Counted from the first letter of the whole stretch, positions 1 through 63,690 are shown. The stretch is 63,690 nucleotides of DNA, filler included, from 20 parts of 20 records of this genome joined end to end with filler, not necessarily neighbours in it; one strand, 5' to 3'. Program-made: numbers and translations. The notes: generated by a model not told the origin, from the sequence alone.

Positions 1-108
1 CTGCATCACGGTTTCACGATCTGCAAGACAGAAAAAAGACTGCAAGACAAAAAAAACCTAAAAATTCAGAAAGAGAATTGGATGGAATATATCTAAAAAG
101 ATGCTTAA

Positions 109-351
109 TTGATACACACGGTTGCAGATCTACAGAGAGGAGAAAAAGGCACGATAGAAGAGTTGTCTTTTGAGGAAATTCCATTAGCCTTGATGGAAAT
201 GGGATGTATTCCTGGAAAACAAGTGACATTGGTTCAGTTTGCCCCCATGAAAGACCCTCTGTATATTCGTGTAAACGGAAGTCATTTTGCCATCAGAAGA
301 GAAACAGCAGAACGAATTATTCTCACAAAACGTTTGTGTGATGAGTTCTAA
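109..351 (+). CDS. feoA: Ferrous iron transport protein A
   Basis: 80-aa ORF with FeoA motifs (LMEMGCIPG, APMKDPLYIRVNGSHFAIRRETA); overlaps the start of feoB. Confidence 0.93.
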   Translation: MIHTVADLQRGEKGTIEELSFEEIPLALMEMGCIPGKQVTLVQFAPMKDPLYIRVNGSHFAIRRETAERIILTKRLCDEF

Positions 352-2446
352 AAAGATTTTAAAAGTTGCGCTGGTAGGAAATCCGAATACAGGAAAAACA
401 TCGCTTTTTAATCAGCTCACAGGTTTGAACCAAAAAGTTGGAAATTACCCTGGAATTACGGTAGATAAAAAACAAGGAAACTGTAAATTATCAAAGGATA
501 TTTCTGCAACAATCACCGATTTACCAGGTACCTATAGCATCAACCCAACTTCACTAGACGAAAGTATTGTACTTGAAATACTTTTGGATACTAAAAACAA
601 AGCACATCCAGATGTCGTTGTTGTTGTTGCTGAGGTAGAAAATATCAAAAGAAACTTATTGCTCTTTACACAAGTCAAAGATTTAAAGATTCCCACAATT
701 TTAGTCATCAATATGGCGGATCAAATGACCAGAAAAGGGATTTTTATCGATCTCAAAAAATTAAAAGAAGTCTTACAGACAGAAATTGTATTGGTCAGTG
801 CTCGTAAAAAAGAAGGAATTGACGACTTAAAACAAGCTATTTTAAACTATAAAATAGCGGATACAAATTCATTTTTTACCGTATCTGAGAAAATTGATAA
901 ACCGTACTTTGATGAAATTAAATCCCATCTAAAAGGATTTCCATTGTACAAATCATGGTTGTTAATTACACAAAAACAACAGGTTCGTTTTATTGCTGAA
1001 ATTTCTAAACAAATAATTGACCGTTTTAAAGCAGATCCACAAAAACTAAAAAAATACCAACACAAAGAAACCATATATAGATATCAATATATTAATGATG
1101 TCTTAAAAAAAACCTATGTCATTGATAGAACAAAAGCAAAAGATCTTCGCAGTAAGTTAGACAGAGTGTTGATGCATAAAGTTTTTGGATATGTGATTTT
1201 TGTAAGTATCTTATTGTTGATATTCCAAGCTGTTTTTGACTGGGCTTCAATACCCATGGATTTTATAGATACTGCTTTTTTTAATTTTAGTGAAGGGTCA
1301 AAAAAAGTATTGCCAGAAGGGGTCTTTTCAAGTTTAATTTCTGAAGGAATAATTCCTGGTATTGGGGGAATTGTCATCTTCATTCCTCAAATTGCCCTTT
1401 TATTTCTATTTGTAGCCATTCTGGAAGAAACAGGCTATATGAGTCGTGTCGTATTTCTGATGGATAAAATCATGCGCCGTTATGGAATGAGTGGTAAAAG
1501 TGTGATTCCTCTAATTTCTGGTACTGCCTGTGCGATTCCTGCCATTATGGCGACACGAAATATAGGCGGTTGGAAAGATAGATTGATTACCATTTTGGTA
1601 ACTCCATTTACCACCTGTTCTGCACGTCTACCTGTATATGCAATTATCATCGCCTTAATTATCCCAGAAGACAGAGTTCTAGGAGTTTTTAGTTTGCAAG
1701 GGTTTGTATTCATGGCACTTTATATTTTAGGGTTTGGTGCTACTTTGACTTCTGCGTTTTTATTAAATAAAGTATTGAAAATAGAAAGTAAAAGCTTTTT
1801 TATTGTAGAAATGCCCAACTACAAATTACCTTCTATTAAAAATATTTTTTTTGATGTTGTTGAAAAAATAAAGGCCTTTGTTTTAGGAGCCGGTAAAATC
1901 ATCTTGGCCATTTCGATTGTCCTTTGGTTTTTAGCTTCTAATGGAACGAATGCTTTTAAAAATGCGGAACAAATTGTTACAGAACAATCTTTAAAAAGAA
2001 AGCAGGTTCCAGAAGATTTAGAAAATGAAATTGCTTCTTACAAACTAGAAAACTCTTACATTGGTATGATGGGGAAAATGATTGAACCTGCTATTAAACC
2101 TTTAGGTTATGATTGGAAAATAGGAATTGCACTAATCAGTTCGTTTGCCGCAAGAGAAGTATTTGTAGGAACTTTGTCTACGATTTACAGTGTAGGAAAC
2201 GATGATGTTGGAACCATAAAACAACGGATGGCTGCAGAAATAAATCCAATTACCAAAGAAAAACGTTTTAACTTTCCTGCAGGAATGTCCTTGTTAATTT
2301 TTTATGCTTTTGCCATGCAATGTATGGGAACCCTAGCCATTGTAAAAAGAGAAACCAAATCCTGGAAATGGCCACTTCTTCAATTGGTTGGAATGGGGAT
2401 CTTGGCATATGTCTCCGCATTTATTACCTTTGCCATTTTAAAATAA
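341..2446 (+). CDS. feoB: Ferrous iron transport protein B
   Basis: G-domain motifs GNPNTGKT, VGNYPGITV, DLPGTYS and NMAD, followed by a polytopic membrane domain. ATG at 341 preferred over the longer upstream start. Confidence 0.97.
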   Translation: MSSKKILKVALVGNPNTGKTSLFNQLTGLNQKVGNYPGITVDKKQGNCKLSKDISATITDLPGTYSINPTSLDESIVLEILLDTKNKAHPDVVVVVAEVENIKRNLLLFTQVKDLKIPTILVINMADQMTRKGIFIDLKKLKEVLQTEIVLVSARKKEGIDDLKQAILNYKIADTNSFFTVSEKIDKPYFDEIKSHLKGFPLYKSWLLITQKQQVRFIAEISKQIIDRFKADPQKLKKYQHKETIYRYQYINDVLKKTYVIDRTKAKDLRSKLDRVLMHKVFGYVIFVSILLLIFQAVFDWASIPMDFIDTAFFNFSEGSKKVLPEGVFSSLISEGIIPGIGGIVIFIPQIALLFLFVAILEETGYMSRVVFLMDKIMRRYGMSGKSVIPLISGTACAIPAIMATRNIGGWKDRLITILVTPFTTCSARLPVYAIIIALIIPEDRVLGVFSLQGFVFMALYILGFGATLTSAFLLNKVLKIESKSFFIVEMPNYKLPSIKNIFFDVVEKIKAFVLGAGKIILAISIVLWFLASNGTNAFKNAEQIVTEQSLKRKQVPEDLENEIASYKLENSYIGMMGKMIEPAIKPLGYDWKIGIALISSFAAREVFVGTLSTIYSVGNDDVGTIKQRMAAEINPITKEKRFNFPAGMSLLIFYAFAMQCMGTLAIVKRETKSWKWPLLQLVGMGILAYVSAFITFAILK

Positions 2447-2508
2447 AGGCTTCTCTACTCCACCCAGTTAGAAATTCGAAAGTAACAGGAATCCCAAATA
2501 AAGAAATC

Positions 2509-2625
2509 ATGCAAGAAATTTTAGTCTATACAGCCCTTGCAACTGCCATAGTTTATCTTTTGAGAAAATATATTTTCAAAGGAAAAAATAAAGGCAATTG
2601 TGATTCAGACTGTGGAGGTCATTAG
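2509..2625 (+). CDS. FeoB-associated Cys-rich small membrane protein (38 aa)
   Basis: MQEILVYTALATAIVYLLRKYIFKGKNKGNCDSDCGGH: one TM helix plus a C-terminal Cys motif, directly after feoB. Confidence 0.8.
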   Translation: MQEILVYTALATAIVYLLRKYIFKGKNKGNCDSDCGGH

Positions 2626-2643
2626 AAACCTAGCACAAACCTA

Positions 2644-3393
2644 CTAGGTTTGTGATTCCGCTAGGTGATAGCCTAGGCTATCTAAAAACATCTTACCCTT
2701 CTCAAAAGCGGTTCCAATAACCACCATATCTGCACCCGCATTAAAAGAGTCCATAACTTCTTTTTGAGATTTAATTCCGCCACCAACTAGAATTGGAATC
2801 TCAATTTGTTCTCTAACAGCAGCAATGATTTTTGAGTCAACAGGTGTTTTAGCACCACTACCCGCCTCCAAATAAATAAGTTTTTTTCCAAGATACATTC
2901 CCGCAAGAGCCGTTGCTACAATTTTAGAAATATCAGCGGACGGAATCGGTAAGGTTTTACTTATTTTTTGCACGGCAGTTTTATGACCACCATCAATTAA
3001 GATATAGCCCGTTGGGATGACTTCCAAATTCATTTTTTTAAGAATCGGAGCTGCTTTTACTTGTTGATGAATTAAATATTCTGGATTGTCTCCAGACAAT
3101 AAAGACAAAAATAAAATTCCATGAGCATGGTTGGTGATTTGTCCTGTTTCCCCTGGAAAAATAAGAATAGGAATTGAGGTGTGAACTTTAAGCTCTTGAA
3201 CAAAAAGATTGGTAACCTTAGAAAGTACGGTACTTCCCCCAACAAAAATAAAATCAACTTTAATTTGATGAATTTTTAAAACTGTTTTTTGAATTGCTGT
3301 AAGCGCTAGTTTGTCAGGATCTAATAAAATGGCGAATAGTTTATTTCCTTTTGCTTTTTCAGAACAGATGTGTTTAAGGATCGTAGTCGCCAT
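2644..3393 (-). CDS. Geranylgeranylglyceryl/heptaprenylglyceryl phosphate synthase (PcrB family)
   Basis: Motifs LLDPDK, FVGGS, LFLSLLSGDNP, IYLEAGSGA, VGGGI and GADMVVIGTAFE. Confidence 0.93.
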   Translation of the reverse strand: MATTILKHICSEKAKGNKLFAILLDPDKLALTAIQKTVLKIHQIKVDFIFVGGSTVLSKVTNLFVQELKVHTSIPILIFPGETGQITNHAHGILFLSLLSGDNPEYLIHQQVKAAPILKKMNLEVIPTGYILIDGGHKTAVQKISKTLPIPSADISKIVATALAGMYLGKKLIYLEAGSGAKTPVDSKIIAAVREQIEIPILVGGGIKSQKEVMDSFNAGADMVVIGTAFEKGKMFLDSLGYHLAESQT

Positions 3394-4023
3394 TTAATCA
3401 ATCAATTTTGGAAGTGCGTAAACCAATGTAAAATTCTCTATGTGTTCAAAAAAAATGGAGTAACATTCATTTCTAGGACCCTTTTTAATCCAACCAAAAG
3501 TTTTTTTATCCCTCAATTTAAAAGCTTGAATAGGTAAATTTTTTTTAAAAGAGAAACCTCCATCTGGATGTATTTTATACAAAGACTCTTTAGCTCCCCA
3601 GATAACTGTCAATTGTTCAATCAATCTATTTTCTTTTAAAAACTCATTTTCAGAACCGACAAACTTATGAGCAATACGTTTTATTTGATCTCTGTTTCTT
3701 TCAATATCAATGCCCACAACAGTATCACTAATTATAATGGCCGCATAATTGGAAGAATGGGAGATCGATATAAACTTTCCATCTTTTAAATGTGGTTTTC
3801 CCTCTTCCGTATAATACAAATCCGTATCTGAATATCCTGCTTTTTTTAATAAATGACGGACGCTCACAAAACCTTTTTGATGTATTTCAGATTGCATGTT
3901 GTCAAGACGATTTAGACTTTCTTTTTTTAAAAAAATCCTTTTCAATTCTTGTAAGGATTCCGTTATTTTCCAAACAAAAACGAACGTATCTTTAGCAACG
4001 GTTATTTTTTTTATAAAAGGCAT
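3394..4023 (-). CDS. 4'-phosphopantetheinyl transferase family protein
   Basis: Motifs GKPHL, ISISHS, VGIDIE and WGAKESLYK. Confidence 0.9.
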   Translation of the reverse strand: MPFIKKITVAKDTFVFVWKITESLQELKRIFLKKESLNRLDNMQSEIHQKGFVSVRHLLKKAGYSDTDLYYTEEGKPHLKDGKFISISHSSNYAAIIISDTVVGIDIERNRDQIKRIAHKFVGSENEFLKENRLIEQLTVIWGAKESLYKIHPDGGFSFKKNLPIQAFKLRDKKTFGWIKKGPRNECYSIFFEHIENFTLVYALPKLID

Positions 4024-4045
4024 TTATTATGTTAAAGGTATTTTG

Positions 4046-4053
4046 TAAATTTG
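4046..4053 (+). promoter_or_regulatory. Bacteroidota -7 promoter box (TAnnTTTG) upstream of ahcY
   Basis: TAAATTTG lies 27 nt before the ATG at 4081 and matches the Bacteroidota primary-sigma -7 consensus. Confidence 0.6.
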
Positions 4054-4080
4054 CATCCTAATTTTACAAATATAAGAACT

Positions 4081-5397
4081 ATGAGTTTGGAAACATCAAC
4101 GTATACAAAATTTAAAGTAAAAGACATCCGTTTAGCAGATTGGGGGCGTAAAGAAATTCATTTGGCGGAAGCAGAGATGCCTGGGTTAATGAGTTTAAGA
4201 GAAGAATACAAAGGACAAAAGCCTTTAAAAGGGGCACGTATTGCAGGATGTTTACATATGACTATCCAAACCGCTGTTTTAATTGAAACGTTGATAAGTT
4301 TGGGGGCAGAGGTTACCTGGAGTTCTTGCAATATTTTTTCGACACAAGATCAAGCAGCGGCCGCAATTGCAGCAACTGGAATTTCGGTATATGCCTGGAA
4401 AGGGTTGAGTGAAAAAGAATTTGACTGGTGTATTGAGCAAACCTTGTTCTTTGGGGAAGACAAAAAACCCTTGAATTTAATTTTAGATGATGGTGGCGAT
4501 TTGACAAATATGGTCTTGGATAGATATCCTGAATTGGTTTCTGGAATTAAAGGACTTTCAGAAGAAACAACCACAGGGGTTCACCGTTTGTATGATAGAG
4601 TAAAGGCTGGAACGCTACCCATACCTGCAATCAATGTGAATGATTCTGTCACAAAATCTAAGTTTGATAACAAATATGGCTGTAAAGAAAGTGCCGTAGA
4701 TGCTATTCGAAGAGCAACCGATATAATGATCGCTGGTAAAGTAGCTGTTGTTGCAGGCTATGGAGATGTAGGCAAAGGTTCTGCCGCCTCATTAGCGGGA
4801 GCTGGAGCTAGAGTTATGGTTACAGAAATAGATCCTATTTGTGCATTACAAGCAGCAATGGATGGTTTTGAAGTCTGTAAAATGGACAATGTAATTTCTA
4901 GAGCTGATATTGTAATTACCGCTACAGGAAATAAAGACATCATTGTAGGTCGTCATTTCAAAGCATTAAAAGACAAAGCCATTGTCTGTAATATTGGGCA
5001 TTTTGACAATGAGATAGATATGGATTGGTTGAATGGAAATTACGGTACCTCTAAAATTGAAATCAAACCTCAAGTAGATCAATATACAATTGACGGAAAA
5101 GAGTTTCTGCTCTTGGCAGAAGGACGTTTGGTAAATTTAGGATGTGCAACAGGGCACCCTAGTTTTGTGATGAGCAACTCCTTTACAAATCAAACACTCG
5201 CACAATTAGAACTGTGGTTGAATACGGATAAATATGAGAATGACGTATACACGTTACCAAAACATTTAGATGAAAAAGTAGCCCGTTTGCACTTGGCAAA
5301 AATTGGTGTAGAATTGGACGTTTTAAACAAAGAGCAAGCAAACTATATTAATGTTCCCGTAGAAGGTCCTTACAAACCTGAGTACTATAGGTACTAG
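4081..5397 (+). CDS. ahcY: Adenosylhomocysteinase
   Basis: Motifs [62 protein letters not shown] and the C-terminal YRY. Confidence 0.98.
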
Positions 5398-5550
5398 AAG
5401 ATTCTGAAATTTTTCAGCAGTGATGCAGTGATACGGTGAAATGATCCTATTGTCTTTACTTTTCACTTTCCACTCACAACCGAAAACCCCTACTTTCATT
5501 ATAGGATTTATTTTTTTCTGCCATAATGTCACTATTTGTATTTTTGATTG

Positions 5551-5558
5551 TATCTTTG
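5551..5558 (+). promoter_or_regulatory. Bacteroidota -7 promoter box upstream of miaB
   Basis: TATCTTTG lies 19 nt before the ATG at 5578. Confidence 0.6.
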
Positions 5559-5577
5559 CCGTCTACCTTTTTTGTAT

Positions 5578-7041
5578 ATGGAAACTGAAAAAATAATAGA
5601 CGCTAACAAACAAGGGCATCCTTTGTTAACAAATCCCCTCAAAGGAAATACCAAAAAATTATATATAGAAAGTTATGGCTGTCAGATGAATTTAAATGAC
5701 AGTGAAATCGTAGCTTCCATTTTAGCTGAAAATAATTTCAATACCACCCAACTTTTAGAAGAAGCGGATTTGGTTTTGGTAAACACCTGTTCTATTCGTG
5801 AAAAAGCAGAACAAACCATTCGAAAACGTTTACAGAAATACAAAGCAATCAAAAGAATAAATCCTACAATGAAAGTAGGAGTTTTAGGCTGTATGGCAGA
5901 ACGTTTAAAATCTAAATTTTTAGAGGAAGAAAAAATAGTAGACCTTGTGGTGGGTCCCGATGCCTATAAAGACCTTCCTTATTTATTAGGAGAAGTAAAC
6001 GAAGGAAGAAATGCCGTAAATGTTCTTTTATCAAAGGAGGAAACCTACGGTGATGTATCTCCAATTCGTCTCAATTCAAATGGAATCTCCGCATTTGTTT
6101 CCATTACACGTGGTTGTGATAATATGTGTACCTTTTGTGTAGTTCCCTTTACAAGAGGAAGAGAACGTAGCAGAGATCCACAAAGTATTTTGGAAGAAAT
6201 CCAAGATTTAAAAGACAAAAACTATAAAGAAATTACTTTATTAGGTCAAAATGTAGATAGTTATCTTTGGTATGGTGGAGGTTTAAAAAAAGATTTTGAA
6301 AAAGCTTCAGACATCGCCCGAGCAACAGCTATTGATTTTTCAGATTTGTTAAATTTGGTGGCCACTACTTTCCCTAGCTTAAGAGTCCGTTTTTTTACAA
6401 GCAACCCCCAAGATTTGAAAGTAACCGTTTTACATGTGATTGCCAAACATCCTAATATTTGTAGGTATTTACATTTACCCGTCCAATCTGGAAGCTCTTC
6501 CGTTCTTAAAAGAATGAACAGACAACACAGTCGTGAAGAATACATGGAATTGATAGACACCATTAAAAGAATTCTTCCAGATACTGCCATCTCACAAGAT
6601 ATCATCGTAGGATTTTGTGGTGAAACAGAAGAAGAACATCAAGATACATTAAAAATGATGGAATATGTAAAATACGATTACGGTTTTATGTATGCATATT
6701 CTGAAAGACCTGGTACCTTAGCTACCAAAAAAATGAAAGATGATATTCCTAACCCAGTTAAGAAAAGAAGATTGAAAGAAGTAATTGCACTTCAAAGAAA
6801 GTCCAGTAATGAACATACTCTAAAATATATTGGTAAAACAACAGAAGTATTGATAGAAGGAATCTCTAAAAAATCTGACAAACACTGGAAAGGCAGAAAT
6901 ACCCAAAATTACGTAACGGTATTCCCAAAAGGTAACGAAAAGATAGGAGACTATGTCCGTATTAAAATTGAAGAATGCACCTCTGCCACGCTTATTGGAA
7001 CTAAAGTAGGTAAAGCACAAGAAGAACCTTTTGCGACTTAA
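5578..7041 (+). CDS. miaB: tRNA-2-methylthio-N6-dimethylallyladenosine synthase
   Basis: UPF0004 domain (SYGCQMN, NTCSIREKAE, GVLGCMAER), radical SAM motif CDNMCTFC and a C-terminal TRAM domain. Confidence 0.96.
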   Translation: METEKIIDANKQGHPLLTNPLKGNTKKLYIESYGCQMNLNDSEIVASILAENNFNTTQLLEEADLVLVNTCSIREKAEQTIRKRLQKYKAIKRINPTMKVGVLGCMAERLKSKFLEEEKIVDLVVGPDAYKDLPYLLGEVNEGRNAVNVLLSKEETYGDVSPIRLNSNGISAFVSITRGCDNMCTFCVVPFTRGRERSRDPQSILEEIQDLKDKNYKEITLLGQNVDSYLWYGGGLKKDFEKASDIARATAIDFSDLLNLVATTFPSLRVRFFTSNPQDLKVTVLHVIAKHPNICRYLHLPVQSGSSSVLKRMNRQHSREEYMELIDTIKRILPDTAISQDIIVGFCGETEEEHQDTLKMMEYVKYDYGFMYAYSERPGTLATKKMKDDIPNPVKKRRLKEVIALQRKSSNEHTLKYIGKTTEVLIEGISKKSDKHWKGRNTQNYVTVFPKGNEKIGDYVRIKIEECTSATLIGTKVGKAQEEPFAT

Positions 7042-7140
7042 AGAGTATAAGGTAATAGGCAAAACAAAAAAAGTAAATAGACAACAAAAAACGGTCAACG
7101 TTATTTAGACATTAACAACTCATAACTTATCACTAAATCT

Positions 7141-8382
7141 ATGGAAGGATTGACAACTGTAAAACAACGCTTTGAAATTATTGGAAACGATGCCAAATTG
7201 AATCGTTCTCTTGAAAAAGCAATTCGTGTAGCACCTACAGACATTTCCGTATTGGTTACAGGTGAAAGTGGCGTTGGTAAAGAAACCGTTCCTAAAATCA
7301 TTCACCAGTTATCCCACAGAAAACACGCCAAATATATTGCTGTAAATTGTGGAGCGATCCCTGAAGGAACTATAGACAGTGAATTATTTGGTCACGAAAA
7401 AGGAGCTTTTACAGGAGCTACAACAACTCGAAAAGGCTATTTTGAAGTCGCTGATGGCGGTACCATTTTTTTAGACGAAGTTGGAGAATTGCCCTCAACA
7501 ACACAAGTACGTTTGTTACGTGTTTTAGAAAGTGGTGAATTTATCAAAGTAGGAACTTCCAGTGTTCAAAAAACAAATGTAAGAATTGTTTCCGCTACAA
7601 ATATGAAAATACACGAAGCAATCCAAAGAGGAAAATTTCGTGAAGATTTGTATTACAGATTAAGTACCATTGAATTGAATTTACCTCCTTTAAGAGAACG
7701 TAAAAAAGACATTCATTTGTTATTCCGAAAATTTGCCTCTGATTTTGCTCAAAAATACCGAATGCCAACCATTCGATTGGAAGAAGATGCCATAAAACTA
7801 TTAATCAATTATAGATTTTCAGGAAATATTCGACAATTAAAAAATATTGCAGAACAGATCTCTGTTGTTGAAGAAAACAGGAACATTGGAGTTGAAAAAC
7901 TCTTACAATACTTACCCAATTACAACAATTTACCCGCCATCATAGATAGAGAAGATTCACAAGAAAAAAATTCTTCTGAAGATAAAGATGTCATGTATAA
8001 AATTTTGTTTGAAATGAGAAAAGACCTCAACGATCTAAAAAAACTGACCCTCGACCTTATCAAAAGTGAGAACCGTGAAAAAGTACAAGAAGACAATCGT
8101 CATTTGATTGAAAAAATTCGAAAAGAAGACAATGAATTTAGTAGTCCAGAAAACAACGTAGAACTCATTCAAATCCAACAATCTAATACGATCCAAGGTC
8201 AAAACGATTATGAATATATAGAAGCAATTGAGGAAGATGAATCTTTTTCCTTACATAAAAAAGAAATTGAAATGATTAAAAAATCGTTAGAACGCAATCA
8301 AAATAAAAGAAAATTAGCTGCCAAAGAATTAGGCATTTCTGAACGCACCTTGTATCGAAAAATAAAACAATATGATTTATAA
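7141..8382 (+). CDS. Sigma-54-interacting AAA+ transcriptional regulator with Fis-type HTH
   Basis: Motifs GESGVGKE, SELFGHEKGAFTGA, FLDEVGE and FREDLYYRL; C-terminal AAKELGISERTLYRK. Confidence 0.93.
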   Translation: MEGLTTVKQRFEIIGNDAKLNRSLEKAIRVAPTDISVLVTGESGVGKETVPKIIHQLSHRKHAKYIAVNCGAIPEGTIDSELFGHEKGAFTGATTTRKGYFEVADGGTIFLDEVGELPSTTQVRLLRVLESGEFIKVGTSSVQKTNVRIVSATNMKIHEAIQRGKFREDLYYRLSTIELNLPPLRERKKDIHLLFRKFASDFAQKYRMPTIRLEEDAIKLLINYRFSGNIRQLKNIAEQISVVEENRNIGVEKLLQYLPNYNNLPAIIDREDSQEKNSSEDKDVMYKILFEMRKDLNDLKKLTLDLIKSENREKVQEDNRHLIEKIRKEDNEFSSPENNVELIQIQQSNTIQGQNDYEYIEAIEEDESFSLHKKEIEMIKKSLERNQNKRKLAAKELGISERTLYRKIKQYDL

Positions 8383-8472
8383 GTTGAATTGTGATTTTTA
8401 AACCCTTAAACGTTTTTTTTTTTGGCTATAAGGCATAAGCTATAGGCTATAGGCCAATGTCATTAAGTTAAG

Positions 8473-8572
8473 NNNNNNNNNNNNNNNNNNNNNNNNNNNN
8501 NNNNNNNNNNNNNNNNTTAATTAATTAANNNNNNNNNNNNNNNNNNNNNNNNNNNNNNNNNNNNNNNNNNNN
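8473..8572. other. Artificial 100-nt contig linker (first of 19)
   Basis: 44 N + TTAATTAATTAA (stops in all six frames) + 44 N. The others start at 10634, 13429, 16477, 19638, 22976, 27227, 29892, 32923, 36621, 39341, 43027, 45230, 47357, 50321, 52644, 55135, 58693 and 61398. Confidence 0.98.
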
Positions 8573-8691
8573 AATAGGTTGTAATCTAATTGAACGCTAG
8601 AGATATTGGTATGGAAGTAACTAGCAATCTTTTTTAATTGCCGAGCATTTAGCTCATTCCATTCTTTCGGGATATTTAGGTGAATTGTCAT
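8573..8691 (-). CDS. Phage hypothetical protein, N-terminal fragment (runs off the contig)
   Basis: ATG at 8691 abuts the stop of the preceding lipoprotein gene; reads MTIHLNIPKEWNELNARQLKKIASYF with no stop before the contig end. Confidence 0.6.
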
Positions 8692-9213
8692 TTAAAAAAT
8701 AGTGGGGATTAATTTTCTATATTTTGAAAATAGCAACACCGTAACGAGCAACCCCCAGACAAAAAAATAATAAGTGTATTTGGTTGGGCGGTATTTTATT
8801 GTTTTCTCAGATTTATCGGTGGTAGATTCAAGGGATTGCTTTAGATTGCTACTGTCTTTTCTAAAATGACTTTGATATTCTTTTTCTGTAATATTTGTAA
8901 TACTGTCGGTTGTAGACTCTATATAAACAGCGTTGTTGACTGTTTTTATTTTAAATTTCCCATGATTCAAATTAAAATCAAATCCTTTTAATTTACCCAA
9001 GCTATCACAGATATTTTCTATTTTAAGTTCATTTTTTGTAGGAACTTGTTTGGTGATGATTCGATCTTTATAAATAGTGTCTAGCTGTTTTTGAATAACA
9101 ACGATGGTGTCTATCTTACTAGTTATAGATGTTTTTCTTGTTGTTTTCGTCGTTTTGCAACTTTGGATAAATAAGGTTAGGACAATAATTGTCCAAAATT
9201 TCGTTGACTTCAT
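8692..9213 (-). CDS. Phage lipoprotein, probable unimolecular spanin-like protein
   Basis: N-terminal lipobox (FIQS-C) and C-terminal TM helix; directly downstream of the holin and endolysin candidates. Confidence 0.65.
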   Translation of the reverse strand: MKSTKFWTIIVLTLFIQSCKTTKTTRKTSITSKIDTIVVIQKQLDTIYKDRIITKQVPTKNELKIENICDSLGKLKGFDFNLNHGKFKIKTVNNAVYIESTTDSITNITEKEYQSHFRKDSSNLKQSLESTTDKSEKTIKYRPTKYTYYFFVWGLLVTVLLFSKYRKLIPTIF

Positions 9214-9215
9214 AA

Positions 9216-9632
9216 TTATCTTGTTAAAATTTTTACTTTTATTTTTTTGTCTGGAATTAGTTTCATCAATGTTTTGAGGGTATTTCTGGAATTGGATACA
9301 TCAATCATCTCGTCTGTATTCACATAAGCTAATTTGCCTACAGCGATACAGCCTAGAAGGTCTGAGTAATAATTCGCCGCATGGATTAAGATCCAAGTCC
9401 TGTTCTCTACATCAAGAATGTGTAAATGCCAACCATATTTTTTTGAATAGCGTTTTTTTGCTCGATATACTTTGGCAGGAATACAAGAAATATTTTTTTG
9501 ATTGTTCAACCAAGGCAACTCTAAAGTTTCGCAATTAAATATAGAATGACCTTCCTTGTTTAAACCAAACAGATTTCCAATTGTCTGTTTTTCTTCAAAA
9601 GAATAGCGTTCAATTAATAGTTCTTCAATCAT
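9216..9632 (-). CDS. DUF5675-like putative phage endolysin/peptidase
   Basis: Motifs CETLELPW-NQKNISCIP, RTWILIHAANY and GCIAVG (His...Cys pair); sits between the holin and the lipoprotein. Confidence 0.75.
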   Translation of the reverse strand: MIEELLIERYSFEEKQTIGNLFGLNKEGHSIFNCETLELPWLNNQKNISCIPAKVYRAKKRYSKKYGWHLHILDVENRTWILIHAANYYSDLLGCIAVGKLAYVNTDEMIDVSNSRNTLKTLMKLIPDKKIKVKILTR

Positions 9633-9930
9633 CTGCTTTTTTCTTTAAAAAAGTGGATATATAAGAAATAACTTCTTGTATTTCATCTAAGATATCTGTG
9701 GAGAAAACTCCAGAAACAGAACAGACAACAAAAATTACTTCATCTGTGGCATTTAAGTAGTTTTTCAACAAAATTCCTACGCAAAAGCCAACGAATCCTG
9801 AAATCACTAAAAGACTCAGAAACCTTTTAAAACTCATGATATTCCTTAACCTATGTATAATGGCACCAATTAAACCACCTATGACATACCCTCCATATTT
9901 ATCTGCAAAAGCTATTAATATATTTTTCAT
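9625..9930 (-). CDS. Putative phage holin
   Basis: 101 aa with 2-3 hydrophobic helices and a charged C-terminus; overlaps the start of the endolysin candidate. Confidence 0.7.
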   Translation of the reverse strand: MKNILIAFADKYGGYVIGGLIGAIIHRLRNIMSFKRFLSLLVISGFVGFCVGILLKNYLNATDEVIFVVCSVSGVFSTDILDEIQEVISYISTFLKKKADD

Positions 9931-10454
9931 AATTCAAAATTTTCAACCAAAGGAATCTTGTCTAACTCTAAATTGTTTAAAAGCCAATCCACAACAATTT
10001 CAAATAATGGATGTTCTTCCAATAATTCTAAACCTTCATAAATACTTTCTTTTTGAAAATATTCTTGAACGGATTCTGCCGAGGGGTTACCCCAATCAGT
10101 GATTAAAGAAACCTCATAGACACCCCCTGCTTCCAAAAATTGCGTGATTTCTTGCTTAGAAGCGTCTAGTGCTAACTGGTAGCTTTCCGCATCAAATTCG
10201 CCATCTCTTGTAAATTCCGCTTCTCTCGGATCTTCAGCGATACGGATATACATAGGTTGATGTTTTTCTGTAAACTTGGCATAAATCTCAATACCTGAAT
10301 TCACGTTTTCACCATAAAACAGAGAAAAAGTAAGATGGAATAGTTCGTTAGAAGAACCAACCACCGTTCTCGTATGTCTAATAGTTGCGTTTGGGTAGAT
10401 GATCCCCGTAGCCGTTGTATAATTGTCGTTTTTTGCTCTAAATTCTACTCTCAT
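9927..10454 (-). CDS. Phage hypothetical protein (acidic, 175 aa)
   Basis: Intact ORF with a 4-nt overlap to the holin; no family recognised. Confidence 0.65.
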   Translation of the reverse strand: MRVEFRAKNDNYTTATGIIYPNATIRHTRTVVGSSNELFHLTFSLFYGENVNSGIEIYAKFTEKHQPMYIRIAEDPREAEFTRDGEFDAESYQLALDASKQEITQFLEAGGVYEVSLITDWGNPSAESVQEYFQKESIYEGLELLEEHPLFEIVVDWLLNNLELDKIPLVENFEL

Positions 10455-10477
10455 AATGGTATTTTTAATTTGGGTTT

Positions 10478-10633
10478 TTAAAATATGGGTTGTCCATCAA
10501 ATAGCAAATTCCCATCATTATCTATTTTCAAAACTTTAGCGGTTAATCCATCTGGTGATACTAGTTTTACCCCCTTTTTTGTTTCTAAATATTCTTGTGT
10601 AATAATATCCTCTTGTGCATGAATATCTCCATC
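10478..10633 (-). CDS. C-terminal fragment of a phage protein, possibly tail-fibre-like
   Basis: Open frame from the contig edge: DGDIHAQEDIITQEYLETKKGVKLVSPDGLTAKVLKIDNDGNLLFDGQPIF-stop. Confidence 0.5.
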   Translation of the reverse strand, partial: DGDIHAQEDIITQEYLETKKGVKLVSPDGLTAKVLKIDNDGNLLFDGQPIF

Positions 10634-10982
10634 NNNNNNNNNNNNNNNNNNNNNNNNNNNNNNNNNNNNNNNNNNNNTTAATTAATTAANNNNNNNNNNN
10701 NNNNNNNNNNNNNNNNNNNNNNNNNNNNNNNNNCACATACAACATCACACACCAACACACACACCGACACACAACACACACACAAAGCCTTGCAACACTG
10801 AAAAAATTACAATGTCAAGACAGTTTCAAACATCCTACCCTAACCAACCAGAGCCACATTGTGACCAAAACACTTCGTACCCACCAAACACACACGTAAC
10901 ACAACACCCACCACCATCCCCCACACACACCGCGCGCACACAACACGCCACCCTCACACAGTAAGAAGTTTGACGTACGCAC

Positions 10983-11914
10983 CTTGCAAATACAAATAGC
11001 ATTCCTCCAGTACAAAACCGTGAACGTGGTGAGTTGGGATTCGTTTAGGTATTGAAGATCAAGGAGACTGAAATTCTCCAGAGTCACCAGCATTTTTTGA
11101 TACAGCATATTAGTTAATTTCGGATACGTCTGTGGAGGAGTAAACTCCGCATTGGTCTGAAGAACAAAAAACATGTGATGTTTAATAAAATCGTGAAGGC
11201 AACACTGACACCATACATAACAAGAAAAATTATCCACTTACAAAGCTTTGGACCCTGAATAAGCTCAAAAATATTTTGCATTGGAATCACTTGTGACACC
11301 AAGCTCCCCACATACCATTCCCAAAGTGTCTAAGGACAGTGGAATGCTTTGTTACTTCGTTATGACGTGAAAACCCCAAAACCTCTCTATCGTAAAATAT
11401 TACACACCCAGATTTTATTACCCTCGAGAAACGTCGCCTCTGTGAATTTTCCAGATCCACACAATAAAAAAATACTATTTTTGATTTTGACCGTCCTCAA
11501 ATGCCTTTTGTCAATGTCTTACTCTGCAAAGCAATGAGTATCAGACTGTCAGTGGCAAAATCTTCAATCCTGAAAGTTTATGCTTTTTACCCTCCACATC
11601 CCTCCGTTTTAAATCACTGTGATCAAAAACACAAGTTCATCGCTGCTCACCTGATATTTATTCTGTAAAAGAACAGAGGGCAGTTGAGATGCGGTCATCA
11701 CTTTTCTTGATTTGTTTACAATTCGAAGTTTACCCTTGAGGGTTTGGGGAGTTGCGAGAATCTGATTCATAAATGTAGCAAGTCTTTTCTTTTCAAACAC
11801 ACCCTCGAGATTTCCCGCAAGTGTTGCGCTTTGTGGAGACCGTGAATCTAGAATAAAAGCAACGAAGTTTACCAACTTGTTAAATCTTTTTGACGAGATT
11901 ATTTGTTCATCCAA
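10983..11914 (-). CDS. Spliced eukaryotic gene fragment, unknown product (boundaries approximate)
   Basis: Protein-like open frames near 11630-11914, 11240-11340 and 10983-11156; GTAAGT/GTGCGT donors and AG acceptors visible. Confidence 0.4.
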
Positions 11915-14578
11915 TAATACAAAAAACGTTCATGGAAATTTTAAAAGGTAGGTGTGACAATCTACTGAGTGAAGCAAAAAAACTACTCCACCCACCCCAA
12001 AACAACACCATTGTCATTTTGCACGTGTTTGTCTTAAATTTTAGAAGCACAAAGAACGCCATTTGAAAGAAAAACTTTCACTCTCGTCAAGTATCGCGAT
12101 TACTATTCCTGGGAGGATCAGTTCCAAAATTTCTGCTCCCACAAATTGAATTCCCAAAACTAACTGTGAACTGATTTTTTACTGTGTCCTACTTGTTTTT
12201 TTTCTTGACCACAAAAAGTGAAATTTCTCGGATGCGTTTTGTGCAATCTTCAAAAAATTGCGCAACAAAGCAAGAAATGATTTCAGGACAACTTTTGTGA
12301 AAATGAATTTTCCACACAAGCAACCATCCTTCGGCTGACGCCGTCAAACCGCTCGGTATTTTGTTTTCGACAAATCCATCGTTTGTTGAAAGTCGAAAAC
12401 AAAAATTTCAGGCACTCAGCTCTGTTTGGTTTCATTTCACCAGCGTTTTTCGGCATTCAGTTTCACGCCATAAGCATCACACAAAAAAATTAAAAAAACC
12501 TGTGTTTTGCAAAAGAACTTTTCTTTGGATTTGAAATTAAGGAAGACTTCCGCGGCTGAGCCGGATTCACCAAACGTGACTCCCTCTCTTTTTTCACTCA
12601 CGCGCCATGATGTCTTGCCCCCCCCCCAACAACTACATTTGGTTGGTTACAATATGTCGACTGACATAAAATTGATGTCAAGTTTAAATGCGTAAGTTTA
12701 AGCACAAACTTTGTGGATCTTTTAAAGGCTTTTTTAAACAATTTTTAATCAAACTACAGTAGGATATTGCCTGCTAATTGTTGGTAATAATCGACTCATA
12801 TTTTCTCTGGAGTTGCTAGGCACAATATTTTCAATTTTGAACAATTCGTTGCTCCAATAATTAAGGTGGAACTTTCACTTGTAGGATGAATTTCAGAAGT
12901 TCACTCAAATTGTGTTTTTTTTAGGGTTGGAAGAATGTCATGGAGTTTTAGAAGCTCTGTTAACAATTTCGTGACATCAACTTGGGTTGTGTAATTTTTT
13001 TAAAGGAATTCTCTCATTTTTTGGATTCCAAAATGGAAAACAAATAAACACGAAAGTGATGAATTTTAGTTTTGTGTCCCGCTTTTTTTTACCACGCCTG
13101 TCCACGAAAACGTCTTTTGGCAATGGTTTTGATAAGCTTGCTCCTTTAGCATCTTTAGAACGGAGCGAAAAGCAGTATGAATGCACATGGACAGAAAAAT
13201 ATGAGCATGACCAAATTTCGGTGTTTGAAAAAATTCTGAGGTTACCTTTACGTGACTTTTGTTGCCATTTTTGCACTCTCTGTTGCTCAGAGAAGAACAA
13301 ATATACAAGCGTTTATTTTGTTCCGTCATTTCTATTCGTTATGGGTCCGTTACAATGTCCCTTTTTGGACAAGCAACTCGATGCTACCGTTTACACTATG
13401 AAACAAGTGATGGTTTTTAATTAAAAACNNNNNNNNNNNNNNNNNNNNNNNNNNNNNNNNNNNNNNNNNNNNTTAATTAATTAANNNNNNNNNNNNNNNN
13501 NNNNNNNNNNNNNNNNNNNNNNNNNNNNTTTTGTTGTAGACTTGAATCAAGTCCACAAAGCTGAAAGATTGTTTCTGGTTTGCTGTATTAAGTTCAATAG
13601 TCTCGGCAATGTTTGTGTGGCGTTTGCAAGCTCAAATTCTCTCTTTAATCTTTTGACTACTGCAAAATCAAGGGGGCTAATATGTGAGTATTGTTTTTAA
13701 AACACGTACGCACACATACACGCACACACACACGCACACACAAACTTGATCATATTTATCTAACACACGCGTATGCGCATGTACACTTTCACATACGGTA
13801 GCTCTTTCTTTAAATGCTATGATGATTAGAAGTTCAAAATGCAACATACGTATTATAATAATGAAATTTCCTCACTTCCCTTCACCAAGTTTGTGTGGAT
13901 GTTTGTTGGAGAATATTTGTAGTTGGAAAGTTTCAACACCGCCTGTCAATACGGGAAAACTTCATATATAAGGATGTTTATTTTTACAACGGAAGCCAAA
14001 ACTAAGTTGTGAAATTCTTGTAAGTCGCCGTGTGACCTCAAAACGCATTTTATGTTCCAAATGGTCCATACAACCCATTTAACACCATTTCCATTGTGGC
14101 TTTCACTCCCTTCATCACTTTCCTCTGATGGTAGGTTAGATGTTTTTGGAGTGAAGTCCGAAAACTGATTCCAAATAAATACAGCAAATTGACCATCCAT
14201 AACAGGAGGCACATCCATGTGAGTAAAATTCTTGTATGTGACGTTTTGCTGTAGGTCGGGTGTGTAACAACAACCGGAGAGCCTTTTTTTCAAACGTTAA
14301 TATCCGACAAATCCCCAACACAACGTTGTGGGAGGTAGACGGGTTATTCGTTTTGAATTACACGCTAAGTTTGAAAAACCCCTATGCGAATTTAGTTTTA
14401 TTTGTTGGCTTCGTAATATAGTTGCATGATTTGGGGGACTTTAAAATCGTAAAAAAAATGAACTTTTTGCCATTCAATTTGTAAAATTCCGAATTACATA
14501 CTATCTGGCTTGGTGTGCACAGATTGGGATTTGCACACACGCACAAATTCGTTTTATATTGTATTGTATGATGAATAG

Positions 14579-16040
14579 GTATGCATCACTCAAGTTGTCC
14601 CCAGTGGTTCAAAACACTTGTCAAAGAAACACAAACACGTGTAACTATTCCACTCATCTCAGAGCTTCTGAATATCAAGCAAGAACAAAAACTCGCAAAA
14701 GAACGTGCGCTTCAGGAGCAAGAACAACAAACTCAAATTGAAGAAAAAAGTGACAGTCTCCCGAATGGCTCGCCAGCTGACCAACCCAATGGCCATGACG
14801 ATGCTCACAAAAACGTATCAGGACAACAAAATGGCGTTTCGCATGTTAGAAATGCTGCTTCTTCTTTTAAGCGTCCACAACCACACATAAGGGTTCACCC
14901 AATCTCTGGAGGTAGGCTTAGAGTATTTTTCTCCATTGCTCACCAACAAAAAGTACAATTTTGTAACCTTCTACTGCAAAATTTTATCTTTATTTCGCCT
15001 TGGTTGTAATGACTTATATATTGTCACATTTTACGGTTTCGACGAAGTTAGGTTTGTGTGGGAGGTAGAATGTGGTGAGAGTGGAGGAATTGGGTTATAA
15101 CTTCGGTTCTACGACTCGAGATTTTCATGACAAATTCATTAATCGATATTATAGTATATTTCTTTAATGTTTCGTGAGTTGTACGAAGTTTAATGTGTGA
15201 AAAAATGAAATAAATGACGTTCCACAGTAAAAATACCAACAAATGAAATTACTCATACGTGGCGTATGTTAAAAACTCAAAACTTTGGGGGTTCGACTGC
15301 TCGAGGTTTTCGGGGGGGAAACATATCTTCACACCAGAGTCAGGGATGGAGTCGTGTCCTTCGAATTGAGGGGTTGTAGTATTTCATAGCCCTCCTTTTC
15401 TTGTGCAACTTCAGCAAAACGAACAGGTACAAAATTGATTCGCAAATATTAGTCTTTGTCTAAAGTTCAACCAGAGCCTTATACCTCGTATTTGAGTGCT
15501 CAAAACAATGAAAGAAAGTAGTTTCGCTATTTTGCCTTGACTTTTAGCTTAATTCTGTGTCTCTTATTTTTCAAACACGTGTATGATTAAAACTGTATCA
15601 ACAAGTTTCCACTCCTCACAACTCACCCACCACCCACAACTCCTCACATACATTTCCGTTGTGCATGCTTTACGACAAATCCATCAATGAAATATAATTT
15701 TTGTGGTGACAAGGGTAAAATTATTTTTGTGTTGCGATACCTCAAAAATACACTGTCACTTACTCCTCGTATTTTAATAGAACCAATGAATGATCTTCAA
15801 GAATCAAAAGACTCAATTCCAGATAACCTTCTTGATAATGTTCTTTATAATGGTGACCTCTTGGCATTCCAATTAAATAAACAACATAACCATATGATGA
15901 GTTCTGAAAGTTCAATGGCGCGATCTTGGAGCTCTGTATCTCATGAATCGAAAGGGGATGAACTTGATGAATTTGGATTAAAGAAATCGATATCATCTGA
16001 TCGGCTCGCAAGAGAGGCGAATCAACACGCGTGGTCTGGG
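14579..16040 (+). CDS. Spliced eukaryotic gene fragment, unknown product
   Basis: Exons near 14579-14911 (Q/E-rich, GTAGGC donor) and 15781-16040 (GTAAGT donor), each preceded by an AG acceptor. Confidence 0.45.
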
Positions 16041-19000
16041 GTAAGTGCTTAATTGGATATTTACAGTGTGTTATGGGACAAATGGACCAATGTGTAGCCT
16101 AACGAATTTTCCGTTGAATGATTTCCCGAACCTCCAATTCCAAATGTGAGCCTTTTGTTGCTTTAAGTAGAACTTTCCCTTACATTTCACAATTTGCACA
16201 TTATCACTATCGAACTTTCTTTACCTTGCACAATACAATTGGTACAAAAGAACCATGGTTTACCGTTCAGTAGCACAAATACAACAACAAAATTACTATG
16301 AAAGAAAGTGTCGTATTTCCTTAGACCAGAACAGTTGTGAAAAAGAGTTTTTTTTTTTTAAAAAAATGAAGGCAATCAAACGGCACCCGGCCACACAGTC
16401 CCAAAATCAAATTCGTGTTCAGGGTTGTTGAAATGAATGAAAACTGGCACAAAGTAGATTGTTTCAATTTCACAAANNNNNNNNNNNNNNNNNNNNNNNN
16501 NNNNNNNNNNNNNNNNNNNNTTAATTAATTAANNNNNNNNNNNNNNNNNNNNNNNNNNNNNNNNNNNNNNNNNNNNAATTCACACAAAATTGTACAGGCG
16601 AAACACGGTTAAGAATCGGACAGCCCAATAAAATATTTTCAATTATTCGAATAACATACCCACACACTTCTAAACAACACTCTTCGAAAAAAAGGGTTTT
16701 ACAAACACCTATTGACTGCACCTTTTTTGTTTTGCTTTTGAAAAATAAAATGGACTCGATGCGATATCTAGATATTTTCGGACTTGCTTGAGCAACATCT
16801 CAGACATGCGCCCATTTCGCGCACTCATCCTCAACCTGACTCCATTTTGAGCACTATTTAACCTCGATGAGGGTGTGAGGTGGAATTTGATATGTTTCGA
16901 CTAAGCTTACCCCTTGTGTGTGTTTTTTTTCAAAACACAATTTTTCTATTTAAAAAAAACACCCCACACCACCGTCCACAATGTGAAACAATACGGGAGA
17001 CCTGCACCACTTATTGGGGGTACTGTGCACACTGATCTGCTCAGTCTCAGCTGTACACTACTCTCCCATAACTTTCATTTCAGAATCATCTCAATAGAAC
17101 GTGCCTCTGCCAATTAATCCCCAAAATGTGGAAATATAAAAAATCTTCGGACTTACTTTCTACAACATTTTTGTAAAATTAATCGTGTGCGCGACTGGAA
17201 CAAGCTTTCATGGCTATCACGAGCGTGAATTAACCTTCTGCCAGAGGCAGGCGTGTAAAACACCTTCCGGAATTACTCGTACAACAATTTGACAAGGCGG
17301 TTGAAAATGTGAACACCAACGCACTTTGCTGATAAAAAACATTGCTCTAATGCACATATGGAACAACAGTTGTATGTGAAAAATGTCATAGTAATTTTTC
17401 GGTCAGCCAGTTGTTGAATTTCCCGGTGCTTGTCCGCACTTTATCACTCGTAATGCTATGTGTGATTCTTTATTTTTAAAGAGTACATGATTATGGGAAT
17501 GTACTTTTGGGGGAAAATGCCTTTGGGTGAAAAAAAGGGTTGCAAGTTGATGTGCATAGCAGGCTCAGCTGGGATGGTGGGAGGAGGAAAATTTTTATTT
17601 CATTTTGTTTTTCTTCGCCTCTGGATCGAACCCCACTCCCACCCTCACCACTCCACTCCCACCCCACAACATCCAGAGGCAAAGAGAAACAACATGAAAT
17701 TAAAATTTTGAAAATGGAGAATATAGACCCACAGCAACTGTCCTGACTATTCAAAGTTTTGGGAAGAGTGGGTGTGGGTTGGGGCGAACGACTACTAGAG
17801 AGCTTACTACAGTGCATTTTCATAAATTAGAACAAATTCTTTGGGAATTCACGGAATTTGACTGTTTGGAGCATGAAAAAGGGGGAAAAACCAAAATTTT
17901 TATATTTTGAAGGCGGAGTGTGTACATGTGGGTGGTTGACGTGTTCGCGCAATTATGTCAACGAAATATTAAAATGTCCGTGTGATTTTTTTCTCGATTT
18001 TCTTATTTTCTAAACTACATATTTTGAAATTTGGAGAGTTAGAATATCACTTTCGATCAAGAACAAGCAACAAAAGTGAACGTAACAGTAAAAAGTGAAT
18101 CGAAAAATGTTTCAAATGTAATATTACCTCGCAAACACACATAATTTGAAATTTACCACATAACGACATGAAAACTTTACAAAAATTCGCTCAACTTTTG
18201 CAACGTCGTGTATAGAAGAATAGATTATTTTACATGCACTCAAAACAAAAGAATTTTGGGGGCATAAATTGTGTACATTGAAAACGCGCGCAGTGTCATT
18301 TTATCCTTTATTTCGTTTTTGTACCGTTTCTTCACGACAACAGCTAGAAATCACTTTTGGAGGCATAAAGCATCTCGTACTACGGCATATTCCGGCCAAT
18401 TGTATGCTATTTAACCGTGTCTAAATATAGCACATACATGCTTCTTTCGGTTTTCATGAACAATTTTCATTTGTTCCTTTTTCGACAAGAAAGAACACAT
18501 CCTTGTGCATGTGAAAGATCCGGAAGAGAGCTTACGTTTTTCTTCACAGCTTTTCAAGGAAATATGAATAATTCGTGCAAAGCTTCTGAATACACGCGTA
18601 GGCTAGGCTATACACCAGCTAAAGCAAATGCCCACAGGAAGCGTGCTCTAGTGTCGAGTTGTTTTGCTACATATCGGAGCTTGGTCTGAGATACTACAGT
18701 AGGTTAGGGTTCTACCTTTGGATTGGGTTAATGCGGTGCTCTTGCAACAAAAGGAAACATACAAAAGGCTTTTATAAAATATTGTGTTTGTTTTGGCGGG
18801 TCAGCCAATATATTTAACCTTACCCTTGAAAGCCTACCCTAATATATCGCTCTTTCTGTGTTGTTGTAATAACACCAAAAATATACGTTATTATGCTTTG
18901 GCCATGGTTGTCGGATTTAGCTGCTCTGGTGATTTTGGAAATTCAACTGGAGATTGGAGAACCTGTAGGTAGCTCTCATTAGCTAAAAGCTGGATGCTTA

Positions 19001-19904
19001 TTCCGTCATGTTTGTTCTAAAGAAATGTTTGGGAAAAACGTAAGAATTTTGTGTGCCCCTCACGTTTTGTGGATTTGGGTTTCACATCCGAAATATTTCA
19101 TGGACACGCTATTTTCATGGAAGCAGAAAAAATGTTGAAGTCAATGCACTGATGCTGGATGAGGCCCAGAAAATAAAAATTTGAAATTCATTACAAATGA
19201 AAAAATAAATACTTTTGCGAGGGAAAAAAATTCTGCGCGTTGACCACTAATTTTCATTTTTCCACCCACGAATCACCCACACAATCCCTCCATTTTGTGG
19301 CTTATTTTTCATCGCGTACCTTGAAGACGCGCTTTTTGTGAAGCACCACATTGCCTCGACGTTGGACATTTTTAAAAAGCTCCACTTCTTTCTCTTGCGC
19401 GCTTCAAAAAAGTGAACTTCACTTTTTACTTGTGAAAAATGGACTTATCTTTTCGTCTGTTTTGGGTGCCTTTTCATATTCACGAATTTTCTGCTACTCG
19501 GAATTACTAGGGGAGCCTCACGACCACACACGGAGCTCAATTTTCCTCGCGTTTATTTTCTCGGGAAGGACGTGGAAGTGCACTTTTTAGGAAACACGAA
19601 AAGTTATTTGTGGCATTGTTCCTTGTCGACCTTTTTTNNNNNNNNNNNNNNNNNNNNNNNNNNNNNNNNNNNNNNNNNNNNTTAATTAATTAANNNNNNN
19701 NNNNNNNNNNNNNNNNNNNNNNNNNNNNNNNNNNNNNTTGCTTCGTTTTCTTCAAGAATGCACTTCACGGGTTGAAAGTTTGTTTTGAGGTATCAAAATT
19801 TGAAAAATAACTGAACTTTATAACACTCTTGACTAGGCATTACACATGAATCTCAAAATAAAATTTTCATATTTTCATATATGTATCTCTTTGTGTGGTT
19901 TTAG

Positions 19905-20680
19905 TGACAATATGGATCTCCAGACAGAAAACTGCAACGTGAAATCAGATATTTCGTATGCTCTTCGCTCGCTCGCTTTATCTTTTGCAACATGATTCTA
20001 TTTATTATATTTACCTTTGTAGTGACTACAAACGAACGATCGCAGAATGCAACAAGAAAATTGTTCAACTGTATGAAGAATACCAGGACCTTCAAAAACA
20101 ATATGTGAGTTGTAGAATTTTTTTTTACTTGAGTGCAATAGTTGTGCCCAGTGTTATCACCAATTAATACCGTGAAATGTATGTTCGTGTTAGAGCAAAG
20201 TCGGAAGTAATTTGGGTGAACTTACGGCAAAGCAGACGAAAACGGAGAACATGTTAACGTGAGTAAAGTTTTGAGCTGTGTAATTAAGCTTTCAAACTCC
20301 GTTTCCAAAATTCTAGCTCGCTCATGATCAATCTTATACTAGTCAACGCTCATCTCTTTTTTGACAAATGGCCAAAATACCGTTGGGAGAATATTCGCCT
20401 TCATTTCCAACCTTTTCATGTGTGCAGCTAGCACACTTGAACATCGGTGATGTGTTTTGGGGCGTGTTAGGTGAAGTTCAATTGTTATATTCGTAAATAA
20501 GAGTTCACTCGACAATTTTTATTGTCTGATCAGGATTATTCACCTATAAGTTTTTTGTTTTGTTTTGGATAGGCGTGTTTCGTTGGACAGGGATAATCTC
20601 CAAAAGGATATTCTGAAAACCTCCAAGGATCACTTGAAGGCGTTACAAGAACAAAAGCTGGCAAAAATGAAACTTGAGTA
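19905..20680 (+). CDS. Spliced coiled-coil protein fragment with short exons (boundaries approximate)
   Basis: Exons read DNMDLQTENCNVKSDI, DYKRTIAECNKKIVQLYEEYQDLQKQY and RVSLDRDNLQKDILKTSKDHLKALQEQKLAKMKLE, separated by short GT-AG introns. Confidence 0.4.
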
Positions 20681-20981
20681 TGTATCCACGCGTGTTTACA
20701 AAGCAACTCACTGATAAACAGCAACATCAAAATATACATTTGCTCTATTATAAAAATTGCAAATGTAAATATGATTATATACACGATGGTAACGAGATGA
20801 ATCTCTACCGTTTGTTCAATATTTGCGTGTCATCAAACGCATTATGCCCATGTCGCGATATATTTCGTGTGGCCAAAAGATGAGAAAAAAATTTAAGTTC
20901 CGTTCAAGCATTGTGGATGAAATAATACAATTTTAATTAAACCTCAAATAAACGAAACGTATTTAACAACCCCTGTAGACC

Positions 20982-22914
20982 TTAGTCACTTGGATCGCAT
21001 ACACCCCCTCCACTAAGCTGATATACACATTCGGCTTCCGGCAAGTTCGGAGAGTCGTAGATCTAACACATAAGTAACAAAAACATTAATAATGCATGGG
21101 AGTACATAATTTGAGCATTAGTTGTACTTGTGTCGTTTCAACTTTTTACGTCTCCCCATGCCAGTTGCTTTTTGATCTAAAACATATCTCACAGCAAACA
21201 TACACTCACTTCTGCCAGTATTTTGGATCCCAGCCTGAGAAGAAGTCTTTAAAAATTACAAGATATCTCGTAGCGCGCTTTCAACAGGTGCAAAATCAAA
21301 AACGTATGTGTAATTCCTCGCAAAATCCCTTTTTATGGAAATTTCCACCATATTTTTGTTCTTTTTCCTGAACAATGCCTAAAGAATGTAGTATTTATTT
21401 AGATCGATTACTATCGTTGTCTGGGTACACTTACGTTTTGTTTTGGCCGCCAATGTGGTGATTATTGGTCTTTCAAACAAAAATGTGTGTTGGGGGTTTC
21501 AAGAGGTTTGGTTACCAACAGCATGTTCAAGTTATACTTTTTTTCGTATTTTTAAACTTTAAAACTGGATTCCTGACGAAAGATTATTTTTTGTGAAGAA
21601 CTTTGAAATTGGTACACTATTTTTTTATATCCGATTGCATTCATATTTGCGAGTATATTGTCATTTTTTATCTAGATTCCCAGCAAAAACCGTGTAAAAT
21701 ATAGTTACGAAAATACTGTTCATATTGCATTAGTACTTACTTTGCAAATACGCTGTTCTCCCCTCCCTTTCCTCAAACTAAGTCTTGTAGTGGACGCGTG
21801 TGCAAGAATATGTCCTCCTACTGGCTTTTTTGGATCTGATACGAACATCGCGCTCCCTGAAGGATCCGAGACCACTTGATTTGTAATAAATACGGCACTA
21901 AAAAGCAAAACAATCCTCTTCGACAATGGAACATTTTTAGCACTCAAACGTGTTTAGAAACAGGGTGCGCTATCGTGTAATTATTTACCTACATGATATT
22001 TTGGACTAAGGTGTCCACTTGCAGTCTGTTTGGCAATTTTCAGGGTTTTCAAACTCAAAGTGTTCTTTTTGAATCCCCGAGTTGCAACTTTTTGCTTTTT
22101 TTTAAATAGTGGTTGGTTAGGTGGGTGCGTTGAGGTAAATTGTTCGAGAGCGAAGTGTGATATGCTATTTTGCTTCGATAAATTTATGAGCTGTATACAA
22201 GTAACAAAAGACACATTGTCGTACAAAGTAAGCAACACAAAAAGAAATTAAAATGGACGCTCTCTAGAGACAATAGAAAACTAATACGCAGATTGATGGT
22301 TTTGGTGTGAATCACAATTTTCTTTGATGTGAATTTGGCACGCTTTTGCACTCGAACATTGAACTTACACATTAAACTCTTCAGATAACTTCATTAGTTG
22401 TGACAAAAATTGGCCAAGTTTTTGTTGTCTCTCAGCGAGCTCTCCTCGTCCAGTGAAATCGACTCTGAAAAGTGCAGTTACAGAATCAACAATTAGAAGT
22501 GAATAATGTTCTTCAACCATTTTCGCTGCAACGCCTATAAAAAAAAATCACAATTTAAAGGTTACAATTTTATTCAAGTGACAGGTGTTAATACAACGAA
22601 AATTTTGTGTGCTATTTTCTGTTTGTCTGTTTACCGAAAGAAAAAATAACTGCTTGTTTAACATTTTTTTGTTCACTTTGAACTTTCTGAAAATTGCCAC
22701 AAAAGTGAAATGTTAAAAGTACTCTTAGTTTATCCTGTAACAGCGGCACTAGAATTTGGTTAACTCACCTGTGAGAATGTTGATTTGCATTTCATGGTTA
22801 TAGGCACGCGCATAGAGAATGTTGTCTAATACAGCCCCGGCATCAACACCAAATCGCTGGGCAATATGCTCTATTCTCTCTGGTCTGAAAGTCCCTTCTG
22901 TATCAATGTAACAT
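20982..22914 (-). CDS. DMC1: Meiotic recombinase DMC1, four 3' exons (22769-22914, 22369-22534, 21741-21897, 20982-21062)
   Basis: Exons splice in phase through GT-AG introns: [13 protein letters not shown]..., [28 protein letters not shown]..., TNQVVSDP...[40 protein letters not shown]...stop. FRVDF, ERQQKL and GGHIL are DMC1-type rather than RAD51-type residues. Confidence 0.9.
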
Positions 22915-23075
22915 CTAAGCAAAGAACGACAATGTTGTTGTTTTTTTTAAAAAATCGTTTGAATAATTTTTCCAANNNNNNNNNNNNNNNNNNNNNNNNN
23001 NNNNNNNNNNNNNNNNNNNTTAATTAATTAANNNNNNNNNNNNNNNNNNNNNNNNNNNNNNNNNNNNNNNNNNNN

Positions 23076-23847
23076 AAGCCCCTGTAAGCATGCCTCCTCT
23101 TGAAAAAGTTAACAAACCTCTATAAATAAAATAGGACAAAAATAAAAAATCCAAAATAAAAAATCCTGACATTCGTTTTTGGGTCAACATAAAAACCACC
23201 AAAATAAAAATACCGAGACCTATGGCCGTCGAAACCTGATTGGGACCAAAACCTCCAGAAGTTTGAAAATTTGCCGCTCCATAAAATACAATTTCTCTTA
23301 GATCAGGGGTACGAAAATACAAATAAGTGACCATTGAAAACAAAGGTAAAACCATATAAAATAAAGCCTTTAGCAATTGCTTTTTAGAAATATTTCTACC
23401 GTAAAAATACAAAGCACTGATCCCTAAAACAATGGGGCCCGTTAAGTTAAAGGCTATCGCCTTTCTTATCGATTCCCCCTCTGGTACTTGTGTAAAAAGA
23501 ATTCCTAATAATAATAATAGGAGGTATACAAAAAAGAGTACCGAAATTTTTTGTTTGGGATTCCCGATAAACAAACCTATTAGTAATAATAGAAGGACCC
23601 CATATTTTCCCGTTTCATAAAGAAAAAACCCTCCTGTCATTCTTATAAAAACTTCTGCTCCTACGAGATAAGCAGCCCCCATAAATGCTTGTTCGTTTTT
23701 ATTTTCTTTTATAATTACAAAGATTACAGGAATTACAATACTTAGGATCCCATAACTTTTTGGAAACCAAGAAAACGTTGCTAAAAACCCAATAAATATA
23801 TGGATCGCAATAAAGAATAGTTTAGGATTCGATATTATTTTTAACAC
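23076..23847 (-). CDS. O-antigen ligase/polymerase (Wzy-like) membrane protein, 3'-truncated
   Basis: Polytopic hydrophobic protein with SGGFGPNQVS and LLTFSRGG motifs, inside a glycosyltransferase cluster. Confidence 0.8.
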
Positions 23848-24917
23848 AGGTTATCGTATATTTTTATCAAATTTTTCATGCCTTTTTCTTTTGAATAATG
23901 TTCCTGTACAGAAACTTGTAAATCCATTGCTATTTGTTTTTCTAACTGTTTATTTTGAGTGATGTTTTTTAATGCGGATGCAAATTTAACACTGTCCTTA
24001 GGAGGAACTACGGCCTTCTTATTGTTTACTACATTCTTACATTCGCCAACATCCGTTACTAAAACTGGTATTTTTGCCAAACCATATTCTAATAAAGAAA
24101 CGGGTAATCCTTCTGATTTAGAGGCTAATACACCTAGTTTTGTTTGTGATAAAATATGTTTAATATCTGAACATAAACCATATAGAAATACGTTTTTAGT
24201 TAAGAATTCTTTTTTAATATACTCTTTTATGGATTTTGAGTACGCATCCTGATAATCTTTACCAATCAAATGTAAAGTCCAATCTGGAAATTCATTTTTA
24301 AAAATCGCAAATGCTTTTAATAAGTTTAAATGGTCTTTTTGTTCTCTAAACCCTGCTAAATGAACAATTCTTTTTCCTTCCGTACCTTTTAAAAGGGTTG
24401 TTTTTTTTTCCTCTTTAAAAACCGCAAAATTATTTATAAAATAGATTTTTTTAGTAAATAAGTTTTTTTGTGACCATCTTTGTAACTTTTTATTGACAGA
24501 AATTATAACAGAGAAAAATATTGAAAAAAATTTTAAAGGATAGGCATTCCTTTTTTCTAAAAACTCCCTTTTTCCAGAATGGTCATGCCATACTACCTTT
24601 ACTTTAGAGTATATTATTTTTATACAAAAAGCAATAAATGAAGAGGTTGCATGTGCATGAATTATCTGTATATGATTTTCTTTGAGGTATTTTTTTAGTT
24701 TAAAAATAGCGGAAAGATCTAGTATCTTTTTTCTATTTAAAAAAAGAAAGCCTACATTCTGGTGAATGCTCTTTTTAAGAACTCCTTCTTTTCTTGTCAC
24801 GCAAATATGAGCGTCTATACCATATTCGGATAAACCATTTGCGATGTTTACGGCCAATACTTCTGCCCCTCCAACATTTAAAGAATCTATAATTTGTATG
24901 ACTTTTAATTTATCCAT
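23841..24917 (-). CDS. Glycosyltransferase family 4 (GT-B)
   Basis: Motifs SLNVGGAE, IIHAH, QKDHLNLLKAF, SKSEGLPVSLLEY and TDVG. Confidence 0.92.
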   Translation of the reverse strand: MDKLKVIQIIDSLNVGGAEVLAVNIANGLSEYGIDAHICVTRKEGVLKKSIHQNVGFLFLNRKKILDLSAIFKLKKYLKENHIQIIHAHATSSFIAFCIKIIYSKVKVVWHDHSGKREFLEKRNAYPLKFFSIFFSVIISVNKKLQRWSQKNLFTKKIYFINNFAVFKEEKKTTLLKGTEGKRIVHLAGFREQKDHLNLLKAFAIFKNEFPDWTLHLIGKDYQDAYSKSIKEYIKKEFLTKNVFLYGLCSDIKHILSQTKLGVLASKSEGLPVSLLEYGLAKIPVLVTDVGECKNVVNNKKAVVPPKDSVKFASALKNITQNKQLEKQIAMDLQVSVQEHYSKEKGMKNLIKIYDNLC

Positions 24918-26028
24918 TTAATAATTTTGAAATTTCTGCTTCCCATTTTTCTAAGGTGTATTTTTGAGACCATTTTACCGCATTTTTTACCTGTTCTGTA
25001 TATCGATTTGTATCCAAAAAATACAATTCAATAGCCGCTACAATTTCATTTACATTTGAATTTATAAGGGTTCCTCTCTTTCCATTTCCAATCATATAAG
25101 CAAGGCAAGATACTTTAGAGGTTATGGGTAAACATCCCCAAAACATGGCTTCTGCAACTACTTTTGGCCAACCTTCGGATTTTGATATAAATAGCAAAAA
25201 ATGAGCTTCTTGAAATTTTTTCTTTATTGTTTCTTTAGAAACATTCCCGTGAATTCGGATGTTTTTATGGAGTTGATGGGTGTTGAGATAATCAACTAGA
25301 ATATTTTTTTCAGCCCCCTCTCCATAGAGATCTAAAGAAACTTTTCGGTTTTGTTTTAAGAGCTCTTGCATTACTTTTATGGATAAAAGAGGTTGTTTGC
25401 TTTTTGTCAAAGCCCCCACAAAAACAAATATAATTTCTTTTTTTAAGTCTCTCTTTTTTACTTCTGTAATTTCCTCTTTTGAATAAGATGCCGTAAAAAA
25501 GGGTTTGATATTTTTAGTTTGATTTTTCCATTTCCCATAGACCAATACGGTCATCTTTTTAGTAAAAAAAGGATTGCTTAATAAACGCTTTTGAAAATTA
25601 TAAAAAATCGGTTGTTTACTGGTTGGATCCCAATTTCCCGCATATTTTGCGGTTTTTATTTTATGCGGAAAAAAAAATTGTAATAGGCATCCTAATAGAC
25701 CTATATTGCCGGGACATCTCAAATGAATATGATCTGCCCATAACATCACTTGGACTATTTTATACATTGCATGGGGAATTCCTACCGTTGCTTTTAAAAT
25801 CCCTTGAAAGGTATTGAAATGAAAATCTAGAGTCTTGTAAATCTTATAATTCTTTTTTCTGTAGGAGGTATCTATTGTTGTGATTGCTTTTTTGGAGGTA
25901 GGTGCCACTATACGAACTTCACGAGCATATTTCATCCATAAATTCATTTCTCGAATATAGGGTTCATAGGCATAAAAATCCTTTTTATGTTTTTTATGTA
26001 AACAGTGGGTGATAATCGCTAATTTCAT
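24910..26028 (-). CDS. Glycosyltransferase family 4 (GT-B)
   Basis: Motifs HIHLRCPGNIG, KYAGNWD and SKSEGWPKVVAEAM. Confidence 0.9.
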   Translation of the reverse strand: MKLAIITHCLHKKHKKDFYAYEPYIREMNLWMKYAREVRIVAPTSKKAITTIDTSYRKKNYKIYKTLDFHFNTFQGILKATVGIPHAMYKIVQVMLWADHIHLRCPGNIGLLGCLLQFFFPHKIKTAKYAGNWDPTSKQPIFYNFQKRLLSNPFFTKKMTVLVYGKWKNQTKNIKPFFTASYSKEEITEVKKRDLKKEIIFVFVGALTKSKQPLLSIKVMQELLKQNRKVSLDLYGEGAEKNILVDYLNTHQLHKNIRIHGNVSKETIKKKFQEAHFLLFISKSEGWPKVVAEAMFWGCLPITSKVSCLAYMIGNGKRGTLINSNVNEIVAAIELYFLDTNRYTEQVKNAVKWSQKYTLEKWEAEISKLLNG

Positions 26029-26030
26029 TT

Positions 26031-26156
26031 TTATTGGTATCCCGCATAAGTTATAATTTCTCCATCTTTAAAAAACACGGTTTTATAAGGGTAATTTTGT
26101 TTTTTAAAAAAAGCTTCCACTTCAGCTCCTTCAATATCCATTTTAATAAAGTTAAG
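26031..26156 (-). pseudogene. Remnant of an FkbM-family methyltransferase
   Basis: The intergenic frame reads LNFIKMDIEGAEVEAFFKKQNYPYKTVFFKDGEIITYAGYQ-stop; KMDIEGAE is the FkbM motif. The N-terminal part is missing. Confidence 0.7.
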
Positions 26157-27150
26157 GTTTTTTAATTTTATATAAAGGTAAAGTAAACCAAGCTATAAAT
26201 CTCCCTAGAACTTCCCAAGTGGTCTCTTTCTTTTTTTTACCTGTAACCATGTTTCTAAATTTGACAAGGGTTAATAGCAATAGTATAGCGTTCCATTTTA
26301 ACCGAGCCTTAAAAGTAGGTTTTGGGTATTTTACACGCCAAACATACCATCCGTTTCTGATCGCCATTTTACCATATAAATATTGATTAGGTCTTCCTGC
26401 TTCTTCATGGTGATGAAATACCGTTGCTCCCGTGTTTACATACAAGGGATACTTTTTTGATACTCGTAAACAATAGTCTAAATCTTCATACAAACCATAG
26501 CCTTTAAAATAGGTTGAAAACTTAATGGTATCTACCACTTCTTTTTTAAAGGAAAAGACCGCTCCTATAAAATATTCGGCGGGATAAATTTTATGATTAG
26601 GTGGTAAACTTCCTACAGAAAAGCCGTTTGAAAACTCTGGCATAAAACAAGGAGCTTTGTCTGATAATAAACCGAGTTTCTTTCTAAGGATATTTCTCCT
26701 TCCTAAATCCCTAACATAACCGTCTATTTCATATTCTTTAAAAGTTGCTTTTTCATTGGGTTTTAGTTTTCGCCAAGTGATTTCATTACTAATGAACCCC
26801 CCAACTCCACCAGCATCTGGATATTCTTTATAGGTGGCTATTAAATTTTTAAAATAGGTTTTTGTTAAAACGGTATCATCATCCAAAAAACAAACAAGAT
26901 CTATATTTTTAGAGACTTTGGAGATTCCAAAATTACGTTGTTTTGTTAAGCCTCTATTTTGTTCACCGACCTTATAATAAATTAGCTTTTTAAAAGATGT
27001 TTTTTCTAAAGCCATTTTTGTTTGATCCTCTATGGATCCATCAATAATGATAATTTCATCCGGATACAAAACTTGTTTTTCTACGGAGGTAAGCAATGTT
27101 AAAATTGCTTTGGGTCGCCTATATGTACAAACAATTAAACTAAACTTCAT
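26152..27150 (-). CDS. Glycosyltransferase family 2 (GT-A)
   Basis: Motifs SLIVCTY, IIIIDGS, QRNFG, FLDDD and YEDLDYCLR. Confidence 0.92.
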   Translation of the reverse strand: MKFSLIVCTYRRPKAILTLLTSVEKQVLYPDEIIIIDGSIEDQTKMALEKTSFKKLIYYKVGEQNRGLTKQRNFGISKVSKNIDLVCFLDDDTVLTKTYFKNLIATYKEYPDAGGVGGFISNEITWRKLKPNEKATFKEYEIDGYVRDLGRRNILRKKLGLLSDKAPCFMPEFSNGFSVGSLPPNHKIYPAEYFIGAVFSFKKEVVDTIKFSTYFKGYGLYEDLDYCLRVSKKYPLYVNTGATVFHHHEEAGRPNQYLYGKMAIRNGWYVWRVKYPKPTFKARLKWNAILLLLTLVKFRNMVTGKKKKETTWEVLGRFIAWFTLPLYKIKKP

Positions 27151-29609
27151 GATCTTCTATATGTTTTTCAATGAATTTATTTGCTAATTTTATACTTATA
27201 CTCCGTCCGAGCCTGCCCTGAGTTTANNNNNNNNNNNNNNNNNNNNNNNNNNNNNNNNNNNNNNNNNNNNTTAATTAATTAANNNNNNNNNNNNNNNNNN
27301 NNNNNNNNNNNNNNNNNNNNNNNNNNTGAACAACGTTCCATTACCATGCTGTTCAAGTCCTGCAGGCAAGACATTTTTAAATATTCAAGGGGCCTATGAA
27401 AAAAAGCATCCGAATGTTAAAACTATGGCATCATTTTAAAAGAATTTGACCGTTATCAATGATTTGGATATAACTTTTTAGGTAGAAAACTTAAGGATTT
27501 TCGAAAGTGTGTGTGTGTTTTGTTTTTTTGGTGTTTGGACTCGTTTTCTACCAAAAATTGTTTTTTATTACACGACAAAAGGTAATGATTTGAAAATGTT
27601 CAAATTGGGTGTGGGGTGGGGTGTGTGTTACACAACAATTTCACACATGTACAATATTTTTCGTTACCAATGCTTGCACAGCGTGTTCTTATATCAGTCG
27701 GTTCCCAACAATTATCATCATTGCTCCAAATATGAAGACGACATTTATAAATTCGGAGAATTTGAGTCGAACTTGCAACTTCAATTCGATTCGCTTTTTC
27801 AGGGAGATCCTCCCAAACAATTGGCTACAAACACGCACACGCACAACAGAAATTCATAAAATATAGAATCTTGGATTACACTTTTAAGAATTGTAAATCA
27901 ATTCCTTACCAATGGAGTTTACTTTTACAAAGGACTAGTAAAGGAACTCCACAGACAAGTTCAGGCTTCTGAAGGTGGGGAGTGGGTGTGTGGGTGGGTG
28001 GTGGAGGGGATGTGGGGTGTGTGGGTGTGGGGGGTGGGGAGTGAACTCCCTGGGGCAAAGTCTTTCGTAAAAACTGGGACTCGTTTATTGATCAATATCA
28101 CTCATTTCACTTTTAGACCCATCATTGCCAGAATCATCCGGAAGTTCGTCACTTTTATCACTAGGGTTAGGGTTCTCATGAAATTTCCCAAAATTCCCGA
28201 ACATTCCTCAAAATTTCATATATGCCGCTTGCTGAAAGACCACAACCGATTTCTTACCAGTCATAGAAGAAAAAAGACAAGAATCGGTTTGTTATAGGTC
28301 CGGAATTGCTGTAGCTGGTTCCTTACGCATAAATAATCCCCGAAATGGTAGGAGATGGTGGTGCCGACGACTGAGAAGGTACTGCTTACAGTAATGCCAA
28401 ATGTTATTTAAATACGATACAAGCTCACACTTCAGTACAATTGTTTTAACGAAAAACAGTCCCATAATTGACTGGAAACTTATTATTTCAACCATAAATG
28501 AAAAGTTCTGCATTTCTTGTGCAGGATGTCCAAGCGAAAACTTCTAATATAATATGAAAGATTTCTTGCCAACAATAACACACGCTGACAAAAAAATTGA
28601 ACATGGTTGTTTTAGTTTTTTAAAAGGCCCAAATTTTAAAATATTATCGTTTACACGATTTCAACATACACAATGTCATGTGTAAGCAAGCAAGCAAGCA
28701 ATTCGACCTAACAAATCTATAGGAAAGTTTAGAAAAGCACATAGATCTTACGAATCCACGTTCAATTGTATCTCCAATTTTGTACGTCTCTTACAAATTT
28801 AGATATCGAAACGCACAACAGTATTCTGGAAAATATTCCACTCTGACTAAACTTACCAAAACTTCATTTGAATCGTTGTCCATTTGACCATTATGAATTG
28901 CAGGTGATTTTAATACGTCGTTCTAAAGGAGCAAAGACAAGTTCAGTTTGTAGCTTCATAAATATGATTCGAAGTTACATGTTAATAGTTCTAAAATTCG
29001 CGCGTTCGCGTTATCTCTTGTAATTTTTTAACTTTATACAAAAAAAAATTTGGGGTCGCTTTGAAATTTTTTGTGCACTTTCTACTGTTGGACAAACAAA
29101 CACCGAAAATAATATATTTTTGACAATTACAGAAAGGGCACAAAAAAGTTCAAAAGCAACATCAAAAAATTCTTTTTGTGTAAGTTTTTTTAAAACGCGA
29201 TAGCACAAACGCGCGAATTTTAGCTCTATTAACTTCAAAACATGTTTTTTCGTCAAATAGAAAAATCTGTTTGTCATTTATTTAATCTCCATACAACACA
29301 AATGTTTCATTAATAATTCTTTTTTAAAAAAAAGGCGGACACAATTTTTCGAAAGTACGCAAATTGTACCTGTGTGTGGGAGTGTGGTGGGTGGTAGTCA
29401 CTAAATCAAAAAGCACACTCACACTCCCCAACGTGTGTTCTACTCACAAAAAGTTTGTTTTGTAGCAAAACACCGAAATACACAAATGAAAGCTTTATAC
29501 GTGTTTTGGTATAATTCTCACGGAAATTAAAGAAAAAACAGTTATCAAACAAATTCTACGAAATAAAACTTTCATTTACCACAGCCGTTTCATGTTAAAA
29601 TAAACTTAC

Positions 29610-29843
29610 AATTGATGTTAAGAGTTTGCTCGGTCCATGAGGTATTTCTTCTTGGTCTTTTCCAGATTTTTTATTTCGTACATTTTCTTTTATATCATCG
29701 TCTGGGGAAACATTTTGACTCGCTTGTTTCAGATCTTTTGAAATATTTTCTTGAATGGAAATTGAACCTTTTGCTAAATCGTCAAATTTGTCAAGAATTG
29801 TTTTTGTTTGTTGAATACGATCTTTTTCCATTCCTTGAAGTTC
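29610..29843 (-). CDS. Eukaryotic exon resembling the C-terminal part of an F-BAR domain
   Basis: AG/GT-bounded exon: ELQGMEKDRIQQTKTILDKF...VSPDDDIKENVRNKKSG, similar to the Q.ME..RI...D...DI..F....G pattern. Confidence 0.4.
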
Positions 29844-30364
29844 CTAAGAAACAAACATATGGAAATTTTGTTATTTGGGGGTTCGGCATGTNNNNNNNNN
29901 NNNNNNNNNNNNNNNNNNNNNNNNNNNNNNNNNNNTTAATTAATTAANNNNNNNNNNNNNNNNNNNNNNNNNNNNNNNNNNNNNNNNNNNNTTTTCAAAA
30001 AGAAACAAAGTTATTTTCTGTTCAAATTGTATGTCAAACATATTTTCATAACATTAATCCTTCCAGAGTGAGTACAGCAGTTTCTTTGTGTAGAAGAGGG
30101 TGGTGCCTCGTGGGAGCTTGAAGAGAGGGGCAAGTACTTATTTTGTTAGATATTTGTGAACTAAAGCGTTAAAAATTCACAAGTTATTTGCCAATCGAAT
30201 TTCCGAACTCCATATATCGAGAAACCACGTGAATCAATATCTAGGAGCGATGAATTTTATTTATGGCATCAAAAGTCAGACCACGATCAAACTTTGTATC
30301 AGGTTTTAACTTATCTACTTTCTTTATCGTTCCAAAAAAACGAAAGCCACATTTTGTTACTTAC

Positions 30365-30593
30365 CATAGTTTGGATGCGCCAAAAAAGTTTGAAGTTTGG
30401 CCGCAAGCGATACAATTGACTTCTCGGATGGCCAAGTTAGCTCTGCATGGACACACGGCCATCCGCTTTCTAGTTTTACGTTCACGTGGTAGATTTTTGT
30501 TTCAAATCGAATATTTTTTGGTAATGAATCTGGTGCATTATCGTCCAATTCAAAATACACACGAAATATTCCACCTTCATATGGTGTGTCTTT
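30365..30593 (-). CDS. Exon of a ubiquitin-conjugating (UBC/E2) domain protein
   Basis: KDTPYEGGIFRVYF...RFETKIYHVNVKLESGWPCV...W...LQTFLAHPNY, bounded by CAG and GTAAG. Confidence 0.8.
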
Positions 30594-31957
30594 CTGAATA
30601 AAAATGAAGAAAAATAAATGCCTGTCATTGCATTTTCACAATTTTTTACAATTACAGTCAGTCTGAAATCATTGTTACAAAATGTAAGACAGTAGATGAC
30701 AATATAAGGTACCGTGCTCGAATTTGACTCCAATTCGCTATACTCTTTGAAAAACAAAATAGATAAAAATTAACTGCCGTTTTACGTGATTACCAATTCA
30801 ATGTTTTTGGATATTTTAGTTTTGCTGTGGAGTTAATCAAATAATACAGAATGAAAACGCACATACCTTTATGTTTTCCACGCAGGCTGTAAGTTTGTGT
30901 TGCCTGACAAGGCACCCAGAATAAATCGGCGACATCAGAGTCAGTTTATAATTTCAATAACTTGTGGTAAGGACGTCATAAGTTTGCGGGTGGGAGAAGT
31001 GTAGCGGAAATAAAACTGTGCACTACTGTAATGACATCTTCACTTTCAATGAGAAAAAACACGTTTTAGCATTAAAATGAAGTTCACATTAACAAAAATA
31101 CGATCCGATCTGAATCTTTGTTCGGGCGTTGAAAATAAAATCTATTTCGCAAATTTTGTTTAGGAATTCTTGTAAAAAATATCATTTTCGAAGTGTGTTG
31201 GGTGCCTTGTACAGATGTGGGTTGAGTAAATATGTTTGAGATGATTAATACATGGGCCATTCTGTTTTTACAACATTTTACTTACTGCACCATAAATGAT
31301 AATTTCCCATTCTTTCTCGCTCCCATACGGATCTCTCAGTCCACACTCCACGCCAGGAGGTGCCTTATACCGACAATTATCCTTTTGCTAACATACAACA
31401 AACGCACGATAGTTTCCATGTCATACAATTGCTAATATTGAACAAAATGTTTGTGTTTTAGACATGTTGTGCGTGTATACAAGAGTCTACGGAATCCCTT
31501 CAATTGTGATTTGTTAACTCAACTGGTGTGAGAATTTCTAGGTGATTTGTTTCTCGTTTAGAAAAGCGCCGGTGTACTCGAAATACAATAAAGAGCAAAA
31601 ACGAACAGGAATTGCTGCCCTCTGTGTGCACATTTTTGCTAAATGTGCGCATTTTACATTGTGTACACATGTTAATTTCAAAAAAAATGTATGCTGTAAA
31701 TCCCATAAATATGTATCTGCAGTTTTCTTTCGGATAAAATACCAAAACATATATGATGTGCAAGAAATTTCGTACCTGTCTCAACCAACCGCTATCAATT
31801 GCCTCAAGGAATGGAACAAAGAAAATCGCCAGACAAAGAAATGTTTTCATGGTAACGGGGATTAGAGGAGGTAAGTTGATATGTCACATTTAAAGTTAAG
31901 TTCCTACTTTTTCATTTGTTTTTATTTTCAACTTTACGTGACTCGTTTCATCGAAAA

Positions 31958-32386
31958 ATGGATGAAAACGGGATCATAGGACGTTTAGCTGAGCGCTTTG
32001 AGGAACTAAGTTCTTTACAAAAGTTTTTTCTCCTTCTTGTAATTTGTGTTGGTGCAAATGTTGCTGTTACCATTTTGGTGTGGCGAGTTTTGCCCAACAA
32101 CTCGGAAGAAAACAGTGTTGCGATTGACAACCTTTCAAAAACACTCAACACAATGCGTCAAGACATATTTTCGAGCGACACTACTCTGAACAAACGCTTT
32201 GAAGAGTTGAATTTATTTGTGAGACCGCCGCTAGGGTACGAAATTTCGGGCAATATTTTGAATTCCCATAATCCAAAACTGCATAGAATTTTTATACTAA
32301 AAGACAGAAAATCAGTCAATGTTGCGCATTTAATTACACTGAAAACCATGGAAGCCTCGCAAGACGAAATAAAAGAGACTTTTTAA
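31958..32386 (+). CDS. Eukaryotic hypothetical single-pass membrane protein
   Basis: ORF from MDENGIIG with one hydrophobic stretch (FFLLLVICVGANVAVTILVW) followed by a coiled-coil-like segment. Confidence 0.4.
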   Translation: MDENGIIGRLAERFEELSSLQKFFLLLVICVGANVAVTILVWRVLPNNSEENSVAIDNLSKTLNTMRQDIFSSDTTLNKRFEELNLFVRPPLGYEISGNILNSHNPKLHRIFILKDRKSVNVAHLITLKTMEASQDEIKETF

Positions 32387-34519
32387 TCTTGTGGTGTCCA
32401 AATATTTAAGTTATGGGTCAGTTGTTGTTTCACCCCCACCACCACACACCCAACCACCTCCCACACACACACGTCCATTCACACCTAAACTTTTCAATAG
32501 TACCTATCATTTCTCAAACGCCCTACTTGTAATATTTTGAGGTGAGGTTTCCTATCGTTACACCTGAATCCACAAATGAAAATTGTCAAATAGTGCTAAC
32601 AAGTAAACACAGAATGCCTACCGTCCAACACGTCTGTCATCCACCCCGCACCACTCCCACTCAACACCGCACATGCGCCAAACACCCGACAAGACTCACC
32701 AAGTGACAGTGATATTTGTGCAATTTTTTAGGCCTCTAGTAGATATAAAAGGAACGCAAAGGTATGTTTAATTATGTACTTCTAGAAAAAGACAAGACAA
32801 AAGGTTTTATTTCCGTGAAAGGGGGGAATTGGGCAACAAATTATAATTTTATTTGTTTTAGCTCGAAGGCATCAACTCTGCGCCCTGGAACTCAAATGAA
32901 CAGCGAAGCAAATGGAGAAATTNNNNNNNNNNNNNNNNNNNNNNNNNNNNNNNNNNNNNNNNNNNNTTAATTAATTAANNNNNNNNNNNNNNNNNNNNNN
33001 NNNNNNNNNNNNNNNNNNNNNNCAAAAATAATAAAATCGTTTTCTTTTCTCGCCCTAAACAGTATTGAATTTCAGAGAGAGAATCAAACATTGTCAATGC
33101 GAAACACCCTTCTGAACAATGAGGATGGTTCGGTAAATAAAGAATTCTTGTATGAACCAAAGTTCTGTGCTGACCTTCGTTACTTCCGGAGAAACATCGT
33201 CGGTATGATCATTATAATTACTACTAAGAGCTCTCCTCCAGCCGCCGCTCAGCCGGACATAACCAAATGGTTGTCTTAAGACCTTAGCAATAGAATGAAC
33301 ACAGCCAATTCGCGCCTTTATCATATGCAGATAGCTAAAAATAAAATTATTGAAGTTAAACCCTACCAATTTGTCACAGAAAGCAGACAGAGAAAAATAA
33401 ACTCTGCAAAATTGAAAAAAAATGCTCCGGCTAACATGCTGTTCCGCAAGGGTCACACAGGTCCGTGGCTTTCACGGAATCGGAATTTTTCCACTCTTTT
33501 CTGTGCTTTTTTCGCTTAACATGGCTTATAATGTTGTTGGGGAAATTAAACTGAGTTATGGGATAGTGAAAATACATCCAATTCACGACAGTACATTTTG
33601 ATCAATGCACAACAATTTGCAACAAAAGTAAAAATATTGTGGGTAATTACAGTATTTGTGTGTGTTTTCATTTTTCAACTAAATGTTTTAGAGTGCGCCC
33701 ACGAAAAACTATCGTTTGGCAATGATACAAGCAAGAAAATTCGCAACATTAGGAAAGAAATTGGTAAATTTTGAAATATTTCGGCACTTCTGTGGTGTGA
33801 TCACAATGATTTTTTTTCTGGCAACGAAAGTGAAATTAATTTACAAATCCCAGATTTACGCTCTCTGAAATGTTGATTCAAACATGTTGGTGAAAGTCCG
33901 TCCTCATTCACAAGTTTCAATTTCATTTATTCTGTGTTTAGGCTGCGAAATCAGTGAAACGAACAAACTTCTCTAAAGTCTCAGCTCGTCACTTTTTGGG
34001 ATGTTCGTCAGTCCAACCCTTTACATGTACACATTCGGCAGGAAATATGTAAGTGACAAAGACATGGCATTCGTTCTGACAGAGTGGAGTACTGTGCCAA
34101 TAATAAACGAATGTATTTCTTGTATTTGTGTCACAACAGCCACAAGAACCCATAACATAATTTGTGATGAAAAGTGTGTACGATTTTTTTTCCACTGCAT
34201 ATAATAAATTTTGTTGTTTCACAAGAAAGGGTAAGAATTTGACGTGTACAAATATTGTTGCTTATTAAAATCGGTACCTTCAAATTGGATATGCGCACAT
34301 GTTTCGAACCAAAAGTAATACCCTAAGACTAATAATTTATCCAACACTGGTATTTAAAAAAAATTGTGGTGGCTTATGCTGGGATGTTCTTATGATTTCA
34401 ATTTCAAAAAAGAGTCATTGTGTGTGTTTTTTTAAAATTAATATTATATGTACAAAATGACCAAACAATCAATTTACAGCGAACGAACCAAATCTCCAAA
34501 TTACACCATTTCACTCATG

Positions 34520-35272
34520 TCAAAGTTTTTTTTTGCATTTCACTTCGAATGGAAACTCCTCTGGGACATAATATGACATATCAAAAATCAAGTTGGCCAC
34601 TGAAAAACGTATATCTTCCCCTAACATATTTTCAAGACATCCATGAAGTGTCTTATGATGAATGTTCGTCGCGTGACATAACCTTGTAGCTTCTGAGTGT
34701 TTCAGGAGACCGTTGAGATCAAGGTTTCTCACCGAGATTTTTCGAAAAATTGCATTGAACTTTACGGAGTACGGTTCTGGCAAGTCACAAATGGCAACAT
34801 TTACGTCTTTCTCTGTTGTTCTGACGGCATACAATCTCATGAGCCGCCACAAAGGCTTAAGAAAAGCGACGGCAGTTGTGCATTGTTGCGATTTCGAGGC
34901 GCTCATACCATCGCCGGCGAGAAAAATGAAAGTGCGGCATTTTATTTTTCCCTGTCTTATCACCGCCTCGACCAAATGGATGTATAATAAATCGTTGTAC
35001 GTCAAATACAACTTGATTCGAGTTGGTGGTGTGTGAAAGAGCATATTGGCAATTTCTTGCGCGTTGAAGAGCTCGTTTCCACCTGATGAAATGAAGTTTG
35101 CTGAAGTGTGCTCGGGATTGTAGGTTTTGTGCCCGATTGTGAGAACGCTTTTGACTTCTTTTGCTGTGAGCAGTTCGCCGTGCTGTGATTTTATCTGCAA
35201 AATGACCGAGAAGTGTTTGTGATTGAGGTGCCAAGCCAGATTATAGGTTGCTTGCCCGTCGGGTGTACTCAT
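34520..35272 (-). CDS. Eukaryotic hypothetical protein (250-aa open frame)
   Basis: Long ATG-initiated ORF, visibly less AT-rich than its flanks; no family recognised. Confidence 0.5.
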   Translation of the reverse strand: MSTPDGQATYNLAWHLNHKHFSVILQIKSQHGELLTAKEVKSVLTIGHKTYNPEHTSANFISSGGNELFNAQEIANMLFHTPPTRIKLYLTYNDLLYIHLVEAVIRQGKIKCRTFIFLAGDGMSASKSQQCTTAVAFLKPLWRLMRLYAVRTTEKDVNVAICDLPEPYSVKFNAIFRKISVRNLDLNGLLKHSEATRLCHATNIHHKTLHGCLENMLGEDIRFSVANLIFDMSYYVPEEFPFEVKCKKKL

Positions 35273-36347
35273 TTTTCACGACGTTTCCTTTTTGATATTT
35301 TGTTGAGTGTCGGTTGGAGACTTTTTGCCGACCAGTTTTCGCAAAACTGGAATCCAATTAAAGGAAACGTGTCCCCAGTTAGGGTGGAGTCTTTTCATTC
35401 GACAAATGTCGGAATACGGGCGGAAGTTTTGATCTTCCGACAACATGGAAACGACTCTCTTGCGTTAGCAGTCCTCAACACACAAATAAATTCATTTTTG
35501 TTGCAAAATGCAGATTTGATTTGGCAAATGGCGAGCCAGAAAATAGGAAAAGGAGAGCTATTAAAAAAAACTCAAACCAGAGTGCGGAGGTGGGGCGTGT
35601 GGTAGAGAGGTGGTGGAGAGAAGTGGGGTGCGGATGGGTGTAGTGACAGTGGAAAGCTATGGTATGTGTCCACGTGCATTTTAAACTAGAATCCAGTCTT
35701 GGATTGTGTCCCACAAAATGAATTGCTGTGGACCTCTTGCTTGAAATGTGTTTTATTGATGCTTGTTTTCCCCCAAGATTGTATCCATAAACTAAAAGGC
35801 TTAGTGATTAAATACCTCACACTCGCGCCTTTAAACAACAAGAGAAAACACAAAAACAACAGGAGGGTACTTCTTGCTCAAAAAGGTTCTCTTGAAAGCA
35901 AGTCCCGATCTTTGCAACCATTTTTCCACCTGCACTCATACGCGTATTTGTTTCAAAAATTAAAGCTCTGGATAGAGCCATAAATGTACTATTTGTATTT
36001 AGATTCTTTTCGAAAAATGTTAATGCGATGCTACAAAATCGACAAATTTAAACCATGAAAGTCTCATTGTATACATTTGCATGTGATACGGGATTCAAGA
36101 CCGGATAGTAGTTTAGAGCACACATGAAACACGGCTTTATTTAAGTATAATTTCCAATAATCGTAAAGTTTTTAGAAAGTAAAAAGTCATTTTTCAACGC
36201 ACACCCCACTCACCACACACCCTACAACTATGTGTAGTGAGAATAACAACGACGACAACAACACCGCAAATCTAGGACTTGTTTAGGATGTTTATGAGTC
36301 TATCTAAAAGTTTGAAAGGTTTACATTTTTCTCCGATTTTGTTTTAG

Positions 36348-36472
36348 TAATCGGCGTGGCGGAAACAATGCGAGTAACTTTTTGCAAAGGAGAACTTTCA
36401 CCGATATCACATTGATAACTCCTGGAATGGGAGATTCCATCACAGAGGGTACCATTGCTGCGTGGTCAAAAG
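36348..36472 (+). CDS. Exon of a mitochondrial 2-oxoacid dehydrogenase E2, probably dihydrolipoamide succinyltransferase
   Basis: AG/GT-bounded exon NRRGGNNASNFLQRRTFTDITLITPGMGDSITEGTIAAWSK: an Arg-rich presequence end plus the start of a lipoyl domain (MGDSITEG). Confidence 0.7.
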
Positions 36473-36720
36473 GTAATTCTATGATTTTCATTGATTTTTC
36501 GTCATTTTTTTCAAGATGATTATTTCTGACATTGAGATTTTCTTAGTATTACCGTTTTTAAAAGAACAAAAAGCTTCATTTTTTTCTATTTTCAAGGGTG
36601 CTGGAGTCGCTTGATAGATCNNNNNNNNNNNNNNNNNNNNNNNNNNNNNNNNNNNNNNNNNNNNTTAATTAATTAANNNNNNNNNNNNNNNNNNNNNNNN
36701 NNNNNNNNNNNNNNNNNNNN

Positions 36721-36743
36721 TCAGACGTGTGCTCTTCCGATCT
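36721..36743. other. Illumina TruSeq adapter remnant
   Basis: TCAGACGTGTGCTCTTCCGATCT at the contig edge; its reverse complement gives the spurious peptide DRKSTRL. Confidence 0.97.
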
Positions 36744-37669
36744 GAGGGAGCATAGACAAAACCTTCTATAACAATCCAACGGTTGTTTTTTATATCTTCT
36801 ATTGCATAGTTCAAAAAAGGACCCGCCATAAAATCATTCAACAATTCCCATTTTCCACGAGTTTCATAGGTGGTTTTATTATTTAAAAGGATTTTAAAAA
36901 CCACAGGAGAAAAGGCTTTCTCTGTAATCATATACATATTTTCTTTACGTCCTGGAATGTATTTCTTACCAATGGTATCTCTCATTTGAGAAATTGTTGC
37001 CATTAAATCGCTTTTATCAATAGGTATTGGAACCGAATATATCAAGAGATTTGAAGAACTATCTCCTTTGGCAATACCTCCGCTAAGGTGTTGACGTAAC
37101 CACAAAAAATCTCTAGTGTCGTCTACTTTTTTAAAAAATTTAGGAATATTCATTTCGATTCCTAAATTTTCTAAGGTTTTAAAAGTTCCTTTTGCATAGG
37201 ATACTTTTCGATGAGCTTTTTGGAGGTTTTCAATATTAAAATCTTTAAATGTGGTTATCAATTCTTTTTTGTGTTTTTCCAAAGTTTCAATAATAGCTGC
37301 TTCGCTGGTTCCTGAAACCTTTACGATTTGTTGAGGCTTGGCATACAGGTTTCTTTTGGTTTGAAAAGTGTTTTCTGCTCCCAATTCAATAAGCAACACA
37401 TTTCTACTGGCCTTAAACATTTTTCCAAAGAAATTAGGAGGAACTTGTGAAATATCAAATTGGTTTTCTTCTTGTGGCATTCCTAAAACTGGATTTCCAA
37501 TAATAGCTCTTAATTTAACACCTATATCAGAACGCCATTGACTGTTTTCAATCACTAATAACAAATGATTTATACGACCATTTGAAGCAACAAAAACAGG
37601 GGTTGAGTTTCTAGATTCACAGGCAATAAGTAGCGTTATAAGACTTAAAAATAAAATGCTTTTTTTCAT
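36744..37669 (-). CDS. DUF4837-like Bacteroidota lipoprotein, 3'-truncated
   Basis: Lipobox LLIA-C; motifs GMPQEE, RDTIGKKYIPG, ETRGKW, MAGPFLNY and EGFVYAP; downstream of mltD. Confidence 0.78.
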
Positions 37670-37682
37670 AAATATAGTTTAG

Positions 37683-37716
37683 AAACCTAGTAGATTTCCT
37701 AAACCTACTAGGTTTG
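37683..37716. repeat. Intergenic palindromic REP-like element, related copy at about 2626-2652
   Basis: AAACCTAGTAG-ATTTCCTAAAC-CTACTAGGTTT forms an 11-bp stem; AAACCTACTAGGTTTG also occurs in contig 1. Confidence 0.6.
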
Positions 37717-37721
37717 AAGGT

Positions 37722-39266
37722 TTAACCGGGCGGAGTATACAAAAAAATCTTTTTTCCAGGGACAAGACTTTGAGCATCCCAAAGACCATTCCATTCTTTT
37801 ATTTGTTGAATTGTAATCTTTGGATATTTTTTAGAAATGCTCCAAAGTGAATCTCCTTTTTGAATCGTATATTCTAACTTTTCTCCTTTTGGAGTTTTTT
37901 TAGCAATGGAGGTATTTTTTTGGGTAACGGGTTTTGATACCGTAAAATTTAACCGTTTAGGATAAATTGTCAAATATTGTCCTTCTTTTAAATTCGTCGT
38001 TCGCATTCCATTCCATTTTTTAATCTCGGAAACTCGAACTCCATATCGATGAGCTATTTTACCCAAATAATCTCCACTTTTTACTTTATAACGAATCCTT
38101 TGATCCATTTCAAAATACTTTGGCAGAGGCTTTTCTCTTTGTGTTGCTGCTTCTTTTGCCAATGCGTATATCTCGGTTTCATTTTTTATAAAAGTTCCTA
38201 TATGTGATTTTGGTAAACGTACAGAATAGTTTCTCCCCTTTACAAAAGGCACGATATCCAATTTATATTCTGGGTTTAAAAATTGAAGCATTTCAATACT
38301 CACATTTAAAGTTTCACTCAATTGCTCAAAAGTTAACAATTGTTTTACCTGAATCGTATCTGTCGCAAAATGATACGTCATGGGGGCAATAGGATAGATT
38401 TTATGCTCTTTAGCATATTCAAAAAGATACATCGTTGCATAAAACGCAGGTAAATAACTCGCGGTTTCAAGAGGTAAAAATGGACGAATATTCCAATAAT
38501 TACGATGCCCTCCAGATCTTCTAATGGCTTTTGAAACATTTCCAGGTCCTGAGTTGTAAGCAGCCAACGCCAAATCCCAATCATGGAACGTTTTATACAA
38601 ACTTTCTAAGTATTTACAAGCGGCATCTACGGATTTAATAGGATCTTGACGTTCATCTACATAAGAGCTTATGTTCAATCCAAACTGCTTTCCAGTCTGA
38701 TACATAAACTGCCAGATTCCTGTAGCTCCCATCTTTGATTTTGCCCTGGGGTTTAAGGAAGATTCTACAACTGCCAAATATTTTATTTCTAAAGGAATGT
38801 CATATTTATCCAAATGAGCTTCAAACATTGGAAAATAATACAAAGCTCTTGCCATCATTTTTGGATAGTATTTACTTCTTGTTTTTAGATAAGTTTTTAT
38901 CAGCCGTTCCAATATTGGATTGTATTCTAAGTGAAAGGGAGTTTGTTCATTTAAGATTTTCAGTCGTTCTTTTAACAAGGGGGTAGACAATTTTACATTT
39001 TCCACAGAAACTTCATTTTCAATAGAATCTAATATCCCTTGAAAGTTTTCAAACAGCGGAGAGTTATACATCGTTTCTATCCACAAACTGTCTACTTGTA
39101 CAGAATAATCTACCTCTTTTTTTTGGGCAATACTATCGAGCTTACTTGTAGATATTTCTAAAGAATCTGAAGCTATAAGGGTTGAATCCAATTGCTTTTC
39201 TTGTGAGTTTACAAGACCAATAATCAAGTTAAAAAAAAGAAGCGTATAGGAGGTATTGTTTGCCAT
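37722..39266 (-). CDS. mltD: Lytic murein transglycosylase D-like protein (SLT domain + LysM domains)
   Basis: Motifs YLAVVES, GATGIWQFM, DERQDP and LAAYNSGPG; two clear LysM repeats (YKVKSGDYLGKIA, YTIQKGDSLWSIS). Confidence 0.9.
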   Translation of the reverse strand: MANNTSYTLLFFNLIIGLVNSQEKQLDSTLIASDSLEISTSKLDSIAQKKEVDYSVQVDSLWIETMYNSPLFENFQGILDSIENEVSVENVKLSTPLLKERLKILNEQTPFHLEYNPILERLIKTYLKTRSKYYPKMMARALYYFPMFEAHLDKYDIPLEIKYLAVVESSLNPRAKSKMGATGIWQFMYQTGKQFGLNISSYVDERQDPIKSVDAACKYLESLYKTFHDWDLALAAYNSGPGNVSKAIRRSGGHRNYWNIRPFLPLETASYLPAFYATMYLFEYAKEHKIYPIAPMTYHFATDTIQVKQLLTFEQLSETLNVSIEMLQFLNPEYKLDIVPFVKGRNYSVRLPKSHIGTFIKNETEIYALAKEAATQREKPLPKYFEMDQRIRYKVKSGDYLGKIAHRYGVRVSEIKKWNGMRTTNLKEGQYLTIYPKRLNFTVSKPVTQKNTSIAKKTPKGEKLEYTIQKGDSLWSISKKYPKITIQQIKEWNGLWDAQSLVPGKKIFLYTPPG

Positions 39267-39769
39267 TTATAAATTCTCAATTGAAATCAGTTAAATTTTA
39301 TATTTACTTGTACTCCGCTCCCTTAGAAACCCGAAAATTTNNNNNNNNNNNNNNNNNNNNNNNNNNNNNNNNNNNNNNNNNNNNTTAATTAATTAANNNN
39401 NNNNNNNNNNNNNNNNNNNNNNNNNNNNNNNNNNNNNNNNACTTTATTTCGCAATTGGTTTCTCCAGCTCACAGCAAGAGTGTTCACACGTTTTTCAAGA
39501 TTATTGTGACAATTTGAACCAATGCAAAAACACACACCTCTTTCACAGACTGAGTTATCTCGTTCACTTTAGCTGCGCACGACAACTTTTTGACACCTTG
39601 ATTTTGAAGTCCCTTCTTACCGTTGAGGAAGAAATCTTGGCGATTGCTTCTTGGGGCTTTTTTTGTCTTTTTGTTTGTGACAAAATTCATTTTTACACGA
39701 AAGAGACGGCTATTTTTCTCTTTTCAGCAAAGTTGATCAAAAATTATTCATCAGTTTTTGTTTTTTTAG

Positions 39770-42697
39770 GTTTGGATCACAATATCTAGTAAACCTTGTC
39801 ATTGTGGATGACGGTCAAATGACGACAAGTGATTTCTGCCTTGAAAAATTGGGTTTCATTGACGGTGTTATTTACCACGATGAAAATGATAATGGTGGAT
39901 TTGATAACGGCGAGCCCACGTTCTCCAATATTACTGTGACAATATGGAAGGACAATGCGAGCGCAGGGAGTGTGGGATCCTTCGATGGGAGTATGTACTG
40001 GTCATACAGTGTATTTCAGGGTAACGCCCCCCGCTCAAATCGGTTTTCACTTTTTTGGGGTGCGGTTACCAGAGTGCTGTGTGTGTGGAGGGGGGGTTAC
40101 CTGTTTTTAAAGTACCCCAAAAGTCCGGAGCCGGCAAAGTGTGAATTTTTTTTTACGTCCGAGTTCATTTTTTGTACACTTTAACATCTAAACTTTATGT
40201 CCGAGAAGGAAAGTCCGAAAAAACTTAATTTTTTTCCGGACTTTACAACCATTTTTACAAAAGGTTTTTTTTTACCAGTTTTGTGAGTTTGTCTGAAACC
40301 ACGTATTAAAAATTCAAAAGGAGATGTCTCTAGCTCGAGAGATTACAGTACAGGGAATATCAGAGTGAAGTACACACACACACCATAGTGAAGTACACGC
40401 CCCTCGGATTTCGGTGGTCAACCGAGAGTGTGAGGGTGGGGAGGGTAAGGTGGGTGAAATGTAAGCATATTTGCATGGAAACGTTGAATTTTTCGGACTT
40501 TCGGACTTTCAGATGGCAACACATCATGGGAGGGGGATGTTACAATGATTTTAGGTGAAATTTGGAGAAGTTAGGGGGAGGGGGTACTTTACTCTGATTT
40601 TTTGGTCAGGCCAAAAAAATGGCCGAACTCAAAAAAAGTACCCTCCACTCCCCCTCTCCTTGTAAAGTACCACACACTATAGTAAAGTACATTCCCCTTC
40701 GGATTTCGGGTCTGAACCTATGTTAGAGGGTGTGTGGGGTGGGAGGATGGTGGTACTTTACTCTGATATTCCCTGTAGACTCGTACTGTTCAGGAGAGAT
40801 TTATTGAACCACTGGTGCTTTTTGGCTCTAACTTTCTAGTGTATGCTCACAAAGTCACCAACCTTGGAACGAAGTAGCAGCAAACATTTCTCCATGTGTT
40901 TCATCAAAATTTTGCTTTCCAACCCTCGTTGTTGTGTCATAACGGAAGAAAAATTGCGATTTCTATTCTCCGAGATTGGAGAACATCTGGACGACGTGAG
41001 TTGCATTTTTCCAGTGCAAGTAAAAATCTAAGTTTCATTGAGGGAATTTTTGCATACGAATTTTTGTTGGCTCTCTGGATGCAGATATGTTGCGAACAGG
41101 TGGTTTTTGTGCATGTTTTGGGTGTTTTTTCGTGCCTTATGTCTCTCAAATGACAAGTTGCAGATGGAAGTAAAACTCAGAAATTACATCCAGGCAATTG
41201 TTTCAAAATCTGTTAGAGTGGCTTTGGGACTCAAAAATTTTTCACCTTGTCAGTTTGAATCAAAAAATTTTTGGCTTGTTGAATAAATCTCTTCTGGACA
41301 GTACAGACCATACATATTATAACCCCCACACCCATCCCACCCCCTCTCTCCACACTCTAGACTTCAAATCGTAAGTACTCTAGACATGATTTGAAAAAAC
41401 CCAAGTACTCCCCTCCATGGTTTCTTAAAAGAGGGTGGTGGGGATTTATTAGAGCGTAGTGGGGGTGGGGGGTTATAATATGATATGGCCTGTAGTTAGT
41501 GCAAAACCGTCATGCACATCTTGGAGTCCTCAGCCCAAAGTTAGGAGTGTCCTCAGCTCGAAGGGTTTTGACGACTAAAAATGTGATGTTTTGAATTTTA
41601 AGTTGATTCTTTGGCTAGAGAGATTATGGCATGCGAGTTTCCAGGTTTCCGCAAAATATGCGGGGAAGAAATGAGTCTCACTTCACTTGTATGAAACTCA
41701 AAAAGCTGAAAACCTTATTCTTCAGCGAAACACAACACAAACACACACAGCAAACGCCACACAACACATAGTCCTTACACTACAAAAATCCGCACAACAG
41801 AGTTTGCTCTATATCACATACGCTTCGCGCTTTTGGCTTCTCTAAGCATGATTGCCACAATTATTGTGTCTCAGCGCTTTTAAACATGCCAGCCCAGCCG
41901 TCTGCCCGGAGTTTGGTACCAAATTACAAACTACAGATTTGTTTGTGAACAAAAACTTTCGAATTAGATCTCAAAAAACGATACATAGACTGCTACAAGC
42001 AAAATAATCCGCACTGTCAGGCTTGTGTGACTGACACAGAATTTCCCAAGATAGTAATAGTTGGAGTACTGTCTTTGAATATTGCATTTAGCGCATGTGT
42101 GAAACTTTCGACCGACAGAATTGCAGTGGCTACAACACACCACCAATGAGGTCACTGAACACATTTCTATGTTTGGTTGGTATTTGAAGGCCAGTGAGTG
42201 AAAAATACGAAGCATTATTGCTAAAAATTGGCAAACATTCTTTACTACTGAGTTCATTCTTCGAATAGTGCCTTACAAATCTAATTTGTTGTAGAAAAAT
42301 GTATTAGCGCAGGAAAGGGTAAAATGAGTGGAAACACTTCAATGTAGTTCCTCTGTTTTTGAGGTTAAGTGTTGTATTTGGAGACGCTGGGTGGAAGGTG
42401 GATCTGGGTTTTACCACGAAATAGACATGATAATTTTTTTTAAAAAGATCTGTGTAAAATTTCCTTCAGGTGACACAGTGGAGGCTTCTCTAACAACAGA
42501 TGTACAAGGATTTTATTCCGCATCTGGTATTAAAATCGGTGGTTACTATTTTGTGGATGTCATCCTACAAGAGGGAGATAATGAGGATATTTTGACTGGA
42601 TTTGACACCATTGGAACTTTGCCAGAAGTTGTTAATGCAGATGTGTACACGCCTGGAGATACAATTACCTCAAATATTGGTTATGAAGTTATAACAG
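39770..42697 (+). CDS. Spliced eukaryotic gene fragment with SdrD-B/Cna-B-like repeats (exons 39770-39990 and 42470-42697)
   Basis: A phase-1 intron at 39991-42469 joins GFIDGVIYHDENDNGGFDNGEPTFSNITVTIWKD...SFDG to SDTVEASLTTDVQGFYSASGIKIGGYYFV; a further exon from 42742 begins ASTVSGIVFH. Confidence 0.7.
40351..40775. mobile_element. MITE A (425 bp), TA-flanked, Tc1/mariner-type ends
   Basis: TIR CAGGGAATATCAGAGT(G/A)AAGTAC, 22/23 match; TA at 40349-40350 and 40776-40777; internal AAGTAC-containing direct repeats. Confidence 0.85.
40786..41301. mobile_element. MITE B (516 bp), TA-flanked
   Basis: Left end CTGTTCAGGAGAGATTTATTGAAC versus right-end reverse complement CTGTCCAGAAGAGATTTATTCAAC, 21/24 match; TA at 40784-40785 and 41302-41303. 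Confidence 0.75.
41304..41492. mobile_element. MITE C (189 bp), TA-flanked
   Basis: Left end CAGACCATA-CATATTATAACCCCC versus right-end reverse complement CAGGCCATATCATATTATAACCCCC; TA at 41302-41303 and 41493-41494. Confidence 0.8.
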
Positions 42698-43277
42698 GTA
42701 AAATTGTTGTTGAACGGAACTATCTTCCTTCACTACTGTAGCTAGCACAGTATCAGGAATTGTTTTTCACGTCATTTTGTGTTGGCACAGGGAGTGTCAA
42801 AAATCGCCATCCGAACAGGCTTGTCAAAATCAGGTGAGTGTTATTAATTAAATGTTGTTAGAACGAGAATGGTTTTTGCCCACCCGGAGATCAACCATGC
42901 GCATTTGGTCTATTCTTTTCGGAGTCTTTTGTGAAAATGCACTCATTGTGATACATTTCTGGAGTTAATTTCCATATCTTTCTCTGCTCATTTTTCGCAC
43001 ACTAACGACACCCTTTCAAATCTTTTNNNNNNNNNNNNNNNNNNNNNNNNNNNNNNNNNNNNNNNNNNNNTTAATTAATTAANNNNNNNNNNNNNNNNNN
43101 NNNNNNNNNNNNNNNNNNNNNNNNNNGCAATGTGTAAAACTAGAATTCACAATTTTCATTTAATTTCGAAGAAACAGTCAAATGTGTTACATAAAAAAGG
43201 TTAACGGACACCAAATTAACAAAAGCAGTTTCAAAACTTCCACAGCCTCTCACACGTTGAAGTGTAAATATACATAC

Positions 43278-44614
43278 TTCATCTTTTTTCCTTTCCGGAA
43301 CAACTATTGGGTTGTCGGTTGCTTCTCTTATACACAATTTCAATTTGGAACAGATCTTACCGACTGTGTCCAAGCACATGAAACGAACTAAAAAATAAGA
43401 AAAATAAATAAATGAACTGCTCACAAAAAGTCATTTTTTTTAAAAAAAACTTATGTTTCGAATTTGTAGCGTAAATGCGGAAAAACAACCACACAAAATT
43501 CTTTATGTTTCGAATTTGTAACGTAAATGTGGAGCTTTTGCAACTGGCGACTTTCAAGATTCGCTAAGTCAAAACAATCATTCAAGTCAAAAAGTGTATA
43601 TGAACCATATCAAGGAATAACATCACACTCCCTGCTCATTCAGAAAACCACCATTTCGAAAAATTTGAAGCACAACTTCGGCAATAGATTTTGATGTGGT
43701 TATTGCACCACTAAAAGTTTAAAAGAAATGGAAAGGGTAGTAAAACGTCACATTTGGCACAGAAAAGTTTTGACATTTGTTTTCGTGTTTTCGCTGTTCT
43801 CTGCCTAACAGTTTCTTTTTAACAAAATCTTTACCAGTGTTCCCACCTCCCTCACACCACACCCCACACATACCACTCCCCCAGTTTTCTCCACAGCTCA
43901 AAAACTTTGGCCACTCAAATTGGTTTGAGCAAAATAGTCAAAAAAGCCTTTTCGCCCCCGCGTGCGAAAAATATACATTAAAACTACATATTGAACACAA
44001 TTTCGCGCTGACGGAAGATATGAAAAAACAATGAATGAACTTTAGTTTTTTTCGCACACTTATTGTAAAATTAAACTATATGGCTCGTCAACATTTATTG
44101 TTGCAAACAAAACCCACGGCGTTGTAAAGTTCTTCTTCGAGGTGAAAGGAAGCCCGGAAAAATATTTATACTTAACTTATTTTTGGAGTGTTGTGAACAT
44201 ATATGCATACGTCACTTCATATTTTTGAGCAGTGGGATTTTTGCCATTGCTCAAAACATTTCGTCACTAAACCCCACACCCACACACCATCAATCGACCC
44301 ACTGATTATATACAAAAGGCAAATTAAAGATCTTGCGTGCTAAATTGGACTAGCATGTTTGACAACTCACCTGATTTTTCTTCGTGTTGTGAAATATGCC
44401 CCTTCAAAACAAAAACGAGATAGTATATAATCGATTCAGCGGCAGGCCACTCAGGAAGAAACAAAACAGACAACAAATCTTGCACAAAATCCTTCAACAG
44501 GTCCTTTTTAACACCGGATGGACTCCGAATTATATTATCCATAAAACGTTTCACAAAAGCGTGAGCTTGTCTTGGTGATGTCACATAAGGTTCAACAAGC
44601 GTCTTTTTAAAAAT
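43278..44614 (-). CDS. NIPBL: Cohesin loader NIPBL/Scc2, internal exons 44371-44614 and 43278-43387
   Basis: In-phase splice gives DFVQDLLSVLFLPEWPAAESIIYYLVFVLKGHISQHEEKSVRFMCLDTVGKICSKLK, matching the FVQDLL...PEWPAAE...R...LD..G motif of NIPBL/Scc2. Confidence 0.82.
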
Positions 44615-45672
44615 CTAAACAGCACAAAAATACAACAATCCCTTTTGGCACATGTTTTTTGGGGTTTTAAAGAATCACCCGTGCTACTGTTTTCTTCGCC
44701 AACTATTTTTGTCGTAACATACAATGTGCAAAGAGGAAAAACACACTTAGTTGAAACAAATTGCAGTATCAACAAAAAAGTCTTCAGCATGCCGCCCTTG
44801 TTTTGGAAATTGTAAGACAAATAGACATGTATGACATTTAGCACAAATGAAATTTTCAATGTATTTCAAAAAAACATGTTGCTTGCTTGAAGAAATTAAT
44901 ATTTTAGCAGATATATTAACTGTAAATTAAAAAAAGAAACATAAGATATACGCACATTTAATTTCCAAACAAGGCAGGTTAAATGTCCTTTTTGTCGTAA
45001 ACGTGCACATTTTCAGTGTGTTTTTTGGAGCATAAAATATTTTTTCACATCTTTTGGTATATTGCTAGTGCATTTTTAGGAAAAAGGACAAGACACGGGT
45101 AGAGTTGTCACTGAATGCAAGCAACAGATACCACTACCGTACAGTACCGAAATGGAAACTTTTTTTTACTGTATGTCATTTTCGTGACTTTATTTTGCGT
45201 GTTCGCTTCTGTGGGAATTCAAGTGAGAANNNNNNNNNNNNNNNNNNNNNNNNNNNNNNNNNNNNNNNNNNNNTTAATTAATTAANNNNNNNNNNNNNNN
45301 NNNNNNNNNNNNNNNNNNNNNNNNNNNNNAAACAAAAATAGTTTAACCGAACTTAGATGAATGTCGTTTAAAAATGCAATACAGCGGGCGCAGCGCACAA
45401 TTTCTTCAAAAGTTGTATTCCATATTTCCAAAAAATAAGGAACAAATTGTGGAATCGGTCCACCGCAAACTCAAAAAATCGGGGTACTCAGGCCTTCACC
45501 AAGCGCAAAATATTTGGGATAGTTTGCCCACCCCAAACTTATAATTTTGGGGTACTCAAGCCCCCTCAAAAATTTGATTTGGGGTACCGTTACCCCTCGT
45601 TCCCCTCAATTGGAGCAAGGATACCAAACCAAATTAAATACAGTCCGGTCAGCTTACTCGTTAGATTCTTAC

Positions 45673-45865
45673 CTGAGGAACAGGCATGAAGAAAGACGAT
45701 CAACGTGTACACGAAACTCACCTCAAAATCAAATATTGTTGTATCTACAAATTTCAAGATTACTGGCTCTTCCTTGCCTTCATTAATCCATGTGGCAGAA
45801 CAAATTTTACTGTTCTCGCCCTTTCTTATAAGTTCGATCTTATCCAAAGTACATTTGTCAATACA
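45673..45865 (-). CDS. Exon resembling a degenerate protein-kinase N-lobe
   Basis: IELIRKGENSKICSATW...EPVILKF...FDFEV resembles subdomains I-III, but the Gly-rich loop is eroded. Confidence 0.45.
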
Positions 45866-48508
45866 CTACAAAACACAAGAGAAGTCAATCGTTTAGCGGC
45901 ACTCATCTCATTCATCCAGTGTGTGAATAAGCTTTAAATAATTTCAGTGAATCAACTAGATTTACTACGTAGGTATATTCCAATGTCATGTATGCGATTT
46001 TTTTTTACCTGAAGACTTCACACACCAATGGCCAAAAGTTTTAATTTGCAATGGCGGGAAGTATATTTGAAAATAGCGCTACTTTTTTTAATGAATAATT
46101 TCATCACATGGTGGATGCAAAAAACGTAAAATTTTCAAAATTTACATAAGACACTTGCTACACCGCTTTGCTCAAATGCAAATATGAACAAAACTCAATC
46201 ATGTTGAAACCCTCACAAGTTTTTAAAAAACACTAACATGGGAAAACTCCGACGAGTGAAAAATGTAAAATTGTGACAAATGTAAAATGTTACGCATATA
46301 ATATTCAAATGTGTACGAAATTCACACGCACATACACACCCACACAGAGAGAGATAATAACTTGGGGTGTTTAAACTTTCGATTCTATTAAACAAACTAA
46401 TCTCAAAGAATTTTTCAATAAACAAATACTCCTGCATGTGAATTAAACATAAGAACAAATACTCCATGTCCTGAACAATGGTATCATGTTCTGCCTTAGG
46501 CAGGTGTTATCTATCCCTCCTCCCATCCCACTGAAAAGGAGCAAAGCTTCCTACCACGAGGGTTTGCTCACGTTCAATAGCTTCAGGGAGGACTGCCGTA
46601 TTTATTTTATTGCAGACAAGTTTGTCAGACTTTTCAAGTACTTCAACACATTTAAATCAGACAGGAGCTGACTTGTGTGTTACTTTGTTGCACTCATAAC
46701 AAACTTTCTATTAAATAAAATACAATACTTTTCATTTTCAGGAAGTTTAATTCATCGCGAGTGAAAAACATATTTCTGAAAAAAGCAACAACGTACCCGG
46801 ATTGTATGCACTTGGACAATCTCCATTTGACAGGAGGAGTGCCCTTCCGCACATTTTGCTTCACATCCATCGTCACCCTCATTTTCGCTCACACGCTGAG
46901 TATTCCCTTCGCATTTCACTTCCTAAGAAAAACATACGCTTGTTGTCGTGCTTATTCTGATATTTTTGCCAAAACATAATTAACCCAAGTTTAAATTCGC
47001 ACCTCACAGAAAACCTCATTGTAAACGGTTTCTTTAAATAAATATGAAATGTTCACAAAAACAATTAATTCCCCAAAGAGACTACCTGCATTCCACTGCC
47101 CGTGTGTACTTCATAAATTCCAGGTTTTTTAGACATTTTGGCGTGATTAATTAATCGTGATTTGTTAAAGCAGCAATCGCTTGATTTCTTCCCATGGGTG
47201 TATTGATTTAAATATCAAACCTAAAAACACATGAAAAATAATGCATGGCTTTATATTGCCACGTGAAACATGTCACGTAAAACTTTGTTAGAACAGAGAA
47301 CAATAAGTTAAGGTGGTAAATCTATCTCCATTTTTCAAAACCTACCTTTCAGTAAANNNNNNNNNNNNNNNNNNNNNNNNNNNNNNNNNNNNNNNNNNNN
47401 TTAATTAATTAANNNNNNNNNNNNNNNNNNNNNNNNNNNNNNNNNNNNNNNNNNNNCACAGGTAAATATCCGATTTTTTCTAGGGGTGGTAAATTACCCC
47501 CGATGCTGAAGCCGTGGGGGGGTAAAACTCAGAATTGAATTTTACCTAGTGCTTAATCACTACCAAAAAAAATTTCGCTGGCGCGTGAAAGACTGATTTC
47601 CAAAATTCAAATTAGACAGGGCTACTTTACTCTCGGAAACCAATGCCAGGATGACCGCCGCTTCAACGAATCCCGAGTCGAGTCCATCCTGTTGAGAAAC
47701 CTGTCAGTACCGCGTCGCTGTTGTAAAATGACTTTTGCTGGTGTCGGCAACCCAAAATCGTTGTCTTGAATGCCCGACGAATTTGGCACACATTCAAGAC
47801 AGAGTCTCAAACACGGCAAACCAACCACAAACTAATCTAGCCGTGTTGCACGAGCGCAGGGGTGATAGTTTCCCACTCAACTGGGACAAAGAAACTCCAA
47901 AACCTCGTCCTGATGGTACCCATCTTCCCTGGTTATTGCAGCTCAAGTCTCAAACCAGCAAGCCCCAAGTTGGAGGCAAACTGTTGAAAGCCTTGTAATG
48001 TGTGTTGTACGAATCTGCCAAATTTTCTCTTGGCAAGAACCTTCAATCGGACGAACAACCTCTTTTTGCTGTATCGTTCATTCTCAACAAACGTGGCTTT
48101 CTTGGACGATATTGCAGCCCAAATACAAAAACTGTCCCAGCCCAGATGAGCACATGTGTTTCTTGGTGGCGTTGCTCAGTCTTAAGCCAATGAGTTTCAC
48201 ATTGAATCCAACCCACTGGGAAACTTTACGGTGTGAGCTGAAGTGACACCGTCACATTTTTAATGAACTCGCGCAGATGATGGATGTTTTGTCTTGAATG
48301 TCCAACGTATTCTACACATTCAAGACAGACTCAGCAGCATGTCCAACAAACAGCAAACCGACCAAAACTTTTTGCTGCATAAGTATGGGAATACCTTAAT
48401 CTAACAAAGTTGTTTTATTTGAACGACATTTACTTTACCAATCGATTACAAGAACGCATAGCTCCATCACCATCAAACACAAAAACTCAGGTTGCTTCAA
48501 CTTTATTC

Positions 48509-50320
48509 ATGTTGAAGTACTTCACACCCAAGAAGCGTAAGCGAGTCGACGTTTCTGATGACAGAAAGTCGCCATCTTCTGAAGTGCACATGTCACAGGC
48601 GCCACAACCTACCGAACCGCCGAACCACCCCGAACACTCTCAACGAGTTCCAGACAGTCAACCTTCAAGCCCTCGACCAGACTCAAACTCTCAACCTGGT
48701 GCAGGATCCCACCAAAAATGTGTATGTGGAGGTGAACCCTCGTTAAACATCAAATGGCCACTGAAATGCCCTGAAGCAGACTCCAAGAAAAAAGCTGCCT
48801 GGAAAAAATCAAACCACGATCAAAGCTGGGTTGATCGTTTTGTCAAAGCGCTCCCCTGGGCAGAATTTTGTCAGCATTGCTGTAAACTCTTCTGCAAAGT
48901 CTGTCGAGATGTCTACGGTTTACCCACTCAAAAGGACGAACGAAGCAACTGGCGGCTTGGTGTCCCTGACGGGAGAGTTTGGGAGAAACAACGATATCCC
49001 AAAGGCAGCAACAAAAAGCCCCACCAAGAATCAGACAAACATCTTGCCGCCTTACAACGTGAGCAACAGCATGGAGCTTTGGAAGTCGCTGTCGAAAAGG
49101 CGCGAACAAAGACTTTGGAGAAATGCAGTGCAGATTTGTTTCAGGACTCTGTTGTCTGTGAATCTATTCACTTCGTCACGTCAAAAGGCATGCCTCAAAA
49201 TGTTACGAAGGATATGCTGGTATTTCAGCGCAATCAACTGTCCCGTATTCTCAGTCATGCCGAACAACTCGAAGTGGAACTGGACGAGAAAACTATATCC
49301 CAAATAGAATCGATTGCTTTTCCTGAAATCGATAAAAGTGAACCTGTGGGTTATAAGGAGTGGAACAAAACTCGGCGTGTGATCCATGCTTTGGGCTCTG
49401 CTTCTAAAACTCGTGCTTTTGAACCACTGGTGAAATCTTTTGTGTTTACTATCATTTGGGACACATCTTCTGACATCTCGAAGAACACCAAAGGTATTTT
49501 GGAAATTCGGCACCTTAATGCTGCTCAAACTCGTGCTGTCAACACTTTTGTGGGTAACTTCCCAGTTAGTGCAAGTGATGCAGCAACAGAGACAAAAATT
49601 ATATCTAAAAGAGTTGTGCAAACTGGTGTTGAAGGTTGTGGTGTTGGCGGCACTTTTGATGGAGCAGCTACTAACCTTGGTGAACACAATGGAATTGCCA
49701 CTCGCCTGAGGATTCGCGACACTGTTGTTTGGTGTTTGGGACACGAGTCTGCTCTCTGTGGAGGTATTAAATTGAATGCTCTTGCCGACCTTGTAACTCA
49801 CATGCGTGGAGTGGCTACGGACCTTTGGGCATCGCCTAAAAAGACTAACATTTTTCTCAAGATTCAGTTTGAGCGTGGTGATGTTGTGTACCAATTTTTA
49901 TTTTCACCAAAGACCCGTTGGCTGTATATTGTTCGCGTTGCTCTGAGATATGTTAGTTTGATTTTCGCTATCAGAGACTTGTATGTTCAGTTGGGTGTTG
50001 GTGGGTCTGCGCAAGCTGCTGTTGCCAAAGGACGTCTGAAAAAGACACGTGGCTTACACATGCTTCATGTTGCACACGTTACCTCAGACGCAATTTCACC
50101 TCTGAGTAAGTTCAATGTGAGACACCAGAGTGTGGATGTTTTGGTGTGTGAGATCTCCAAGGATTGGGCAGATCTCGTTCGCGAAACTGAAACTTTGCGC
50201 GATTTTGGTGGCGAGAAGGAAGTCGAATTTCAGGGATGTATTGACCTTGCTCAGCGAAAGTTTTCGCGTGGCTCTGATTCTCTTAATGTTTTATTTACTG
50301 GAAGTATTGAAAATGCGAAA
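48509..50320 (+). mobile_element. hAT-superfamily transposase (ZNF862/DUF4371-like), intronless, 3'-truncated
   Basis: NLS-like PKKRKR; Zn-finger W...LFCKVC...H...H; catalytic-domain motifs FTIIWDTSSDIS, FDGAATNLGEHNGIA, WCLGH and KTRW. Confidence 0.85.
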
Positions 50321-50997
50321 NNNNNNNNNNNNNNNNNNNNNNNNNNNNNNNNNNNNNNNNNNNNTTAATTAATTAANNNNNNNNNNNNNNNNNNNNNNNN
50401 NNNNNNNNNNNNNNNNNNNNGCCGTTCTCCAACCAGAAAATCTCCTAAAAGAATTAAAGCTATTACCCCCACCGTTTTTATAGGAACTGTGGACCTTTCT
50501 GAATGTCTGTCGAAAACTTCTTACACGCTTTAGAACTATCGGGTCAGTTGACAATGGGTCACTCCATTTCCCCAAAAATAAAACTTTCAGAAAGAGAAGT
50601 GATTCGGTTTTCAACGGAAATGTAAACAGCCATGGACGCAAGGTGATATCTAAGGCAAGAAATTTGTAAGCAACACCTATTTCGAAACAGTCGTGCTGGC
50701 TATTTTCAAAACAAAAACGTGTTTTCTCTGTTGACATTTTTTCCAATGTGACGGGAAAAATGTTTAGCAGCAGACGTGATAGTTTTAAATTGTGTTGGTG
50801 GTTTATAAAATCGCTCAAGACTCAACTAAGAGAAAAGTTATCTTGATTTATTTCTACATGCGAATTATTTTTCCACACACCAACGCGTTTGTCGTGCGCA
50901 ATATTCTGTACACAGGAATTAATTTGCCGAGACATAAAATTGCCTATATATTTTAACCAATTTTTTGTCAAAACAAAATGATCAAATATTTACTTAC

Positions 50998-51381
50998 TTC
51001 CAGTCAAATTCATCTTCGTGGTCACTGTCGCTGGAATTATCACTTGAATGGCTATCACTGCTACGACTTCGCGGCCTATTCCTACTGTTTGTACGTCGTG
51101 TCAGCGTTTCACTTCGCTCCTTGACGTCTTTGCGCTCTATTAAAATCACATTTTTTTCAAATATCTTGATGAAAATTCTATCCGATTAATTATTTTTTTA
51201 AAAAAAACTTATTAGATTAACCGAAATCGTCCTTATTCCCACACACTTTTTGGGGTTTTACCTTTTCTGGCTGACCGCTCATCTCTCCCACTCCGCGTGT
51301 AGCCTCGGTGGCGACGCCCCTCAAACTCAGCAACGCCTCTGTCAATGTGCTCTTCTTTGGAGTATCTTTTCCAGCGCGACA
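50998..51381 (-). CDS. Spliced Arg/Ser-rich eukaryotic protein, probable 5' exons (boundaries approximate)
   Basis: MSRWKRYSKEEHIDRGVAEFEGRRHRGY... and ERKDVKERSE...RPRSRSSDSHSSDNSSDSDHEDEFDW, the latter ending at a GTAAGT donor. Confidence 0.4.
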
Positions 51382-54356
51382 TTTTTATTCTGAAAACTAA
51401 AAAGGACACACAACATCATAAAAATGTTCATCACCAAAAATATTTGTTGTTACAAAAAATGTGTTTTTTAGCAAGAAAAGCCGATACCACACACTCCATA
51501 CGTCAGATTCTCGAAAATGCCCAGATATGCGACTGATTTGTCAATTTAAAAAAAAAATCAAATGTTCGAATTTTGTGCATTTTGTGTTCAAAAAGTATAT
51601 TGCGTAAAATGAACAAAAATGCCAGATTTATAACAAGATCCAAGTGAAATTGCTTTGGTCCAGCTCAACAGATGATTAAAAAAGAAAGTACTTGTCATGA
51701 CCAACTTCAAATTTCATAGTGGCGTTCCTTTGAGGAATCTATGAATGTTGACGAAAACTAAAAATTCCCAGCCAACTTTTTTAAATATGATTCTACGATG
51801 CGTGGGCATCTTGAGTATATATTTTTTGTGCTGAGGGAGAAAAGAAACTGCTTTTCATTTAAGTGCACGTTGATTTTTGAGCTTCGGAATAAGACTATTT
51901 TTCTACAAACCATATGTAGATACTCATTATGCTTTTTGTTTTCACGACCAGCCACTCATTTCTTATTGAATTTATTACTGGATTTTCATTTGGGTATTTT
52001 AAGATTGATAAACTGACTTTCATTGGAGTGTGGGGTGGTTGTAGGTGAGTGTGTGCGCGGGTGTGGGTGGTAGTAAAATATTTATCACAAGATTAATATC
52101 GATGTGGACACTGTCAATTATCTAAAAAAACCTAAACCAAAAGAAAATGAAGTTTTGTTGAAGGAGTGGAAAGAGATATCATTTTAGATTACTTTTTTAC
52201 TTACTTATGTAGCTGAATACTGCCCGTGGTAGGTTCACACCAGTTGTGATGTAAATTATCAAGAGCACAAAACCGATCACGAGTATCCAAGGCCAAGGTA
52301 TCATGTGGTCCCTAAAAACAAACAAAAGATTGATTTACAAATCTGACCTCAAAACATAATTTCAACTGGAGTCATTTATCACATTCATGTGCTTAGGATC
52401 AGAAATGAAAGATATTTCGCTTTTTCGTAATTTTTGCCAGATTTTTCGTACACACGTTTGCTCAATCCACTCTTGTACTTTCCGCATACACGTTGTTCGA
52501 CTTTTATAAAAATAAGCACCAGTGTATTGGGGTATTTTGAGGTGTTCAAAAATCTTCGAACCTGAGTATATAGGCACAAAACCTCGCCTAAGCGTAAAAG
52601 TTTTTCAATTTTTATTTTGCAAAAAATCACAATTCATATTTTTNNNNNNNNNNNNNNNNNNNNNNNNNNNNNNNNNNNNNNNNNNNNTTAATTAATTAAN
52701 NNNNNNNNNNNNNNNNNNNNNNNNNNNNNNNNNNNNNNNNNNNTGATACGAGATAATGGACACTCCTTTTGAAATCGGAATGAGGTGTGGGTGTTTATTT
52801 GGAAAAATCGAAAAGCAAATATTTCCTATTTTCGGAGTGGACTTGGCTTTTTGAAGGCGATGAGATAAGTGCGTGCCTTGATGGGTTTTTTTAGGCCACA
52901 GTTTTTGTAGTAATTTCACCACATTTTCTCCGAAAATAATCTCACCACACAAACAACAACTCTCAAACCAACTCTCAAACCTCACATCAAGACGCACCTC
53001 TCATCTCTGTAACGCCAACTGTCATCTTCAATCAAACGCTTTTCCAGTACAATTGCTTCTGTAACACCAACTGTCATCTCCTACAACTGATTGAACTTCA
53101 ATCGCATCTTTCAATTCAACATCTTCAAGAACCAGCAACTACCACTGCAAGAAATTGTTAATGTTCAGTTTCCGAGGACTGTGTGGGTATGTAAGTGTGT
53201 AACCGTGTGATTTTTGTAACGGTGGTTTCAGTTTGTGTGTTTAGGGCTTATTAAAAGTTCAAAAGCACACAAGGTGATTTTATGGCTCACAGGTCTCGGT
53301 TTTTGAAAATTCAGGCACATAGTACACCCGACCCGTTCTACAGAGTAGTGGTGAGAATATGTGATGATGCTCGTTTGTTGAACCCCACCCACCACACACC
53401 CACACCACAAATTCTGAGAATCATCACATAACCTTTTTGAGAAAAGATTTTTGACGAATTTAGTAGCGACGTAGCTCACAATAAATGTTTTTGTTTCTAA
53501 AAACATACTTTGTTTTTTGTTGATCTCTGGTCGTGAGATTGTGGGCTGTACGTAATTGTTGCACGACTTCACACCCTGCAATACTAATCCAAACGAAAAT
53601 TTTTATCCGAACGAAAATCTGCAATCTTTATGCAACTTTTAGTTGTTTTTATAGAAAAAGTATACGTTGTTATGTTCAAGGATCTTATAGATGGTAGTTT
53701 TTTTCTACCCTTTTTAAGAAAAGGGTTTTAAAAAAAGTTCAATGCTAAAACGTAAGGACAAACAAAATTTTGTGCAAAACTATGTTTTGTGATGTTCATT
53801 TTTAGCAAACTACATCATTAGATTTGAAGATCATTTCTCTTTGCAGGACCGCAACTTTCGTAGATGGCAAAAAAGGGAAATTGATGATCGATAAGGATGT
53901 TTGTCCTATATTTAGTCCCAGTAAGTATGTAATGAAATATAGAAAAAATATATTATGTAGAAAAAATGCTTTTGTATTTAATGCTTTGGTGTTTTGTATT
54001 GAAAATTGCTTTGTTCAGCTCTGTTTTCATGACGTGATAATGTTTTTAAATACAATATTGTAATATAGACGAGATTTTAATACATCTTTTTGTTTTTCCC
54101 ATGCAAAACGAGATTTACCCATTGGGTTAGTAATTATAAGTCCAAACATTTTGGAATTTCAAAAGACGTGGCCTGAAGCGCCAAAATGCCTTGAGAAGTT
54201 TTTCGATAAACATGTTCTACGCATCATAACATTCATTGAATTTCCAAAAAGCACAAAAAATATATGTAAGAAATGCAAAAACACAAAACTTTGGAGATGT
54301 TTTCGTGCGAACCATCAATGAATAACCTGTTCAAGGGTCTTTTTGGGAGGAGGTTT

Positions 54357-54400
54357 ATGACAAAAAATTCAATGACAAAAAATTCAATGACAAAAAATTC
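54357..54400. repeat. 15-bp tandem repeat, about 3 copies
   Basis: ATGACAAAAAATTCA repeated head to tail. Confidence 0.85.
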
Positions 54401-55274
54401 TACTTTCGGGAGATGTGAAAAAAGATGTTGAAAAGATCTTGTTATATCTTGATTACTCTTGCACCTTCATGGAGATAACTCTTGCGTTGAATATGTTTCG
54501 AATGATTTTTCATTTGAAATCAAGGAGTATAATATTCGAATTAATTTTTGATATCATTTATTTTTCGGGTTCACAAAATACACAAAATACACAACAAAAT
54601 CAAGAATTGTAGAGTAATTCCTCACAAAATATGTGTTTCTGCAGTGTGTTTCCAATGCTTGGTTGTGTATTGAAATTTAAAGTTATTCTAAAAAATTTGC
54701 TCTTGTCCATTTTACCTTCCAATAGCAGGGAATGAGCGATTTTGATACTTTTAATTCCAATCAAGTGTGATGTTTCATGAATTTTCATAGTGTGAATGAA
54801 TAAATAGTGCATGAATTTTGAAGTGAAAACATTGATGATAATATTTCGAAGTCTTCCATTTCAGGACTGTATTATGTTGGATTTTATATTGCACCATTAT
54901 TTTTTAAAATGTTTGTTGGTAAAAAATTTTATACGCCAGTTTCAGGCATTTATAAAAGTTTGCAAGGTGTTTTCGAGTCCTACGAGGTTGTAATTATTCA
55001 CCAAAAACAGGAACTTCACAAAAAGATGCGAAATTTCACTTCAGATTGTGCATCAAATTTTCTGTGTGAAAAAAGATTTTTGTTTTGAATGAGCAAAAGT
55101 CTTGCGCAGGTGGTCAAAATTGTTGATAAATATTNNNNNNNNNNNNNNNNNNNNNNNNNNNNNNNNNNNNNNNNNNNNTTAATTAATTAANNNNNNNNNN
55201 NNNNNNNNNNNNNNNNNNNNNNNNNNNNNNNNNNGCAGGCCCAAATAATCCAACTTTGCCTTAAAACATAACAT

Positions 55275-55327
55275 GTGTAAAGAGTGGTTGTCAGAATACT
55301 ATTATTCTAACTAACCACTGTTTACAC
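55275..55327. terminator. Long imperfect hairpin downstream of the GIY-YIG gene
   Basis: GTGTAAAGAGTGGTT-GTCAGAATA-CTAT-TATTCTAAC-T-AACCACTGTTTACAC, 8 nt past the stop codon; terminator function is inferred. Confidence 0.5.
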
Positions 55328-55335
55328 TTTGAAAA

Positions 55336-55758
55336 CTAAGTTCGGTATACAGTAAAATTTGTATTAAGTAAAGCCGCTTTACCTGTAGATTTAACTGTAG
55401 TTTGATCAAAAGGGAAGGAGTTAACATATTCTGTATTAACCGGAGGTTTATGTTTGAATATATATGTTGCTTCAACTCTGAATCTATCATCTCCAGAAAC
55501 TTCGCCAAATGAAAAACATAATTCATTACCTGATCTCACATGTTTTCTCCATTCATCCCATTTTTCATGATTCTTAATTCTCTCGTTAACGTTCTCTGAT
55601 TCGCCAATATAAATTAGTTTCTTTAGACTAACTGTTTTTGCTGTTGTGTTATGCGTGCATTCGTATACAAAGTACACTCCTGGTTTTGATGGAATACCAC
55701 TGATGTTTGGTTTTCTCCAATATCCGTCAATATCAATATTATAAGTTTTTGATGCCAT
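55336..55758 (-). CDS. Stand-alone GIY-YIG nuclease superfamily protein
   Basis: PGVYFVY...LIYIGES.NVNERIKNH...RVEATYI...PPVN: the Tyr, Tyr, Arg, His, Glu and Asn of the fold are present in order. Confidence 0.88.
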   Translation of the reverse strand: MASKTYNIDIDGYWRKPNISGIPSKPGVYFVYECTHNTTAKTVSLKKLIYIGESENVNERIKNHEKWDEWRKHVRSGNELCFSFGEVSGDDRFRVEATYIFKHKPPVNTEYVNSFPFDQTTVKSTGKAALLNTNFTVYRT

Positions 55759-55762
55759 TTTA

Positions 55763-55996
55763 TTAAAGTTTTAAGTTTTTCAATTTTTTAAATGATTTAT
55801 CTAAATCAGTAAAGGCTTTGTTTACATCCTTTAATCCCTTTTTAGTTGTACCATTATTATCTATTAATTTAATTTTTTCATTACAAGATTTACAAGTAAT
55901 TGTTTCTTGATTGGAGACTTGACCAAGAGTAATAGTGAATACACTATTACAACTCGGACAATTTCCATCAATTTTGTGCTTATTTAAGTTCAACAT
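55763..55996 (-). CDS. Small zinc-ribbon protein (77 aa)
   Basis: CPSC and CKSC pairs followed by a basic amphipathic helix; spaced 4-5 nt from both neighbours. Confidence 0.75.
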   Translation of the reverse strand: MLNLNKHKIDGNCPSCNSVFTITLGQVSNQETITCKSCNEKIKLIDNNGTTKKGLKDVNKAFTDLDKSFKKLKNLKL

Positions 55997-56001
55997 CTCT
56001 T

Positions 56002-56259
56002 TTAAGTTACGTTAATTGAATATCTAACAGAACCACCTCTTCCTCCAGTATCTATAATTAAATGCCATGTTCCAGTTCTAGGAGCTGAGAGACTATATGG
56101 AGTTTGAGTTGCTAATCCACCGTAATAAGTGTATTTTCTTTTGTTCCTGTAATTTTGATAGTTTGTGCTATCTAAAAGCAAAACATTTGCTTGCTTATCC
56201 AACGTAACACTCACACAATCATTTGGTGTAAGCGTAAGTTCTTTATGTATGTAATTCAT
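56002..56259 (-). CDS. DUF1883-domain protein
   Basis: Motifs VTLDKQANVLLLDSTNYQNYR, YYGGLA...PY.L..P..G.WHLIIDTGG. Confidence 0.8.
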   Translation of the reverse strand: MNYIHKELTLTPNDCVSVTLDKQANVLLLDSTNYQNYRNKRKYTYYGGLATQTPYSLSAPRTGTWHLIIDTGGRGGSVRYSINVT

Positions 56260-56286
56260 TTTTTTTAATATTTATTATTCTTTAAT

Positions 56287-56311
56287 AAGCCAGTCCTTTA
56301 TGGACTGGCTT
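56287..56311. terminator. Perfect 10-bp hairpin inside the small-gene cluster
   Basis: AAGCCAGTCC-TTTAT-GGACTGGCTT; the T-rich tail is stronger on the + strand than on the - strand. Confidence 0.65.
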
Positions 56312-56318
56312 TTATTAT

Positions 56319-56468
56319 TTAGCTAAGAGTTTTAGATGCAACTGATGCACCAACAACTACTATTACGGCTAAAACTGCTATTGTAATAATGTTTGCATTT
56401 TCATTATAGAACTTTGCACAAACATCTTTATAACAGATTTCTGCTTTACTATCGTAGATTTTATTCAT
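56319..56468 (-). CDS. 49-aa small membrane protein (below the ORF-track cutoff)
   Basis: MNKIYDSKAEICYKDVCAKFYNENANIITIAVLAVIVVVGASVASKTLS: a Cx4C motif plus one C-terminal TM helix. Confidence 0.65.
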   Translation of the reverse strand: MNKIYDSKAEICYKDVCAKFYNENANIITIAVLAVIVVVGASVASKTLS

Positions 56469-56533
56469 ACGCTAATCGTTTAAATTATAACTTCCTTCAT
56501 TCAAAGCGGTGAAGGTTTCGCTTGTTTAAAATG

Positions 56534-56707
56534 TTATTTTTCTTTTCTAACACCCTTGAATTTACCTCCTGAAGTTTTTACATCCATAAATCTTCCTGTA
56601 TTTGCATCTCTTTTCACATACAGTCCAGTTTTAGGATTTTCAACTTGAGAACGATTTTTTACAGCTCCTTTTCGAGCATTATCTCCTGTTGGTTTATTTA
56701 CTGCCAT
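56534..56707 (-). CDS. 57-aa basic small protein (below the ORF-track cutoff)
   Basis: MAVNKPTGDNARKGAVKNRSQVENPKTGLYVKRDANTGRFMDVKTSGGKFKGVRKEK, preceded by AAAAGGAGGTG. Confidence 0.85.
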   Translation of the reverse strand: MAVNKPTGDNARKGAVKNRSQVENPKTGLYVKRDANTGRFMDVKTSGGKFKGVRKEK

Positions 56708-56767
56708 TTTTTACACACCTCCTTTTCATTTATTTAATGTTATTAAGTATCTTTCGTAATTATACTG

Positions 56768-56797
56768 AAAGCGTTACTTTACAATTTGTAACGCTTT
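56768..56797. promoter_or_regulatory. Perfect inverted repeat in the divergent promoter region
   Basis: AAAGCGTTAC-N10-GTAACGCTTT; each arm presents an outward-facing GTAAC. Confidence 0.7.
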
Positions 56798-56815
56798 TGA
56801 GTATGTAGTGTGACA

Positions 56816-57487
56816 ATGGAAACAGCTATCAAAACATATAAAAAATATGATGCCGAAGAGTTATTGGTAGTGTTATCAATGAAAGATGATGACCCTGAAG
56901 AAGCTAAAATTGCATTTTTTGAATTGGTTGATAGATTTATAGATGAACTATTAAGGTATTGTGTTACTATGTGTAATACTGAAAATAATTCTAATAAGAG
57001 TCAGGTAATTTTCGACCCTGAAGATGCTAAAGAAATTGTTTGGAATGCTTTCTATCGATTAAAAGATAACCCACATAAATTTGATTTAAATAAATCTAAT
57101 ACCGGTGATGTTGAAAAAGCAGTAGAAGCCTATCTGAAGGGATTTGTTAAGACAGAATTCAAGAAAAAATATTTTTGTGTAGAAAAAGTAAAAGTTGAGT
57201 ATGACTATGAAATAGACATTTCGGAAGAGGGTGTTCTTATGCCATCTAGAAAAGTTTTAATGATGATGACAACTGAAATTGAACAAGCATTATCGGGTCT
57301 CACAATGAAAGAAAGAGAAGTTTTTTTGGCGTATGCAGAATTTTGCCCAAATGGTGAGTATTTACCAAGAGAAATTTGCACTCTATTAAGAGAAAAATTA
57401 GACCTTGGTGAGTCAACATTACGAGTATATAGAAAAAGAGCAAAGAAGAAAATAACTGATAGATTAAATATATTGAATGGCAAATAA
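56816..57487 (+). CDS. Divergent ECF-like sigma-70 family factor
   Basis: Region-2-like AFFELVDRF...DAKEIVWNAF...KFD...AYLKGFVK; region-4-like ALSGLTMKEREVF...LDLGESTLRVYRKRAKKKI. Confidence 0.75.
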   Translation: METAIKTYKKYDAEELLVVLSMKDDDPEEAKIAFFELVDRFIDELLRYCVTMCNTENNSNKSQVIFDPEDAKEIVWNAFYRLKDNPHKFDLNKSNTGDVEKAVEAYLKGFVKTEFKKKYFCVEKVKVEYDYEIDISEEGVLMPSRKVLMMMTTEIEQALSGLTMKEREVFLAYAEFCPNGEYLPREICTLLREKLDLGESTLRVYRKRAKKKITDRLNILNGK

Positions 57488-57812
57488 GAAAAGATATATC
57501 AATACTGAAGCAGAGCTATTAAAGGCAATGCGTAGCACTGGCTATTGTTTTCCAACGAATCAATTTGAGCAAAAATTAAGCTTAAAAATTCAAGAAGAAA
57601 TAGATATTGAAAAACTTTCCAATTCTATTGACCCTGAAACTATATGGAATTCAAACGAACCTATAGAATATAAAAAACCAACCATTGTTAGGGAGTTGAA
57701 TACAGATAATCAGATAGAGAAGGAGTGGGGGATTGTGGCTAAAGGAAGTGCAAATATTTCAAAAGAAATAATGGATAAAATTAAAAAGAATCAAAACAAG
57801 AATAATCAGTAG
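57477..57812 (+). CDS. Hypothetical 111-aa protein coupled to the sigma and peptidase genes
   Basis: Overlaps the sigma gene by 11 nt and the peptidase gene by 1 nt; no TM segment or obvious HTH. Confidence 0.75.
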   Translation: MANKKRYINTEAELLKAMRSTGYCFPTNQFEQKLSLKIQEEIDIEKLSNSIDPETIWNSNEPIEYKKPTIVRELNTDNQIEKEWGIVAKGSANISKEIMDKIKKNQNKNNQ

Positions 57813-58627
57813 TGAAAGTCAGCTTTACTAAAAACAGAAAAAAGCAGTTAAGTGATTTAGCTCGTGAAATTATTGAACTTTTTGATTTTGAAAGAGAGAT
57901 TTGTCCAGAAACAATTGCTAAAGAAAACGATATACAATTCTATTATGATAATTATGGATTAGAGTCTGATGGTAGTGGGTTTGAAGGGTTACAAATTTAT
58001 GATGGAAACTCATTTCACACGCATATTAATCTTGACCTTGTTTGGAAAAAAGATTCTACAAGATCAAGGTTTGCATTCGCTCACGAGTTGGGACATTTTT
58101 TTATCCAAGAGCATCATTACGAGTTGAAAAATGGGTATCACCCTTCTAAATTTGACCCAAAAGAATCAAGTCTCATTGAGCTAGAGGCTAATTATTTTGC
58201 ACGTGCTTTATTAATTCCTGAAATGTCGCTGAAAGAATTTTGTTTAAAAAAGGCGTTCTCATTAGACCTTGTAAAGGAAATAGCAGAAAATTTTAATGTT
58301 AACGACTTGACCGCCATACTGCGATTTGTCGAATTTGGCACATATCCATTAATGGTGGCATATTGTAAAAATGGAACCTTAGAATGGTTTTCAAGAAGCG
58401 AGGATTTTCCATTCAAAGCTTTTAAAACTAAAGTAGGTCAATCTGTTCCTCCAACATCTGTTGTTGGAGAATATTTTAGATTAGGTCAAAAAGCTAAATA
58501 TACTGATGTTGAAACGATTGATGTGGATGACTGGTTTTACTATAATGGAGATGAAGATATAACGCTTAATGAACAATGTTTTTATTCAAGTTATGGTTAT
58601 GTAATAAGCTTAATTTGGCCGCATTAA
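57812..58627 (+). CDS. ImmA/IrrE-family metallo-endopeptidase
   Basis: Motifs RSRFAFAHELGH (HExxH), ELEANYFARALLIP and IAENFNV...AILRF, plus a C-terminal extension of IrrE/CapP-like length. Confidence 0.9.
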   Translation: MKVSFTKNRKKQLSDLAREIIELFDFEREICPETIAKENDIQFYYDNYGLESDGSGFEGLQIYDGNSFHTHINLDLVWKKDSTRSRFAFAHELGHFFIQEHHYELKNGYHPSKFDPKESSLIELEANYFARALLIPEMSLKEFCLKKAFSLDLVKEIAENFNVNDLTAILRFVEFGTYPLMVAYCKNGTLEWFSRSEDFPFKAFKTKVGQSVPPTSVVGEYFRLGQKAKYTDVETIDVDDWFYYNGDEDITLNEQCFYSSYGYVISLIWPH

Positions 58628-61600
58628 AAATGAAAAAACTCATTAAATACGCCCAACATTTCACCAAGCTTGAATTAATAAAAGCTCGGTTANNNNNNNN
58701 NNNNNNNNNNNNNNNNNNNNNNNNNNNNNNNNNNNNTTAATTAATTAANNNNNNNNNNNNNNNNNNNNNNNNNNNNNNNNNNNNNNNNNNNNTCTTAACA
58801 CGCAAAATGAAATGTGTTCCCCCGCCCAAGAGAAAGAGCGCCCAAAAAATTGAATTGCCTTCTGCTCATTCTCTCGAAAATATTGTTGAATTTTTCTTTC
58901 GGGAACGTACAGCTGGAACGGTACGCTTCATTTTGAAAAGAAATACTTGTGGTTTTTGTGAAAAATAAAAAAATTACAGAATCCTCAAAAAAACATGTTC
59001 ATGCTCGTTTTCGACAAATTTTATTCCTACACGCATTTTTTATTTTCATGTTTTCTGAGCAAACTCCAAAACAATTCGTTCTCCTTTTATTACGTGTTGC
59101 TTGGATCTCATTTCAAGTGTTATGAAATAGGGTTGAATCTTATGGTCTAGCTTATTCAAGCATATCAGAAGTATGACTTGCTGACTTAATTGGGTGGAGT
59201 GTGTGGGAGTGGGGTGTCGGTTGGTGGGCGCTATGTGACTCAAATTCACAAGAAAATATTTTTCGCCAAAAATAAATATTTCCTCGAATTTTCACTAAAA
59301 ATGATTAATTTCACTAATTCCACCCAATCTATCTTTCATGGAAAAGCGATAGAGAAGTGTGAGCATATTCACAAATTTAACCAGTGTTAACAAAAATTGT
59401 GAAATATTAACACTAATTTCATCAGAAGATGTGAAAAAATAGGTGAAGTTTTGAATAAACGAAAATATTGTCATTATTATTAATAAAGTAAAAAAATCAA
59501 AAGTTTACTTGGTGGATTTATCATATGTTCAATTTTTCAATTTTGGAAGGGTGGCTTTTTACTGAAAGGAGGTGGGAGTGTTAGGTGGATTATGCATTGA
59601 TATACACTACATGGCTTGAATTACATGTATTTCTCTCAATTGTCCATAACAATCACTTACTCCACCCGCGCCTTTCGAAGGTTTATTTTCAAAAACAGAA
59701 GAATTGATTTATTTCGCGAAAATTGAGTAGCAAAAAGCTTGACTTTGAAAGGTATGGAAAAAATACCTTTGAAAGTCCCATGTGGAAAACAACATGTGGC
59801 ATGTTTCTTTACAAATTCATGAAAAGTATAGCAACTAAATATATACAGACCAAAGAATGACGAAGATATTAAATTTCATTTGTAAAAAATCCAAAACGCC
59901 ACAATTTTCACTATTTTCTACAATATCTGAAATTTTTGTTTGGGTGTTCAGGTATGATACCTGTTTAGAATTGTTAATCATTTCACATTTTTCAACCAAG
60001 TTTCAGTCCGTGAGGTGCATTTTTGTAGAAAATGCTAAATGCAAAATTCTATTTGTATTATTTTTGTACCCAGACTTTGTTTGAAAGTAAGCAGGCAAAA
60101 CGTAGTTGGAGATCGACGTCTCAAACGAAAGCATTTATATTTCATGATAACATTATGTGAAAAAAGATGGAAAATTTTGATTGAAATCGAAACGGGGTTG
60201 GTTTATTTCAAAAGCACTCAAAACCCAAAAAATCTTTTACGAGGAGTTTATTCATGGTGTGGTGGAGTGGGAGGTGGATGTGTGTTGATTCATTGATATG
60301 GATTGTACTCATTTGTCGATTGTAATGTGATGTAGAGATTATGAAGGCGTTCTCGCTTTACGAAGCTAGGCTTTTGGTGAAGGACGTTTATCGTCACATA
60401 GAAGCAAATAGTCCAAGCGCGTCAGAAGAAAGTTCTGCGGTATTGGATGAAGCGAGTGATGTGACGCTTGTAAGTTTTCTATTGACTACGATTTTGAATT
60501 AAGTGGGATGTGTGTGTATCTGTGGGTTTGTATTTAAATTTGTATTTACTCAAGCTCACGAACCACACATGTTGAAAGCGTTGTAAATATGGAAGGATAT
60601 TTTGTGGCACGTACCAGTTTGCAAAAACATGGATTTTGACGTTTTGAATGACGAAATACAGTACATATCTTCCTCTTTTATATATATCCACTCTGACAAC
60701 CTTCCACCGTTTTGAAAATTGAGAATTTTAAAACATTTTGGTTTTCGTGAGGAAGCGCCCCCATGCCACACAGTCACCCCTTGGATTTCAAAACTTACAT
60801 TTCTTAAAATTTCATGAAACTATTTTTAGTTTCCATCATCATTTTCTTTCGCTCCACATGTGAAATTTGTAGTAAAATCTTATAATTAATGTGGTGCTCA
60901 GACTTTTTAATGTGAAAACCAATTTTTCCCTCTTTGGTCTTGTACGGACCAAAGTGAAATATGGTTAGACTTTCGGGTCAAGAGAAAATAAAATGAATTT
61001 TTGCATTTTCGTTTTCAAGTGAAATTACATGTGAAAAATTGAAAAATTATTTTTAGGGATTCACATTTTTCGCGTTTTCACACTCTAAGACTGAAAATGT
61101 ACCCGAATAACGCTTTTGCGAACAAATTAGAAAATACTAACAATTTTCCCTTGGTTTGATTGTATTTAGCATCATCTTTGCTATTTTTAGATTGAAATCC
61201 CACAGGCTGAAAACAGGCAAAGCACAATGTTTTATGAAAATATATACTTCAACATTCTATTCTGGGTTACAAAATTAGTGGAAGCAACAAAAAATAGAAT
61301 TTAGACACCACAATTTGTCAAAGAGAGGGGGGTGGTGTGGGGTATGGGTGTGTCGGAGCAGGTGTGTGGTGGGGGTGGGGGTGGGGGTGAGGGAGATNNN
61401 NNNNNNNNNNNNNNNNNNNNNNNNNNNNNNNNNNNNNNNNNTTAATTAATTAANNNNNNNNNNNNNNNNNNNNNNNNNNNNNNNNNNNNNNNNNNNNTTA
61501 AAAACAAACGTGAAAGTTTGAGAAAAAAACCAACAACAACAACTTAATTTTAAAAGACGAATTTGTCGTGAAAAATGGACCCACTCCTACCCACCTACAC

Positions 61601-63690
61601 ACCACAATTTCCGAAGGATGTCCCACAAATTCCTATTTTCGAAGGGGGGTGGTTGTTTGACGATTAGTGCTCTACGCTCTGAAAACGCATACTCCCATAA
61701 TGAACACACTCAAAATTACAAAAATACGTAAACAGCAGAGAATCTGCCCTTGTATTGGAATTCGTACAATATCAAAGTTGCTCTCCCCACTCCGCCACAA
61801 CACTCGTGTTGAACTGAAAGCACTTTTCATTTTTGTCGACAGTAAAATGGCTTCTCTGAGGTATTCTCTTTCACCACAAATGCGGAGGAGTTTATTTGTG
61901 GCGCCGGAATGAAAATTAAAAAGGCGGGAAATAATATTGTTCATTTTTCGATATGAATTTTGTCGCCGGTTTGTTTATGAAATTTCTGTAGAATCCAAAA
62001 GTGGATCACCTCCCTTCTTCTTACCCCTCCTCCACCCCCCACTCCACACCCCAAAACAGAGCACCAGTGAATTCCAATGCGAATTCCATTTCAATGAAGT
62101 AATTGATATCTATTCACAAAACATCAAATCAAGAAAACCTGAAATTTCAGGTTGACGGAGAAAAACAAATTTGTAAGATTTAAAATTCTAAATTTTCATA
62201 TAATGCGAATATTTGAATTATATTCCGCGCTGAAACATTCGAAAAGCATCAAACACCCCACCAAAAAATAAAATTTTGAAAACAAACATGTCGTTTACGA
62301 ATAAAAAGATGTAAATATCCCATCGTTTTTCCAAAAAGATTCATTTCAAAAGTGGAGTTTTATTCAATTGATTTATTTCCCATGGAAATGTTAAACAAAG
62401 TAAGAAACGTCGGTGTGATAGCTTGAAATTTCCCCTTTGCACAAGCCAAAAAATTGTTAGGTGGTTGAATCCACAACGACCAATATTCTCATCTTGTGAA
62501 TTTATATTTTAGATGTTCTCCAGTAAGGAGAAATTGGCCCTACGCAGAAATGTAAAGGTAAGCTCATATTTTGTCATATTTTTTTGTGGTGAAATTTGTC
62601 GGTTTTTTGGGATACCACCCACCTTTTGTAGTCAGATTCGAAGGTGTCTTTGCGCCTACCACATTGGATATTTTTCATTATTTGTGTGATGGTGGCTATT
62701 TTTCACAAAGTCGGCTTATTTTGTTTTTGTGTTGTACCGCCACAAAATGAAAATATTTTGCGTAGAACAATGAAATTTTTAGTTTTTAGATTGCGTTATG
62801 GGGCGTTTTCTCGAAATGACCCGCCCAGCCAAAGAGGCCTGGGTATCTTTGCAGAACTTTCATCTTAAAAATTCACTTATGAGATAGATGCTTTATACAA
62901 ACTCCAGAATTTTTGTGATTTTTGTCGTAAAACACCCATCAAACTATTTTTCGCGAATCGAAATTGAATTTTTCATTTTGCATCGTTTGTTTAACAGAAT
63001 TCAGCTCGTGTGCATGTAAGCTCAATTAGCTTTCTTTGGGTATTTTTTTTGCATGCACACGTCGTTCTATCTGGCTTATTAATCTCATGAATTCCAAATT
63101 TACTCTATGCGATTGGGAAAACGTGCTTTGCTAACCCCTTTTTGCAATTGCGAATTCGGTTAATTATTAATTTTTGTTGAATATATTTCACAAAAAACGT
63201 GAACATTTTTTGTGAAACGCAAGAAAGTGTTTTCACTTGAAATTCTACAAGAATGAACACAGAAAGCACAATTACGGGTGACGTAAGTTTTTTAATTTTT
63301 TTAAAATTATTTTTCTTGAATTGTTTTGTGAAATGCCGTATAATATGATACCAATTGAGACGAAAATCAAATGCAGATCTCATGAAAAATGCATGACGAG
63401 TATAAATTAATGTATGGTGAGTAAAATAAGTGTGTAAAAATGGTAAACTGAAACTTTCCACCCCTACATTTTTTCACAGTCATAAAAAATTTGAAGGCAA
63501 CTTGGGATTTTCTTTTCTGGAGTTTTTCTGCAGTTTTCTGCTCTAGTAGAAAATATGAAAAATTCCCGGCGTAAAAGTAATTTTTTCTTTGAGTAGAACT
63601 ACTTTTTAAAGGCCGGGAATATTGGGATTGAAAAGGTCATTCCCGGTTCCCTGAAGATTAATTTCAAAACTATGCTCTTTTTTTGAAAAG

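Follow-up and report, generated by a model that had tools for sequence, protein, structure and literature searches.

Which regulator would a CapP-type peptidase act upon when the locus that encodes it holds no helix-turn-helix (HTH) repressor? The question is raised by a locus in a 63,690-nt stretch of DNA (hereafter the window), in which genes for a sigma-like protein, a 111-aa protein and a peptidase, together forming a triad, stand back to back with five small genes. The window consists of 20 short contigs concatenated via N44-TTAATTAATTAA-N44 linkers, and positions 55235-58692 correspond exactly to one whole contig of 3,458 bp (~3.46 kb) from a fragmented draft assembly. As this is one contig among joined ones, the sequences on either side of it in the window have no linkage to the locus, and no genomic context extends beyond its ends. 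The divergent eight-gene layout proposed in the initial annotation was recovered by an ORF scan with all eight genes in place and intact (Table 1), and homologues were found for each of them. The three plus-strand genes, described there as overlapping, do so by 11 nt and 1 nt, and the divergent gap, put at about 110 nt with a perfect palindrome, measures 108 nt (56708-56815) and contains a perfect inverted repeat with arms AAAGCGTTAC (56768-56777) and GTAACGCTTT (56788-56797) separated by 10 nt. The incomplete ORF that follows the peptidase gene shares its frame with an ORF listed at 58576-58740.

Table 1. Features of the locus, in window coordinates.
Feature	Position	Strand	Basis or remark
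GIY-YIG nuclease, 140 aa	55336-55758	-	Pfam 5.6e-5, 23.8 bits, cut-off 22.6
Zinc-ribbon protein, 77 aa, two CxxC pairs	55763-55996	-	zinc-ribbon matches all sub-threshold
DUF1883 protein, 85 aa	56002-56259	-	Pfam 6.7e-25; phrog_9211 2.6e-26
Hairpin with perfect 10-bp stem, between 49-aa gene and DUF1883	56287-56311		sequence
49-aa protein, CxxxxC and C-terminal hydrophobic helix	56319-56468	-	sequence
57-aa basic protein, PDC-S38 / phrog_12550	56534-56707	-	GGAGGTG precedes gene
Directional motif GTAACGCTTTCAGTATA toward small-gene set	56761-56777	-	70 nt ahead of 57-aa ATG
Directional motif GTAACGCTTTTGAGTAT toward triad	56788-56804	+	28 nt ahead of sigma ATG
ECF-like sigma factor, 223 aa from ATG	56816-57487	+	AF2 model, Foldseek, homologues
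111-aa partner, candidate soluble anti-sigma factor and CapP substrate	57477-57812	+	model, tail conservation
CapP-family (M78/IrrE-type) metallopeptidase, 271 aa, HELGH	57812-58627	+	PADLOC, Pfam, PDB
Further ORF, first 21 codons	58630-58692	+	ATG at 58630; cut by contig end

Profile searches bore out the family calls made for the peptidase, DUF1883 and GIY-YIG proteins, all of which reached Pfam matches, with sigma region 4 matched only below threshold. The peptidase matched Peptidase_M78 (1.1e-11; 45.1 bits against a cut-off of 22) and, with residues 10-269 aligned to positions 2-240 of a 242-position profile, PADLOC capP (1.4e-51); matches in the PDB were CapP 7t5t (4.1e-6, query residues 82-269) and the IrrE orthologue 8slm (1.5e-6). 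Judged from its sequence, it is a full-length CapP, with the peptidase-to-GAF extent and the HExxH motif present, and it carries no cysteine from HELGH to the glutamate of the downstream ELEANYF. For the sigma-like protein of the window, both Pfam Sigma70_r4_2 (17.5 bits; cut-off 25.7) and NCBIfam TIGR02937 (20.8 bits; cut-off 42.9) fell short, while a distant relative in locus L057 scored 24.3 bits against Sigma70_r2 (cut-off 24). Its AF2 model (pLDDT 84) is helical with a sigma2 + sigma4 layout, and the 11 best rows of a Foldseek search of the PDB were all ECF sigma factors, with probabilities of 0.95-1.00 but weak E-values of 0.012-0.039. Modelling thus assigns the protein, for which 28 homologues were collected, the two-domain sigma2 + sigma4 fold of ECF (group 4) sigma factors. 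An in-frame GTG is present at 56810, ahead of the ATG of this gene.

The 111-aa partner, which the initial annotation had presented as a non-HTH protein at a locus devoid of an HTH repressor, keeps that description in both profile searches and modelling. Searches of Pfam, PADLOC and NCBIfam matched neither an HTH nor CapH nor any other family, the PDB, searched with a profile, yielded no family and no CapH up to an E-value of 10, and the protein modelled alone with AF2 gave a poor result of short helices (pLDDT 65, pTM 0.21), again without an HTH. It belongs to a small family of proteins of ~105-120 aa, with 36 representatives at E<=1e-3 among 1.84 billion. Its proposed role as a sigma-binding protein gained support from complex modelling, in which the median ipSAE with the sigma-like protein was 0.68 (runs 0.65, 0.70 and 0.68) against 0.00 for the best of three controls. 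Of 78 solved complexes, 51 attained the mark, as did 2 of 108 mismatched pairs; 7 of 44 blind neighbouring gene pairs also passed the same test. Contact agreement between runs was at least 48% and partner pLDDT at least 52, these being single sequences folded without alignments, with low partner pLDDT (52-53). In the model, partner residues 6-24 and 43-66 contact both sigma2 (31-83 and 117-122) and sigma4 (147-221), which supports binding of the partner across the two domains. Conservation in the wider family peaks in the tail that is free of predicted sigma contacts: A/V at position 87, A at 88 and R/K at 89 are each found in 39 of 39 sequences. An Arg/Lys at the presumed P1' position resembles the published CapH cut between F82 and R83.

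The palindrome of the divergent gap proved to consist of a directional ~17-nt motif present twice, with each copy aimed at the operon that it precedes. The plus-strand copy is the only match in the 63.7-kb window at <=1 mismatch, where 0.01 would be expected; it is identical in locus L006 and near-identical in L001-L004, and related sites occur in L050, L051, L053 and L057. A degenerate pattern of the motif had 15 matches in 13 stretches of 250 nt preceding sigma genes and 2 in 225,753 nt elsewhere, and in the 4.8-Mb genome containing L001 the motif occurs three times, all in one intergenic region of the locus, while a control pattern has no match. The motif is private to triad loci. The two sites are spaced from 0 to about 50 nt apart across loci, and a copy faces the divergent genes in every locus where the motif was found.

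Matches to the partner family were present in 14 of 401 sampled Bacteroidota genomes, and among the 11 loci fetched, profiles identified the sigma-like protein in 8 and CapP in 9. The triad is conserved as a unit, with the same gene order, overlapping genes and an invariably divergent orientation to a swappable cargo. With homologues for every gene, and with triad and motif recurring in 14 other loci, the locus exceeds a chance arrangement. The expectation that the triad would be linked to the same divergent genes elsewhere was borne out for its divergent position, the cargo itself being variable. Across the 15 loci in which the divergent side is visible, the window included, the cargo comprises CBASS genes or gene starts (8), Ubl-E2-E1 operons of the ubiquitin-like Bil/Bub type (3), an MBL-like gene with an E2-E1 fusion (1), DUF1508/YegP (1), a 41-aa basic gene with a 415-aa unknown (1) and, in the window, a PDC-S38 candidate with small uncharacterised genes. 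None of the loci examined showed CRISPR genes.

Within the window cargo, the 57-aa protein matched PADLOC PDC-S38 (2.4e-33, residues 1-57 of 57) and phrog_12550 (9.6e-29). PDCs are candidates recognised because they lie embedded within other systems (Payne et al., 2024); the main text of that paper does not carry the name PDC-S38. A homologue in L053, 69% identical and itself matching PDC-S38 (1.1e-29), occupies the same promoter-proximal slot. Proteins similar to the 49-aa protein in size, layout and position are encoded in L052 and L054, with no detectable sequence similarity to it. The hairpin lies between these first two small genes and the remaining three; whether it terminates minus-strand transcription is uncertain, because a T-run follows on the plus strand only. 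The GIY-YIG protein has 466 homologues, and the 120 listed are 60-90% identical; source names, available for a few rows, include Bacteroidales, Flavobacteriaceae, Anoxybacillus and Halomonas. In an alignment of 24 sequences, Y29, Y32, Y50, G52, R60, H64, E96 and N108 are invariant, residues of catalytic type in this family. In all six other loci checked, one on a Synechococcus plasmid and five from IMG/VR, this gene occurs without the other four small genes. The window cargo is thus no conserved cassette, and its GIY-YIG and 57-aa genes are individually mobile.

These observations are, in our judgement, moderately likely to reflect a portable, self-contained switch in which CapP cuts an anti-sigma factor of a new family and frees a private ECF-like sigma factor, in place of the CapH repressor. 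The facing stress or anti-phage genes would probably be switched on and not freed from a repressor: with the HTH repressor replaced by a sigma factor and the 111-aa protein, the predicted output is activation instead of de-repression. At rest, the N-terminal two thirds of the partner would wrap between sigma2 and sigma4 and prevent the sigma factor from engaging RNA polymerase. By analogy with CapP and IrrE, ssDNA arising from DNA damage or phage replication would activate the peptidase, which may then cut the conserved, sigma-free tail of the partner at the invariant (A/V)-A-(R/K), before the R/K. The resulting fragment would end in ...AA or ...VA and could act as a degron; the ClpXP degrons of ssrA and of cleaved RseA have similar ends. 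Degradation of this fragment would release the sigma factor, and the latter, alone or in complex, may act on the two back-to-back directional sites. One site would drive the triad itself, providing feedback, and the other the 57-aa PDC-S38 and 49-aa membrane-protein genes, from which read-through may reach the genes for the DUF1883, Zn-ribbon and GIY-YIG nuclease proteins.

The architecture of the motif bears on whether repressor logic has nonetheless been kept, with the sigma-like protein, with or without its partner, binding both motif copies through its region-4 HTH until CapP cleaves either protein and the host sigma factor transcribes both operons, as with CapH. In a canonical ECF promoter, 16-17 nt separate the -35 (xxAAC) and -10 elements. 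The geometry of the motif is different, with just 7 nt between its GTAACG and GTAT, and GTAACG is too near to the sigma start codon, 28-36 nt downstream, to serve the triad operon as a -35, given that codons 4-21 evolve as coding sequence (9, 1 and 13 differences at the three codon positions). Given this poor promoter geometry, the sites could be operators or -10-proximal elements, and the position of the motif is typical of operators, with 12 nt separating its end from the sigma start codon in the window and about 15-19 nt in five other loci; the sub-threshold Pfam scores of the sigma-like protein point the same way. However, the sites are asymmetric, oriented towards genes and variably spaced, unlike a single dimeric operator, the protein retains a full sigma2 domain, and in the model the partner sits between the two sigma domains, the position taken by anti-sigma factors. 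We therefore regard retained repression as unlikely, though it is the strongest of the alternatives weighed here.

Less probable still is a reading in which the triad serves to induce a mobile element, such as a conjugative transposon or prophage with ImmA/ImmR-like control, and the five small genes are unconnected 'morons'. L001 does adjoin the RadC, ArdC, DUF4138 and TraM genes of a conjugative transposon, lone homologues of the 57-aa protein (64-70% identical) occur in 16 phage records, with the gene standing alone in a lysogeny/early region in both records opened, and the GIY-YIG gene travels alone on plasmid and IMG/VR contigs. Yet 12 of the 15 loci face an immune-type operon (CBASS or ubiquitin-like E2-E1) and not excision or transfer genes, the cargo is faced by a motif copy wherever the motif was found, and the 57-aa gene recurs in its promoter-proximal slot in L053. 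An assembly artefact or a decayed remnant, for instance a regulator left next to unrelated small genes after loss of its CBASS cargo, would agree with the short contig, the fragmented assembly and the individual mobility of the cargo genes, but we consider it very improbable: all eight ORFs are intact, and the closest homologues of the sigma-like (90%), partner (87%) and GIY-YIG (90%) proteins share one source, with 168,910 bp given as the longest contig for each, an indirect indication that an independent long contig carries the linkage as well.

The preferred reading, cleavage of an anti-sigma factor by CapP, has relatives among known systems, and the earlier statement that no characterised system has this layout was too strong. 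CapH + CapP controllers (Lau et al., 2022, bioRxiv 10.1101/2022.04.27.489752; Calloji et al., 2026, bioRxiv 10.64898/2026.05.16.725639) share the protease family, with a full-length CapP, and the principle of a portable regulator with swappable cargo; they too lie divergent upstream of CBASS or ubiquitin-like operons, as the triad does in related loci next to CBASS or ubiquitin-like E2-E1 operons. The window triad differs in having a sigma factor and the new-family 111-aa protein instead of the HTH repressor, and its CapP lacks a cysteine in the switch-loop region. One sentence in Lau et al. (2022), the only mention of sigma factors beside capH/capP that we found, refers to 24 systems with a sigma factor, which may belong to the same family.

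A characterised analogue is found in type III CRISPR, where the protease CalpL cuts CalpT, an anti-sigma factor, so that a C-degron is exposed and the ECF-like CalpS is set free (Smalakyte et al., bioRxiv 10.1101/2024.05.08.593097). As reported there, this system is a precedent for a protease/anti-sigma/ECF-sigma cascade with degron-driven removal of the anti-sigma fragment. Its protease, however, is a SAVED-Lon activated by cA4, whereas the window encodes an M78 peptidase with ssDNA as its presumed activator; the anti-sigma factors have no detectable relation (the partner profile matched nothing in the PDB), and the genomic association differs. In Myxococcus xanthus, the ECF sigma/anti-sigma pair DdvS/DdvA controls a CBASS-containing defence island (Sci Adv 2024, PMC11506125); as described in that account, the anti-sigma is transmembrane, unlike the partner, and no dedicated CapP-type protease is involved. 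Similarity to IrrE/PprI-DdrO and ImmA-ImmR lies in the M78 peptidase and in genes being turned on after DNA damage through cleavage of a regulator. The substrates of those peptidases are XRE-type HTH repressors, which are absent from the window locus.

The locus thus represents, as known here from genes and models, a CapP-based variant in which a sigma-like protein and its predicted anti-sigma factor take the place of CapH. More tentatively, and with more doubt than confidence, such triads may be widespread plug-in immune controllers in Bacteroidota and beyond, in which an ssDNA-sensing CapP would cut an intrinsically disordered anti-sigma factor between the invariant A and R and unmask an -AA degron, a private sigma factor would read a compact, directional, non-canonical 17-nt promoter, and a tiny basic protein (PDC-S38 or its 41-aa analogue) with a CxxxxC membrane peptide would constitute a conserved first wave of output that precedes the main effector operon.

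The locus may be read as a rewired CapP controller that acts by way of a sigma/anti-sigma pair, a model that is partly supported by the present analysis: the CapP peptidase would cut a 111-aa anti-sigma protein, freeing an ECF-like sigma factor for two divergent operons. The window itself is discontinuous DNA, in which six-frame-stop linkers (N44-TTAATTAATTAA-N44) connect 20 short contigs of 2.0-8.5 kb, and the locus (55235-58692) is exactly one of these contigs (3,458 bp, GC 0.313), so the neighbouring contigs are uninformative about it. ORFs of at least 100 aa are few or absent in several contigs (e.g. 16577-22975, 43127-47356, 50421-55134 and 58793-63690), those at 1-8472 and 23076-27226 being unlike them; more than one organism may be represented in the assembly, or its quality may be low. 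Rfam returned nothing at gathering thresholds across the whole window. All eight ORFs of the initial annotation were found intact on the contig. The three plus-strand genes (sigma-like protein, partner and CapP, hereafter the triad) overlap by 11 nt and then by 1 nt, and a divergent gap of 108 nt separates them from five minus-strand genes; the perfect palindrome described in this gap was recovered as a 10-nt perfect inverted repeat with arms 10 nt apart. A further ORF follows CapP in the window, and in the related locus L004 a 422-aa protein without a known family comes next after CapP.

Coordinates and occurrence of the features of the window and of related loci (L-numbers)
Feature	Location	Strand	Remark
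Sigma-like gene	window 56816-57487	+	
111-aa partner	window 57477-57812	+	
CapP peptidase	window 57812-58627	+	
Further ORF, cut by contig end	window 58630-58692	+	starts 3 nt past CapP stop
Motif GTAACGCTTTTGAGTAT	window 56788-56804	+	
Motif GTAACGCTTTCAGTATA	window 56777-56761	-	
GGAGGTG, Shine-Dalgarno-like	window 56708-56726; L006:8552-8568	-	before first cargo gene
57-aa protein	window 56534-56707	-	PADLOC candidate PDC-S38, 2.4e-33
41-aa very basic protein (MAKD..GKKFNRIP..KGK)	L006:8426-8551; L052:8098-8223; L054	- (L006, L052)	no family match
IetA-like AAA ATPase	L006:3255-4277	-	PADLOC 1.8e-70; ~4 kb from triad
Full-length AbiEii	L052:10209-11258	-	PADLOC 4.2e-137; directly 3' of CapP
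Variant module	L060:7617-10371		adjoins Multiubiquitin-E2 + E1 operon
Cargo: CBASS genes	L001, L004, L051-L054 (PADLOC); L002, L003 (start of same effector only)		8 loci
Cargo: Multiubiquitin or YukD-like, E2, E1 operons (Bub/Bil type)	L050, L056, L057		3 loci
Cargo: MBL-like gene + E2-E1 fusion	L059		1 locus
Cargo: single DUF1508/YegP-like gene	L055		1 locus
Cargo: 41-aa basic protein + 415-aa protein without assigned family	L006		1 locus
Cargo: 57-aa, 49-aa, DUF1883, Zn-ribbon and GIY-YIG genes	window		1 locus

The sigma-like protein stays below the curated Pfam and NCBIfam thresholds, and a sequence-based sigma profile search of the PDB gave no meaningful match. Its structural model, built with 28 homologues, is helical and two-domained (pLDDT 84), and in a Foldseek search of the PDB each of the best 11 rows is an ECF sigma factor (probability 0.95-1.00), with E-values of only 0.012-0.039 and none at or below 0.001. 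The partner matched nothing in Pfam, PHROGs, PADLOC or NCBIfam, in the PDB by profile at E up to 10, or in the plasmid collection, and the ESM Atlas gave no usable match. Modelled alone, it forms short helices (pLDDT 65, pTM 0.21) and no HTH, which, with the family searches, bears out its initial description as a non-HTH protein; its identity as a degenerate CapH found no sequence support (PADLOC; PDB profile search). There are 21 close homologues. The family is small, a search of 1.84 billion proteins yielding 36 representatives at E<=1e-3, almost all of them 103-123 aa long, and its members have a conserved block at each terminus with a variable linker in between.

For the predicted sigma-partner complex, ipSAE had a median of 0.68 (0.65, 0.70 and 0.68 in the individual runs), the three controls all scoring 0.00, with contact agreement of at least 48% and partner pLDDT of at least 52 across runs; 51 of 78 solved complexes attain this mark, as do 2 of 108 mismatched pairs. 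The prediction used single sequences, no alignments, a setting in which the test also passes 7 of 44 blind neighbouring pairs. In the modelled interface, partner residues 6-24 and 43-66 lie against both sigma2 (31-83, 117-122) and sigma4 (147-221), as in the clamp that cytoplasmic anti-sigma domains form on ECF sigma factors. The model thus supports, rather than proves, binding of the partner to the sigma-like protein, and the claim of a soluble anti-sigma factor holds as far as this predicted binding reaches.

The peptidase, initially assigned to the IrrE family, belongs there and is more exactly a CapP: the PADLOC capP profile matches at 1.4e-51 over positions 2-240 of 242, alongside Pfam Peptidase_M78 (1.1e-11) and, by sequence in the PDB, CapP 7t5t (4.1e-6) and an IrrE orthologue, 8slm (1.5e-6). 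Many but not all CapPs have a 'cysteine switch', according to Calloji et al. 2026; the window CapP has none, because no cysteine lies between its HELGH motif and the downstream Glu. The same paper describes cleavage of CapH by CapP between F82 and R83, the following helix docking on a hydrophobic surface.

Partner residues 67-111 lie outside the modelled interface, yet show the strongest conservation in the wide family, with A88, R/K at 89 and A/V at 87 each present in 39 of 39 sequences and an amphipathic helix, I-x-D-K-I/M-K-K-N-Q, next after the A88/R-K89 site. Cleavage by CapP at A88|K89 would leave a sigma-bound partner fragment with ...VA at its C-terminus (..AA in the majority of relatives). 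Such an end is similar to the degrons that ClpXP recognises in ssrA and in RseP-cleaved RseA. For CalpT, removal via a C-degron exposed by CalpL cleavage has been reported (bioRxiv 10.1101/2024.05.08.593097).

The triad is kept together elsewhere. Peptide-pattern scans recovered one locus among 44 candidate stretches in species-representative genomes (L001, a Roseivirgaceae MAG) and six triad loci among 115 candidates in metagenomes; none was found among the six candidates in IMG/VR. By profile search, the partner family occurs in 14 of 401 Bacteroidota genomes, a sample drawn around the genome of L001. Eleven loci were fetched from the 13 new partner-positive genomes, omitting the two weakest (E ~7e-4, inside ~490-aa frames); here the order is kept, mostly with overlaps, sigma lying upstream in 8 (profile) and CapP downstream in 9 (phmmer). 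The sigma slot of L056 holds a 228-aa ORF without a detectable sigma signature, and L058 has a partner-like ORF alone amid small same-strand genes. In the variant L060 the third gene encodes a caspase-family peptidase; this module comprises a 266-aa ORF, a 281-aa protein that matches the partner N-terminal block over its initial ~60 residues, and a Peptidase_C14 protein (3.4e-14) in the CapP slot, and the switch design may be workable with another protease. Nitrosomonas nitrosa is named as the source of one partner and one sigma homologue, and the module therefore crosses phyla. The setting of L001 is a conjugative transposon, with RadC, ArdC, DUF4138 and TraM adjoining. For sigma, partner and GIY-YIG alike, the closest homologue (90%, 87% and 90%, respectively) lists the same longest contig (168,910 bp, one source), which indirectly points to the same triad/GIY-YIG linkage on an independent long contig.

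The gene set opposite the triad varies from locus to locus across the 15 loci with that side visible, L001-L004 being close relatives that should not be counted as independent. The expected link to divergent genes therefore stands for the presence of a divergent set, and fails for the five small genes as a set, since the cargo is swapped. The IetA-like ATPase near the L006 triad suggests a defence-island setting, and in L052 AbiEii places a further defence gene beside the module.

The idea that the five small genes of the window form a conserved cassette was rejected, as the other four genes are absent from the GIY-YIG loci L027-L032; a single-protein viral scan for the cassette gave no match. 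The GIY-YIG protein is part of a large and highly conserved family, with 466 homologues, of which the 120 listed are 60-90% identical, a few of these carrying source names from several phyla. A Synechococcus plasmid and 5 IMG/VR loci each carry its gene alone, the other four occurring in none. The 57-aa protein has matches in 16 phage records (64-70% identical), mostly Streptococcus prophages, with Staphylococcus and Microcystis also represented; in both records opened (L025, L026) it is a lone gene in the lysogeny/early region. To judge from sequence comparison, its conservation across distant hosts is unusually strong for such a small protein. A PDC-S38 gene, 69% identical, occupies the same promoter-proximal slot in L053, before CBASS, the 41-aa basic protein taking this slot in L006, L052 and L054. 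In L052 and L054 a 51-aa protein comes next, with a CxxxxC pair and, at its C-terminus, a hydrophobic helix, the same layout as the window 49-aa protein; BLAST found no similarity between the latter and the L052 protein, and only the layout is therefore common to them. The first two cargo genes thus recur alongside the triad. The 49-aa gene and DUF1883 have a perfect hairpin between them. Strong Shine-Dalgarno-like sites, as found before the first cargo gene, are uncommon in Bacteroidota, and GGAGGTG may tell of the host or of translation control.

The palindrome is made of two copies of one asymmetric site, approximately (G/C)T(A/C)ACG(C/G)TTTT-N1-2-GTAT, and in every locus where the motif was found each copy points to the gene it precedes. 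L006 carries the same plus-strand 17-mer, though its sigma is only 65% identical, and L001-L004 have three copies, two of them facing CBASS. A degenerate pattern, partly derived from the same loci in which it was counted, gave 15 matches in 13 x 250 nt upstream of sigma versus 2 in the remaining 225,753 nt of these loci. Within the 4.8-Mb L001 genome there are three occurrences of the motif, all in this single intergenic region (reversed control pattern, none), and in the 63.7-kb window the plus-strand site is the sole match with at most one mismatch (0.01 expected); the 17 exact matches in IMG/VR are ascribed to chance because neither sigma nor partner is encoded at any of these loci. These counts indicate an element private to the module.

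The triad-facing copy of the motif begins 28-35 nt before the sigma start codon (six loci), and the first sigma codons evolve as coding sequence (differences per codon position 9/1/13 versus L001), so a -35 role for GTAACG with a spacer of 16-17 nt is excluded, and GTAACG was rejected as the canonical -35 of the triad operon. GTAT might belong to a -10, in which case the leader would be very short. Since the spacing and position of the motif differ from, and do not suit, known ECF promoter geometry, its reading as an operator, with repressor logic kept, is retained as a live rival. Opposed to this is the gap between divergent copies, which is smallest in L051 and L053 (0-1 nt), measures 6 nt in L001 and 10 nt in L002-L004, L006 and the window, and widens to ~40-50 nt for L057 and L059; such variation argues for two independent directional sites, and a single dimer operator is unlikely.

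Known immune-operon controllers (CapW, CapH with CapP, CapK with CapS) all act, to our knowledge, by repressor removal, and we know of protease/anti-sigma/sigma logic shown so far only for CalpL-CalpT-CalpS. The latter is reported to have the same logic as that proposed for the triad. The claim that no described system has this layout is accordingly upheld in part: within the text available from the literature, no CapP, IrrE or ImmA peptidase is described as acting on an anti-sigma factor, beyond one sentence in Lau 2022 (bioRxiv 10.1101/2022.04.27.489752) mentioning sigma factors beside capH/capP in 24 systems, but that mention and the CalpL-CalpT-CalpS logic precede the present locus. Later papers of the Lau laboratory (Calloji 2026, bioRxiv 10.64898/2026.05.16.725639, and the CapK/CapS paper) describe only repressor-based controllers in their available portions, and the words sigma and anti-sigma are absent from Calloji 2026. 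In Myxococcus, a CBASS island is reported to be under an ECF sigma/anti-sigma pair (PMC11506125). The window contributes a cargo other than CBASS, a pair of small genes that recurs, and a cis element that is both defined and private to the module.

The recurrence of the PDC-S38 and membrane-peptide genes right behind the putative promoter singles them out for functional tests, and the small, orthogonal parts suggest a possible use as a DNA-damage-gated expression module. If the sigma/anti-sigma reading is true, CapP/IrrE damage sensors would be joined to protease/anti-sigma/sigma logic, and control would be positive and self-amplifying. The switch would then drive non-CBASS cargo in the window too, would be transferable between cargos along with its own promoter, and would leave its cargo silent in any host or state with the switch off.
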